A stretch of DNA of 47,573 bases from an uncultured Thermoplasmatales archaeon (GTDB lineage: Archaea; Thermoplasmatota; Thermoplasmata; Thermoplasmatales; GCA-001856825): positions 1 to 47,573 of the forward strand of contig CAYMKC010000002.1 of assembly GCA_964391105.1 (NCBI GenBank). The letters are read 5' to 3'. Shown piece after piece: positions 1 to 47,573 of this stretch. Under the pieces are notes generated by a model, which ran no database searches, was not told the origin of the DNA, and worked only from the letters and a program-made list of their open reading frames with translations. The first letter of the stretch is position 1. Each line of letters opens with the position of its first letter. Both the position numbers and the translations under genes were made by a program.

Positions 1-40
1 CAAGATTTGCATGGATTGCTATGACTTTTTATTATAAATC

Positions 41-1105
41 TTATGCGAATAGTATAAAAAAACCTGCGACGGCAGTGACCGCTAGAAACAAGAAAGAGTA
101 TTTGTTGAACTTCAAGAAATTCTTGCCAGAGAGGTTTCTGAGTGCGATTATGTTGGCTAGTGAGGCAACGACAGTTCCGTTCCCACCCACATTAACCCCA
201 TAGGACAGAACTGAGAAAGAAGATGCCTTGCCCAGCAACACTGTCGTTGGAACGTTTGATATGAACTGAGACAGGAAGATGGAGTAGAGATAGGTGGACA
301 CTTCGTTCCCCCCTGTGGGAATTCTGACGAGCAACCTTATTGAATTCATAGCCAAGAAGATGAGTATGAAAACAACTATCAGTACATAATCGACCTTCAC
401 GATCGTCTTGGGTTCGAAAACTACTAGCGAGATCATCGATACCGCAATGACAGCCAAGAAGAGGTAAATCGATGCATTGAGCAGCATCCCAACAATCGAG
501 ACAACAAGTAGTGCAAGGTAAAGGAAAAAATAGTAAAAATGAGGAATCTCAGACGACTCGCTTGGAACGAATTTTTCATCTTTGAACGATAGTGAGAATG
601 CTATTAGCAGTCCCAAGGAAACCAAGAAGATGGGCGTCATAGTTTTCACGAACTGGACGAGATTCAGCGAAAAGAGTCGATACATTATGATGTTCTGTGG
701 GTTCCCGAAGGGCATCAGCATCGAACCAACGTTGGCCGCGATCGCCTGGAAGATTATCACGTCATCCAGGTTCTTGCCGGTAAACTTCCCTATGGCGACG
801 GTGATCGGAATGAGGACCAGGAGCGATACATCGTTGGTGAGGAACATAGCCAAAGCGGTGGTCAGGAGAATGGAAACTATGAGCAGCTTCCTCCTTCCGT
901 TCGTTACCTTCATTATTCTGTAGGCGAGGAAGTTCAGTCCTCCTGAATACATCAGCCCCGTGTTCACGACGATGAGAGACGAGAGTATCGCTATCGTGTT
1001 CCAGTCGACGAGACCAGCAGAATAAATGCTTCTTCTAAGGACGACGATAACCAGATAAACTATTCCAAGAGCGAGAAGCAGAACTCTGTTTACTGTTAAT
1101 TTCAT
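41..1105 (-). CDS. ArsB/NhaD-superfamily anion permease (YbiR/CitMHS-like membrane transporter)
   Basis: 354-aa polytopic hydrophobic ORF. 'MPFGNPQNIIMY' resembles the GNPQN-type motif of ArsB/NhaD permeases. The ATG at 1105 abuts the stop of the upstream ORF at 1106. Confidence 0.55.
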   Translation of the reverse strand: MKLTVNRVLLLALGIVYLVIVVLRRSIYSAGLVDWNTIAILSSLIVVNTGLMYSGGLNFLAYRIMKVTNGRRKLLIVSILLTTALAMFLTNDVSLLVLIPITVAIGKFTGKNLDDVIIFQAIAANVGSMLMPFGNPQNIIMYRLFSLNLVQFVKTMTPIFLVSLGLLIAFSLSFKDEKFVPSESSEIPHFYYFFLYLALLVVSIVGMLLNASIYLFLAVIAVSMISLVVFEPKTIVKVDYVLIVVFILIFLAMNSIRLLVRIPTGGNEVSTYLYSIFLSQFISNVPTTVLLGKASSFSVLSYGVNVGGNGTVVASLANIIALRNLSGKNFLKFNKYSFLFLAVTAVAGFFILFA

Positions 1106-1447
1106 TCAGAGCGTGTTTTTGAGCAGGGTATCAAGCTCAGGTCCTATAGCCTTCAGGATAGACTTGACCATCTCATCCCTGAAAGATTCTGGGATCGAAA
1201 TGAGTCCGAGTTCAGCAACGACCTTGAACATCTTAGCCTGAGCCGCTGCCTCCAGGAGTTTGCCTCTGGTGTATTCCTTGATCGCGTCCTTCATTTCAGA
1301 CTCCATTCTTGGATTCTCCTTCAGTTTTTCCTTGATCCTTTCTTTGATCTCTTCCTTGTACAGTTCCTGAATTGCCTGGACAATTATTTCGTCCGAGATC
1401 ATCAGTTTCTTCGAATCTTCCAAGATGAAGTTATCGTCCTTGGCCAT
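1106..1447 (-). CDS. hypothetical protein (charged, helical, 113 aa)
   Basis: Clean ORF with a lysine/glutamate-rich helical segment (KEEIKERIKEKLKE). No family recognised. Stop/start abutment with the downstream permease suggests one transcript. Confidence 0.45.
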   Translation of the reverse strand: MAKDDNFILEDSKKLMISDEIIVQAIQELYKEEIKERIKEKLKENPRMESEMKDAIKEYTRGKLLEAAAQAKMFKVVAELGLISIPESFRDEMVKSILKAIGPELDTLLKNTL

Positions 1448-1494
1448 AGGATGTTATGCAATCTCCGTATTTTAGTTATCGTCCGTCTGTGAGG

Positions 1495-1893
1495 TCAAAT
1501 GTCTAGCGTTATTTCAATGAGAGGGGGTTTCCGTCTCACCACGAGTCTGTCATAGGTGGCAGCCTTTACGAGAATGGATCCTCGTTCACGCTTACCCAAT
1601 CTCTCTCCCAGACCCTCCCACCTCACACTGTTATCACACACCGTGACCCTTCTTACCCTAATGGCAAGTCCTTGCGATTCAGCACTGTATATCAAGTCGT
1701 TCAACAGCCTAACGACGCAGTTCTCGTCCGAAGTGCACTCAACTACGGACTTGAATGAAAAATCCGAACCAGAGAAAGTGCCATAGACCATCCTCAACAC
1801 ATGGTTCGAGAGTTCGAGTAGCGTGCCTTGAAATGACCTTCCAATCGCCCGGACCCTCACATCCGCTGTATGCTCTATACTCTCTACCGGCAC
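1495..1893 (-). CDS. archease (RtcB tRNA-ligase cofactor family)
   Basis: 132 aa. The N-terminal 'SIEHTADVRVRA' carries the archease EHTAD signature, and the C-terminal 'VKAATYDRL' is also typical of the family. Confidence 0.85.
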   Translation of the reverse strand: MPVESIEHTADVRVRAIGRSFQGTLLELSNHVLRMVYGTFSGSDFSFKSVVECTSDENCVVRLLNDLIYSAESQGLAIRVRRVTVCDNSVRWEGLGERLGKRERGSILVKAATYDRLVVRRKPPLIEITLDI

Positions 1894-1928
1894 AACACAA
1901 AGATAGAAGGGGAAGATAAAACACTATT

Positions 1929-2216
1929 GAGACTTCATCCGAATGTCCCGTATGTGGTGGAAGAGTGAAGCACCCAACCTGGAAGATGTCGAGATGTGAA
2001 AACTGTGGTCGGGACTATGACAGGGACAGGTTCGCCTCACTGGCCATTACCCTGCGTGGACTCGATCTATGCGGAGATCCTTTCCCCGTGAATGCGGTAA
2101 CCTCTTTGCCATCAATGATGGATAAATACCTGTACGTCAGAAGCATGCCAGATGCTCCTGGAGCAGGAAGGACTGAAATGGCATACGCTCCGAACAAAGT
2201 TATGCATGACATTTGA
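1929..2216 (+). mobile_element. tnpB: relic of an IS200/IS605-family tnpB (OrfB): C-terminal zinc-finger/RuvC-III part only
   Basis: In-frame translation gives 'ETSSECPVCGGRVKHPTWKMSRCENCGRDYDRDRFASLAITLRG'. That is CxxC..CxxC followed by DRD..A..I, as at TnpB C-termini. Only ~95 of the expected ~400 codons are present and there is no plausible start. The 5' part is occupied by the archease gene start on the opposite strand. Confidence 0.6.
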
Positions 2217-2257
2217 GAACGGAAGACTCAGGAAGTATGGAAGGAGAAGGAGTATAC

Positions 2258-2602
2258 TCAAGTATTCGTACCGAGACTCGAGTCCTCGTTGGAGTACGTT
2301 TTCCAGACGATCATAGAGATAAAGATCAATCCAATTTACAACAGTGTGAAGATGACCATCATCAGAATCGACGCATTGTTGTATTCGTTCCTGTCTTTTC
2401 CCGCGGCAATCATCCTGGTGTGAGCCGTGTTTATTCCAAGGTCAGATAAGAAGGAAAATACCATACCGAAGGAGAGTGTTAAAGAAAATATGCCGAAGGC
2501 GGAAACGCCAGCATCCCAATGGATCAGGAGATAGGTCCCATATCCTATAGCGAATCCGTAAGAGTTCTGCAAGAGAATCCATGCGGGTCTCGAAGTCTAC
2601 AT
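2258..2602 (-). pseudogene. pseudogenised, truncated paralog of the adjacent MOP/Wzx-type flippase gene
   Basis: The minus-strand reading 'M*TSRPAWILLQNSYGF...GINTAHTRMIAAGKDRNEYNNASILMMVIFTLL*IGLIFISMIVWKT' aligns without gaps to residues 1-~115 of the 513-aa flippase ('METAKPAWILLQNGLGL...GINTAHTRMIALGKDRNEYNNALIFLKIVLTGVYLGVIFLALFAWTT'). The ATG is retained at 2602-2600, codon 2 is TAG, and an in-frame TAA at 2338-2336 replaces Tyr. Homology fades near the tnpB relic. Confidence 0.75.
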
Positions 2603-2682
2603 TATTGAATATTGACCGGTATACTACAAAAAAACCTTTGTTCAAATTGAGAAGCATTCTTTCCAGTAGAAAAGGAGTTGAA

Positions 2683-4224
2683 TCATTCCTCTTTTTTGTT
2701 AATTTCGTCTATCGCATACCTACCGAGTTTCTTGAGATTCACCATGTTCAGTACGTCTACCAGTTCCTCTCTTGTAATTGCCCTTGAGGCGAGCAAGAGT
2801 CCAAGGTAACCAGCCACGTACGCCAGAAACAACCCTATCATGATGGACGCTGGGAGTCTGCTGTAGTTTCGAAGGAGATAAAAGAACAGGCCTCCAAGCA
2901 GCAGAGCGATCAATACGCTTTTCAACGACTCGTATTTCAATGGGATATTTACTTTGAGAACGAGTGCTGTTGAAGATGCAATGAATAGGGCTATACCCGA
3001 AACCAGATAGGCGTATGCGGCTCCATCTACCCCCATCCCTCCAAGGCGTACATCCGCGAGAGTTTTCGGAATTAGTACAATGCTCAGTGCTATCCACGTA
3101 ATGTATCCGATATTGGTAAGCACGGCAGTGACCCTGGTCCTTGCAACAGCATTGAAGTGGGTCCAGAATGGAATGGCCATGGTCCAGAACCACGAACCAA
3201 TAAGCATTATCTGGAGGGGACGGGCAAAGGTAATAAGGGCTGAATTCCAAAGATTGAGCAGGGGAGCCGCGAAGACCGTTGCAAAGACTGTCATCGGGGT
3301 CACAAACAGAGTCAGGTACTTTACGGAGAGACTCAGCGTCTTGCCATAGTCTCCATTGTACGCTATCTGTGAAGTCAGGGAGGGAAGGATGAGTACGGTC
3401 ACAGACATTGTGAAACCGGTCATCATTAGAATCAACCTGTAATCGGTTGCAAAACCACCAGACTGGAAGGATCCGAACGCTATGTAGACAAGAACCTGGG
3501 GTAAGTTTGCCGAAATCGCTGTGGCGATAGAGACGAAGGCCAGCGGGTACGAATACTTCAGGTATCCCTTGATTGTTTCCTTATGGGGCCATTTGAATTT
3601 CCAAGGGATTCCGACCACAAAGCTCAGCACTGCATAAACGACGTAGGAGATCGAATATGAGACTGCAATCAAGAGTGCCATCTCAGGTATTCCTGACCTG
3701 GAGTTTGGAAAGTGGAACAAGTTGAGATACAGCAGCATTACTACCAGAACGAATCTCGAAAGGGACTCCAAAATGGCGGGAAGTGACATCTTGAATGCTT
3801 CCTGCGTTCCTGTGAAATAAGCACGGTTTGCCTGTATGTATGGAAGTCCCAGGAAGTAGGGGATGAGGATTAGAATGCTGGTATAAACGTAGGTAGATTG
3901 AAATTTCTGATGGAGCAGTGTGGTCCAGGCGAAGAGTGCAAGGAAGATTACTCCAAGGTAAACTCCAGTCAGCACTATCTTCAAGAAAATTAGCGCATTG
4001 TTGTACTCGTTTCTATCTTTTCCGAGCGCGATCATCCTCGTATGCGCAGTATTGATACCCATATCAGAAATGAAGGAGAAAACCAGGCCGAAGGAAAGTG
4101 CCGTAGAGAAGATGCCCCACGAACTGACGCCCGCATCTCTGAGTATAAGAAGCATTGTGAGGAATCCCAGTAGCAAGCCCAAGCCATTTTGTAAGAGAAT
4201 CCAGGCAGGTTTGGCGGTTTCCAT
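2683..4224 (-). CDS. MOP-superfamily polysaccharide/oligosaccharide flippase (Wzx/RfbX-like 'polysaccharide biosynthesis protein')
   Basis: 513 aa, about 12-14 predicted TM helices. The layout and N-terminal region are typical of Wzx-like flippases. An A7 run (T7 on the coding strand) lies at 2628-2634, about 50 nt past the stop. Confidence 0.65.
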   Translation of the reverse strand: METAKPAWILLQNGLGLLLGFLTMLLILRDAGVSSWGIFSTALSFGLVFSFISDMGINTAHTRMIALGKDRNEYNNALIFLKIVLTGVYLGVIFLALFAWTTLLHQKFQSTYVYTSILILIPYFLGLPYIQANRAYFTGTQEAFKMSLPAILESLSRFVLVVMLLYLNLFHFPNSRSGIPEMALLIAVSYSISYVVYAVLSFVVGIPWKFKWPHKETIKGYLKYSYPLAFVSIATAISANLPQVLVYIAFGSFQSGGFATDYRLILMMTGFTMSVTVLILPSLTSQIAYNGDYGKTLSLSVKYLTLFVTPMTVFATVFAAPLLNLWNSALITFARPLQIMLIGSWFWTMAIPFWTHFNAVARTRVTAVLTNIGYITWIALSIVLIPKTLADVRLGGMGVDGAAYAYLVSGIALFIASSTALVLKVNIPLKYESLKSVLIALLLGGLFFYLLRNYSRLPASIMIGLFLAYVAGYLGLLLASRAITREELVDVLNMVNLKKLGRYAIDEINKKEE

Positions 4225-4280
4225 CTTCGGGGGCTTAATTTGTGACCGTAGAAAAACCTTGGTATTTCTACTGGGAAATC

Positions 4281-4290
4281 ATTATATTTT
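4281..4290 (+). promoter_or_regulatory. TATA-like box for carS (leaderless-type spacing)
   Basis: 'attatatttt' is centred ~23 nt upstream of the GTG start at 4309. It lies in the 84-nt divergent intergenic region shared with the flippase gene. Confidence 0.35.
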
Positions 4291-4308
4291 GCCACGCTCT
4301 GGCAGAAC

Positions 4309-4854
4309 GTGATTCCTTCGTTCATCTCTTCCCTGATTCTCTTCATCCCGGCGTTCATAGCAAACCCCAGCGCCGTGGTTACTGGAGGAAGGTTCGTGAT
4401 AGATGGCGGAAAGACCTTGAATGGAAAGAGGATACTGGGGGATCACAAGACGTGGTCGGGATTCCTGGGGGGCATATTTGCGGGATCTTTGATAGGGCTG
4501 TTAATTAACTACATCTCCTTGTTTTTCAACGTCAGGGAATTAGTGTTTTCACAGAACTTCGTCTTGGCACTCTCGATGGTGGTCGTGCTTTCCCTCTCCT
4601 CGATGCTGGGGGATCTTTTGGGTTCGTTTGTGAAACGGAGGTTGGGACGGCAACCTGGAGCGGAGTCTCTCATTCTCGATCAGTATCCATTCGCCCTCTT
4701 GGCACTCGTCCTCTTTTACGCGCTGTTCTGGTCACAGGCAATGACGATGTTTTCGTGGGAGGGCATTCTTGCAATACTGATCGTAACTCCCCTGATCCAC
4801 AGGGCAGTCAACATAGTTGGGTACAAGCTGAGGATGAAGGAAGTTCCCTACTGA
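4309..4854 (+). CDS. carS: CDP-archaeol synthase (CarS, DUF46 family)
   Basis: 181-aa membrane ORF. 'FIPAFIANPSAVVTGG..IDGGKTL.GKRILGDHKTWSGFLGG' matches the conserved N-terminal region of archaeal CarS. The start is GTG. Confidence 0.8.
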   Translation: MIPSFISSLILFIPAFIANPSAVVTGGRFVIDGGKTLNGKRILGDHKTWSGFLGGIFAGSLIGLLINYISLFFNVRELVFSQNFVLALSMVVVLSLSSMLGDLLGSFVKRRLGRQPGAESLILDQYPFALLALVLFYALFWSQAMTMFSWEGILAILIVTPLIHRAVNIVGYKLRMKEVPY

Positions 4855-6686
4855 CCAAGAAAGTCGGCAGTGTCAGAAATTACGTCCTTACTAAGGTACA
4901 GGTTGGGTAAACCGTCTTTGAACTTCCTGGCCCTGGAGTCGAGTATCACTGCTACTCCTCTCTCGTCCGGACTCCTAATCAGTCTTCCGATCGCCTGCCT
5001 CATCCTTGTACTGGCCACAGCGTCGTAGGCGTACTCCCATCCCCTCTTGAATTTCATTTCGTAGTAGAGTTCCATTGCCGAGGTCTCGGGGGAAGGAGGT
5101 GGGTAGGGGATGCCCGTTAAGACAGCAACCTCCACCAATTTTCCAGGCAGATCTATCCCCTCTGAAATCCGGCCATTGATAACTGCAAACATATTCCCGC
5201 CGCGAGCCTTGAAGTTAGTTATAAGGGCGACGAACTCTTCGTTGCTCATGCCCTTTCTCTCAAAATATATCCTGCCATCCATCTCTATCTCGAGGAAAGA
5301 CGACAGCTGATCGTATGAGGTGCAGAAAATGACCTTGTTCCTCTTGACCCCCTCGACGATGTCCTTGATGTACCCCTTCATCCTCTCCTTCGACTCGTCT
5401 TTGAGCGTGTACTTTGAGGTGACGTCATCTACGAAAAGCACCTTCAGGTTCCTCTCGAGGTAGCTCGCCTTGATGACCACTTTCTCGGGGTCTCCGAGAC
5501 CAGTTTCATCCATGAATTTGCTGAATGGGGAGATGGTTCCCGACATGAAGAATGACCTGTACGATTTTCCAAAGAACTTGAGCATTTCGAAAGTATCGAG
5601 GTTCATAAGATTGATTCCTGAGGGCTCCTCGTTGTGGGATATCATAACCCTGTATCCCTCATCGTCTTCCATGAGCCTCGACGCGAGAATTGAGGTGTTG
5701 TAGATGTAACTTCTAGGGAGCTTTCCTTCGTTGCCCTTGGACTCCCTGATGGAGAGTCCGAAGTTTGCCATGAGAGCTAGAAGGTTCTTGATGTCAAGCG
5801 AGTTCATCTGGAACGCGTCCATGTATGCCTCAGTGACCTCCTGGGTGGTCACGATTCTGTCGCCCTCTTTCAGGAGGGAGCCCAGAGCCTCGCTTATAGA
5901 ATCCACGAGGTACGAAGCGTTTACCTTGTTGAGCAGGAGGTCTCCATACTCGTCTATCTCCTTGGAGCAGTTCTTGAGAGAGTTGAAGGTGAGTCTTGAG
6001 GAGAGCAGGTTTCTCGTGAGATCAGGGATATTGTGTGCTTCGTCCGCAATGATGATTATGTCCTTCAGATCCGCCTCCATCCATCCCAGGAATCTCTCTC
6101 TTATGAAGGGGTTTAGGAAGAAGGAGTACGAAGTTACTATTATGTTGGCTTGGGTTGCAAGTCTCTTCTGAGCGAAGTACGGACAGAAGTCTTCTCTTCC
6201 GACCTCTAGAAAATCTTCCTGAGACATAATCTCTTTCTTCCAACCGCCGTCATAGTCTGTTTCGTACTGGCATCCACCCTTTCCGGACCTGTGCTTCTCT
6301 ACCAGCAACCTGCAGAAATTGCTCTGTTCCTCTGGATTTCCCTGGGACATCTCTGTTGCCTGTTTCTTGAAGAGGCACATCTCTCCCCTTCCATAGAAGG
6401 TCATGATTTTTGATAGTCCCATCTGATGTGCTTCCCGAAGCAGGTTCTCCCCTTGTGAGTTTGTCCTGGTCAGAAACACTACCCTTCTGTCAGGGAATTT
6501 TGACACGGCGTGGAAGAGGACGGCGATGGTCTTTCCGGAACCGGTTGGACTCTCAAGTATGGTTGACTGCTTTCCGCTGTGTTCCAGTTTCTGAAAAATC
6601 ATCTCCTGCCAGGGGTAGATCTCATATGGGAATCTTGGGGGTTCCTTCAAGAAAGTTCTCCACCTCCCTGACCAAGGGCAGACCAA
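4848..6686 (-). CDS. xpd: XPD/Rad3-family 5'-3' DNA helicase with 4Fe-4S domain
   Basis: Walker A 'ESPTGSGKT' and DEAH box 'IIADEAHNI'. Four Cys (MCLFKK, FCRLL, GGCQYE, FCPYF) lie between them, as in the XPD FeS domain. Motif VI is 'QAIGRLIRS'. The start is uncertain: TTG at 6686 or TTG at 6650, and both overlap the upstream ORF end at 6622. Confidence 0.85.
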   Translation of the reverse strand: MVCPWSGRWRTFLKEPPRFPYEIYPWQEMIFQKLEHSGKQSTILESPTGSGKTIAVLFHAVSKFPDRRVVFLTRTNSQGENLLREAHQMGLSKIMTFYGRGEMCLFKKQATEMSQGNPEEQSNFCRLLVEKHRSGKGGCQYETDYDGGWKKEIMSQEDFLEVGREDFCPYFAQKRLATQANIIVTSYSFFLNPFIRERFLGWMEADLKDIIIIADEAHNIPDLTRNLLSSRLTFNSLKNCSKEIDEYGDLLLNKVNASYLVDSISEALGSLLKEGDRIVTTQEVTEAYMDAFQMNSLDIKNLLALMANFGLSIRESKGNEGKLPRSYIYNTSILASRLMEDDEGYRVMISHNEEPSGINLMNLDTFEMLKFFGKSYRSFFMSGTISPFSKFMDETGLGDPEKVVIKASYLERNLKVLFVDDVTSKYTLKDESKERMKGYIKDIVEGVKRNKVIFCTSYDQLSSFLEIEMDGRIYFERKGMSNEEFVALITNFKARGGNMFAVINGRISEGIDLPGKLVEVAVLTGIPYPPPSPETSAMELYYEMKFKRGWEYAYDAVASTRMRQAIGRLIRSPDERGVAVILDSRARKFKDGLPNLYLSKDVISDTADFLGQ

Positions 6687-7554
6687 AGCTGGCTATCTGA
6701 TTCTCGAGATCGCTCTTGCTTACAGTTGTGGTGAAACGATATGACCCGATGCTGTCCAGTACGTCCTTCGCTTTAACCCCAATGAGCTTGCTCAGGGCGC
6801 CTCCAATCTCCCGTCTCGTCTCCGGCGATGGACCATCTCTGACGTCTCTTAGATACTCTTCCACAAAAGATGCTATCGATCCTCCAGTCTTCCCGCGAAC
6901 GAAGAGGCAACAGCACAGACCCTTCGAAGCGCCAGGCATTCCCTCGTTTATAGAAAGGAAGGGTTCCCATATTTGCGCTGCATCGATCTCTCTCTTCTTG
7001 TACGCCCTTATGATTTCTCCTACACTCTTGTAGTAGACCTGCTCGAAGCCTCCGAACTCTCTCGATTCTTTGTCCATCTTGGAGAGGGGAGTGGTGCCTA
7101 TAGTACCGTGCTCCTTTCTCTTAATGAGCCCTGATCCACCTGACGCAACGCCTGCGACAGGCCGTATGCTCCTGTCAATGAGATTGAAAAAATATCCGGA
7201 TATGAGTGGACTCGCGACCATGTCTTCGGACCCAGTCATTAGCTCCTTCAGTGCTTCCAGACTGTTTTCGTATACCCTTATCCTGTAAGGGATGCTCTTC
7301 TCAAGTTTTCGTAGGGTCGAAACGACGTGGAAATACTCAGAGCTCCGGAGAATACCGATTCTCAGAGTTGTCTCATGGTTGATAGAAACCAGGACGGTTC
7401 TTTCACTCACCCTCTTCCTCGTGATGAGCTTCTGTCGCTCGAGAGACTTCAAGACCTCAGACATCCTTGACCTGGATGCCCTGAGTCTGGACGTCAGCTC
7501 CTTCTGTGTAATCTCCTCTTCGAAGAGTAGCTCAAGTACCTTCTCCCTAAGCAT
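6622..7554 (-). CDS. winged-helix (MarR/TrmB-like) regulator fused to a cytoplasmic NMT1/SsuA/TauA-like solute-binding fold
   Basis: The N-terminus 'ITQKELTSRLRASRSRMSEVLKSLERQKLITRKRV' is a wHTH. The remainder ('RIGILRSSEYFHVV..', '..REIDAAQIWEPFLS') resembles type-2 periplasmic binding proteins of the nitrate/sulfonate/taurine family. There is no signal peptide. Confidence 0.5.
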   Translation of the reverse strand: MLREKVLELLFEEEITQKELTSRLRASRSRMSEVLKSLERQKLITRKRVSERTVLVSINHETTLRIGILRSSEYFHVVSTLRKLEKSIPYRIRVYENSLEALKELMTGSEDMVASPLISGYFFNLIDRSIRPVAGVASGGSGLIKRKEHGTIGTTPLSKMDKESREFGGFEQVYYKSVGEIIRAYKKREIDAAQIWEPFLSINEGMPGASKGLCCCLFVRGKTGGSIASFVEEYLRDVRDGPSPETRREIGGALSKLIGVKAKDVLDSIGSYRFTTTVSKSDLENQIASFGLPLVREVENFLEGTPKIPI

Positions 7555-7559
7555 ACCGG

Positions 7560-8780
7560 TCAGATTTCAAATTCCTCCCCATTCTTGGGCAGTATGATCT
7601 TTGAAGACGTAAGGCTCTTTGCCAGTTCCTCCCTCTTTTCACCGTGCATTAGCACAACCTTGTCGGGTTTGGATCCCTCGATGAACTCTACCAGTTCCTT
7701 GTGCCCGGAATGTGCGGAGAAGTCAAAGAACTTGACGTCCATGTTCACCTTGGTGGCGACGCCCGCAAGATTAATGTTACCCGTTTCGAGGAGCATCCTT
7801 CCGTTGGTCTCTTCCACCTGATATCCAGTCAGGAAGAGACCGTTCTTGGGGTCGTTAAGGTTCGATATGTAGTTCAGGACTGGTCCTCCATCGAGCATTC
7901 CGCTGGTGGTAATTATCACATCTCCGTTCAGCGCCTTCTCCCTGTCGGACTTGTTCCTTACCAGTCTCACCCTTCTAAGCATTTTCTTGTATCTCTGATA
8001 ATTCTTGATGTACTTTGGGAAGCTGAGCAAGACGTTGCAGACAGTCCTGGCCATTCCATCAAGCCAGATCTCATAATCCGTATTCTCCAGTACCATCAGT
8101 AATTCCTGTGCCCTCCCTATAGCGAAGGAGGGAACGACTGCAACTCCCTCGTTCTCCACAACCTGCTGTATCGACGACAGGAAATTCTCTTCAACGCTTG
8201 GTCGCGGTGGATGTTCCTTTCCAGCATACGTGCTCTCGACTACAAGTACGTCAGTACTCAGTGGCTTGATGCCGAAAGTCAGGTGGGTATCTATGCTCTG
8301 GATATCGCCTGTGAAGACGACACTGCTGTCGTTCTGCACGTGGTACATCGAGCTCCCTATTAGGTGACCTGTGGAATGGGACGTGATGTCCTGGTCTTTG
8401 AACTCCATGGTCTCTCCGTAGTTCAGTGGCGTGAACGACTCGATGATGCTGTCCACGTCGTATTCTTCGAACGGTAATTTGTTTCCCTCAAGGTTCGCTA
8501 TCTTCACAGAATCGTAGAGCAGTATTGGTACGACCGATAGGGTCGGAGGAGTTGCGTATACGTTTGCCCCCCCATTCTTGTTGAGCCACGGGAGCATGCC
8601 CACGTGGTCCAGGTGCGAATGCGTTACAAACACACCGTCTACCTTTGGCGCAAGCGCCGGAAACGTGGGCGGTTTGGTAGGATTCATTCCGTAATCAAAG
8701 AGGAACTTGTACCTGTCAGTCGACAGCACCATCCCTAGCCTCCCGACCTCGTCTCCGCCACCAAGGAACCGGGCCTTCAT
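7560..8780 (-). CDS. beta-CASP metallo-beta-lactamase-fold ribonuclease (aCPSF2-like, no KH domains)
   Basis: 'VFVTHSHLDHVG' is the HxHxDH motif, and the ~406-aa size and beta-CASP-like C-terminal half fit the family. I place the start at ATG 8780 ('MKARFLGGGDEVGR'), which forms an ATGA overlap with the mtnP stop. The track's 8816 start is a 5' over-extension. Confidence 0.75.
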   Translation of the reverse strand: MKARFLGGGDEVGRLGMVLSTDRYKFLFDYGMNPTKPPTFPALAPKVDGVFVTHSHLDHVGMLPWLNKNGGANVYATPPTLSVVPILLYDSVKIANLEGNKLPFEEYDVDSIIESFTPLNYGETMEFKDQDITSHSTGHLIGSSMYHVQNDSSVVFTGDIQSIDTHLTFGIKPLSTDVLVVESTYAGKEHPPRPSVEENFLSSIQQVVENEGVAVVPSFAIGRAQELLMVLENTDYEIWLDGMARTVCNVLLSFPKYIKNYQRYKKMLRRVRLVRNKSDREKALNGDVIITTSGMLDGGPVLNYISNLNDPKNGLFLTGYQVEETNGRMLLETGNINLAGVATKVNMDVKFFDFSAHSGHKELVEFIEGSKPDKVVLMHGEKREELAKSLTSSKIILPKNGEEFEI

Positions 8781-9547
8781 AGCCCTGCCTCCCTGAGGTG
8801 CATCCCGCACTTGCAAGTCCTTCCTTCTGGTATCTTTGGAATAGCGTTTGCTAAAACGTTCTTTATGTTTTCTTCACTTTCTTTCATGACTCTTATCACT
8901 TCTTTTGAATTTACTGGGACTTCGGCCCAGACGTCGTAATCGGTAACTGTAGCGATCGTCAGGTAACACATCTCCTTCTCCCTCGCCAGGTTTATCTCCG
9001 GGACCAGCGTCATGCCTATGATGTCCCCGACCCCTCTGAAGAATTTGCTCTCAGCTCTGGTCGAGAATCTAGGTCCCTCTATGCATACGTAAGTCCCGCC
9101 CTTCTTCGATTTGATTCGGAGTTCGAGCAGGCTCCTGTGGAATGTTTCCATTATCTCGGGACAGAAAGGATCCGCCATCGAGATGTGGACTACCTGCGGT
9201 CCATCAAAAAACGTGTAGGCTCTGTTCTTGGTGTAGTCGAAGAACTGATCTGGTAGCGCTATGGTTCCCGGTTCTATGTCCTTTTGTAGAGAACCCACTG
9301 CAGAAACTCCTATCACTCTCTCTACTCCCATTTCCCTCAGTCCGTGTATGTTGGCTCTGAAGTTTATTCTGTGCGGCGGTATCTTGTGTTCCTTTCCGTG
9401 CCTGTAGAGTACGACAACCTCTCTTCCCCCTATCTTTCCTATCTCCATTGGAGAGGACATCTCTCCGTACGGGGTATCGAGTTTGACGACCTCGGCATCT
9501 TCGAGTAACTTACCAGTTACCGATCCGCCAATTAGTCCGATCGACAT
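8777..9547 (-). CDS. mtnP: S-methyl-5'-thioadenosine phosphorylase (PNP family)
   Basis: 256 aa. 'YRHGKEHKIPPHRINFRANIHGLREMGVERVIGVSAVGSL' and 'GMTLVPE' are characteristic of MTAP-type phosphorylases. Confidence 0.85.
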   Translation of the reverse strand: MSIGLIGGSVTGKLLEDAEVVKLDTPYGEMSSPMEIGKIGGREVVVLYRHGKEHKIPPHRINFRANIHGLREMGVERVIGVSAVGSLQKDIEPGTIALPDQFFDYTKNRAYTFFDGPQVVHISMADPFCPEIMETFHRSLLELRIKSKKGGTYVCIEGPRFSTRAESKFFRGVGDIIGMTLVPEINLAREKEMCYLTIATVTDYDVWAEVPVNSKEVIRVMKESEENIKNVLANAIPKIPEGRTCKCGMHLREAGL

Positions 9548-9778
9548 TGAGAGTGTATGTTGTGTTACCTAATAAACTTCCTCAGTTCAAGTATACATTC
9601 CTTTTGCTGTGGAGAGTCCCGTCAGGGCAGACCTGGATAAATCGGGTAAAAAAGCCATTTTAATATTCCACTATCAATTAAAAGTCAACATACTTCATCT
9701 TTTGAGTTGAAGATCTGTCTCTTATCCAATGGCATTAACTCCTGGATTTCAACCGAAGTTGAAATTCCGCCAAACACC

Positions 9779-9787
9779 ATTAAATAT
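9779..9787 (+). promoter_or_regulatory. TATA-like box for the Sm-L37e(-purF) unit
   Basis: 'attaaatat' lies 21-29 nt upstream of the ATG at 9808, which is leaderless-type spacing. Confidence 0.35.
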
Positions 9788-9807
9788 GAGGTATCAATCT
9801 GGTCTAC

Positions 9808-10044
9808 ATGGAAGGCAAGCTACGTCCTCTTAACGTTCTAGGAAACAGCCTTAACCAGTACGTGCTGGTTAAGGTGAAATGGAACAGGGAGTATAGGGGA
9901 CTGCTGGATGGTTATGACCAACACCTCAACCTCGTAATAAAGAATGCGGAGGAGGTAGTCGAGAACAAGAGCAGGGGGACATTCCCAATAATGGTAGTTA
10001 GAGGAGACGTAGTGGTATACATTTCACCTTCGGAGGCGATATAA
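9808..10044 (+). CDS. Sm-like archaeal protein (LSm/SmAP)
   Basis: 78 aa with Sm1/Sm2 motifs: 'VLVKVKWNREYRGLLDGYDQHLNLVIKNAEE' and 'MVVRGDVVVYISP'. Confidence 0.9.
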   Translation: MEGKLRPLNVLGNSLNQYVLVKVKWNREYRGLLDGYDQHLNLVIKNAEEVVENKSRGTFPIMVVRGDVVVYISPSEAI

Positions 10045-10045
10045 A

Positions 10046-10207
10046 ATGAGAGGAACCCCCTCGATGGGGAGAAGAAACAGGATAAAGGTCCATATAAAGT
10101 GCAGGAGATGTGGTCAACACTCCTACAACGTGACCCATAAAAGGTGCGCACACTGTGGATATCCGGACTCAAGGATCAGAAATTATAACTGGGCGAAGTC
10201 TAGGTGA
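10046..10207 (+). CDS. rpl37e: 50S ribosomal protein L37e
   Basis: Absent from the ORF track because it is under 60 aa. The ATG at 10046 is 1 nt after the Sm stop. Translation is 'MRGTPSMGRRNRIKVHIKCRRCGQHSYNVTHKRCAHCGYPDSRIRNYNWAKSR*' (53 aa), with the CxxC..CxxC zinc ribbon typical of L37e. The stop TGA at 10205-10207 was checked by indexing. Confidence 0.9.
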   Translation: MRGTPSMGRRNRIKVHIKCRRCGQHSYNVTHKRCAHCGYPDSRIRNYNWAKSR

Positions 10208-11561
10208 ATCCTGCGGGATCGTCGCTCTCGCCGAGAGCGTGCCCGTCGGATATAGATTGGTTCAGTCCCTCCGTATCATTCAGCACAGGGGACAGGAATC
10301 TTCTGGCGTCGCTATAAGCACCGGCAAGGTTCTGAAAAACTATAGAGGAATGGGACTCGTAAACGAAGTATTTTCTGGGATCAAGCTTGAAAAAGATGCA
10401 GGGATGGGCATAGGTCACATACGGTACAGCACCGCAGGTTCATCGACACTCGAGAACGCTCAGCCGCTCTATGCCAACATTGGGAAGTACGAGATTGCCA
10501 TAGGACACAACGGCGAGATAGTGAACGCCTCCCAGCTCAAGAAATCGCTGGAGAGCAAGGGTTACTCTTTCGCTACAAACTCCGACACCGAAGTGATCAT
10601 GAAACTCATATCGATAGAACTCTCCAAAACGGCTGACCCGATAATGTCTATGAAGAACACCTTCAGGAAATTGGTAGGTGCGTACTCACTGAACATAATG
10701 ATCAACCAACGCGTATTCGTTGCAAGGGACCCGAATGGTATCAGACCGCTGGTGGTTGGCACGACTGAATATGGATACTGTGCCGCATCCGAGAGTGTCG
10801 TTTTTGACCAGCTGAACGGGAAGAAGATAAGGGACGTGAGGCCCGGGGAGATCGTAGAAATCAAGAAGAACGAGATCGATTCTTTCATGTACAATGGCGA
10901 TGCGAGAACAGCTCACTGCATGTTCGAGTACGTCTATTTTGCCAGGCCGGACAGCGTGATGGATGGACGGAGCGTCTTTGAAGCGAGAATGGAGCTCGGC
11001 AGGATTCTTGCAAGGGAGAGTCCGGTAGACGGAGCTGATTGTGTAGTTGCGGTTCCTGATTCGGCAAGGACCCACGCTCAGGGATATGCGGAGGAATCTG
11101 GCATTCCACTCTCAGAGGGACTGATCAAGAATAGGTATGTAGACAGGACATTCATCATGCCAGAACAGGCTGGAAGGGAGAGCGAACTGGATATAAAGCT
11201 GAACCCGATAAAGCAGCTCATAGAGGGCAAGAAGGTCGTGCTGGTTGACGATAGCATTATCAGAGGTAACACGACCAGGAAGATCGTGAAGATGCTCAAG
11301 AGATATGGTGCAAAGGAAGTTCACCTGAGGATTGCCTGTCCTCCCGTCCGTTTTCCGTGCTACTTGGGAATAGACATGAAGACCAAGGACCAGTTCATTG
11401 CAGCAAACAGGAGCCTCTCAGAGATAAACGCTAAGCTTGGTGCAGATAGCCTTAGGTATGTATCACTCGAAGGTCTCATAGCTGCGACCGGATTAGGCAG
11501 AGAAAATCTCTGTCTCGGATGCCTGACGGGAAAGTATCCGGTCAGGATAGGAAAACACTGA
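10155..11561 (+). CDS. purF: amidophosphoribosyltransferase
   Basis: Ntn nucleophile 'SCGIVAL', PRPP loop 'VVLVDDSIIRGNTTRKIV', and FeS ligands in 'CPPVRFPCYLGID' and 'CLGCLTGKYP'. An ATG at 10155 would give a 19-aa propeptide and a 53-nt overlap with rpl37e, so the start is uncertain. Confidence 0.9.
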   Translation: MDIRTQGSEIITGRSLGESCGIVALAESVPVGYRLVQSLRIIQHRGQESSGVAISTGKVLKNYRGMGLVNEVFSGIKLEKDAGMGIGHIRYSTAGSSTLENAQPLYANIGKYEIAIGHNGEIVNASQLKKSLESKGYSFATNSDTEVIMKLISIELSKTADPIMSMKNTFRKLVGAYSLNIMINQRVFVARDPNGIRPLVVGTTEYGYCAASESVVFDQLNGKKIRDVRPGEIVEIKKNEIDSFMYNGDARTAHCMFEYVYFARPDSVMDGRSVFEARMELGRILARESPVDGADCVVAVPDSARTHAQGYAEESGIPLSEGLIKNRYVDRTFIMPEQAGRESELDIKLNPIKQLIEGKKVVLVDDSIIRGNTTRKIVKMLKRYGAKEVHLRIACPPVRFPCYLGIDMKTKDQFIAANRSLSEINAKLGADSLRYVSLEGLIAATGLGRENLCLGCLTGKYPVRIGKH

Positions 11562-11563
11562 TT

Positions 11564-12424
11564 CTAACTTCCAAGAAAGTTCTTGGATTGAAGGAATTTT
11601 ATGGAATCATAGAGGAACCTGTTCACCTTCATGTCCAATCCATTTCTCTTGCCGATCGCAATGATCTCTCCCGTGATGGAATCTATCTCCGACTTCCTGC
11701 CTTGCTGGATGTCTTGGAGCATGCTGCTGGTGTTTTCTGCTGTCACCCTGCAGGTCTCCAGCACGTTTTTCTCTATCTCAAGCCTATAACCGATTCTAGA
11801 GAAGAGATCCTCAAGCTCACCTATGGTCTCACTCGCCAAATTCCATAGCTCTCCGTTCGTAGCCACTGCACCGTTCTTGACGCCAAACATCGCAGTAATA
11901 GGATTGATCACCGCGTTGATTGTTGCCTTCCTGTACAGTTCCTCATCGATCCCTTCCACCCATTCAGCATTTATTCCAGACTCGGTGAGGAACGAGAGGT
12001 CTATACTCCCCGAGTGACTCCCCACTCTGAAGTACCCTCTGCCTGTAAGTTCAGCGACCCCTCTGGAAACCTTCTTGGATGCCCAGGTTGTAACGGCATA
12101 TATCTTCGTAACCCCCTCTTTTTCAATGCTCAGATGTGCAAGCCCATTCTGAATCAGGATCACTCTTCCTTCCAGGTTGTTATCATCGAATACCGAATCA
12201 AGGTCGTAAGATTTTACGGCTAAGACAGTGATGTCAGATCTGGTTGATTCCTCGGATATTTCCACCCTGAACTTCTGCTCCTTCCCCTTCTCTATCAGAG
12301 TCAGTCCGTTGCCGTAATACATCTCTTCACCCTTCTTGACTGTAAGGACGACCTCATTCCTCTTCTGGAGGAAGTATGCAAGCGCGATCCCCATTGAACC
12401 TGCACCGATTATGTTGATCTTCAT
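11564..12424 (-). CDS. panE: 2-dehydropantoate 2-reductase (ApbA/PanE family)
   Basis: N-terminal Rossmann 'MKINIIGAGSMG', 'KATINAVINPITAMF' and 'SSMLQDIQQGRKSEIDSITGEI' are PanE signatures. There is an ATGA overlap with the iorB stop. Confidence 0.8.
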   Translation of the reverse strand: MKINIIGAGSMGIALAYFLQKRNEVVLTVKKGEEMYYGNGLTLIEKGKEQKFRVEISEESTRSDITVLAVKSYDLDSVFDDNNLEGRVILIQNGLAHLSIEKEGVTKIYAVTTWASKKVSRGVAELTGRGYFRVGSHSGSIDLSFLTESGINAEWVEGIDEELYRKATINAVINPITAMFGVKNGAVATNGELWNLASETIGELEDLFSRIGYRLEIEKNVLETCRVTAENTSSMLQDIQQGRKSEIDSITGEIIAIGKRNGLDMKVNRFLYDSIKFLQSKNFLGS

Positions 12425-13014
12425 ACAGACTTTGATATAACGATCGGAGAAAATGTCTTTCCCTTCTCGAACGCCCTGACGTTGACCTCCCAGTACTTTT
12501 CTGGTAGCGATTCCTTGATCGCCGCTATCAGGCTGTTCTCGCTGATGCCGAGGAGGCCCGTCGCGTATAAGGCTCCAACCATTACCGTGTTTGAAACACG
12601 CTTGTTTCTCAAGTCCATCGCCACCTGATCGGCCTCAACGTTGACGGTCTCATAGGTCCTGAGCTCTCCCTCTATCAGGTCGTCGGGATAGTTCTGCTGT
12701 CTAATTGTGAGAGAAACCGGATGGATCTTTCTTCTGTTCAGGAGTATCGTGCCACTCTTCTTCAGTTTAGGGATGTTCCTTACCGTTTCCAACTCCTCAA
12801 AGCCGACGATCACGTCTGCAGATCTGGCGGGAATCACTGGGCTCCTGTAGTTCCCAATCCTGACCTCGACTAGTATCTTGCCCCCCCTCTGGGCCATTCC
12901 GTGGAGTTCGGTCATTAGTGCGTTTTTCCCCTCGATAACTGCGGCCCTTCCAACGATTATTGCAACCGTGACAACTCCTTGCCCGCCCACTCCCGCAAAG
13001 ACTATCGACACCAT
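12421..13014 (-). CDS. iorB: indolepyruvate:ferredoxin oxidoreductase subunit beta
   Basis: Begins 'MVSIVFAGVGGQGVVT'. The ATG at 13014 forms a TGATG overlap with the iorA stop (verified). The track's 13170 start is an over-extension into iorA. Confidence 0.85.
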   Translation of the reverse strand: MVSIVFAGVGGQGVVTVAIIVGRAAVIEGKNALMTELHGMAQRGGKILVEVRIGNYRSPVIPARSADVIVGFEELETVRNIPKLKKSGTILLNRRKIHPVSLTIRQQNYPDDLIEGELRTYETVNVEADQVAMDLRNKRVSNTVMVGALYATGLLGISENSLIAAIKESLPEKYWEVNVRAFEKGKTFSPIVISKSV

Positions 13015-14840
13015 CAGTCCTTCACCTCTATGGCATTGAACGGACAGACCAAAGGCTCGGAGCAGACCGAGCAACCATCGCAAAGTTCCTGATCGATATA
13101 GACCTTGCCTTCGTCTGTATAGAATGCTGCACAAGAAAAGTTCCTCACGCAGTTGTAGCACTGGTTGCACTTGTCCTGATTTATCTGGAACACCTTTGCC
13201 TCCGACGGGGGTCTCTTCCTATCCGCCTCCAGTGCGCATTCCCTCTTGCTTATTATCACCGACAGCTCCTTTGAGTCGAGAGCCTTCTTGAAAGTTTCTA
13301 GCGAATTCTTCAGGTCGTATGGATCCATTGTGAATATGCTCTTTATTCCTATCCCCCGAACGACGCTCTCTATGTCCACTCTCGTAAATGGGGGACTTGT
13401 CTCAGGGGTTGGCTGACCGCCGGTCATTGCAGTAGTCGAATTGTCCATTATAACGACCACGAAGTTGTGGTTGTTGTGATAGGCATTTATGAGGGCAGGA
13501 ATCCCCGCATGAAAGAATGTGCTGTCTCCTATGAAGCTCACGACCTTCTCTCCGGTATTCATTGTGAAACCACTCGAAGATCCTATCGATGATCCCATCG
13601 AAAAACAGAAATCGCCCAGTTGGTATGGCTCGTAGTACCCGAGCGTGTAGCAGCCGATGTCGGTGGGTGTTATGGGGTTCCTGATACCTCTCTGTTTCAT
13701 CGCCATCTTTGCAATGTAATAGGTCGCACGGTGCGGGCATCCCGGGCACAAAACAGGTGCACGCGAAGGCAGTTCGGATATGACCTCCCTTGAACTGTAC
13801 GGTATCCCATATATTTCAGCCAGGAAACCGGCAACCCTGTCGACATCCATCTCGTAAGACGTGGGTACAAACCCGTTAGATTTGCCGTAGAACGACTTGT
13901 TGATCGATCTGAGAGCACACTGAGTCAGCACCTGCTCTTCGAGAAATGGTCCTCCCTCCTCCACAAAGATCACCCTTTCTGCCTTCCTAATCTCATCGAG
14001 GAGTTCATCTGTGCCTAGAGGAAAGCTTAGACCGATCTTCATTATTCTAGCCTTGACATCTAGAATATTCAGAGCTTCCTCGATGTAGTTGTACGCTGAC
14101 CCGGATGTGATTATAAGGGTTGGCGATTCACCCTCCATCCCGTTGAAGTATCCAGCCAGACTCGATGACTTCACTCTTTCAAGCCTCTTGGAGATTGATG
14201 TCTGCGCCGCATAGGCGTTCTCTGGCATGAGGACGAATGAGGTATCCTTCTTGTAATTCCAGTCGTTCTTCTCCCTAACCTTTCCATATCTGACGGGTGC
14301 CCTGATGTGAGAGATCCTGGTGACACTCCTGACGAGCACAGGGTGTCCGACCTCTTCAGACAGGTCGAATGCCTTGACCACGAAGTCCTTGAGTTCCTGA
14401 GGGTTGGATGGTTCTATAACGATCGTCTTCGCAAATTTACCAAGGAATCTGTTGTCCTGTTCGTTCTGAGACGAATGCATCGAGGGATCGTCTGCAGACA
14501 GTACGACCATACCTCCCTTTACTCCCGATGAAGCAAGGGACACGAACGAATCCATCGCAACGTTGAGTCCAACGTGCTTCATGAATACTATTGAGCGGAG
14601 GCCCCCCAGCGATGCAGCGGAAGATATCTCGAGGGCAACCTTCTCGTTCGTTGCGTATTCGAACTTGATACCCATCCTCTGTGATATCACGTACAGGGCG
14701 TCTCCAATCTCTGAGCTGGGTGTACCAGGGTAGGTGGATGCTACTGACACTCCTGCCTCGTACAGACCTCTGACAACCGCCTCGTTCCCGAGAAGGAACT
14801 CGACCTTACCTTCTGGGCCAAGAAGGGAGTCGTACTGCAT
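13014..14840 (-). CDS. iorA: indolepyruvate:ferredoxin oxidoreductase subunit alpha
   Basis: 608 aa. TPP-binding 'GDSTFFHAG', and two C-terminal ferredoxin-type cysteine clusters ('CNQCYNCVRNFSC', 'CDGCSVCSEPLVCP'). Confidence 0.9.
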   Translation of the reverse strand: MQYDSLLGPEGKVEFLLGNEAVVRGLYEAGVSVASTYPGTPSSEIGDALYVISQRMGIKFEYATNEKVALEISSAASLGGLRSIVFMKHVGLNVAMDSFVSLASSGVKGGMVVLSADDPSMHSSQNEQDNRFLGKFAKTIVIEPSNPQELKDFVVKAFDLSEEVGHPVLVRSVTRISHIRAPVRYGKVREKNDWNYKKDTSFVLMPENAYAAQTSISKRLERVKSSSLAGYFNGMEGESPTLIITSGSAYNYIEEALNILDVKARIMKIGLSFPLGTDELLDEIRKAERVIFVEEGGPFLEEQVLTQCALRSINKSFYGKSNGFVPTSYEMDVDRVAGFLAEIYGIPYSSREVISELPSRAPVLCPGCPHRATYYIAKMAMKQRGIRNPITPTDIGCYTLGYYEPYQLGDFCFSMGSSIGSSSGFTMNTGEKVVSFIGDSTFFHAGIPALINAYHNNHNFVVVIMDNSTTAMTGGQPTPETSPPFTRVDIESVVRGIGIKSIFTMDPYDLKNSLETFKKALDSKELSVIISKRECALEADRKRPPSEAKVFQINQDKCNQCYNCVRNFSCAAFYTDEGKVYIDQELCDGCSVCSEPLVCPFNAIEVKD

Positions 14841-14841
14841 A

Positions 14842-15723
14842 CTACATTTGCTCCCGCTTGAGGAGCAATTTCCATCTCTCCTCTACGGCCTCTTCGATTT
14901 CTCTTATCTCTTCGTCTCTGAGGTGTCCGAATCTTCCCTGGAGGGAAAGATAGTCTTTGATCGGGACGTTCTTGCTTGGTTTAAACAGCGCGAATTTCCC
15001 ATTTCTGGATTCGAAGAGGGGGAACACCCTAGACTCCACTGCAAGGCGTGATATCTTGATCGTATCTGCCGAATTGTAATACCAGCCTGGTGGACACGGA
15101 GAAAGTATCTGGATGAATTTTGGTCCCTTGATTGATTTTGCGACCGCTATCTTCCTTTCAAGGTCCTCTGGATACGCAATGGTTGCAGTCGCGACGTACG
15201 GCACGTTCTGGGCGATCATCAGGTCTGCAACGAACTTCTTGTTCTCCCTCTTGTAGTGTCTCTTCGAGCCCACTGGAGTCGTTGTCGTCCACGCACCAAG
15301 GGGGGTGCTTCCGCTCCTCTGGATCCCCGTGTTCATGTACGCCTCGTTGTCGTACATGATGTAGAGCACATTGTGGCCCCTCTCCATTGCGGCACTCAAG
15401 CCCTGTAACCCTATGTCGGCTGTCCCTCCATCTCCGGCGAAGGCCAGGACGTTGTAGTCTTCCTTTCCCTGTGAATCTAGCCCCTCTCGAAGACCAGAGA
15501 TGGCTGCACCAGCCGATGCGAATGGGGTGTACAAGAATGGCACACTGAGAGCGGTATAAGGGTACTCGCCAGGTATGACTGACCAGCAGCATGCGGGCGT
15601 TGCAACGGCGGTTTTGGGACCGGTTCCTTTCAGAACAAACCTCATCGAGAGGGTGGCTCCACAACCAGCGCAGGCAGTATGCCCCTGCTGCATGTATTCG
15701 TCTCTCGGAATCGTTAGGGGCAT
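14842..15723 (-). CDS. porB: pyruvate/2-ketoisovalerate:ferredoxin oxidoreductase subunit beta (TPP-binding)
   Basis: 'QGHTACAGCG' and 'GDGGTADIG' are typical of the beta subunit. The sequence alone cannot assign pyruvate versus ketoisovalerate specificity. Confidence 0.85.
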   Translation of the reverse strand: MPLTIPRDEYMQQGHTACAGCGATLSMRFVLKGTGPKTAVATPACCWSVIPGEYPYTALSVPFLYTPFASAGAAISGLREGLDSQGKEDYNVLAFAGDGGTADIGLQGLSAAMERGHNVLYIMYDNEAYMNTGIQRSGSTPLGAWTTTTPVGSKRHYKRENKKFVADLMIAQNVPYVATATIAYPEDLERKIAVAKSIKGPKFIQILSPCPPGWYYNSADTIKISRLAVESRVFPLFESRNGKFALFKPSKNVPIKDYLSLQGRFGHLRDEEIREIEEAVEERWKLLLKREQM

Positions 15724-16899
15724 CTATCTCCCTCCTGCATTGATCCATTCAATGTCAGCGTTGCCTTCTATAAGATTCTCAAACATCTTTTCAAAATCCT
15801 TAACTCTGACATCCCTGCCGCCCAATCCTACGACGTAATTCCTGATCGGGACATCCACTCGCCCGTAGAGTGAAGAAACCACGTCCTCGAAAGTCGGGCC
15901 TCGTTCGCCGAACGACACGTTCCTGTCAACCACGCCGACACCCTTTAGGCTTCTGACAGCATCTATTATTTCTTCTCCCGGGAAGGGTCTGTAGAAATAG
16001 AGTCTGATGAGGCCCACCTTCTGGCCTTTGCTTCTTAGCTTTCTTACTGTGTATTTGGCGGTCGACGAGATTGCACCAGTGGTGATAAGGGCGTAATCTG
16101 CATCTTCCATCATGAATTTGTCAACTAGCCCCGGAAGTTCCGCTCCGAATAGCTCGTTGTAGGTTGATATCTCCCTCTTGATTATGCCCAAGGAGTTGTA
16201 CATGCTCTCTCTCATGTCCTTCTTCATTTCCATGAAGGGTCCGTCCGGCCCAGCGAGAGATCCGTATCCGGCCGGGTTCTTGAAATCAATCTTGTTCTTC
16301 AGGTCCAGGTCTCCTAAGTACTCGGCCGCTGCGGTCTGATTTCTGATCTCGACTGGTTCAGAGGTGTGCGAAAGAGTGAATGCGTCAAGCATGCTCATGA
16401 CCGGAAGGAGTATCTTGTCGTTCTCCGCAATCTTGTATCCAAGCAACACGCTATCCATTGCTTCCTGGTTAGTTTCGCAGTACATCTGCAACCAGCCTGT
16501 ATCTCTCTGGTTAAACGTATCTGTCTGGTCTCCCCAGATGTTCCACGGTGGGCCTATTGCCCTGTTGACCACGGACATACCGAGGGGCAACCTCATTCCC
16601 GCCGCCCAGTGAAGAGCCTCGTGCATGTACAGTATTCCGTGAGAGGAAGATGCTGTGAACGATCTCGCCCCAGAGATCTCGCTCGCCGTTACGGACGACA
16701 TAGCGCTGTGCTCGCTTTCGACCTCAATGAACTTTGAGTCTAGCTCGCCGTTGGCTATCATTTCTGCTAACTTCTCTACTATCGTGGTCTGTGGAGTTAT
16801 CGGGTATGCTGCGATCACTCTCACTCTTGAGAGTTTGACTCCCACGGCGACCGCTTCGTTCCCCGTCATTATTCTTCTAGATGCTTGGATTGACTCCAT
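15724..16899 (-). CDS. porA: pyruvate/2-ketoisovalerate:ferredoxin oxidoreductase subunit alpha
   Basis: 391 aa. 'MTGNEAVAVGVKLSRVRVIAAYPITPQT' is typical of the alpha subunit. It abuts the beta and delta genes with no gap. Confidence 0.85.
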   Translation of the reverse strand: MESIQASRRIMTGNEAVAVGVKLSRVRVIAAYPITPQTTIVEKLAEMIANGELDSKFIEVESEHSAMSSVTASEISGARSFTASSSHGILYMHEALHWAAGMRLPLGMSVVNRAIGPPWNIWGDQTDTFNQRDTGWLQMYCETNQEAMDSVLLGYKIAENDKILLPVMSMLDAFTLSHTSEPVEIRNQTAAAEYLGDLDLKNKIDFKNPAGYGSLAGPDGPFMEMKKDMRESMYNSLGIIKREISTYNELFGAELPGLVDKFMMEDADYALITTGAISSTAKYTVRKLRSKGQKVGLIRLYFYRPFPGEEIIDAVRSLKGVGVVDRNVSFGERGPTFEDVVSSLYGRVDVPIRNYVVGLGGRDVRVKDFEKMFENLIEGNADIEWINAGGR

Positions 16900-17190
16900 T
16901 CAGATCTCCTCCCGGACCATCTCTATAGCCCCAAACGGGCACTCCGTTGCACAGATTCCGCAGCCCTTGCAGTAGTTGTAATTCAAAGAGGGCGCTTCAA
17001 GAGTCCTGAACCTCTCATTCGGATAGTTCAGGTTAGCATCAACGACCAGATCTATCGCAACGTCCGGGCAGAACTTCCAGCATATGGCACACCTCGTGCA
17101 CTTAGAGTAGTCTATGACTGGTCTCGATGTCCTCCACGAAGACATCTCCCTTGTGTTGGAGGACAAGTAAGTAACTGGAGCAAGAACCAT
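16900..17190 (-). CDS. porD: pyruvate/2-ketoisovalerate:ferredoxin oxidoreductase subunit delta (2x[4Fe-4S])
   Basis: 'CTRCAICWKFCP' and 'CKGCGICATECP'. I place the start at ATG 17190, 2 nt after the gamma stop (17193-17195). The track's 17310 start overlaps the gamma gene. Confidence 0.8.
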   Translation of the reverse strand: MVLAPVTYLSSNTREMSSWRTSRPVIDYSKCTRCAICWKFCPDVAIDLVVDANLNYPNERFRTLEAPSLNYNYCKGCGICATECPFGAIEMVREEI

Positions 17191-17192
17191 TT

Positions 17193-17738
17193 CTAGTTCA
17201 GCTCCGTTTCTTCGTAGGCTTCCTGGACGGCATTCACGTTCTCCTTCTTTCTCGAAGGCACCGTGTCGGTCGTGGCGCTCTTGATCGACTGAAGTGACAC
17301 CAAGTCGCACATCTTCGCGAATGCACCAAGGATGGCAGTGTTCACGATTGGATGAGATGGATCTCCCAGTCCATTCCTGAGAGCTATACTCGTTGCATCG
17401 ACATAACCCACTTTGTACTTTCCCGCCTCCTTCAGGTTCTCACTCTTGCCGTTCACGATTATTATGCCGTCGTTCTTCAAGCCCTCCGTCACATTCACGA
17501 CGTCCATGAGCGATCTGTCCAAAACAATTACAGCATCCGGTTCGTATATCTGGCTTCTGAGTTCGATCCTCCTATCGTCAACTCTGGTGAAGGCCGTTAC
17601 CGGAGCTCCCCGTCGTTCTGTGCCAAAGAAGGGAAAGGAGGTCACCCACTTGCTCTCAAGAAATGCTGCCGTAGCAAGTATTTTCGATGCTGTGACTGCA
17701 CCCTGCCCACCTCTTCCGTGGAACCTTATTTCGTACAT
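17193..17738 (-). CDS. porG: pyruvate/2-ketoisovalerate:ferredoxin oxidoreductase subunit gamma
   Basis: 181 aa. '[19 protein letters not shown]' is the gamma-subunit signature. It is the first gene of the gamma-delta-alpha-beta order. Confidence 0.85.
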
Positions 17739-17928
17739 GTGTCACACTCTTCCAACATCGCGCGATGCTATAAGACGGTTTTACTGATTTAAGCGCGGTT
17801 AAATCGTAGAGAACTAGGATAATCTGAGGTTTTGGAGTGTTTTAACCATTCCGAAATTATCGGCATTTCTAGACAAAATTCTGCACAAAACAATAACAAT
17901 AATATCCCGCAATTTATACCAATTCAAA

Positions 17929-18825
17929 ATGGATGTACGGATACTCATAGACGAAATTGTAAGGAACATGGGGTACAGAACTTACCCCGGGTATCCCGAA
18001 GAATACATCTGGGTTGATCACGGGGATGGATCTGGAGAGGTGATAATGCTCCTCGAGAATCAGGACATGGAAAAAGTGAGGGAGTTCAACTCTTCCACGA
18101 TCTCGTTTCCGGGTGAAAGATTCCTGTTCGTGCTGTCAGATGGAAGTAACAAGGAGATACTCTCCTATTGCAAGGGGCACAAGATCACACCGGTTTCCAG
18201 GGAAGAGGCTTCGAAGATGCTGGGGAAGGCACTAATAGATATGCACCTCTCCAAGAAAACGCCAAAGAAGCCGATCACACGGACGAATGAAGAGAACAAA
18301 GACTTCATAATGGTCTACCTCGAAGAGGGGAACAATCCGAAATACATTAGACCGGTGGTCAGCGGAGAGACTGTTACCAATTCCATAGGGCTGCGTTCCG
18401 ATCTCCTATTTGTGCCTTATCACTTCTTCTCTTACTCGATGAAAGTGATGGAGGGGGACAACCTCGCGACAAAGGAGGGTACCGCCATGGTCAATGCGGT
18501 GAATGGTAAAGTGTGCAGGGCAATAAACGGCTACGAGATCCTTGATTCGTGGCCCGTCACCCACCGGGAGTTGGAGTTCAAATGGGAACCACTCGCATCA
18601 ATCGAACGTGCAAAGAGATGGATAGGTGAGAGCGTGGAGACTGAGGTAGTTGAGAGGAGTGAGACGGATGCATTCATAATCTATTCCAGAAGCAAAGTAA
18701 GGCCGCTGGAAGACACGGTCAAGGTAACATTCATCAACACTTGTCTCTATCCCATCTACTCTTCATCAACACTTGTCATGGACGGATTCACGGGAGAGAT
18801 CAAGTCTATAACGGATTTTCTGTGA
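17929..18825 (+). CDS. hypothetical protein (298 aa)
   Basis: Clean ORF with a TATA-like 'caatttatacc' ~20 nt upstream. No family recognised. It contains two hairpin-turn motifs: 'LLFVPYHFFSY..AMVNAVNGKV' and 'CLYPIYSSSTLVMDGFTGEI'. Confidence 0.45.
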   Translation: MDVRILIDEIVRNMGYRTYPGYPEEYIWVDHGDGSGEVIMLLENQDMEKVREFNSSTISFPGERFLFVLSDGSNKEILSYCKGHKITPVSREEASKMLGKALIDMHLSKKTPKKPITRTNEENKDFIMVYLEEGNNPKYIRPVVSGETVTNSIGLRSDLLFVPYHFFSYSMKVMEGDNLATKEGTAMVNAVNGKVCRAINGYEILDSWPVTHRELEFKWEPLASIERAKRWIGESVETEVVERSETDAFIIYSRSKVRPLEDTVKVTFINTCLYPIYSSSTLVMDGFTGEIKSITDFL

Positions 18826-18869
18826 ATTGAAAACCTTGGCAGACTAGACTTGGAACAATTCTTGGACGA

Positions 18870-19493
18870 GTGCCGGAACGAAAAGTGCGCAGTTCCCGCC
18901 TTTCTCAGACGGAAGATGTTAATAATCAGCGAATTATATTGATGCCGATATTAATGCAAGAGGCGACCGGTTCTGACTTGAAATTTATAATCGAATACGT
19001 GAAACAGCGGAGAGGAATGAGCGGCGTAAGGCAGATGCTCAGCGAACTCAACAAACCTTCAATTCTGTTTACGGGTCTAACCGAAATAGGCAGATCTCAA
19101 CTCTTCGCTGAGGAAGTATACAAGAAGGTAATTGAAGCTGCTGCAAAGGTGCTCGGGGGAGATATCAAGACCAGGCTCAACCAGCTGGGCTATGCGCTGG
19201 GTGACAGGGCAAAGATGACAAAGTTCATAGCCAAGTTTTCAACGCCCAAGCAACTGATCAGGCTGATCGAGGACGGCATCATTACGGATGTGCCGTTCGT
19301 AAAGTCGTCTGTTAACGAAGTCTCAAAGCACATCACAGTCCTCAGAATCATATCTAGGAAGGGAGGCGACATGTTCTTAAATGTCTCTGAGGGATACATT
19401 TCTGCGGTGCTCGACCAGTCGGGGAAGGCACTCAAAATCTCAGAGAAAAAGGTGGCAAACGGAGAACTCTCCTACAAGTTTGTTCTGGGTTAG
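18870..19493 (+). CDS. hypothetical protein (start uncertain: GTG 18870, ATG 18942 or ATG 18954)
   Basis: ORF of 207/183/179 aa depending on the start. 'gaattatatt' at 18931-18940 could be a TATA box for a transcript starting near ATG 18954. No family recognised with confidence. Confidence 0.45.
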   Translation: MPERKVRSSRLSQTEDVNNQRIILMPILMQEATGSDLKFIIEYVKQRRGMSGVRQMLSELNKPSILFTGLTEIGRSQLFAEEVYKKVIEAAAKVLGGDIKTRLNQLGYALGDRAKMTKFIAKFSTPKQLIRLIEDGIITDVPFVKSSVNEVSKHITVLRIISRKGGDMFLNVSEGYISAVLDQSGKALKISEKKVANGELSYKFVLG

Positions 19494-19502
19494 TGTAGAA
19501 TC

Positions 19503-20222
19503 ATGAGTCTAGTTGTTCTCGAGAAGAAGGAAAGAATAGCCAACGTGATCCTGAATAGACCGGAAAAGAAAAACGCACTGTCTCCCGAAGTGCTCAGAGA
19601 GTTCAAGAAAGTTTTAGAATCCCTAAGCGAAGTTTCTGTGGTGATTGTCAGAGGAAGCAATGGCTTCTTCTCCGCAGGCGGAGACCTTTCAGTAATGCTC
19701 GGGTCGTCCGGAGATGAGGGGAGAGTGTTTTCGAAGGAAGGTAACGACTTCATGGACTTTCTCCAGGACTTTGGTGCAGTAACAATCGCTGCGATGGAAG
19801 GTGGGGCGTATGGTGGTGGCCTGGAGTTAGCGCTCAGTTGCGATCTTAGGGTTGCATCTCCGCAGACCAAGATGGGATTAACCGAGGTGAACCTGGGACT
19901 GATTCCGGGCTGGGGTGGCCTTAAGAGGATGGCAAGAATTGCGGGGGTTGGCGCTGCAAAATACGTTGCACTGACTGGGAAGGTAATGGATGGAAATGAA
20001 GCGTTCAGACTTGGACTCGTAACCTACCTTTCGGATACCCCTCTCGAGTTTTCGGAAGAGATGGCAGGGTCTCTTTCCCAGAAATCCACCGAAAGCATCT
20101 GGAGGATCAAGAAATTGCTCGGAAGCCAGAATTATTCGTCAGATCTAGAGGCAGAGCTCTTCGGAGAAGTGTTGAAGACTCCAGCCGCAAGGGCAACGCT
20201 TGAAAAGTTTTTCAAGAAGTAG
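19503..20222 (+). CDS. enoyl-CoA hydratase/isomerase (crotonase) family protein
   Basis: 'ILNRPEKKNALS' and the oxyanion-hole region 'GGAYGGGLELALSCDLRVA' are typical of crotonases. Confidence 0.8.
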   Translation: MSLVVLEKKERIANVILNRPEKKNALSPEVLREFKKVLESLSEVSVVIVRGSNGFFSAGGDLSVMLGSSGDEGRVFSKEGNDFMDFLQDFGAVTIAAMEGGAYGGGLELALSCDLRVASPQTKMGLTEVNLGLIPGWGGLKRMARIAGVGAAKYVALTGKVMDGNEAFRLGLVTYLSDTPLEFSEEMAGSLSQKSTESIWRIKKLLGSQNYSSDLEAELFGEVLKTPAARATLEKFFKK

Positions 20223-20224
20223 CT

Positions 20225-22936
20225 TCATTCCAACCTGATGGCTGGACGACCGGGGAGAGCCTTTTTCGCGTAGACCGGGTCCTCACTGACTATTATCTCA
20301 ACTCCGAGGTATCTCGTGAGGTCGTCCTGAAACTTCTTGAGGACTTCACTTTCATTTCTCACGTTCTGGGCGAGATCATTTTTCTTGAGCAGCGTGAGAA
20401 GGAACTCTCTTTGCTCTGGTTTTGCCTCCTTGATCATGGCCTTGAGGTCCCGTGATTTTGATTCGTCGAGGAGTTTCCACTTCCAGTCTTCTGCAGTGGC
20501 AATGACCATCCTCTTCGACTTTATTTTCGATACCTTTGTGATGCTCCTGAAGTCCTCAATGATCGAATCTATGAAACTCCACTCTGCTTCTTGTCTCTTG
20601 TAATCATTCTTGAGGGAAGGATAGAGCTGCAGTGAAGCGAATCCCTCTCCCCCATAGAACGAGTAGACCTCCTCTGAGATGAAGGGTATCACCGGCGATA
20701 GGCTGAGAACCCATTCCCTGGCGAATACTCTGATCGCTTTGAGAGCTCTCTCCTTGCCAGAAAAGTTCTCCAGGTCCTTCACGTCATTCAACGCGTTGAA
20801 GAACAAGTCAACGGTTGCTTCCCGTATTTTCATTGATTCGTAGCTGTCGTAGCTCTTTGAGATTCTGTCCATCATCTTCGAGACTATCCACATGTCCCTT
20901 TCTTCTGGTTGACCCTCCACGTCTCGCGCTTCCATAAGCAGCGAATAGAACCGCTCGAGTTTCTTCGAGTAATTCTCAACCTCTCCAGTCCTCCAGTCCT
21001 CATCGTACCAGACGTCTGCATTTGACGCAAGGTACATCCTGAACAGGTCGGCACCATACTTTCTCTTTATTGTTAGCAGTGGGTAGACGTTCCCCTTGCT
21101 CTTGCTCATCTTTTGCCCCTCAGAGTTAACCATTCCGCCAGTAGATACTCCTATTGGCCACTCTTCCGGGGGGAAGATTGCCACGTGGTTGAAGAGATAG
21201 AACGTCAGATGGTTGGAGATGTGTGGGTAACTAGTGTGTCTAAGGTCGACCGGATACCAGTAGAGGAATTCCTTCCTCGCCTCTTCTGCCATCTTCCTTG
21301 TAGTTTCACTCTTCTTTGAAATATCCCCCTCTCCGAAGAAGATGTGGTTGAACAGTTCGTAGTCTATTTCACCAAACTTCATCTTCCTGAGGAAAGGGAA
21401 TATCGTGTAACACACCGTGTAGATGGTGGAATCACTGAGGCTCTCAATTATCCACTCGCTGTCCATCGGAAGTCTAGTCCCAAGCCCCCGTCTCCTCGCG
21501 CATGGTCTCTCTCTTATCCAGTCCACGGTCTGAAGAAATTGGCTCTTCAGATTCTCAGGTCTCAGGTCCATCTTTTCTATTAGCTCCCTCACTTTTTCTT
21601 TCCACTGCGCTATCGAGTAATCGATGAACCACTGATTCTTGATAACTGCGACTATTACCCTGTTGCCCTCTCTGGTCTCTGCCCTCCTTGATGTCTCATA
21701 GACGGGCAGAGCAATGCCATCTCTGATAAGATATTCAGAAATCTTGTCTTTGACTTCCTTGACTATGTTTCCCTTGAACTTTCCCGTCACTATCTTGCCG
21801 TGATAGTACTCCTGCTCATAGACGAATTTGGTCGCTTCTACTAGTTTATCTTTGTCTGCGAGACTTGAAATTCCGAATTTCTTCCTGACATCTTCCATTC
21901 CTAGTTGCTGTCCTTCCGTTTCTATAACCTGTATGTACGGTGGCTCCTCCGATATTTCCATCAAACCAACGTGGTCCCATACTGAGTGGGCTGGAACAGA
22001 GTAATCAACACCTGTCCCAATCTCTTGGTCCACAAATCTCCCGGGGTAGATGGGTACCTCTCTCGAGTAGAGAGGTTCCTTGGCCATCTTGTGGAAGTAG
22101 TCTTCAACGTTCACGTCCGAAACGAATTCCACCTCTCTCTGAAATTTCAACTTCTCCGATGCCCTCTTGCTCACCACGAACGTCCTTCCATCCATCCTGA
22201 TCCTGCAGTACCTCACTTCGGGGTTCAGGAACAGGTTGGTCACTCCATCCAGCGTCTCAGGTCTGACCGTAGATGCGAGTAGAATATCGTCACCAACGTA
22301 GAAAAAGACACCTATGAACTGCGTTATCGAGACCTTGTCGGTGTCCCCCTCTAGTATGTCGTCCTCCCCGACTGGATTCCCTTCTTCTGCGGAATAAAGG
22401 ATCGGATAGTCGCCCTTCTTTATCAGGTTCTTGCGCTGAAGTATTCCGAACTGCCATTCCACAAACTTGTTGTATATGGGTTCTCCAGAGGTGAACTTAC
22501 GAGTCCAGTCTATCGAGAACCCCATGTTCGTGAAATCGTTTATGATCTTTTCTGAGAAGTAATCCGCAATGTTTGACGGAACTGAGAACTCAGACACCTT
22601 AGAAGGGTCATCCCCATACAGTTCGAGATAGCTCTTGTAGAGTTCAATTGTGGACCTATCCCCCTTCTCTATCTTCTTGCTGAATGCAAGAATAGGTGTA
22701 CCAGAAATGTGGAACCCCATAGGATACAAGACGTTGTAGCCCCTCATTCTCTTGTACCTAGCCACGATGTCTCCCACGGTGTAGGTTCTCCCGTGGCCTA
22801 TGTGCAGTGCGCCATTGCAGTAGGGCCATGGCACTGTCAGCAAGAATTTTTTGCCCACGGGTTTGGGTTCAAACGCCTTCTCGTCCTGCCATTTCTTGAG
22901 CCACTTGTCTTCTATCGAATTGAAATCGTATGGCAC
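20225..22936 (-). CDS. leuS: leucine--tRNA ligase (archaeal type)
   Basis: 903 aa. The HIGH motif lies in 'NGALHIGHGRTY' and KMSKS in 'GQKMSKSKGN'. It is convergent with the crotonase gene with a 2-nt gap. Confidence 0.95.
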   Translation of the reverse strand: MPYDFNSIEDKWLKKWQDEKAFEPKPVGKKFLLTVPWPYCNGALHIGHGRTYTVGDIVARYKRMRGYNVLYPMGFHISGTPILAFSKKIEKGDRSTIELYKSYLELYGDDPSKVSEFSVPSNIADYFSEKIINDFTNMGFSIDWTRKFTSGEPIYNKFVEWQFGILQRKNLIKKGDYPILYSAEEGNPVGEDDILEGDTDKVSITQFIGVFFYVGDDILLASTVRPETLDGVTNLFLNPEVRYCRIRMDGRTFVVSKRASEKLKFQREVEFVSDVNVEDYFHKMAKEPLYSREVPIYPGRFVDQEIGTGVDYSVPAHSVWDHVGLMEISEEPPYIQVIETEGQQLGMEDVRKKFGISSLADKDKLVEATKFVYEQEYYHGKIVTGKFKGNIVKEVKDKISEYLIRDGIALPVYETSRRAETREGNRVIVAVIKNQWFIDYSIAQWKEKVRELIEKMDLRPENLKSQFLQTVDWIRERPCARRRGLGTRLPMDSEWIIESLSDSTIYTVCYTIFPFLRKMKFGEIDYELFNHIFFGEGDISKKSETTRKMAEEARKEFLYWYPVDLRHTSYPHISNHLTFYLFNHVAIFPPEEWPIGVSTGGMVNSEGQKMSKSKGNVYPLLTIKRKYGADLFRMYLASNADVWYDEDWRTGEVENYSKKLERFYSLLMEARDVEGQPEERDMWIVSKMMDRISKSYDSYESMKIREATVDLFFNALNDVKDLENFSGKERALKAIRVFAREWVLSLSPVIPFISEEVYSFYGGEGFASLQLYPSLKNDYKRQEAEWSFIDSIIEDFRSITKVSKIKSKRMVIATAEDWKWKLLDESKSRDLKAMIKEAKPEQREFLLTLLKKNDLAQNVRNESEVLKKFQDDLTRYLGVEIIVSEDPVYAKKALPGRPAIRLE

Positions 22937-22945
22937 TGAATCACC

Positions 22946-23506
22946 TCATCCGATAATCATAACTGCTGCCGCCACCACAGTGGTCCATTCTTCGACGTTC
23001 TTGACGGTGGAAGAGGCAGTCACATTGCTTGTTAATAGAATGGCGTCATTCAGCCTGTACTTGCCATTTTCATCAAGTTGGTAAGAGTCCAGCCCCATCG
23101 TGCTAGCGAGCATTTCAGCTGCTAGCTCTTCTGCGAACTTTCCTGCTACTTCTGGCGTTTCACCAAAGCTGTGGTGCTCACTCAGGTAGCCATACATAGT
23201 TCTGTTCCTAGGAATGGCAAATCCAACCGAGGCCGTTATCAGTCTGTTCAGTTCGTTGGAACTGTTTCTAGCCAGAACCAGGTGCAGTATCTGTCCTGCC
23301 TTGAGCTCCTTCAAACCCTCCTCTCTATCGACAATCTCTGCATAGGGAGGGAATATCGAGCTAACTTCAACCAGATTGTACTTTGCGATATCAGCGTCTC
23401 TGAGTGCATTCTCGAAAGATCCTAACTGGCTCCTATGTAATCCCACTCCCTTGACGAAGAATATTTTTCGAGGCATCAATGGCGGCATTTCAGTGGTTAA
23501 TAGCAT
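22946..23506 (-). CDS. pdaD: pyruvoyl-dependent arginine decarboxylase
   Basis: 'IFFVKGVG' and the self-cleavage region '[10 protein letters not shown]' (compare 'RISSIMPP' in the methanogen enzyme). The real start is probably an internal Met ('MPRKIFF', ~23476). Confidence 0.85.
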
Positions 23507-23612
23507 CGTGGTTTAATCCTTTTCGAAATTACGGGAATTCGCAGAGACGGTAATGGCCTTGCAGATTGAACATGAAGCTGGAATTCTAGTCAAATCCAAA
23601 AGCTTAATATCA

Positions 23613-23627
23613 TTAGTATAATACTAA
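23613..23627. promoter_or_regulatory. perfect 15-bp palindrome TTAGTAT-A-ATACTAA, candidate operator of the downstream DtxR-type regulator
   Basis: Read directly from the sequence. It sits between a TATA-like 'cttaatat' (23603-23610) and the GTG start at 23631. The TTAG....CTAA ends recall DtxR/IdeR-type boxes. Confidence 0.4.
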
Positions 23628-23630
23628 CAT

Positions 23631-24050
23631 GTGGAAAATAGAGCTAATGTCGTAAGTAGGCGTGAAAGAGACTGTCTCGTGACTCTTGAAGAAGATTCAA
23701 CGGGCAATTTTCCTATGCGGTTACACCAGATCGCTGATCAGCTCAGAGTAAAACCTCCCACAGCGCTGAATGTAGTAAGAAGGCTGGAACAGAAGGGTCT
23801 GGCAAAGTCGAAGGACGGAATGGTCATCCTGACCGAAACTGGTAACAAGATTGCAAAGGGGATTCTGCTGGTTCATAGGACATACGAATCTTTGCTATGC
23901 CAGAGCGGGGTGTCAGAAAACTCTGCCTGTCTTGAGGCGGCGGAGGTCGACTTCATCATTCCAGAGGGAAATGCTAAGTTGATTTTGAAGAAGATAGGCA
24001 ATCCGAAGTTTTGCCCTCACGGGAAGCCGATAGCCACAAAGGACCTATGA
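23631..24050 (+). CDS. DtxR/MntR-family metal-dependent transcriptional regulator
   Basis: wHTH 'HQIADQLRVKPPTALNVVRRLEQKGLAKS', followed by 'HRTYESLL' and the C-terminal 'FCPHGKPI' typical of the family. The start is GTG, and the only in-frame start upstream of the HTH. Confidence 0.75.
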   Translation: MENRANVVSRRERDCLVTLEEDSTGNFPMRLHQIADQLRVKPPTALNVVRRLEQKGLAKSKDGMVILTETGNKIAKGILLVHRTYESLLCQSGVSENSACLEAAEVDFIIPEGNAKLILKKIGNPKFCPHGKPIATKDL

Positions 24051-24976
24051 TGTTTGACCTCAACACCATTCTAAACCCACCCAAAGGGCTGTCAGTTTAC
24101 CTAATTCTCCTGATATCAGTAATATTGGGGATTATGCACGGAGCTACTCCGGATGAACACACCTGGCCAATCACATTCAGCTATTCCATTGGAAGCTACA
24201 GCACACGTGGAGGAATGAGATCTGGATTCATATTCTCTGCTGGATTTACGATACAGAGGGCGATACTCACCGCGCTAGGATTCTTGGGACTGGCCTACGT
24301 CTATGAGAAGTACAATCTAGACGGCTACATCTATGTAGTTGTCGGATTCGTAATGTTCATCGTTGGGTACTACCTTTTGAAGGGGACGGACCTCCACATT
24401 CCGCTGGACAGGCTATTCGGAGGGGAAGTACATCACTCAGCAAAGGCGGAACGCGTTCCGTTGCTAGAGGTCGAAGAGTCTGTGAAGCCAGTTCCTGCCA
24501 ATATGGCACTGGTGCACGGTTTCATAGCGGGTTGGGGATTCGGTGGATTCTCAACCATAATCACATTCATACTTGCCCCGCAGATGCCAAACCTGATATA
24601 CGCTGCGCTTGTCGGAGCCTTCTTCGGTCTCGGTACGATGCTTATGCAGATAATTATTGGTGCGCTCTTCGCAAACATCATGAGGGTCAAGAAACTCACG
24701 TCTAACCAGATCAAATACCTGGGGGGATCGACAGCCGCAAGAACTCTCTACCTCGGGGGAATCGCATTTGCCATCATAGGCGTAGTCATAGTAGGTTTCC
24801 CCTTCCTGAACAGATTGGCTTTGAACACCGGTAGTCCAATCCCAAACCTGAGCTCTATAGGCATCGCCACCGTGCTCGTGATCTTGGTCGTGGGAGTGAT
24901 CGGTCTGGGAAGCCTGTACAAGGGTTACAAGGAGATGACGAGCCAGCAGGCCCAAAGATTGTCCGATGGAAAGTGA
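24047..24976 (+). CDS. putative transition-metal membrane transporter (NicO/RcnA-like features)
   Basis: Polytopic membrane ORF. 'GIMHGATPDEHTWP' in TM1 recalls the HxxxPGH(G)K/HAxDADH metal motifs of Ni/Co transporters, and there is a His-rich loop ('GGEVHHSAKAE'). An ATGA overlap with the DtxR-type gene argues for co-expression. The track's 24011 start is over-extended. Confidence 0.4.
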   Translation: MMFDLNTILNPPKGLSVYLILLISVILGIMHGATPDEHTWPITFSYSIGSYSTRGGMRSGFIFSAGFTIQRAILTALGFLGLAYVYEKYNLDGYIYVVVGFVMFIVGYYLLKGTDLHIPLDRLFGGEVHHSAKAERVPLLEVEESVKPVPANMALVHGFIAGWGFGGFSTIITFILAPQMPNLIYAALVGAFFGLGTMLMQIIIGALFANIMRVKKLTSNQIKYLGGSTAARTLYLGGIAFAIIGVVIVGFPFLNRLALNTGSPIPNLSSIGIATVLVILVVGVIGLGSLYKGYKEMTSQQAQRLSDGK

Positions 24977-24982
24977 TTTTTT
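24977..24982 (+). terminator. oligo-T tract immediately after the transporter stop codon
   Basis: The T6 run starts 1 nt after the TGA at 24974-24976. Archaeal RNA polymerase terminates at oligo-T stretches. Confidence 0.3.
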
Positions 24983-25174
24983 ATTAATTAGTAGGTTGTT
25001 TGCAGATACCCGTATGAACTCAAAAATTTTCCAAACCTTTTTTGTTGATCGAATCGATTCTATCTTCAACGAATATAAAAAGAGAAATCGTTGCGTGCGC
25101 TTACGATTGATCCGAGTTTGTTTTTGAATTTCGATACCGACAAGTATTTTATACGAGGTTAGATTCGAACCTAA

Positions 25175-25645
25175 ATGCAGGCAACTCCTAGCATCTCGAA
25201 GGTACTTGTTGTGGGTCCAAAAGGTTCTGGAAAGACGAGTCTGCTCTGCAAAATGATTTTCGATTCAATGGAAGAGTGTGACCAGCCACCAGGGCAGTTC
25301 CTTAAGTTCAGTTTCTCGAGGGGAAATGGAGACAATGTGTCTTTTCTGTTCAAGGAAGTCAACAACCTCCCGACCTCTGAGAAAAAGTCGGCTTACATAC
25401 TTACGCTGAACTCCAACAACAAGAGCGACCTGGACAATCTTCCAAACATCCTTTCCATGATTTCCGATAAGAAGATCATCATAGCACTCTGCATGGCGGA
25501 TCTTCACTATTCTGCTGCATTCTGGATCGATGACGTGAAGAAGCTCACTGGCAAGAAGGACATCAAGATCGTCCCGGTATCCTCTAAGACCGGTGAGAAC
25601 ATCAAGCAGTTCATGATGGACCTTTCAGACATGGTGCTCTCTTAG
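25175..25645 (+). CDS. small Ras-like GTPase-fold protein with degenerate G3/G4 motifs
   Basis: G1 'VVGPKGSGKTSLL' and a G5-like 'PVSSKTGENIKQF'. The G4 position reads 'CMAD' instead of NKxD, and no clear DxxG is present. TATA-like 'tattttatac' lies at 25145-25154. Confidence 0.55.
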   Translation: MQATPSISKVLVVGPKGSGKTSLLCKMIFDSMEECDQPPGQFLKFSFSRGNGDNVSFLFKEVNNLPTSEKKSAYILTLNSNNKSDLDNLPNILSMISDKKIIIALCMADLHYSAAFWIDDVKKLTGKKDIKIVPVSSKTGENIKQFMMDLSDMVLS

Positions 25646-25646
25646 G

Positions 25647-26378
25647 ATGATCCAGGGTAGGCTGCTGCGGGGAAGGGTTTTCATAGATAACGAAGCAGAT
25701 GCATCAACACTTAGAAACAAGGGGTCGGTTGGCAGAAACGTTGGGCAGAAGCTGTCGCTGGATTTGATGACCTCTCTAGACCTGGTCATTCGGAAGAAGA
25801 TGGAGATTACAAAAGGCAAGAAAACACTCCCCGCGGAGAAGGTAAAGGAAATGCTGGATGTGGAGGAGTTGAAGATTGCAACGGCCTACCACTACCTCAA
25901 GTTCAAGGGGCTTAGGCCGGAGATAAAGAAGAAGAAGCTCTATTTTTCGAGGGGGAGAGTGACAGTTTTCCAGGACTGCGAATTAATCAATTTCACCAAA
26001 CTCCCGAAGGGCCCAAACCATATCGCAATAGTGGACTCCGAAGGTAACTGCCTAGTATATTCATTGAGCCGACTCCTGATCAGGGAAGATAATTTGGTGA
26101 GGGGAAACGAGGGGGGTTACCGCATGCTATCGGAGACGCTGAGCAGCGGGGGAATGAAAGTGGAGAGTGGACTGAAATTCGGTTCGGAATTCAGGGTGTA
26201 TGAGAGTGGCTCTTCCCACGCAAAGTATCTGATGACAATAGGAGACAGTTGCCTGGCGAGGGATCTGGTGGGCAGGGTGAGGATAGCACAGTCGGTCAGG
26301 AAGACATACGTTCAGGCTATATTCGACAGAGAGAGGAAGGGCCTAAGCTATATCGAATTCAGGTGGATTCGGAAATAG
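25647..26378 (+). CDS. endA: tRNA-splicing endonuclease
   Basis: The N-terminal domain 'GRLLRGRVFID..LRNKGSVGRN..LSLDLMTSLDLV' and the catalytic C-domain 'GLKFGSEFRVYE..SHAKYLM..VRIAQSVRKT' contain the Tyr/His/Lys triad. The start is 1 nt after the stop of the preceding gene. Confidence 0.8.
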   Translation: MIQGRLLRGRVFIDNEADASTLRNKGSVGRNVGQKLSLDLMTSLDLVIRKKMEITKGKKTLPAEKVKEMLDVEELKIATAYHYLKFKGLRPEIKKKKLYFSRGRVTVFQDCELINFTKLPKGPNHIAIVDSEGNCLVYSLSRLLIREDNLVRGNEGGYRMLSETLSSGGMKVESGLKFGSEFRVYESGSSHAKYLMTIGDSCLARDLVGRVRIAQSVRKTYVQAIFDRERKGLSYIEFRWIRK

Positions 26379-26850
26379 ATTTCCTCTTCTTTGGATATCT
26401 CTTCATCTCATTCCCGCAATGCGGACATTCTTTTAGAAGCCTGTCAAATGTCCTTCTGCACCCTATGCATCTGTACCCCCACTCGATCTCGGTACTGATA
26501 GATTTTCCCACGAACGATTGATATCGTATTCCCATCTTCTTGCAGACGTTCTGAATTGCAAGATCATTAGTCAGCAGGGTAGATTCTGTATCCTTTGAAA
26601 GTGCGATCAACCCTATGTCAGTGTCACTAAGCTGGTCTGCGTCCCCAGTCTGCCTTGCAACACTCTTAACTTCCCGAACTGTTGTATCGGGGGGCTCAAA
26701 TGTTTTCAGGAGTTCGATCCTTATCTCGATGCTCTTCTTCATCCTTTTTCCCCTCACCTCTTCCAGCACCGAGGTCGTCGTTATGTACTCATTTCTACCA
26801 TCTATCTGGAAACCGTAAAAGAGAGAGGAAGCGTCAACTACTATTCTCAC
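26359..26850 (-). CDS. nob1: Nob1-like PIN-domain endonuclease with C-terminal zinc ribbon
   Basis: PIN start 'MRIVVDASSL', '..DTDIGLIALS..LLTNDLAIQNV', then 'CIGCRRTF..CPHCGNEM'. The size (163 aa) matches archaeal Nob1. Its 3' end overlaps the endA 3' end by 20 nt (convergent). Confidence 0.7.
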   Translation of the reverse strand: MRIVVDASSLFYGFQIDGRNEYITTTSVLEEVRGKRMKKSIEIRIELLKTFEPPDTTVREVKSVARQTGDADQLSDTDIGLIALSKDTESTLLTNDLAIQNVCKKMGIRYQSFVGKSISTEIEWGYRCIGCRRTFDRLLKECPHCGNEMKRYPKKRKSISEST

Positions 26851-27472
26851 GGCTACCTCCGTATTTGCAGATGTCTCTCAATCCACAGGCGTCGCAGTTC
26901 GGCGTTATCGGTTTGCATATCTGCTTCCCAAATTCGACGAAGTAAGAATTGACTTCATTCCACCGCCTCCTGGGGACCATTCGTTTGAGGATTTCTTCAG
27001 TTTTCTCTGGTTTTTCGGAATTCGAAAGACCCAGTCTTGTGGATATCCTTTGTACGTGGGTATCGACGGCTAGCCCGTCTCTTCCGACCCCTTCAGAAAG
27101 AACGATGTTCGCAACCTTCCTGCCTACTCCCGGCAGCTTCAACAGATCATCCATGGTGTCCGGCACTTTTCCATCAAAGTCGGAAAGCAGCATCTTGCAA
27201 GTCTTGGTTATGTCGTGCGATTTGTTCTTATAGAATCCCACAGGTCTTATGATGTCCTCAACCACGCTAGGCGATGCCCTGGCCAGTTTCTCAAGTGTAG
27301 GAAAGCGGCAGAAGAGTCTAAGACTAGCCCTATCCGTTACTTCGTCCCTTGTCCTCGTCGACATGATTCCAGTTATGAGTATCCTAAAGGCATCGTCCCA
27401 TATCGCAACGTGAGGTTCCACCATTTTCTCGATCTTGTCCAAGACAAGGTCTATATTCATTCTCGACTTCAA
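26834..27472 (-). CDS. nth: endonuclease III (HhH-GPD DNA glycosylase/AP lyase, FeS cluster)
   Basis: 'LLKLPGVGRKVANIVL' is the helix-hairpin-helix, and 'CKPITPNCDACGLRDIC' is the 4Cys cluster loop. Confidence 0.9.
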   Translation of the reverse strand: MKSRMNIDLVLDKIEKMVEPHVAIWDDAFRILITGIMSTRTRDEVTDRASLRLFCRFPTLEKLARASPSVVEDIIRPVGFYKNKSHDITKTCKMLLSDFDGKVPDTMDDLLKLPGVGRKVANIVLSEGVGRDGLAVDTHVQRISTRLGLSNSEKPEKTEEILKRMVPRRRWNEVNSYFVEFGKQICKPITPNCDACGLRDICKYGGSRENSS

Positions 27473-27542
27473 TTGCGCTGGAGTAATATAATATTGTGTC
27501 TAATTGGACAGTATTTTATACGTATCCTCGTTATCTTTTTGT

Positions 27543-28013
27543 ATGGATCAAAAGGCGAGAGGAATTCTGCCTCTGTCGAAGATTCTGGTTGCAATAGATG
27601 GAACGAAGCCATCGATGAGGGCTCTTGACATGGCGATCAGTCTTGTAAAGGTCGAAGGACACCTGGAGATGGATATCGTTATGGTGGTCCCATATCCAGT
27701 GCAGTACGTTACTGGCGAGAATCCGACGGGGGATCTCACTATTGTCGAGAGACTCGCGACTCTCAAGGAGAAGGGCGAAACCATTCTGAACCACGCTAAG
27801 GACTACTCGATTTCCAATGGGATATTGAATCTGAAGACCTACCTCAAGCAGGGAGAACCTGCGAGGGAGATTCTTGATCTCGCCGACTCGATAAAACCGG
27901 ACCTGATAGTCATCGGGAACAGAAGGAGAGGGTTCCTCAGAGGCGTATTCTTGGGATCGGTCAGCCAGAGAGTGGCCGCTGACTCGGAGTGCGCGGTCCT
28001 GGTTGTGAAATAG
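27543..28013 (+). CDS. universal stress protein (UspA family)
   Basis: 'KILVAIDGT' and 'LIVIGNRRRGFLRGVFLGSVSQRVAADSECAVLVVK'. A start at ATG 27543 is supported by TATA-like 'gtattttata' (27511-27520) ~27 nt upstream. The track's TTG 27504 start is unlikely. Confidence 0.8.
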   Translation: MDQKARGILPLSKILVAIDGTKPSMRALDMAISLVKVEGHLEMDIVMVVPYPVQYVTGENPTGDLTIVERLATLKEKGETILNHAKDYSISNGILNLKTYLKQGEPAREILDLADSIKPDLIVIGNRRRGFLRGVFLGSVSQRVAADSECAVLVVK

Positions 28014-28041
28014 ATTTTATATTCCCAATCATTAAGAAGCC

Positions 28042-28287
28042 ATGAAAGAGTTTCCTAACTTTAGTCTGAAAGAAGGCTCACACGTAAAGATATTCTTGAG
28101 GTCCGGAAACGAATCCAAGGTCTTGGAGGGGGAATTCAAAGGACTATCCGATACATTCCAGCCGCTCTTATACCTGGCGGACAAAGACAAGAATTATCTG
28201 ATCAATATGATGGACATCATATACATCGAAACGGGAGAGAAACTGGAGTCGATCGAGAAAGATAAAAAAGCTGACTACGTCTTTTAG
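28042..28287 (+). CDS. hypothetical small protein (81 aa)
   Basis: ORF with TATA-like 'attttatatt' (28014-28023) ~24 nt upstream. The beta-rich core 'SHVKIFLRSGNESKVLEGEFKGLSD..YLINMMDIIYIE' is vaguely Sm/SH3-barrel-like. No family assigned. Confidence 0.4.
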   Translation: MKEFPNFSLKEGSHVKIFLRSGNESKVLEGEFKGLSDTFQPLLYLADKDKNYLINMMDIIYIETGEKLESIEKDKKADYVF

Positions 28288-28353
28288 TGGCAATCAGGCT
28301 CTCCAGAAATATACTGGGAGAAAATATTTTTAACCATTTGCCATGTATATTCG

Positions 28354-28893
28354 TTGAAGTTAGGGGTCATGGCAAGGGATTTTAGAGTCTACAATAGACT
28401 GCTAACTCTTCTCAAAGGCATGAATGAACCCTTCATTTCTCTCCGACAATATGACAATTTCACTGACTTCGACGTAGTCTTTACGGACATGGACCTTAAG
28501 GGGAGCAACGTAGTGAAAACGAAGGGGCTCGAGGAATTCAGGTTGAAGCAACTGATAAGGTCAAAGAACTCAGAGAGGATAGTGGTAGGCATAGACCCGG
28601 GTCCTGCACCAGGAATAGCAACGCTCGCGAACAACGTCGTGATCGACAAGAGGGTCATCTACGACGTCAGCCAGATAAGGGACTACGTATCTCGCGTCAG
28701 CAAGGAGTGCAGGTACAGCAGCCTAATAATAAAGGTGGGGAATGGGGACCGGGGCTACAGGAACCAGATAATAAGGAGCCTGAGGGATTTCAGGCTTCAG
28801 ATCGTGGACGAGCGCGGTAGCTCAAGGACAGTAAAAAGAGGAGAAGACTCTGGCTCTGCCATCAACATCGCACTGAGCGACGATATTCTCTGA
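28354..28893 (+). CDS. putative RNase H-fold nuclease of the RuvC/YqgF(RuvX) type with an N-terminal extra domain
   Basis: 'IVVGIDPGPAPGIATL' resembles the first-strand Asp motif, and the C-terminal 'IVDERGSSRTVKRGE..SGSAINIAL' resembles the YqgF 'DERlTT..A....D..AA..IL' pattern. The start is TTG 28354 or ATG 28369. Confidence 0.4.
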   Translation: MKLGVMARDFRVYNRLLTLLKGMNEPFISLRQYDNFTDFDVVFTDMDLKGSNVVKTKGLEEFRLKQLIRSKNSERIVVGIDPGPAPGIATLANNVVIDKRVIYDVSQIRDYVSRVSKECRYSSLIIKVGNGDRGYRNQIIRSLRDFRLQIVDERGSSRTVKRGEDSGSAINIALSDDIL

Positions 28894-29655
28894 TCACTTC
28901 TTCCACTTGGGTCGTCTCTTCCTGGCATAGTAGCTCGCAATGAACATCACAGCAACAATGATCCCAAAGAACGCGAGTATGCCGATGTATATGTAGATAA
29001 GGTAGGGGTTTCCAGCCTGTATCTGAAACGTATAGGAACTACCATTCTGGAACTTTGCAATCGTGTTGTTAACGAGCACGTTCACGGTGTAGACTCCCGG
29101 AGAAAGCGACCCAGAAACCCACTCGTACGAGACGCTCTTTGTGGAGTTTTTGGAGATGTTGATCATCTCGCTTCCGACGTACTTGCCATTTACCTTGAAC
29201 GTGACATTTATCGAGTTGAGTGCAAACTGCGAGGGGTTCTGTATGGTCGCAGTGAGCGTGGTGAACTGTTTCACAGAAACCTTTGAAGTGAGATTGTAGT
29301 AGTACTTTGCATGTTTCGACATGTTGCCTATTACCTGGAACAATAGGTACATGGTGGTCTCGACACTAGGTGCTTTCACGTTAAAGACGGTTGGGCCGCT
29401 CGTTAGATCGGTCTTGTAGACTGGTGAAACGGGGGACGCTCCCGTAAGATTGTATCCAGAGACCAGCATTGTGATGGAGTAATTCGTGAATATCTGCTGC
29501 ACCATTACAGAGTAGTTGAACGAAGAGTTGATCGCAACAGCCGAGGGGCCGGTTACCGTTACGGGCCCCGAAGAGTTGGTGCTGGCACTAGCCGTCATGG
29601 CAAGTGCTGACCCCAGAAGTAGTGCGATCACAACGATGGTTATTAGGGCCCTCAT
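28894..29655 (-). CDS. type-I anchored, sequon-rich surface protein (signal peptide, beta-rich ectodomain, C-terminal TM, basic tail)
   Basis: Signal peptide 'MRALITIVVIALLLGSALAMTASA'. I count ~12 N-X-S/T sequons by hand in 253 aa. The C-terminus is 'IGILAFFGIIVAVMFIASYYARKRRPKWKK'. The ATG overlaps the stop of the giant aglB ORF (ATGA at 29652-29655). Confidence 0.6.
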   Translation of the reverse strand: MRALITIVVIALLLGSALAMTASASTNSSGPVTVTGPSAVAINSSFNYSVMVQQIFTNYSITMLVSGYNLTGASPVSPVYKTDLTSGPTVFNVKAPSVETTMYLLFQVIGNMSKHAKYYYNLTSKVSVKQFTTLTATIQNPSQFALNSINVTFKVNGKYVGSEMINISKNSTKSVSYEWVSGSLSPGVYTVNVLVNNTIAKFQNGSSYTFQIQAGNPYLIYIYIGILAFFGIIVAVMFIASYYARKRRPKWKK

Positions 29656-32600
29656 GTCCTGAACCTCCTTCTGAATATCAGCATCACAACTACCATCGCT
29701 AGTACTATGAATGCCACAAACGCATACATGTAATAATCCTGGGTCAGCGGAGAATATGCCGAAATTGTTCGTCCAGCTCCAGTTCCCTTGCTGACTTTAA
29801 GACTCGGGGTGAAGAGCTTTGCGGTGACGAGTTTGGTGGTGTTCCCGTAGCTGAGCAGTATAGTTACCTCCGTCCCGGCAAGTGGTTTTCCAGCCGTCGA
29901 ATTTATCAGTAGGTACGTTGTGTTGTTGGAATTGGCTCCAAGCTTTTTGGAGAAGGAACTGGAGTTGCTGAATGTGACCGTGACTCCATCTGCCTTGAGC
30001 TGTGCCGAGTTCAGGATCGTCGCGTTGACTTCAGTTTTGACGTTTCCCGAGTTGTATATAGTCATAGGGATTTTCATTACGTCTCCCGATATGCTCCCGG
30101 TGTTCGTGTTCACCTTCGCTGATATATTCTGGACCTGGGCTACGGTGACATTCACCTGAACGTTAGAATAGGTGTCTCCGTAGTAGACTATGATGTAGAC
30201 CGAGGTGTTTCCAGCCGATTCTTGGGCCGGGACCTTAAGTGTCACGTAAGTTTCCCCAGAAGAAAATGGAGCCAGGCTTATTCCAGTCCCGTTGACATAG
30301 AAAGTGGAAGAATTGCCGATCGTGAAGTTCAGGGGAATGTTTGCCTTGCTAGTAATGAGCAGGGGGAATGTGATAGATTGTCCCGTTTTGAGAATTGGGT
30401 TTCCTGCCTCGGCATCGAAGATGACTCTCTCCTCAGAATTTATCTTGAATGCAAGGGTGGCCGAGCTAACACCCGAAACTCTCACAATCTGGTCTATCGA
30501 GTAGTTGTCAAGGTGTCCGTAGTAGGTGTAGGTAGTCAGGCCCTCGAATGTGTAGGAACCGTTGGGCAGGTTTATCAAGCCAGAAGGTGGAAGATAGTAG
30601 TTTGCATTGCTTTTCAGCGCAACCATTCCTGTGTAGGAAGAGTTGTTCAGGAACGATCCGTAATTAAGCGGGTATGCCCTCTGAAGGGTGACGTTGAAGC
30701 TTACGTTCGAAGTCGAAACGTCAAATCCACCGAAGTACGCTAGGTTGCCCGAGGTAACGTATATGGAATAGTTGCCTACTGGTAAGTGGAGGGTCCCAGT
30801 ACTCAGTGTACCAGAAACGTTCTTTGCTCCCTGCATGTAGAAATTCCCTGTCGTAAGTGCCTTTCCGTTGTAGTAGTATCCTATAGTTACGTTAGACAGT
30901 ACCTCTTTCAGAGTTGCGTTCAGAGATACGGTTCTGGATGAAGAGATGTAGATGGATGAGGAAGCGAAGTAGACGTATGAGGAATTGTAGTTCTTGTCGA
31001 TCGTGAAGGTGTAGGTTCCCTTCGGGAGTAGTATGTAATGCCGCCACGTGATCAGTCCCGCTGCGGAGTTTATGGTGACGTTTCCCGAAGGAGATGTGTT
31101 TAGAGTGACGTTGTATGATGTCTGGAAATTGAGCGACACGTTGTAGCTGCTCGTAAGGTTCACCCGTTCAAGCGCTGCCTTGGTCCCGCTGTAGGCGTAA
31201 ACAGTATAGATGCCTATCGGGAGCGTATTGTTGAGAGTGGTGGACACGAGATTCCCATTCTGGAAGATGTATGTGTGTTGAGCGGGGTCTACGTACAATT
31301 TTGCCTTTATGAACAGCGTCACCGAGAATTTCTGGTCAGCACCACCTGTGACAACGTCTATGCTCTTCGAGGAGATTGTGATGTCTGTACCTGGCCTCGA
31401 GAAGGCGATCGAAAAATTCCCAGGGACCATTGATAGGTTGAAGTAGTGGGTTCCTCTGACAACATACTTTTGAGAACCGTTCAAGTATAGGGTTAAAGGC
31501 ACGCTCCCCGAGTAAGAGGCGTCAATGGATACGTTTACAGGCAGCACCTTGAGGTTGATCTGGGCTGATGTTGAGGTGAGTACCGCATATCCAGGTGATA
31601 TGAAACTGATATTGCTGATACTCTGGCCGTCCGTCAGGAAAAGCTGATATGACCCTCCCTTCTTGGAGAAGAAGTCGAAATATGGCTGCCCGTTGAGTTG
31701 CGTAGTTACGAGCCCAACTACGGTAGTTCTGCCGAACTTGGCGGTACCGTTCACTTGGTATCCGTTATAACCGTTCAGTGAGAGGTAAACGTTCTGATTG
31801 TTGACTGTAAAACTTGCGGCTCCAACGTACAGCTTAAAGTTGTAGTGAGAGTAAGTCACTATGCTGTACTGTCCAGCTGGAAGATATGTCGAGAAGTAAC
31901 CCGTTGCATTCCCAAAAAGTTCGACGTATGTGTTCGAACCAGTTATGGCTATGTTGGTGTTGTTCTGGCCAGTCCCGTTGACTCTGTATTGACCAGAGAC
32001 GAGGTAGGATTTCTGGAGGTTGAGGAAGACAGTCATAGGACCGGATATGTTCAGGATGTCCGTCGTCGAGTAATAGTTCCCCTCGTAGAAGATGTCAGAA
32101 TAGACCGTCAGTGCGGAGGCAGGAGCACCGTAGTTTGCGACCCCATTTGAGTCGGACATAATCGTCGTTGTACTGGCAGCTACATATGTTGCATTGTTTA
32201 TGACTATTGGGACGCTTACCCTGTTTCCATCTATCTCTGTTATGAAGGTTATCCTGTAAGAAGTGGTGAAGGCGAGGTTGAGATCCGCAGTGCTGTTGTT
32301 GGTGAGTTGGGTGGTGAAATTGGTCCACCTTCCACCGCTCTGGGCGCTAACGTTGTAGATTCCCGTAGGTAGGTAATATGCCTGGTCTGCAACCGTCAGT
32401 TTGTAGGTCGTGGAGAAATTTCCCCTGCTGAAAGTTATGTTTGCTCCAGAGGAGAGTGTCACTCCAGACTGTAGGCTCGCGTTCATTATACCATAATCCA
32501 GCGGGACGTCCTTTGACAACGTCTTTGAAGAGGCGGTCACTGAAGCGACATTGTTGTACCACTGCCCATAAGCATACACCGAAATCTTGTAGGTGTATGG

Positions 32601-35600
32601 TTGGACGTTGGATATCTGGTAGCTTCCGTTCCTGAGCGTACGCGTTGTGTAGGTAAGGTTGTAAGTGGAATTGTAGTACCTAACGGTTCCATTTACCGTC
32701 TGGTCAGTGCTCGAGTAGGACTTGCTCTTACCGAGGTTCAGGAAAACGACCCCGTTGACCTGGGTAGAATTGACGACCAGGTTGTGCGTGATGTTCCACG
32801 TGGGGCTTCCGTACTGGTTATAGCTAACCCTGTTGGCCTGAGCACTTGATATGGAAATGTTGTAGAAGCTTAGGGTCTTGTTCCCCAGCATGTAGAGTTG
32901 GTCCAAGGTACCTGTTGAATAGGTAACTGTGTCGTTGCCCGCAACCGCGTAGAGTGAATAATATCCGGTGGAATTGGTCAGAACAGACTCGTGAGGAATA
33001 CCGTACTGGTCAGTCAGCGTCACTCTGACACCCTGCACTGGTTCTCCCTTTGTGTTCGTTACCTGACCGCTTATGATCGCTCCCGGGTAGTAGTGGAGAA
33101 ATATGACGTCGCTTGAAAGAACGGATGCAGGTGGGAACAGGTCAACTGTTCCGTAGTGCTTTTGCATGAATGAATATCCCTGGTTCAGGGGGATCTCTTT
33201 CCAGGCATTCGTGTGGTTCTTATAATCGGTGTAAGGGTTCCAGAGCACCGTCTTGTAGGAAAGCTCAAAGTTGGACATACCCCAACCCTGCATTGCGGGA
33301 TATGAGGTGAGGTTTGAGGAGAATCCAGGAATGCCGCTGGAAGAACCAATTGCACTCGGCGGATAACCTATGAATCCTCTGTAGATGGTGCTGTTGTAGA
33401 ATGCCGGCGTATAGGTTATGCTGTAGCTTGCAGCCGTTGAACCGGACGGGAAATTCTGGAGTGCATAGGTGACTCCATTCGTTGAAGTTACGTTTATCGT
33501 GTAGAACTCTGATGGAATTATTTCGCCAGAAGCATTGATGTATGGGAAATCACCGAGATACGATGGTGCATAGAATATCCCTGTATTCGTTCCATTGAAT
33601 GGAAACAATCCATAGTCCACTGATATATAGCTCATCTGTTTGCTCGAAAGCTGTTCGATTGCAGAATAGAGGTTTATGAGTGTGTTCAGTGGATAGGTGT
33701 TGGTCAGGTAGTGCTCCATTGCTATATAGAGCGCATCTCCCCCCTGTATTGTCGATGAGTGATTGCCGTAGTAGTTTGGGTTCGCTTTGATCTGCGCAAT
33801 GATGCTATCCTGGTGCGGGATGCTCAGGGGGGTTTCCTCGAAATAGACAACGCTGCTTGTACCAGTCTGTCCAAGGTACTGGTTGAGTATTCGAAGCAAT
33901 GAGGTATTGTTAATGTCACCAGCTAGCGAATAGTTGTAGATCATCTGAGCGATCATAACCGATAGGATCTCGCTCTCGTTCTGAGCCAGCAGTATCTGGG
34001 CGGCGGGATAGATCCCGTCCTGGAAGTTATCCGCCATTACAGGGTGGTTCCCCTGCTCAAGCGTTTGGAAACCATAATCCCACCAGGAGATGAAAGCAGG
34101 TCTGTTGTTAGGCGATTGATTTGTATCCTGATTCTGGAACCAGGAAAGGGCCCTTCCCCACGGTTGCTGGGGAGTAGCGAGGCTCGCACCAAAAGCTCCC
34201 AGATAATATGGAGCAGAGTAATTGGTGGGTCTCAGGAATGTCGGGGTATCATTGTAGAGCTGGCGGTCGTATCCTGTCTTGTTGTTGTACGGGATGGCAG
34301 AATCTACTGCATAGAAAGTCGTAGGGACGATTAACAGGAAAACGACTATGAGTATTGCCGCATAGTGAGCAAATCTGAATTCTCTCCTGAGTGCATTCTT
34401 TACCGATCTTCCCTTTGACTTATCCACCGCCTCTTTGAATGCTAGGAGTTCAAACGCTCTGACTACGATATAGGCTGTCAATATTGATGCCGCTGTAGCT
34501 CCAAAGTAAAGGAACTTCGAAGCTATCATGCTGATGACTATTATGCCTCCGAAGTATACGAGTGCGATTGTAGTGCTGAACGTAGCAGTCCTGATCCATT
34601 TGTACACCAGATATGCAAGCCCTATGAACGTAGCGAAGAATGTGAATGCACCGAACTCTAGTAGGTCCTCTCCCAGCGGTAGTGCCTGAGCCTCTGCGAT
34701 CGTATCGTAAATCTTGTTCTTGACGAAATAGTGCTGCCCGGAGAGGATTGCATACAGGAATGTGTTGTCAAACTTGGCAAGAAGCAGTACTCCAACGACC
34801 GCAGCAACGACCAACACTCCTATCGATACCAACCAAGGACGCCTCTGCATTACCAGGAAATAGAGCGATACTAGTACTAGAACTCCCCATAGTATCAGGG
34901 GATAGTCGAATCTTATCGGGATAAAGTGAGCTACATAGTACCACGGGAATGCAACCAGGAAACCGAATCCGAAGAACAGGTTGGTGATAAAAATAGAGAG
35001 TGCGCTCTTTTTCTTGAGTGCGTAAATTGCAAGTTGTATCACTGCCGCTCCTACGAGCAACAGGATTAGTGAAATCGCTCCAACCCAGGTGAGCATCGTC
35101 GCTGCGAGAGATACGGCCGCAAGAAGCGCATAAGTAATTGAGATGGGATTGCTCCTTACTGATTGCACTAAGCTAGGCAGGAGTTTCGTCTCGTTGCCAT
35201 CGTACTTGAATGTGTTAACTGCTCTCAGGAAGTAGTATATGAACATCACGCTAAACAATGCTGTATAGATATCGAACAGGCCTATGGTGCCTATACTCTT
35301 CATCAGTGTTAGGGGAGACATGGCCACGAGGACTGCAGCTACGAGCCCTACCTTGTACCCGAACAATTCCTTGCCGAGGTAATAGGTCGGGAAAACTATG
35401 AACGCTCCCCCGATCGCAGTGCTGGCTAGGAACATGGTCATGGTGGACTTGAATACCCCGCCAAGGAACGGCGAGAATGCATACCCTAATAGGACAATCA
35501 GCCAATGGAAGAACGGTGGTCTAGGGTTCTCCAAACCTACAGGAAAGTTCAGGCTTTGATCAAATAACAGTTGATGGTGGGTGGACAGAATAAATTGCAC

Positions 35601-35804
35601 AATTCTCATGTTGTAGTAGGCGTCAGAACCTCCGGAAACGGCATAGCTAGCCTTCACCGCAGGACCGATCACGAAGAACAAACTGAGGAAAAGGGAGAAG
35701 AAGAAGGTTACCCCAAGGATAATCCCAGTCTTCGATTCCAAACTCAGATTGTTCACAGAGTTCGCTAGAGTCTTAATTCTGCTCGTTGCATCCATCAAGT
35801 CCAC
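29652..35804 (-). CDS. aglB: oligosaccharyltransferase AglB (STT3 family) fused to a ~1,100-aa sequon-dense beta-sandwich array and a C-terminal membrane anchor
   Basis: Uninterrupted 2,050-codon ORF, starting at GTG 35804 or ATG 35795. The N-terminal half is multi-TM. 'TIAE' lies at aa 368-371. 'WWDYG' lies at aa 574-578, nt 34085-34071, and was verified codon by codon. A C-terminal TM plus 'RRRFRT' ends the protein. Confidence 0.85.
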   Translation of the reverse strand: MDLMDATSRIKTLANSVNNLSLESKTGIILGVTFFFSLFLSLFFVIGPAVKASYAVSGGSDAYYNMRIVQFILSTHHQLLFDQSLNFPVGLENPRPPFFHWLIVLLGYAFSPFLGGVFKSTMTMFLASTAIGGAFIVFPTYYLGKELFGYKVGLVAAVLVAMSPLTLMKSIGTIGLFDIYTALFSVMFIYYFLRAVNTFKYDGNETKLLPSLVQSVRSNPISITYALLAAVSLAATMLTWVGAISLILLLVGAAVIQLAIYALKKKSALSIFITNLFFGFGFLVAFPWYYVAHFIPIRFDYPLILWGVLVLVSLYFLVMQRRPWLVSIGVLVVAAVVGVLLLAKFDNTFLYAILSGQHYFVKNKIYDTIAEAQALPLGEDLLEFGAFTFFATFIGLAYLVYKWIRTATFSTTIALVYFGGIIVISMIASKFLYFGATAASILTAYIVVRAFELLAFKEAVDKSKGRSVKNALRREFRFAHYAAILIVVFLLIVPTTFYAVDSAIPYNNKTGYDRQLYNDTPTFLRPTNYSAPYYLGAFGASLATPQQPWGRALSWFQNQDTNQSPNNRPAFISWWDYGFQTLEQGNHPVMADNFQDGIYPAAQILLAQNESEILSVMIAQMIYNYSLAGDINNTSLLRILNQYLGQTGTSSVVYFEETPLSIPHQDSIIAQIKANPNYYGNHSSTIQGGDALYIAMEHYLTNTYPLNTLINLYSAIEQLSSKQMSYISVDYGLFPFNGTNTGIFYAPSYLGDFPYINASGEIIPSEFYTINVTSTNGVTYALQNFPSGSTAASYSITYTPAFYNSTIYRGFIGYPPSAIGSSSGIPGFSSNLTSYPAMQGWGMSNFELSYKTVLWNPYTDYKNHTNAWKEIPLNQGYSFMQKHYGTVDLFPPASVLSSDVIFLHYYPGAIISGQVTNTKGEPVQGVRVTLTDQYGIPHESVLTNSTGYYSLYAVAGNDTVTYSTGTLDQLYMLGNKTLSFYNISISSAQANRVSYNQYGSPTWNITHNLVVNSTQVNGVVFLNLGKSKSYSSTDQTVNGTVRYYNSTYNLTYTTRTLRNGSYQISNVQPYTYKISVYAYGQWYNNVASVTASSKTLSKDVPLDYGIMNASLQSGVTLSSGANITFSRGNFSTTYKLTVADQAYYLPTGIYNVSAQSGGRWTNFTTQLTNNSTADLNLAFTTSYRITFITEIDGNRVSVPIVINNATYVAASTTTIMSDSNGVANYGAPASALTVYSDIFYEGNYYSTTDILNISGPMTVFLNLQKSYLVSGQYRVNGTGQNNTNIAITGSNTYVELFGNATGYFSTYLPAGQYSIVTYSHYNFKLYVGAASFTVNNQNVYLSLNGYNGYQVNGTAKFGRTTVVGLVTTQLNGQPYFDFFSKKGGSYQLFLTDGQSISNISFISPGYAVLTSTSAQINLKVLPVNVSIDASYSGSVPLTLYLNGSQKYVVRGTHYFNLSMVPGNFSIAFSRPGTDITISSKSIDVVTGGADQKFSVTLFIKAKLYVDPAQHTYIFQNGNLVSTTLNNTLPIGIYTVYAYSGTKAALERVNLTSSYNVSLNFQTSYNVTLNTSPSGNVTINSAAGLITWRHYILLPKGTYTFTIDKNYNSSYVYFASSSIYISSSRTVSLNATLKEVLSNVTIGYYYNGKALTTGNFYMQGAKNVSGTLSTGTLHLPVGNYSIYVTSGNLAYFGGFDVSTSNVSFNVTLQRAYPLNYGSFLNNSSYTGMVALKSNANYYLPPSGLINLPNGSYTFEGLTTYTYYGHLDNYSIDQIVRVSGVSSATLAFKINSEERVIFDAEAGNPILKTGQSITFPLLITSKANIPLNFTIGNSSTFYVNGTGISLAPFSSGETYVTLKVPAQESAGNTSVYIIVYYGDTYSNVQVNVTVAQVQNISAKVNTNTGSISGDVMKIPMTIYNSGNVKTEVNATILNSAQLKADGVTVTFSNSSSFSKKLGANSNNTTYLLINSTAGKPLAGTEVTILLSYGNTTKLVTAKLFTPSLKVSKGTGAGRTISAYSPLTQDYYMYAFVAFIVLAMVVVMLIFRRRFRT

Positions 35805-36046
35805 CGATTATTCGGGCTAATCAGAAACCACCATTAAAATCTTTGCAGTACATATTTGATTTCTGCGCAAATTTACGCGCATTCACCGAGTCAATTCTAT
35901 GCCATAATCGGGCGGTCAATCCAACAATTCTCCTAGACCTCAAGATGGGATTGAGATACACATAATAAAATGCATTATTGGTCGGTTGAACTCGAATCCT
36001 ACCAGGAGAGCTTTAATTCTGATGAAGTTAAAATCATTAACTCTGA

Positions 36047-36053
36047 TATAAAA
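36047..36053 (+). promoter_or_regulatory. TATA-like box for the zinc-ribbon gene pair
   Basis: 'tataaaa' lies 30-36 nt upstream of the GTG at 36083, within the 278-nt divergent region shared with aglB. Confidence 0.35.
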
Positions 36054-36082
36054 GATTAAATAGAGGCGCGAGGTATTTTACT

Positions 36083-36610
36083 GTGTTCTGTCAGCAATGT
36101 GGTGCTGAAAACAGGGAAAGTGCAAGGTTCTGTGCCCATTGTGGAGCTCCTCTAGTGTCTAGCCCTGAACCAAGCAAGAGCTTCGCCCAAAAAGTACCCC
36201 AGCAGACATCTTATCAGAGTCAGCAGGGGATGCCATACAACAAGACCGTGCAATCAGAGCCGGCTATAACTTCTAGGCACTGGACCGTTACGGTGGCATT
36301 AGTGATTTGGATAATAGCGGTTCTGTCAAACCTCTATACGACAGCTATCGAGTTTGCATTCCATTACGATCCGGGAATTGGAGTTGGTCTAATACTAACG
36401 CTCCTGAGCTTCTTCACTGCCTACAACATGTACGACGCGGATAGAGATGGTCTTTACACGGGAATAACCGCAATAATAATCGCCTTCGTGTGGGACGTTT
36501 TCATTTCCAATTACATCTCCGTGGTGATAGTGATCGTGATAGCTATCTTCACAATACTTGCTGCTTCTCATCTTGTAAAGGGTGGAATCAAGAAACCAGC
36601 GACTCAGTAA
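36083..36610 (+). CDS. membrane protein with N-terminal cytoplasmic zinc ribbon
   Basis: 'FCQQCGAENRESARFCAHCGAPL' (CxxC-x10-CxxC), then a Q/S/P-rich linker and ~4 TM helices. The start is GTG. Confidence 0.6.
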   Translation: MFCQQCGAENRESARFCAHCGAPLVSSPEPSKSFAQKVPQQTSYQSQQGMPYNKTVQSEPAITSRHWTVTVALVIWIIAVLSNLYTTAIEFAFHYDPGIGVGLILTLLSFFTAYNMYDADRDGLYTGITAIIIAFVWDVFISNYISVVIVIVIAIFTILAASHLVKGGIKKPATQ

Positions 36611-36622
36611 GGACGAGATGAA

Positions 36623-37942
36623 ATGTCATTCCGGAAGAAAAGACAAGGTAACATTTTGCCCTCTACTGGAAACGCTACAAAGGATATGTGGGGGAGGGAC
36701 CCCTCCCAATTCATGAGAGAGATTGCGCCAGAATTCGTTGTTGGGGAGGGCAACCAAAAGGCACCTCCAGAGAAATACATAATGACAATGTGCCATGTGT
36801 GCCACTTACAGTTATTTCCGGAAAGGGAAGTTCCTGGGTTTTTCCCTGCTGCGACTCATTCTGAGAACACTCAATACGTTACTGGGGGAGGATTGTCACT
36901 CTGTGAGAGGCATTTCAAACTTGTGAATGAACTCACAAAGAGACAGATAACAGTTGACAAATGGCCAAGTCAACTTATCAGGGGCATAGTGACGTATTCG
37001 AGGGAGCAACTTCGATTCGCAAGAGACTCAATCGCCTCAGCTCAGCAGGGATTGTCGACAGTGCAGACAGTAAAAACCGTAATAACTCCTGCTCCCATCA
37101 TAGGCAATGCTTATTCTCCAGTGACACCCGGTGTGCAAACGGGAGCGTTCACCAATTATTTCTTCGCATTTCCAATGCAAAGACAGGTGGTCGACCAAAA
37201 TGCGGTAAACACAGCAGGAAACCTACAGAGCTCAATCCAGCTACAACAGCAGTACGCAGCTCACTTTAGTGAACAGCTCTCTAAGTATAACGAACTTCTT
37301 GAAAGAACCAGAAGAGAGAATCCTCCGAAGTTTGTCACCGATATCAGATGTGGCCAATCGGAGATGCCATTGGGAACAAAGACTTGCATATGGTGTGGTA
37401 AGAGTCAGGGTTATTCTGGAGACGTTGTTCCAGTCAACGTACTGGTGGAGGATGTAGATCCTATGGGTGTGGTCCCTATTTATGCCGATAGGACGGGAGC
37501 CAGTATCCTGAGCACGGACGTCGAAGATACGGGTGATGATGTTGATGATGAGTTTGACGAAAGTGAAGAGGAGAGTGAAGCGAACATGAGTGAAAACAAT
37601 GACGATGCCTTCTGCACTCAGTGCGGCATGAAAGTGTCAGATCGAAAATCAAAATTCTGTGATAATTGCGGAGCTGCCATTGAATTAAAAACTAAACCCA
37701 CACCTGCCAGCAATCAAGGTGGTAGGTCAAAATCTGTGGACACATCTCCTAGCGGTGCCCTGACGGGGTCCAAGAAGGAAGAAGAACCAGGAGATCGCAG
37801 TGCCTCAACGCTTTCAGTTTCGAATATACCTCCTACCCCAAAGGAGCCAATTAAATACTGCCCCGAGTGTGGAAAGAAACTGCCTTTTGAAATAGTCAAG
37901 TTTTGTCCGTACTGCGGGACGAAGATTCCACCGATGAGTTAA
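36623..37942 (+). CDS. soluble multi-zinc-ribbon protein (four Cys/His clusters, acidic tract), function unknown
   Basis: The four clusters are 'CHVCH..x..CERH', 'CGQS..CIWCG', 'FCTQCGMKVSDRKSKFCDNCG' and 'YCPECGKKLPFEIVKFCPYCG'. There is a Q-rich middle and the acidic run 'DTGDDVDDEFDESEEESE'. It starts 12 nt after the preceding gene. Confidence 0.6.
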   Translation: MSFRKKRQGNILPSTGNATKDMWGRDPSQFMREIAPEFVVGEGNQKAPPEKYIMTMCHVCHLQLFPEREVPGFFPAATHSENTQYVTGGGLSLCERHFKLVNELTKRQITVDKWPSQLIRGIVTYSREQLRFARDSIASAQQGLSTVQTVKTVITPAPIIGNAYSPVTPGVQTGAFTNYFFAFPMQRQVVDQNAVNTAGNLQSSIQLQQQYAAHFSEQLSKYNELLERTRRENPPKFVTDIRCGQSEMPLGTKTCIWCGKSQGYSGDVVPVNVLVEDVDPMGVVPIYADRTGASILSTDVEDTGDDVDDEFDESEEESEANMSENNDDAFCTQCGMKVSDRKSKFCDNCGAAIELKTKPTPASNQGGRSKSVDTSPSGALTGSKKEEEPGDRSASTLSVSNIPPTPKEPIKYCPECGKKLPFEIVKFCPYCGTKIPPMS

Positions 37943-38014
37943 GTCCCACATAAACAACAATGTTTCAGGATATCTGGATTGAACGGACTCTGCGTGGAGC
38001 ACAACGGTCTCGCA

Positions 38015-39940
38015 CTAAGCGTTGTGAGAAATGAATTCGAGTGCCTCGCTAAGCTCGGTGCTGGTTAACTGGCATGATTTGTCATCACAGATTTGTATGA
38101 CATCATTTCCAGGTACGGATACGATGTTCGGCAGGTACATCTTCCCGGATGCCGAGAGATATTCTTCCTTGAACTGGGCAGGAATCTCTATCCTCTTATT
38201 CTTGCCATTAAACAGGAGAGCAGAGAGCAAGAAGACAGAGGAGAGAGGGCTCCTCAATATCTCATTTCTTCTCGAGTGAAGTATTGAGTCGCTGAATTCC
38301 CTGAACTCCTCAGCACCAGTCACAAGGTAAAGCTTTTCCAGCACGGCATAGAGAACGGATTCTCCAGATGGATATATAATGTCCAGCCTGTCCTTGTTTT
38401 TCAGCATTGTTTTGAATTTTCCCTCTGGACTTGCGAAGAAACCACCGTCTTTTGCATCAAGGAACTTGTCCTTGACTGTGTTGACTTTTTTGATTGCCTC
38501 CGAGAGGTATTTTTTGTCACCAGTGGCCTCATAAAGGTCGATCATCAGGGAAGAATAGTACGCATAGTCTTCAAGCAGTCCTTCGACTCCTTGAACACCG
38601 TTTCTGACAGTTCTGAATAGAAGCTCTCCTTTGGAGAATGAATTCATCAATTTCTTGGAAGTCTCTATTATTTCTTCGAAGCCCTTCCTGTCATTTGAAA
38701 TCGAGTGAGAAAGCATTGACGATACCAGCATGGAATTCCACGAGAGTATCGCCTTGTCATCCTTTTTCGGAGTACCTCTCCTGTTACGTTCCTCAAGGAT
38801 GACCTTGTTCAGTTCCTTTAAAGACTTTATCTTATCCTTGGATACATTGAATAGCTCCCTTCTTCTGAAAACTATCCGGTCCTCCAAGTCGCGGTCGAAA
38901 TAGTAACTCTCTTCGATCCTCTTCCTGGTATCTGCATCGAATTTCGCTTCTAGTTCCTTGTCGGTCCAGGTGTAGTATTCCCCTTCGTTTCCATTGAAAT
39001 CTGCGTCCAGACCGCTGTCATAGAAACCGTCTGAATTCTTCATTTCCTTGTTGACAAATTCAACGATTTCCCCCGCCACTTCAAGGAACGATTTGTCCCC
39101 TGAGAACCTATAGTACTGGGTATAGGTCTGAATGGCCATCGCCTGATCGTACAGCATCTTCTCAAAGTGGGGAATCTTCCACTCCGAATCAGTTGCGTAC
39201 CTGTGAAGACCGTATCCTACCTGGTCGTAAATGCCACCATTCCTCATGTTCTTTAGCGTCTTCTCTACCATGTAAGAAAGGTTCTTCAGTTTCTTGGAAT
39301 GCATATAGTTCATAAGGAAGAGCAAGTAGGGGAAATTGGGGAATTTTGGCTGTTCCCCGAATCCTCCGTTCTTCCTATCGTACATGCTCTGGAGGGTCTC
39401 GAGCGAATCGTCGAACCTTATGTCTCCTTCCATTTCCTTATCTGGGCTCAGTATTATGGAAGATACTTGGTCTGTGGCCTCAATTATCCTCCCTCTCTCG
39501 GACTTCCATATCTCAGAGATCGCGCTGAGGACTCCCACCATTCCTCCACCCCTTTCCGAGTCTCTGGCGGGAAGATAGGTAAAGACCTGGAAGGGTCTTC
39601 CGTCAGGCATCGCTATCACGTTCAGCGGCCATCCTCCGCTCCCATTCATGACCTGAGAGACGTTCATGTAAAACGAATCCACGTCTGGCCTCTCCTCCCT
39701 GTCAACAACCACCGGAACGAAGTCTTCGTTCAGGATCCTTGAAACTTCTTCATCTCTGAACGATTCCTTCTGCATCACGTGACACCAGTGGCATGTGGAG
39801 TAGCCTATGGTTATGAAGAGAGGTTTGTCCTCTCCCTTAGAACGCTCGAACAGTTTGTCGTCCCAGACATTCCACCTAACAGGATCGGATCTGTGATCTT
39901 CTAGGTAAGGGCTCCTTAAGAAATTCTCCTCATTGTTCAT
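38015..39940 (-). CDS. thioredoxin-domain protein of the DUF255/YyaL family
   Basis: 641 aa. The N-terminal 'PLFITIGYSTCHWCHVMQKESF' is the family's CxxC thioredoxin-fold signature. A long alpha-helical C-terminal domain follows. Confidence 0.85.
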   Translation of the reverse strand: MNNEENFLRSPYLEDHRSDPVRWNVWDDKLFERSKGEDKPLFITIGYSTCHWCHVMQKESFRDEEVSRILNEDFVPVVVDREERPDVDSFYMNVSQVMNGSGGWPLNVIAMPDGRPFQVFTYLPARDSERGGGMVGVLSAISEIWKSERGRIIEATDQVSSIILSPDKEMEGDIRFDDSLETLQSMYDRKNGGFGEQPKFPNFPYLLFLMNYMHSKKLKNLSYMVEKTLKNMRNGGIYDQVGYGLHRYATDSEWKIPHFEKMLYDQAMAIQTYTQYYRFSGDKSFLEVAGEIVEFVNKEMKNSDGFYDSGLDADFNGNEGEYYTWTDKELEAKFDADTRKRIEESYYFDRDLEDRIVFRRRELFNVSKDKIKSLKELNKVILEERNRRGTPKKDDKAILSWNSMLVSSMLSHSISNDRKGFEEIIETSKKLMNSFSKGELLFRTVRNGVQGVEGLLEDYAYYSSLMIDLYEATGDKKYLSEAIKKVNTVKDKFLDAKDGGFFASPEGKFKTMLKNKDRLDIIYPSGESVLYAVLEKLYLVTGAEEFREFSDSILHSRRNEILRSPLSSVFLLSALLFNGKNKRIEIPAQFKEEYLSASGKMYLPNIVSVPGNDVIQICDDKSCQLTSTELSEALEFISHNA

Positions 39941-40029
39941 TGTTTCTGGAATTGAAGCCGTATATTAATTGTTCTTCACTCCTATACAGAAATTGAAGAT
40001 GCTATGTCCGTTATTTTGTCAGCGCAGTG

Positions 40030-41658
40030 TCAGGTGAAGGTGAACCTCTTCCTCGAATAATCGAAGAGTCTGATCCATATCACGTAGCTCATTATGATTA
40101 TGACCACAATCATGAAAATGTCTATTGCATCCGTGTAGGGAAGATTCCCCTGCGCTATGGATTGGTCTATCATCTTCATCAAGCCATAGGTGACTGTATA
40201 GGTCCCGCTGGGAAGCCTTGAGTATTCTGCAACCATTAGGCCAGCCCAGTAACTCCCGATCGCAGACATGGAACCGGTGATCAATGCAGGTATTATGGCA
40301 GGTATCGTCAGATATTTCAGCCTAGCGAATCTCTTCAGCTTAATAGTCGTAGCGACCATCTCGTACTCCGTTGGAATGCTCCGCGCAGCGCCAAATACGT
40401 TGAAGAATATGTAGGAAGCGGCCGAAAGGAAAGTTATAATCAGGACATCGATGTTCAGTGAGATATCATAGTTGAACACTCTCATCAGAGAGGGCGTCAG
40501 GTAAACGAGAATCAGAGGGTAAAATATTGGTGCTGGAACGGAATAGAGGACCTGCATGCTCCCGTTTATCAAGTCCCCCTCCCTTCTCTTCCTCCCCGCG
40601 ATGATTGCGAGAGGAACCATAGTCAAAAGGGAGAATAAATACACTATTGCAATTCTCAACAGATCGTAAGCCGTTCCGATTCCAGCCTCCTTCAGGAAAG
40701 AAGGTTTCACCACATAGAGAGAGAAAGCAGCAGCAAAACCGGACTGGGCAATCAGGTAAACCGCTATGACGAGAACGAGGATGAGGGAGGAACCTATCAT
40801 GATGTTGAGGACCCTTGAGGATGGGTTGATCCTTCTCCCACCCGTACTGGCCGTTGGGAGTTTTGATGCGACTCTTCCAACGGAAGTGACCAGTTGAGTG
40901 ACCGAACCAGCAACCTGGCTCGTTCTCTGGGATATCGAGGTCAGCAGCTCGCTCCTCCGCCTCGTCTTCCTCCGTCCCTGAGTTCCGGATTCGGTTTCGA
41001 AAGTGAATTTCTCAACCCGTCTTATCAGTGGATTTATGATGATTTGAGAGTTTAGAATGATCGCTATTATCATTACAAGAATCAGTAAGAGGGTACCGGC
41101 AAGGTCCTGTCTCTGGGCTAATGAAACTGCAACCTGCCCTATTCCAAAAACGTGGTAATTCTGGGTCCCCAGTGAAATTACCTCGGCCAGAGTGATGTAG
41201 AATAATCCGCTAGCAAAACTCGGCATGATGTTTGCGACGATCTTCTGGTAGCTCGATGGGACGTAAAGGTACTTCAGTTTTTTCCACAGCGTCAACTTGA
41301 ATGCGTGGGCCGACTCAATGAGTTCTGTCGGAATGTGAGAAACGGCCTGATAAACTCCGATGATGATGTTCCAGACGAGTGCAGTTATTATAAGCACGTC
41401 CACCGCCAGCTCCGTTCCAAGCGGTCCACCGACGTCCTTCAGGAAAAACACAAGGACGATTGGGAAGAACGAGATGACCGGGATCGCTTCCAGCACATCC
41501 ACGATCGGAATGAGTATCAATTCGGCAACTCTCACCCTCGCAGCAAGAATACCGAAAATGATGGCAATAAGAATCGAGATCCCCATCAGGATCCAGAGTC
41601 TGAGAAAGGTGATCCCGGTGGCCTCAAGTATGAGTAGTAAGAGGGCGAAACTTACCAT
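40030..41658 (-). CDS. ABC transporter permease with two tandem membrane domains (NitT/TauT-like, duplicated permease)
   Basis: 542 aa. Two blocks of ~6 TM helices are separated by a basic/Ser-Thr-rich cytoplasmic linker ('GTQGRRKTRRRSELLTSISQRTSQ'). It is divergent from the ATPase gene. Confidence 0.7.
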   Translation of the reverse strand: MVSFALLLLILEATGITFLRLWILMGISILIAIIFGILAARVRVAELILIPIVDVLEAIPVISFFPIVLVFFLKDVGGPLGTELAVDVLIITALVWNIIIGVYQAVSHIPTELIESAHAFKLTLWKKLKYLYVPSSYQKIVANIMPSFASGLFYITLAEVISLGTQNYHVFGIGQVAVSLAQRQDLAGTLLLILVMIIAIILNSQIIINPLIRRVEKFTFETESGTQGRRKTRRRSELLTSISQRTSQVAGSVTQLVTSVGRVASKLPTASTGGRRINPSSRVLNIMIGSSLILVLVIAVYLIAQSGFAAAFSLYVVKPSFLKEAGIGTAYDLLRIAIVYLFSLLTMVPLAIIAGRKRREGDLINGSMQVLYSVPAPIFYPLILVYLTPSLMRVFNYDISLNIDVLIITFLSAASYIFFNVFGAARSIPTEYEMVATTIKLKRFARLKYLTIPAIIPALITGSMSAIGSYWAGLMVAEYSRLPSGTYTVTYGLMKMIDQSIAQGNLPYTDAIDIFMIVVIIIMSYVIWIRLFDYSRKRFTFT

Positions 41659-41825
41659 ATTCTTCGTCCCTATAATAGGACCGTAGAAATCCTTTTCCTA
41701 TCTACATCTTCCAAGTTCTTCAGTCCAACTTTGCAGGGCTGTTTTGTCGCGAACTGATCATTCCATCCTTCAGTAAATAACAGTAAGCAGAGCAAGGCTT
41801 TATAGCATCAAGACCTTAAGATTTG

Positions 41826-42581
41826 ATGGGGTTCCTCGAACTAAAGGAAGTGGGAGTAGAATTCGAGTCGAACGGAAAGAAACTCCTCGCGCTGAGCAAC
41901 ATCTCATTCTCTGTGGAAACCAATCAGTTCGTTTCCATTATAGGTCCATCCGGGTCGGGAAAATCCACTATCATAAAGATATTGCTGGGTCTGCTTACTC
42001 CGTCCAGTGGATCTGTTACGATCAAGGGCAATCCCATCGGAAAAGAAAATTCCAAGATATCTGTGGTCTTCCAGAATGCCGCCCTCTTCCCCTGGCTGGA
42101 CGTTCTCAAGAACGTTGAGATTGCACTGGAGCCGTTGACAAACGATGAGAAATACATTCGGGAAACAGCAGAGAAGTTCATCAAGATAGTGGGAATAGAT
42201 GGTTTCGAAGAGGCGTATCCGAGAGAGCTCTCTGGTGGGATGAAACAGAGGGTCTCCATAGCGAGAGCGCTAGCTACGGGACCAGACCTCCTGCTCTTAG
42301 ATGAACCATTTGCAGCGCTAGACGTTTTTACGGCCCAGGCACTGAGAGAAGAACTCCTTGACCTGTGGGAATCGCCTACTTTCCCACCGGACACAATCTT
42401 GATGGTGACGCACAACGTCGATGAGGCTGTCCAGATGAGCGACAAGATCGTGGTGATGAGTTCTAGGCCGTCGAGAGTACTGGGAGAGGTGAAAATAGAG
42501 CTGCCAAGGCCCAGGAACACTAGAAGCGAGGAATTCTACGCAGTAGTGGACAGCGTAGTGAAGTTGATGTCGTCCGACTAG
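41826..42581 (+). CDS. ABC transporter ATP-binding protein (nitrate/sulfonate/taurine NitT/TauT family)
   Basis: Walker A 'GPSGSGKST', 'VFQNAALFPWLDVLKNV', signature 'LSGGMKQRVSIARAL' and Walker B 'LLLLDEPF'. I prefer ATG 41826 over TTG 41823. TATA-like 'ctttatag' lies ~24 nt upstream. Confidence 0.9.
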   Translation: MGFLELKEVGVEFESNGKKLLALSNISFSVETNQFVSIIGPSGSGKSTIIKILLGLLTPSSGSVTIKGNPIGKENSKISVVFQNAALFPWLDVLKNVEIALEPLTNDEKYIRETAEKFIKIVGIDGFEEAYPRELSGGMKQRVSIARALATGPDLLLLDEPFAALDVFTAQALREELLDLWESPTFPPDTILMVTHNVDEAVQMSDKIVVMSSRPSRVLGEVKIELPRPRNTRSEEFYAVVDSVVKLMSSD

Positions 42582-43060
42582 TCGTTAAAGACGATCAGCC
42601 CAACATCGCTATCGTACTTGAACAGCTTTGTGTACCGTCCCCAGTTGAGAACGATCTTGAACGTGTCGTCCTGCTCCCCTGGAGGAAAGACCTCGTTCAG
42701 GTAGCTGCCAACATCCTCCTTGGGGACCTCCGTCGTGTTTCGTGACTTGTAGTAGTTGATGAGAGTGTGGAATGGTTCGACGTCCTTTACGAGTGCGTGC
42801 AACATTTTCTTCCGCTGCTCAATGTTAGAGGAGAGAAACTTCTTTCCTATGTCGGTTATCGAAACGTCCCCATTGGAAATTGTTATGAGCTTCAGGCTCT
42901 CTGCATCGTCGAGGAGGTTCATGAGCATCGACCGCTCCTCATCTAGTGAGTCGTCCAATTTGGCTATGTCGGTTGGCTTCCCAATGTCCTCCAAAATCTC
43001 CAGTAGACCAATCAAACTATTGGGACTAGTAGTCTCAAGACGGTGCATGTATCGTTTCAA
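42578..43060 (-). CDS. stand-alone homolog of the C-terminal 'AAA-associated' domain found on some NitT/TauT ABC ATPases
   Basis: 160 aa. 'IGLLEILEDIGKPTDIAKLDD' and 'FKIVLNWGRYTKLFKYDSDVGLI' resemble my recollection of that domain (W.RYa.lf.Yd). Its stop codon overlaps the ATPase stop on the opposite strand within CTAG (42578-42581). Confidence 0.4.
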   Translation of the reverse strand: MKRYMHRLETTSPNSLIGLLEILEDIGKPTDIAKLDDSLDEERSMLMNLLDDAESLKLITISNGDVSITDIGKKFLSSNIEQRKKMLHALVKDVEPFHTLINYYKSRNTTEVPKEDVGSYLNEVFPPGEQDDTFKIVLNWGRYTKLFKYDSDVGLIVFND

Positions 43061-43185
43061 ATATCATTATCGTACCGAGTACAAATATTTGTTGATGTCT
43101 CCGACTTTACGTACTTAGCTGGAAAATAGTCCGTCCGTGTCTTTCATTTTAATACTTCCCGCCCCGTAATGCCGTACTATTTGAA

Positions 43186-45138
43186 CTACTTCCTGTCCTT
43201 CTCTCCGAGAGGCTCGAGCACGAATTGGTTGATCGTGTAGTTTCTCGGGGATGAGAATGGCTTGAACTCCTTCCCGTTGCCCTTATAGAACTTGCTGAAG
43301 AATTCCACATATATCAGTCTCGCTCCTTGAATTCCCGGTTCAAATATCGCTATGATCAAGTTCAACATCTGTCCAACTATCAGGATCACAAAACCAAGAA
43401 TTATCAATAGAACTGAGTGTGACGCAAGGGAGTTCTGAAAGAGGAAGTCAAAGACGTACGCAAGACCCACTGAGGCAAGGAGAATTCCAACTAGTCTTGT
43501 GTAGGAGAGGATGTGTGAGATTATAGTGGTAATCTCCAGCAACGCTTGACCCTTTTCAGAGTACAGAACCAGTACGAGGCCTACGCCCAACATTGGGAAT
43601 GCCGCGAGAGCGAAGTGGTTAGTTTGCGGATTCAGACCAGCTACGTTGTGGTAAATGACTTCGAGTCCTAGAATCACTATCGAGTACGCGACCAGAATCC
43701 ACCCAATTTTTCCGAGTGCTTCTTTCATGTGTCCTTGAGTGACGTTCACTATCAGACCAAGGACCAGGCCGAAGCTGACCATCGCCACTCCCGTGTAACC
43801 GGCAAAAAGGAGCAGTTTTCTGAGGCCGAAGCTGCTCAGAACGTCAAGGTGAGGATAGGCCAGATGGAATCCAAAGTATTCGTCGAAAAAGACTCCAAGT
43901 ACGATCGCTATTACTGCGCCCGGCAGCATAGCCTTGGCAAGTATCTTCAGACTCCTCTTGCTCATCATCATAAGTACGAATCTCGAAAGGAATTTCGGTA
44001 CGTGTGATACCCTGGGAGGATGGTCCACCCTGTGTATCAGCCACAGCGAGATTCCAAGGATGAATACGCCGTAGCCAACGTCTCCAATCATCAGACCAAA
44101 GAATATTGGAAATATGAGCGCGAATATCAGGGTGGGGTCCACCTCAATCGACTGCGGAAGTGAATAGAACCTTATGAAAAACTGGAAGAGTTTTATGCCG
44201 TTCGGGTTCTTGAGCGATGTCGGAGGCAACTCATCGGTGTCTAGTTCTTCTACCAGGACCTGATCCATCGTCACAGACGCGATTGCCTTTATCATGGGCT
44301 TGAGTTCATCGCTCGGTACCCAACCCTCCAGGATGAAGGACTTCTTCGTACCTACCAGTCTCGATGTGATATCGATCTTCTTCAGTTCTATATCTAGCTG
44401 CTCCCTTATGGCGGCCACGTTCGCATAATTCTCGTTGGAAATATTGGATATCTCCGCCCTCACAAGGGCCAGGGCTTCCGTCTGTCTGTCTCTCTTCGCT
44501 ACCTCAGCCTCCAGGCAGTCCTTGACTTTCCCGGTTGCATCCGGAATCGGCGTGAGATCTATCTTCTCGTTCTTGGCGAACTCCCCGAACTTGCTCTGTT
44601 CCTCCTTAGGCACAACTGCTATGAGATCCTTATCTCCGGCTACTATCATCGCGTCCTTGAACGTCCTCAGTTTCGAGGCAGTCTCCTCATCGTTTTTTAC
44701 TATGAACGAGGTGAGGTTGTCTCCCTCGAGATAGCCAAGGTCTCCCTCGTAGAATGACAATCTTTCAAGGGCCGATATCCTCTCTCCGAGCAACTTGAGC
44801 GAAGACAGGGCGGACCCCTCTCCTTCCTTGAGAGTCTTGATCCTATCGTATAGCCCAATCTTTTCCGCTGCGTCCACGAGTTCCACAACGTTCCTGAAGA
44901 GTTTCTTCTCGTGTGCTTCGTTTGGATACAGCGACATCTCTAGGTCCCTGACCCTTCTTGCCAGTTCGCTCAACCTAGCATAGGATTCGCTCTGTGGGAG
45001 AGGTAAAAGTGCGTCGGAGTTGATGGAGACCTGCTCTACCTGGAAGATGCCAAGGTCGTGAAGCGCAGACAGTATAGCCCCTTCGTTCTGCTTCACGGAA
45101 TAGATCCTGACCTTCCTCATCTTCCTGGGCACTAGCAT
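43186..45138 (-). CDS. atpI: A-type (V-type) ATP synthase subunit I (membrane a-subunit)
   Basis: 650 aa. The soluble N-terminal half starts 'MLVPRKMRKVRIYSV', and the C-terminal half is polytopic. The ATG directly follows the atpH stop. Confidence 0.9.
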   Translation of the reverse strand: MLVPRKMRKVRIYSVKQNEGAILSALHDLGIFQVEQVSINSDALLPLPQSESYARLSELARRVRDLEMSLYPNEAHEKKLFRNVVELVDAAEKIGLYDRIKTLKEGEGSALSSLKLLGERISALERLSFYEGDLGYLEGDNLTSFIVKNDEETASKLRTFKDAMIVAGDKDLIAVVPKEEQSKFGEFAKNEKIDLTPIPDATGKVKDCLEAEVAKRDRQTEALALVRAEISNISNENYANVAAIREQLDIELKKIDITSRLVGTKKSFILEGWVPSDELKPMIKAIASVTMDQVLVEELDTDELPPTSLKNPNGIKLFQFFIRFYSLPQSIEVDPTLIFALIFPIFFGLMIGDVGYGVFILGISLWLIHRVDHPPRVSHVPKFLSRFVLMMMSKRSLKILAKAMLPGAVIAIVLGVFFDEYFGFHLAYPHLDVLSSFGLRKLLLFAGYTGVAMVSFGLVLGLIVNVTQGHMKEALGKIGWILVAYSIVILGLEVIYHNVAGLNPQTNHFALAAFPMLGVGLVLVLYSEKGQALLEITTIISHILSYTRLVGILLASVGLAYVFDFLFQNSLASHSVLLIILGFVILIVGQMLNLIIAIFEPGIQGARLIYVEFFSKFYKGNGKEFKPFSSPRNYTINQFVLEPLGEKDRK

Positions 45139-45456
45139 TTATTCGTCGTTCTCCATTACAATCTTGGCCATCTTTTCCACGACATCTCCCGATATCTCTC
45201 TCTTGAGCTTTGCTGCCTGGGCCTCAAACCTCTTCCTGATCTCGTCAATTTCTGCGGATGTAGATTGCATGCTTTCTCTCAGGTACGACTCATAGAGCTT
45301 CCTTGAGCTCAACTCTTCCTCTGATATGATCCTCTTTGCCTCTTCCACCGCAGCGCTCACGATCTGGGATCCCTTCTCCGCTGCACTCTCCAGTCTCTTC
45401 TGTGCCTCCGTCTCCCTCTCCTTTATTGCCTTCAGAGTCTCGATTTCGCTCGTCAA
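45139..45456 (-). CDS. atpH: A-type ATP synthase subunit H (peripheral-stalk, G-like)
   Basis: 105-aa charged coiled-coil ('LKAIKERETEAQKRLESAAEKG'), positioned directly upstream of atpI. The start is TTG, preceded by GGAGGT with a 6-nt spacer. Confidence 0.65.
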   Translation of the reverse strand: MTSEIETLKAIKERETEAQKRLESAAEKGSQIVSAAVEEAKRIISEEELSSRKLYESYLRESMQSTSAEIDEIRKRFEAQAAKLKREISGDVVEKMAKIVMENDE

Positions 45457-45581
45457 GTGATTACCTCCAAAACGATTACCATTGCAAGAACTACCATGAT
45501 GATGTTCACGACAAGAATGAGTCTCGTCACGTAGAAGAATTTCTTCTGTACAGGGTTCGCAAACCTAAACGCTTTCTTCAC
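45453..45581 (-). CDS. candidate 42-aa single-pass membrane micro-protein between atpD and atpH
   Basis: Hand translation, checked codon by codon, gives 'MKKAFRFANPVQKKFFYVTRLILVVNIIMVVLAMVIVLEVIT*'. The GTG start follows a purine-rich GAGGAGAGGG. The stop overlaps the atpH TTG (TTGA) and the start overlaps the atpD 3' end by 17 nt. It is too short to appear in the ORF track. Confidence 0.3.
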   Translation of the reverse strand: MKKAFRFANPVQKKFFYVTRLILVVNIIMVVLAMVIVLEVIT

Positions 45582-46206
45582 CCCTCTCCTCTATCTTTCC
45601 CTTAATGACCTTCAGCGTAATGAACGTCTCCCTATCGATCTCGTCGAGTTTCATCTTGATGTAGTTTGCCGTCTCGGTGAGTCTCGGTATCAAAACGTTC
45701 TCTATCGAATTCGTCCTCCTCTTCGTCTTGTCGATCTCTATCAGGAGCCTCCTCATGGCCACTTCCTTTTCTGCTATCACAAGGAGCCTGTTGAGCAGCT
45801 CGACAAATGTTTCTCTCGTCTCCATCAGTGATGTGGGTAGCGAAAGCATCTCATATAGCTGGTCCATGAAGCTGTTCTGCTTCGCCATAGAGACCCGAGG
45901 GATCTTCACTCCCATTACGTTCTTCGATGTCACGTCGACCTTGATTCCTGGTTGAAAGAATGCAGTGTTCTCTATGATCAATTTGCCGGAGAATATCTCT
46001 GCCAGCCTCTCGCTGGTGATGGACTTCTCGATGAGCCCCTTTATATTCCCCTTGAGCCCCTTGACCTCTCTGGAAATGGAGAAGAATTCCATAATGAGGG
46101 ACGATCTCTTCAGCTTGAGCAGGTCCAGGCCCCTCTTTGCCAGCTTGACCCTTCCCTTCGTCTTGAGGAGTTCCATTCTTGTGGGGCGAATGTTGGTTGT
46201 TTCCAA
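45565..46206 (-). CDS. atpD: A-type ATP synthase subunit D (central stalk)
   Basis: 213 aa. 'IRPTRMELLKTKGRVKLAKRGLDLLKLKR' is the typical subunit-D N-terminus. It starts 1 nt after the atpB stop. Confidence 0.9.
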   Translation of the reverse strand: METTNIRPTRMELLKTKGRVKLAKRGLDLLKLKRSSLIMEFFSISREVKGLKGNIKGLIEKSITSERLAEIFSGKLIIENTAFFQPGIKVDVTSKNVMGVKIPRVSMAKQNSFMDQLYEMLSLPTSLMETRETFVELLNRLLVIAEKEVAMRRLLIEIDKTKRRTNSIENVLIPRLTETANYIKMKLDEIDRETFITLKVIKGKIEERGEESV

Positions 46207-46207
46207 C

Positions 46208-47573
46208 TCATTTCCCCCATTTTCCGTACTTCTCTATGTACTCTCTCTTTACTCTCTTCATTTCCCTCTCCGGGAGAGTCGAAAGTACTTCCCAGCCGAT
46301 ATCCATCGTCTTCTCTATCGTTCTGTCCTCGTTGAACCCCTGGTTCACGAACTTTGATTCGAACGTGTTTGCGAAATCCAGGTAGAGCCTGTCCTCCTTC
46401 CCTAGCGCCTCGGTACCGACAATGGCACTGAGGCTCTTGAGGTCAGTACCTCGGCCGTAGGCTGAATACAGCTGGTCCGCAACTCCCCTGTGGTCTTCCC
46501 TGGTCCTTCCCTTGCCGATCCCCTGGTTCATCAGCCTGGATAGTGATGGAAGCACGTTGATCGGCGGATATATTCCCTTCCTGTGAAGTTCCCTGCTGAC
46601 AAAAATTTGGCCCTCGGTGATATACCCAGTAAGATCCGGTATCGGGTGAGTCATATCGTCGGAAGGCATGGACAGGATCGGGAGTTGGGTAATCGAACCG
46701 TTCCTTCCCCTTATCTTGCCCGCTCTCTCGTAGATGGTGGATAGATCTGTGTACATGTATCCAGGATAGCCTCTCCTTCCCGGTACCTCTTCCCTCGCGG
46801 CCGATATCTCTCTCAGGGCCTCGCAGTAGTTGGTGAAGTCGGTGAGTATCACGAGGACGTGCATCTCCTTTTCATATGCAAGGTACTCTGCTGCGGTCAG
46901 TGCGACCCTTGGTAGGATTATCCTTTCCATGGATGGGCTCGAGGCAAGGTTCAGGAACAGAACAGACCGCATGAGAGCACCCGTCTTCCTGAACTCATCA
47001 ATGAAGAAGTTTGCCTCTTCGGACGTGATTCCCATTGCACCGAAAATGATCGAGAATCCTTCCGACGAGCTGAGCACCTTTGCCTGCCTTGCGATCTGGG
47101 CAGCTATCTTGTTGTGAGGCAGTCCTGACCCTGAGAATATCGGCAGTTTCTGCCCCCTCACCAATGTGTTCATTCCGTCAATCGTGGATATCCCCGTCTG
47201 TATGAACTCGGACGGCTCTTCCCTCGAGTACGGATTTATCGCATTTCCGACTATCTCGACCTTCTCCTCCGATAGCACCGGACTCATAGCATCGAGAGGC
47301 TCTCCCAGTCCGTTGAAGACCCTACCTATCATTTCTTCAGATACTGGAATTCTCGCGATGTCTCCCCTGAATCTCACCGAAGTGCTTGCGATGTCTAGTC
47401 CAGTGGTTGATCCAAATATCTGAACTACGGCCAATCCCTTCCTGGTGTCGAGGACCTGTCCCGTCCTGACCTCGCCGTTGCCGAGGGTTATCTCCACCAT
47501 CTCATTGTACCCGATGTGGTCGACTTTTTCAACGAACAATAGGGGGCCGGCTATCTTCGAAACAGTCTTGTAC
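46208..47573 (-). CDS. atpB: A-type ATP synthase subunit B (partial; 5' end beyond the window)
   Basis: Strong AtpB sequence ('[21 protein letters not shown]'). The frame stays open upstream of the track's TTG at 47539 and reads '[17 protein letters not shown]', the conserved AtpB N-terminal region. The gene therefore continues past nt 47573. Confidence 0.95.

Follow-up and report, generated by a model that had tools for sequence, protein, structure and literature searches.

A lineage-standard AglB of a Thermoplasmatales archaeon continues into a beta-sandwich array with its own membrane anchor

Why does an archaeal oligosaccharyltransferase (OST) continue for ~1,100 residues past its catalytic core, and what might that continuation do? 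The question is raised by a 47,573-nt stretch of DNA from an uncultured Thermoplasmatales archaeon (contig CAYMKC010000002.1; hereafter the window), in which a first-pass annotation had read a single uninterrupted 6,153-nt ORF as a complete long-type AglB/STT3 fused to a sequon-rich surface array. We find that the reading frame is indeed without interruption (Table 1), and that one chain leads from the AglB core through a beta-sandwich array to an anchor of its own. An ATG three codons in is the start of the closest orthologue (MDATS...), and the true start is therefore probably the ATG at 35795, yielding 2,047 aa. The gene almost certainly encodes the oligosaccharyltransferase AglB standard for its lineage, the host being an I-plasma-like member of the Thermoplasmatales. 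The AglB enzyme is already known; we found no paper that discusses the AglB extension.

Table 1. Positions in the window of the AglB gene, its parts and the partner gene.
Feature	Position	Strand	Basis or remark
AglB full ORF	29652..35804	-	2,050 codons from GTG; stop TGA 29652-29654
N-terminal GT-C membrane domain, aa 1-~520	34245..35804	-	hydropathy, HMM, AF2, Foldseek
D61 codon, in GGSDAYYNMR	35622-35624	-	alignment
TIAE (aa 368-371), flexible EL5 loop	34692-34703	-	alignment
Extracellular catalytic globular domain, aa ~521-905 (CC-type core + extra units)	33090..34244	-	
WWDYG, aa 574-578	34071-34085	-	encoded TGGTGGGATTATGGT
D1, aa 906-997, prealbumin-like (CarboxypepD_reg)	32814..33089	-	Pfam PF13620
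D2-D11, aa 998-1791, nine to ten prealbumin-like beta-sandwich domains (LPxGxY modules)	30432..32813	-	
D12-D13, aa 1792-1998, two membrane-proximal Ig/CARDB-like domains of another class	29811..30431	-	
Linker aa 1999-2019, TM helix aa ~2020-2047 and basic tail	29655..29810	-	AF2, KD scan
Partner gene, 253 aa	28894..29655	-	signal peptide, N-terminal beta domain, CARDB, TM helix

Residues 1-905 would constitute, by sequence, a catalytically complete STT3/AglB. A KD hydropathy scan places 12-13 TM segments in aa 1-500, in line with the ~13 helices first proposed. The AF2 model of aa 1-1100 has a pLDDT of 85.6 and a pTM of 0.79, and the top Foldseek match is A. fulgidus AglB-L (7e9s_A, E 4e-25, TM-score (TMt) 0.70), followed by STT3A/B, yeast Stt3 and PglB. 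The family profile matches 3waj over aa 14-501 (E 2.5e-26), with GGSD61AYY aligned to GGND47PWY and T368-I-A-E371 to TIAE; the WWDYG, found exactly where it had been placed on the minus strand, is aligned with those of 3vgp, 3vu0 and 3waj. D61 (EL1) and E371 (EL5) correspond to D47 and E360 of A. fulgidus, and the first-loop catalytic Asp is D47 in A. fulgidus AglB and yeast Stt3 and D56 in PglB (PMC7226087). Across 32-39 homologues with identities down to 21-25%, D61 (39 of 39 sequences), T368, E371 and WWDYG are invariant, and the catalytic globular domain has a mean pairwise identity of 0.70 in the close clade. AF2 models the EL5 loop with TIAE at low confidence, which is what one expects of EL5. 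The invariant motifs and the structural match uphold the assignment to the long-type AglB/STT3 enzymes, and the predicted activity is transfer of a lipid-linked glycan to the Asn of N-X-S/T at the outer membrane face.

Other motifs are harder to place by sequence. The second acidic motif, which we take to be D-X-D/E with D-X-H as its A. fulgidus form, reads L-F-D in the window AglB: 3waj 'GFNDHHIW' aligns to L176-F-D178, in a loop whose alignment could be shifted. D178 is ≥90% conserved in alignment A1, and the first Asp is present only in the profile consensus of distant homologues. None of the DK (DXXKXXX[M/I]), variant DK and MI patterns was matched when the sequence of aa 580-660 was read by eye; variant kinked-helix motifs are sometimes unidentifiable without a structure (PMC3703281). 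NCBIfam TIGR04154, the archaeosortase A system-associated STT3 subfamily, matches at E 1e-53 with 182.9 bits against a cut-off of 450; judged by this profile, the window AglB is a relative of that subfamily, not a member.

The length of the chain is unusual compared with characterised AglBs, and this is the sole ground for suspecting a frameshift or a chimeric join between AglB and a neighbouring surface-protein gene; we found nothing else in support. The same uninterrupted architecture is present in dozens of independent assemblies (NCBI, JGI, ENA, Logan) and in closed genomes of cultured species, including Thermoplasma volcanium GSS1 (TVG1271204, 2,076 aa) and Oxyplasma meridianum (2,113 aa). 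This conservation refutes an artefact, to which we give practically no chance. In total, at least 577 GTDB loci match, with untruncated ORFs of 2,029-2,269 aa that have a C-terminal TM; the members of all 42 clusters span 2,022-2,535 aa with full coverage, and of the 250 representatives found at E≤1e-30, 80 of the new ones are ≥1,900 aa. The architecture, at 2,000-3,200 aa, thus extends across Thermoplasmatota (>570 loci, about 250 sequence clusters), with carriers in Thermoplasma volcanium, Oxyplasma, Cuniculiplasma, Caldiplasma, Aciduliprofundum/DHVE2 and Methanomassiliicoccales. Length is near-constant in Thermoplasmatales and DHVE2 (2,030-2,130 aa), and repeat number varies elsewhere, from ~1,425-1,442 aa in Acidiplasma to 2,500-3,185 aa in some relatives. 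T. volcanium GSS1, Oxyplasma meridianum and an I-plasma locus (L004) share the whole architecture with its C-terminal anchor, the partner gene is present in the related genome loci traced, and across orthologue identities of 30% to 90% we see no essential difference between the window gene and its public counterparts. The initial view of an unusual fusion does not survive this survey: the long extension is routine in Thermoplasmatota AglB, though uncharacterised. Short family matches look like contig-end fragments. Database names of the orthologues vary, among them GT39, STT3 domain-containing, AglB and 'carboxypeptidase regulatory-like domain-containing protein'.

The characterised long archaeal OSTs are the AglB-L enzymes of A. 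fulgidus (3WAJ/3WAK/5GMY/7E9S) and Pyrococcus. A. fulgidus AglB-L shares the 13-TM GT-C fold and the WWDYG with the window protein, and both characterised enzymes have an extracellular globular domain with beta-rich add-ons past the core (CC/IS/P1/P2), of which P1 and P2 have no assigned role (PMC3703281). These enzymes stop after one or two peripheral units and lack a second anchor, whereas in the window AglB ~12 further beta-sandwich domains follow, then a C-terminal TM helix, and the gene has a coupled partner. The extension is all-beta in its AF2 model (pLDDT 85, pTM 0.52) up to a terminal helix. Its first domain, D1, matches PF13620 over aa 911-963 (34.4 bits, cut-off 32.3), as expected from the carboxypeptidase-regulatory-like segment noticed there. 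D1 has a high pLDDT in both AF2 models and a close-clade identity of 0.71, on par with the catalytic core; at its 'DQYGIPH' segment, T929, D932 and P937 are invariant in both alignments and H938 is invariant in A1 and ≥90% conserved in A4. D1 is comparable to the beta-rich peripheral unit P1 of A. fulgidus AglB-L and would belong to the enzyme body; the P1 region itself shows a weak alignment to one module of the array.

The following domains, D2-D11, are all-beta in AF2 with a pLDDT of ~85-90. The first-pass annotation had counted at least six modules here; six LPxGxY motifs are indeed present (aa 1145, 1308, 1528, 1593, 1674 and 1746, plus LRNGSY at 1057), and the real count is higher, at 10-11 repeats plus two CARDB-like domains. 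All-against-all hhalign comparison shows D1-D11 to be mutually homologous, most pairs falling at E 1e-5 to 1e-14 and a few that involve D1, D6 or D8 being weaker (2e-4 to 5e-2). D2 alone matches PF13620 at E 1e-4, and as many as 7 CarboxypepD_reg stretches are recognised in distant orthologues (E 1e-52). D12 and D13 match each other at 1e-11 and D1-D11 only at >1e-3. At the equivalent place orthologues P0042 and P0039 have CARDB and FixG_C matches and the family profile matches a sialidase Ig linker, which agrees with the CARDB-like strands reported near the C-terminus; D12-D13 are also weakly similar to the domains of the partner (E ~1e-4). In alignments that span 21-90% identity the 13 segments remain colinear, and some Y and G positions far into the array never vary. 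The extension is composed of 10-11 ancient, individually conserved prealbumin-like domains and two CARDB-like domains, and the extracellular chain would be a fixed, anciently established series of ~13 beta-sandwich domains.

Such a chain could in principle be a polyprotein, cleaved after the catalytic domain or D1 to free a C-terminally anchored surface glycoprotein. Cleavage would leave an AglB of normal size, aa 1-~990 being close in length to the long AglBs that have been characterised (864-875 aa for the A. fulgidus AglB-L chain), and conservation falls sharply past D1, from 0.71 to 0.42. However, both AF2 models run through D1/D2 without a conserved linker or low-confidence segment (junction pLDDT 80-90), Pfam and NCBIfam scans found no protease motif or domain, and among ~150 representatives there is no lineage in which the two parts are separate genes. 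We therefore consider cleavage very unlikely.

At the far end of the single chain, the proposed C-terminal TM helix and basic tail are recovered both by the KD scan, with a hydropathy peak at aa 2026-2044 followed by RRRFRT, and by AF2, with a terminal helix at model residues 1115-1142 after a linker of pLDDT <50. The C-terminal TM is present in 42 of 42 clusters and in 78 of the 80 long representatives (≥1,900 aa), and its close-clade identity (0.61; 0.75 for the tail) exceeds the 0.40-0.46 of the neighbouring ectodomains. The C-terminus reads ...YSPLTQDYYMYAFVAFIVLAMVVVMLIFRRRFRT, without PGF; no archaeosortase sorting signal was found, and no NCBIfam family other than TIGR04154 matches at E≤0.01. 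The chain would re-enter the same membrane through this helix, leaving a positive-inside tail. Because both ends of the array would be membrane-fixed, an arch or hairpin over the enzyme is predicted, with a height of at most ~20-25 nm if each domain contributes roughly 4 nm.

The array is rich in N-X-S/T sequons. We count 74 in the protein, of which 68 lie after WWDYG (65-70 had been estimated by hand) and 57 fall within aa 906-2050, a density of 5.0 per 100 aa. Residue shuffling of the extension yields 24.7 +/- 4.1 (z=7.8), and since none of 5,000 shuffles reaches 57 and the reversed motif [ST]xN occurs only 22 times, the enrichment is real and well beyond chance and composition. This could suggest an enzyme fused to its own substrate, in which the extension mainly displays a self-made N-glycan forest as a glycocalyx or S-layer-like coat of wall-less cells. 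Of the 57 sites, 38 recur in half or more of the close-clade sequences, densities of 4-7 per 100 aa prevail throughout Thermoplasmatales-like lineages, and such a coat would suit the biology of the group: Cuniculiplasma isolates are reported to be without an S-layer, and the same paper states that Thermoplasmatales has more wall-less members than members with an S-layer (PMC5155288). The extension and the partner are also at or above the density of other signal-peptide ORFs in the few loci sampled, so the extension may have a specific role in glycan display.

What is conserved, however, is not an enzyme joined to an ideal substrate. Distant orthologues retain the architecture, length, anchor and partner at only 0.4-1.8 sequons per 100 aa, some of them with counts no higher than composition would predict, or nearly so (5 observed and 5.1 expected in P0040; 8 and 7.1 in P0037), and close and distant clades have almost no sequon position in common. 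Besides AglB the window encodes a single exported protein, the partner, which is equally dense (4.7 versus 5.0 per 100 aa for the extension), and the two densities co-vary over 63 loci (Spearman 0.69). The sequon load therefore looks like a lineage trait of exported proteins, and would reflect how such proteins are dressed in this lineage; an enzyme-substrate fusion is not the organising principle. One enzyme molecule per element would also be a poor way to construct a coat. We regard the coat as an unlikely main function; the extension is very probably N-glycosylated as a consequence of its exposure, which is not the reason for the fusion.

The link between AglB and its partner is conserved. 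As first proposed, the two genes are coupled, the partner ATG overlapping the AglB TGA as ATGA (29652-29655). A ~255-aa gene with signal peptide, CARDB and TM follows AglB in 63 loci, 48 of them with the 4-nt ATGA overlap, and the coupling is kept from 90% to 26% identity. The window partner scores exactly at the cut-off for CARDB (PF07705, 22.7 bits against 22.7); CARDB was found in 27 of 28 partner orthologues (best E 5e-14), and the partner profile matches the CARDB-type PDB entries 3idu, 2kl6 and 2l0d. The partner would be a type-I membrane protein of ~255 aa carrying two Ig-like domains, made in step with AglB through the start/stop overlap; the window copy has a ...RRPKWKK tail. Gene coupling of this kind is evidence of co-expression, not of binding.

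A known parallel to the array is eukaryotic NOMO, a subunit of the BOS complex (PDB 9C7V chain B) with ~12 prealbumin-like domains, one TM and a short cytosolic tail, a plan that the extension matches in architecture only (PMC11186639, PMC8327139). Human NOMO2 (9c7v_B) is the only multi-domain PDB array matched by the family profile (E 6e-21, 58 bits over ~500 columns, ~six consecutive domains). NOMO itself is a beads-on-a-string spacer of ~24-27 nm whose length sets ER sheet width (PMC8327139). By analogy, the array could act as a semi-rigid rod or hairpin that fixes, through its length, the spacing between the membrane and an S-layer or outer layer, or between cells; AglB would be its membrane foot, and two rods could pair head-to-tail, as has been suggested for NOMO. 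Consistent with this, BaTIE (6fwv), the nearest fold reported for NOMO, is in the Foldseek list of the window AglB, and array length is near-constant in Thermoplasmatales and DHVE2. However, anchoring both array ends in one membrane would halve the reach, and the gene is present in relatives of the Cuniculiplasma isolates that lack an S-layer (PMC5155288). The similarity comes to ~10 bits per domain and is found by the family profile alone, the single AglB sequence giving no NOMO match, and the top 50 Foldseek matches do not include NOMO. NOMO-specific Pfam matches are out of order and mostly below cut-offs: in P0034 NOMO_5th reaches the 27-bit cut-off and NOMO1-like_9th does not, nor does NOMO_5th in P0030. 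NOMO is a free-standing type-I protein that acts with Nicalin and TMEM147, whereas here the array is the C-terminal half of an OST chain; the neighbourhood listings, read without a dedicated search, noted no Nicalin-like or TMEM147-like gene. The NOMO similarity is probably at the level of the domain family, not demonstrable orthology, and a spacer or ruler seems improbable.

On balance, the best overall explanation is a lineage-standard AglB with a fixed array and a second anchor that serves as a scaffold in a multi-anchor OST assembly. As a mechanism this is tentative, with somewhat less than an even chance in our view. The array, the C-terminal helix and the partner would be non-catalytic modules built into the assembly. 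Coated in glycans, they may make up a scaffold or canopy for the exposed catalytic domain, lending it stability and protection and holding it in position at the membrane surface; a number of these archaea reportedly have no S-layer. The logic would resemble that of the accessory subunits of eukaryotic OST: Ost1/ribophorin I and Wbp1/OST48 are single-pass proteins whose one or two beta-rich lumenal domains flank STT3 (PMC7226087), and this plan recurs in the partner, which has two Ig-like domains and a TMH, and in the AglB end made up of D12-D13 and its TMH. The likeness is one of plan only, as PDB searches with the partner and family profiles found no sequence similarity to Ost1, Wbp1 or Swp1. 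Variation in repeat number, from Acidiplasma to relatives of up to 3,185 aa, agrees equally well with a scaffold, a spacer and a coat. Archaeal OST is currently described as single-subunit (PMC7226087). A bolder, doubtful version is that the Thermoplasmatota OST is not, with the bead array and its TM helix and the CARDB protein as obligatory non-catalytic modules packing around AglB. If true, it would provide an archaeal precedent, by convergence or possibly distant ancestry, for the eukaryotic OST accessory subunits, as well as for the NOMO-type rods of prealbumin domains found at the ER translocon.

The locus had also been described as the most accessory-looking in the window, a description that its ordinary GC (0.47-0.49, window mean 0.484) and conserved flanking synteny contradict. 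The divergent zinc-ribbon pair that had contributed to this impression was found in only one of 82 related loci, a short contig (L013) whose AglB fragment is 79% identical; the MAG it belongs to also contains a 90%-identical locus (L006) without the pair. Judged from this comparison, the zinc-ribbon pair is a strain-variable insertion.

The window gene encodes a complete oligosaccharyltransferase (OST). The first-pass annotation described an uninterrupted AglB ORF with about 13 membrane spans and a C-terminal anchor, and the frame is indeed open through 2,050 codons counted from a GTG, with 12-13 spans in aa 1-500 and one at 2026-2044, followed by RRRFRT, in hydropathy plots. The nearest orthologue begins with MDATS (MDATSRIK...), matching an ATG three codons after the GTG called by the ORF finder, so that the ATG is likely the true start, giving 2,047 aa, and the GTG call (35795-35804 region) is probably wrong. 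The quoted motifs GGSDAYY (D61), TIAE (T368-I-A-E371), and WWDYG (codons TGGTGGGATTATGGT) were found as described, and D61, T368, E371, and WWDYG are invariant in 32-39 homologues, down to 21-25% identity. The archaeal STT3 model of NCBIfam matches aa 29-619 (E 1e-53, under its subfamily cut-off), and the family profile matches A. fulgidus AglB-L (3waj, 5gmy, 7e9s) across the membrane domain at E 2.5e-26, placing D61 on Af D47, TIAE on TIAE, and WWDYG on WWDYG. An AlphaFold2 model of aa 1-1100 (pLDDT 85.6, pTM 0.79) has a single weak stretch, external loop 5, which is disordered in substrate-free PglB (PMC7226087). Foldseek ranks 7e9s_A first for this model (E 4e-25, TM-score 0.70 on target), followed by human STT3A/B, yeast Stt3, and PglB. 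For the second acidic motif, the putative counterpart is L176-F-D178, which reads L-F-D in the close clade, in contrast to D-X-D/E/H in STT3-type enzymes. Neither the DK nor the MI motif (defined in PMC3703281) has a sequence-level fit in aa 579-655, and Thermoplasmatota AglB may carry a different variant of the Ser/Thr pocket.

Coordinates of the AglB gene, sites within it, and neighbouring genes
Feature	Position	Strand	Remark
179-aa gene	28354-28893	+	convergent on partner gene
Partner gene (253 aa)	28894-29655	-	directly downstream of AglB
AglB ORF	29652-35804	-	2,050 codons from GTG
Segment searched for DK or MI motif	~33840-34070	-	aa 579-655
WWDYG codons	34085-34071	-	aa 574-578
Second acidic motif	~35271-35279	-	aa 176-178
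Probable AglB start (ATG)	35795	-	
Zinc-ribbon gene	36083-36610	+	upstream of AglB, divergent from it
Zinc-ribbon gene	36623-37942	+	upstream of AglB, divergent from it

The long extension is found far beyond the window genome. With the whole protein as query, all 42 homologous clusters are 2,022-2,535 aa long with end-to-end coverage, WWDYG near residues 570-660, and a C-terminal TM helix with a basic tail. A GTDB scan with one genome per species returned at least 577 relatives. The 79 top-ranking loci all come from Thermoplasmatota and include an uncultured Thermoplasmatales MAG (the closest, 90% identity), I-plasma (67%), DHVE2/Aciduliprofundum, Thermoplasma, Cuniculiplasma, Ferroplasma, Acidiplasma, and Methanomassiliicoccales. 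Untruncated ORFs at these loci are essentially all 2,029-2,269 aa, anchor included. The architecture is present in cultured organisms, such as T. volcanium GSS1 (2,076 aa), Oxyplasma meridianum (2,113 aa), Cuniculiplasma, and Caldiplasma, and cultured Acidiplasma has a 1,425-aa protein whose array is shortened. With the catalytic part alone as query, an exhaustive HMMER search yielded 250 representatives at E<=1e-30; 80 newly returned ones are 2,010-3,185 aa, with a C-terminal TM in 78, and the shorter ones resemble contig-end fragments. No genuinely short AglB was found among the 150 nearest relatives in this search. Given this broad distribution, the sequence comparisons identify the fusion as real, ancient, and the norm of the phylum, neither an artefact nor special to the window genome. 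The architecture kept in relatives also disposes of the frameshift or chimeric join that had been considered. Thus the first-pass view of an AglB with a long anchored extension stands as regards one real chain and falls as regards its unusualness, since relatives across Thermoplasmatota carry the same plan. The AglB gene of the window is a normal core orthologue with no accessory novelty, and it belongs to a well-known enzyme family, its architecture being a variant that is still uncharacterised.

Two departures in length were observed. In Acidiplasma, AglB totals ~1,425-1,442 aa (A. aeolicum VT 4623-8897, L081; P0160, P0168), with the first array domain, the C-terminal TM, and the partner gene retained around a much shorter array, whose sequon density of ~7.5-8 per 100 aa is the highest observed. 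Four distant relatives of 3,155-3,185 aa (P0278, P0280, P0284, P0287) have an extra ~365-residue N-terminal region with hydrophobic segments before the AglB domain, together with the long C-terminal array.

The extension is a fixed series of ~13 beta-sandwich domains outside the cell that returns to the membrane. Its AF2 model (aa 906-2050; pLDDT 85.3, pTM 0.52) is all-beta throughout and closes with a disordered linker of 20 residues followed by a single long helix that corresponds to the C-terminal TM. We divided the family alignment at predicted domain borders and compared the resulting 13 segments all-against-all as profiles. D1-D11, of the LPxGxY CarboxypepD_reg/prealbumin-like type, proved mutually homologous (mostly E 1e-5 to 1e-14, a few pairs being weaker), and the CARDB-like D12 and D13 resembled each other (1e-11) and none of the remaining segments. 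Pfam recognises only D1 and D2 in the window protein; in orthologues with fewer sequons it finds as many as seven CarboxypepD_reg stretches (E 1e-52) plus a terminal CARDB or Ig-like match. Mean pairwise identity in the close clade is 0.70-0.71 for the catalytic domains, 0.71 for D1, 0.42-0.46 for D2-D13, 0.61 for the C-terminal TM helix, and 0.75 for the basic tail, and residues in the DQYGIPH region of D1 are invariant family-wide. Long AglBs already have a beta-rich peripheral unit (PMC3703281). The C-terminal beta unit of A. fulgidus AglB-L aligns weakly to one array module, which suggests that the array may have arisen by multiplication of such a unit. An archaeosortase-type C-terminal signal on AglB was rejected, as there was no model match and no PGF.

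The array could alternatively serve as a spacer like that of NOMO, which has the same overall plan of ~12 prealbumin-like domains, TM, and tail (PMC11186639, PMC8327139) and whose structure 9c7v_B is matched by the family profile at E 6e-21. However, this similarity amounts to just ~10 bits per domain, a single-sequence search gave no match, NOMO-specific Pfam matches were in the wrong order and mostly under cut-offs, and NOMO is absent from the Foldseek top 50. We therefore judge the likeness to be generic, at the level of the domain family, and NOMO orthology is not supported. The Foldseek matches of the whole extension are all multi-beta-sandwich proteins of a generic kind (alpha-2-macroglobulin and complement, BaTIE, pilins) at TM-scores <=0.13, which do not inform the overall shape.

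The gene directly downstream encodes a single-pass partner that is co-translated with AglB, its ATG overlapping the AglB TGA. In 63 loci AglB is followed by a 239-293-aa gene whose product starts with a signal or TM segment and has a C-terminal TM; 48 of these loci keep the 4-nt overlap, including one at just 26% identity. The partner alignment runs from signal peptide through an N-terminal beta domain, a CARDB domain (present in 27 of 28 members), and a TM helix to a cytoplasmic tail. In most Thermoplasmatales and DHVE2, though not among Methanomassiliicoccales-like lineages, this tail ends in PKWKK. Its domains are weakly like D12-D13 (E ~1e-4).

Since both ends of the array are fixed in the membrane, we infer that it must loop. 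We tentatively propose that the array would form a glycan-coated scaffold or canopy, with the terminal helix of AglB and the partner acting as built-in accessory modules of the OST. The plan of such modules would be analogous to that of Ost1 and Wbp1, which combine beta-rich lumenal domains with one TMH (PMC7226087); no similarity of the partner or the array to eukaryotic OST accessory subunits was found. Rival explanations for the chain are a polyprotein that is cleaved, and an extension that works as a glycan-display coat element, on which the sequons bear.

The sequon count of the first-pass annotation holds: there are 74 N-X(not P)-S/T in total, 68 past WWDYG and 57 in aa 906-2050. Random shuffles of the extension's residues give 24.7 +/- 4.1 sequons, with none of 5,000 reaching 57, and the motif read in reverse is present 22 times; selection, and not mere richness in N/S/T, therefore accounts for the enrichment. 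Per 100 aa, the extension has 5.0 sequons, the partner 4.7, the AglB ectodomain 3.3, and cytoplasmic ORFs of the window 0-1.6. AglB and partner are at or above the density of other signal-peptide ORFs in the flanks of 46 related loci, a weak comparison because such ORFs are few and the partner is the only exported protein of the window besides AglB. Extension and partner densities co-vary (Spearman 0.69 over 63 loci, uncorrected for phylogeny) and differ by lineage, from 4-7 per 100 aa in Thermoplasmatales-like genomes to 2.5-3.9 in DHVE2 and 0.7-1.8 in Methanomassiliicoccales-like ones; some distant orthologues have zero enrichment. At least half of the close-clade sequences retain 38 of the 57 positions, and almost none are common to distant clades. 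Densities that track lineage, together with the unenriched distant orthologues, thus suggest that the glycan coat is a lineage-level dress code for exposed protein. The idea of an enzyme fused to its own substrate was not upheld, as the architecture appears conserved independently of sequon load.

To our knowledge, solved or biochemically studied AglBs all end after one or two peripheral units. The Thermoplasmatota enzymes add an extracellular array of 13 domains and ~1,100 residues, a second membrane anchor, and a translationally coupled type-I membrane partner, and the maintenance of all three from acidophilic wall-less Thermoplasmatales through Methanomassiliicoccales implies a conserved, so far unexamined function. 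OSTs of archaea and bacteria have been described as enzymes of a single subunit (PMC7226087). It becomes a testable question whether an archaeal OST can exceed this, approachable in cultivable Thermoplasma, Cuniculiplasma, and Oxyplasma, with bearing on what stabilises or organises an OST exposed at the cell surface and on possible origins of accessory OST and translocon components. Searches of the open full-text literature (subscription surveys of AglB across Archaea lay outside our scope) turned up AglB homologues noted in AMD plasmas and Cuniculiplasma, without comment on length, array, second anchor, or partner, and no paper that describes the long AglB of Thermoplasmatota or the protein coupled to it.

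The neighbourhood had looked accessory, with a divergent zinc-ribbon pair counted as part of the locus. GC across the AglB locus equals the window mean and the flanks (ABC permease, DsbH-like gene, 179-aa gene, 81-aa gene) are syntenic in relatives, which rules out an accessory or foreign locus. By tblastn, the zinc-ribbon pair is matched in one of 82 related loci, so it is excluded as a component of the system and is an insertion, variable between strains, that separates the DsbH-like gene from AglB. The matching locus, L013, is a short contig whose AglB fragment is 79% identical to the window protein; it belongs to the same MAG as L006, whose AglB is 90% identical and which lacks the pair. 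The presence of two AglB variants in this MAG (CAYMEF01) suggests heterogeneous strains or a mixed bin. Rfam and tRNA scans across the window gave no matches. In a syntenic relative (L001, 1-258), the V-type ATPase A subunit has an intein (Pfam Intein_splicing); its counterpart falls outside the window end. The 179-aa gene, with a weak DUF460 match and no match in the NCBIfam search, keeps its position in 43 related loci, down to ~33% identity (e.g. Acidiplasma), which makes it a possible third conserved gene beside the AglB module.
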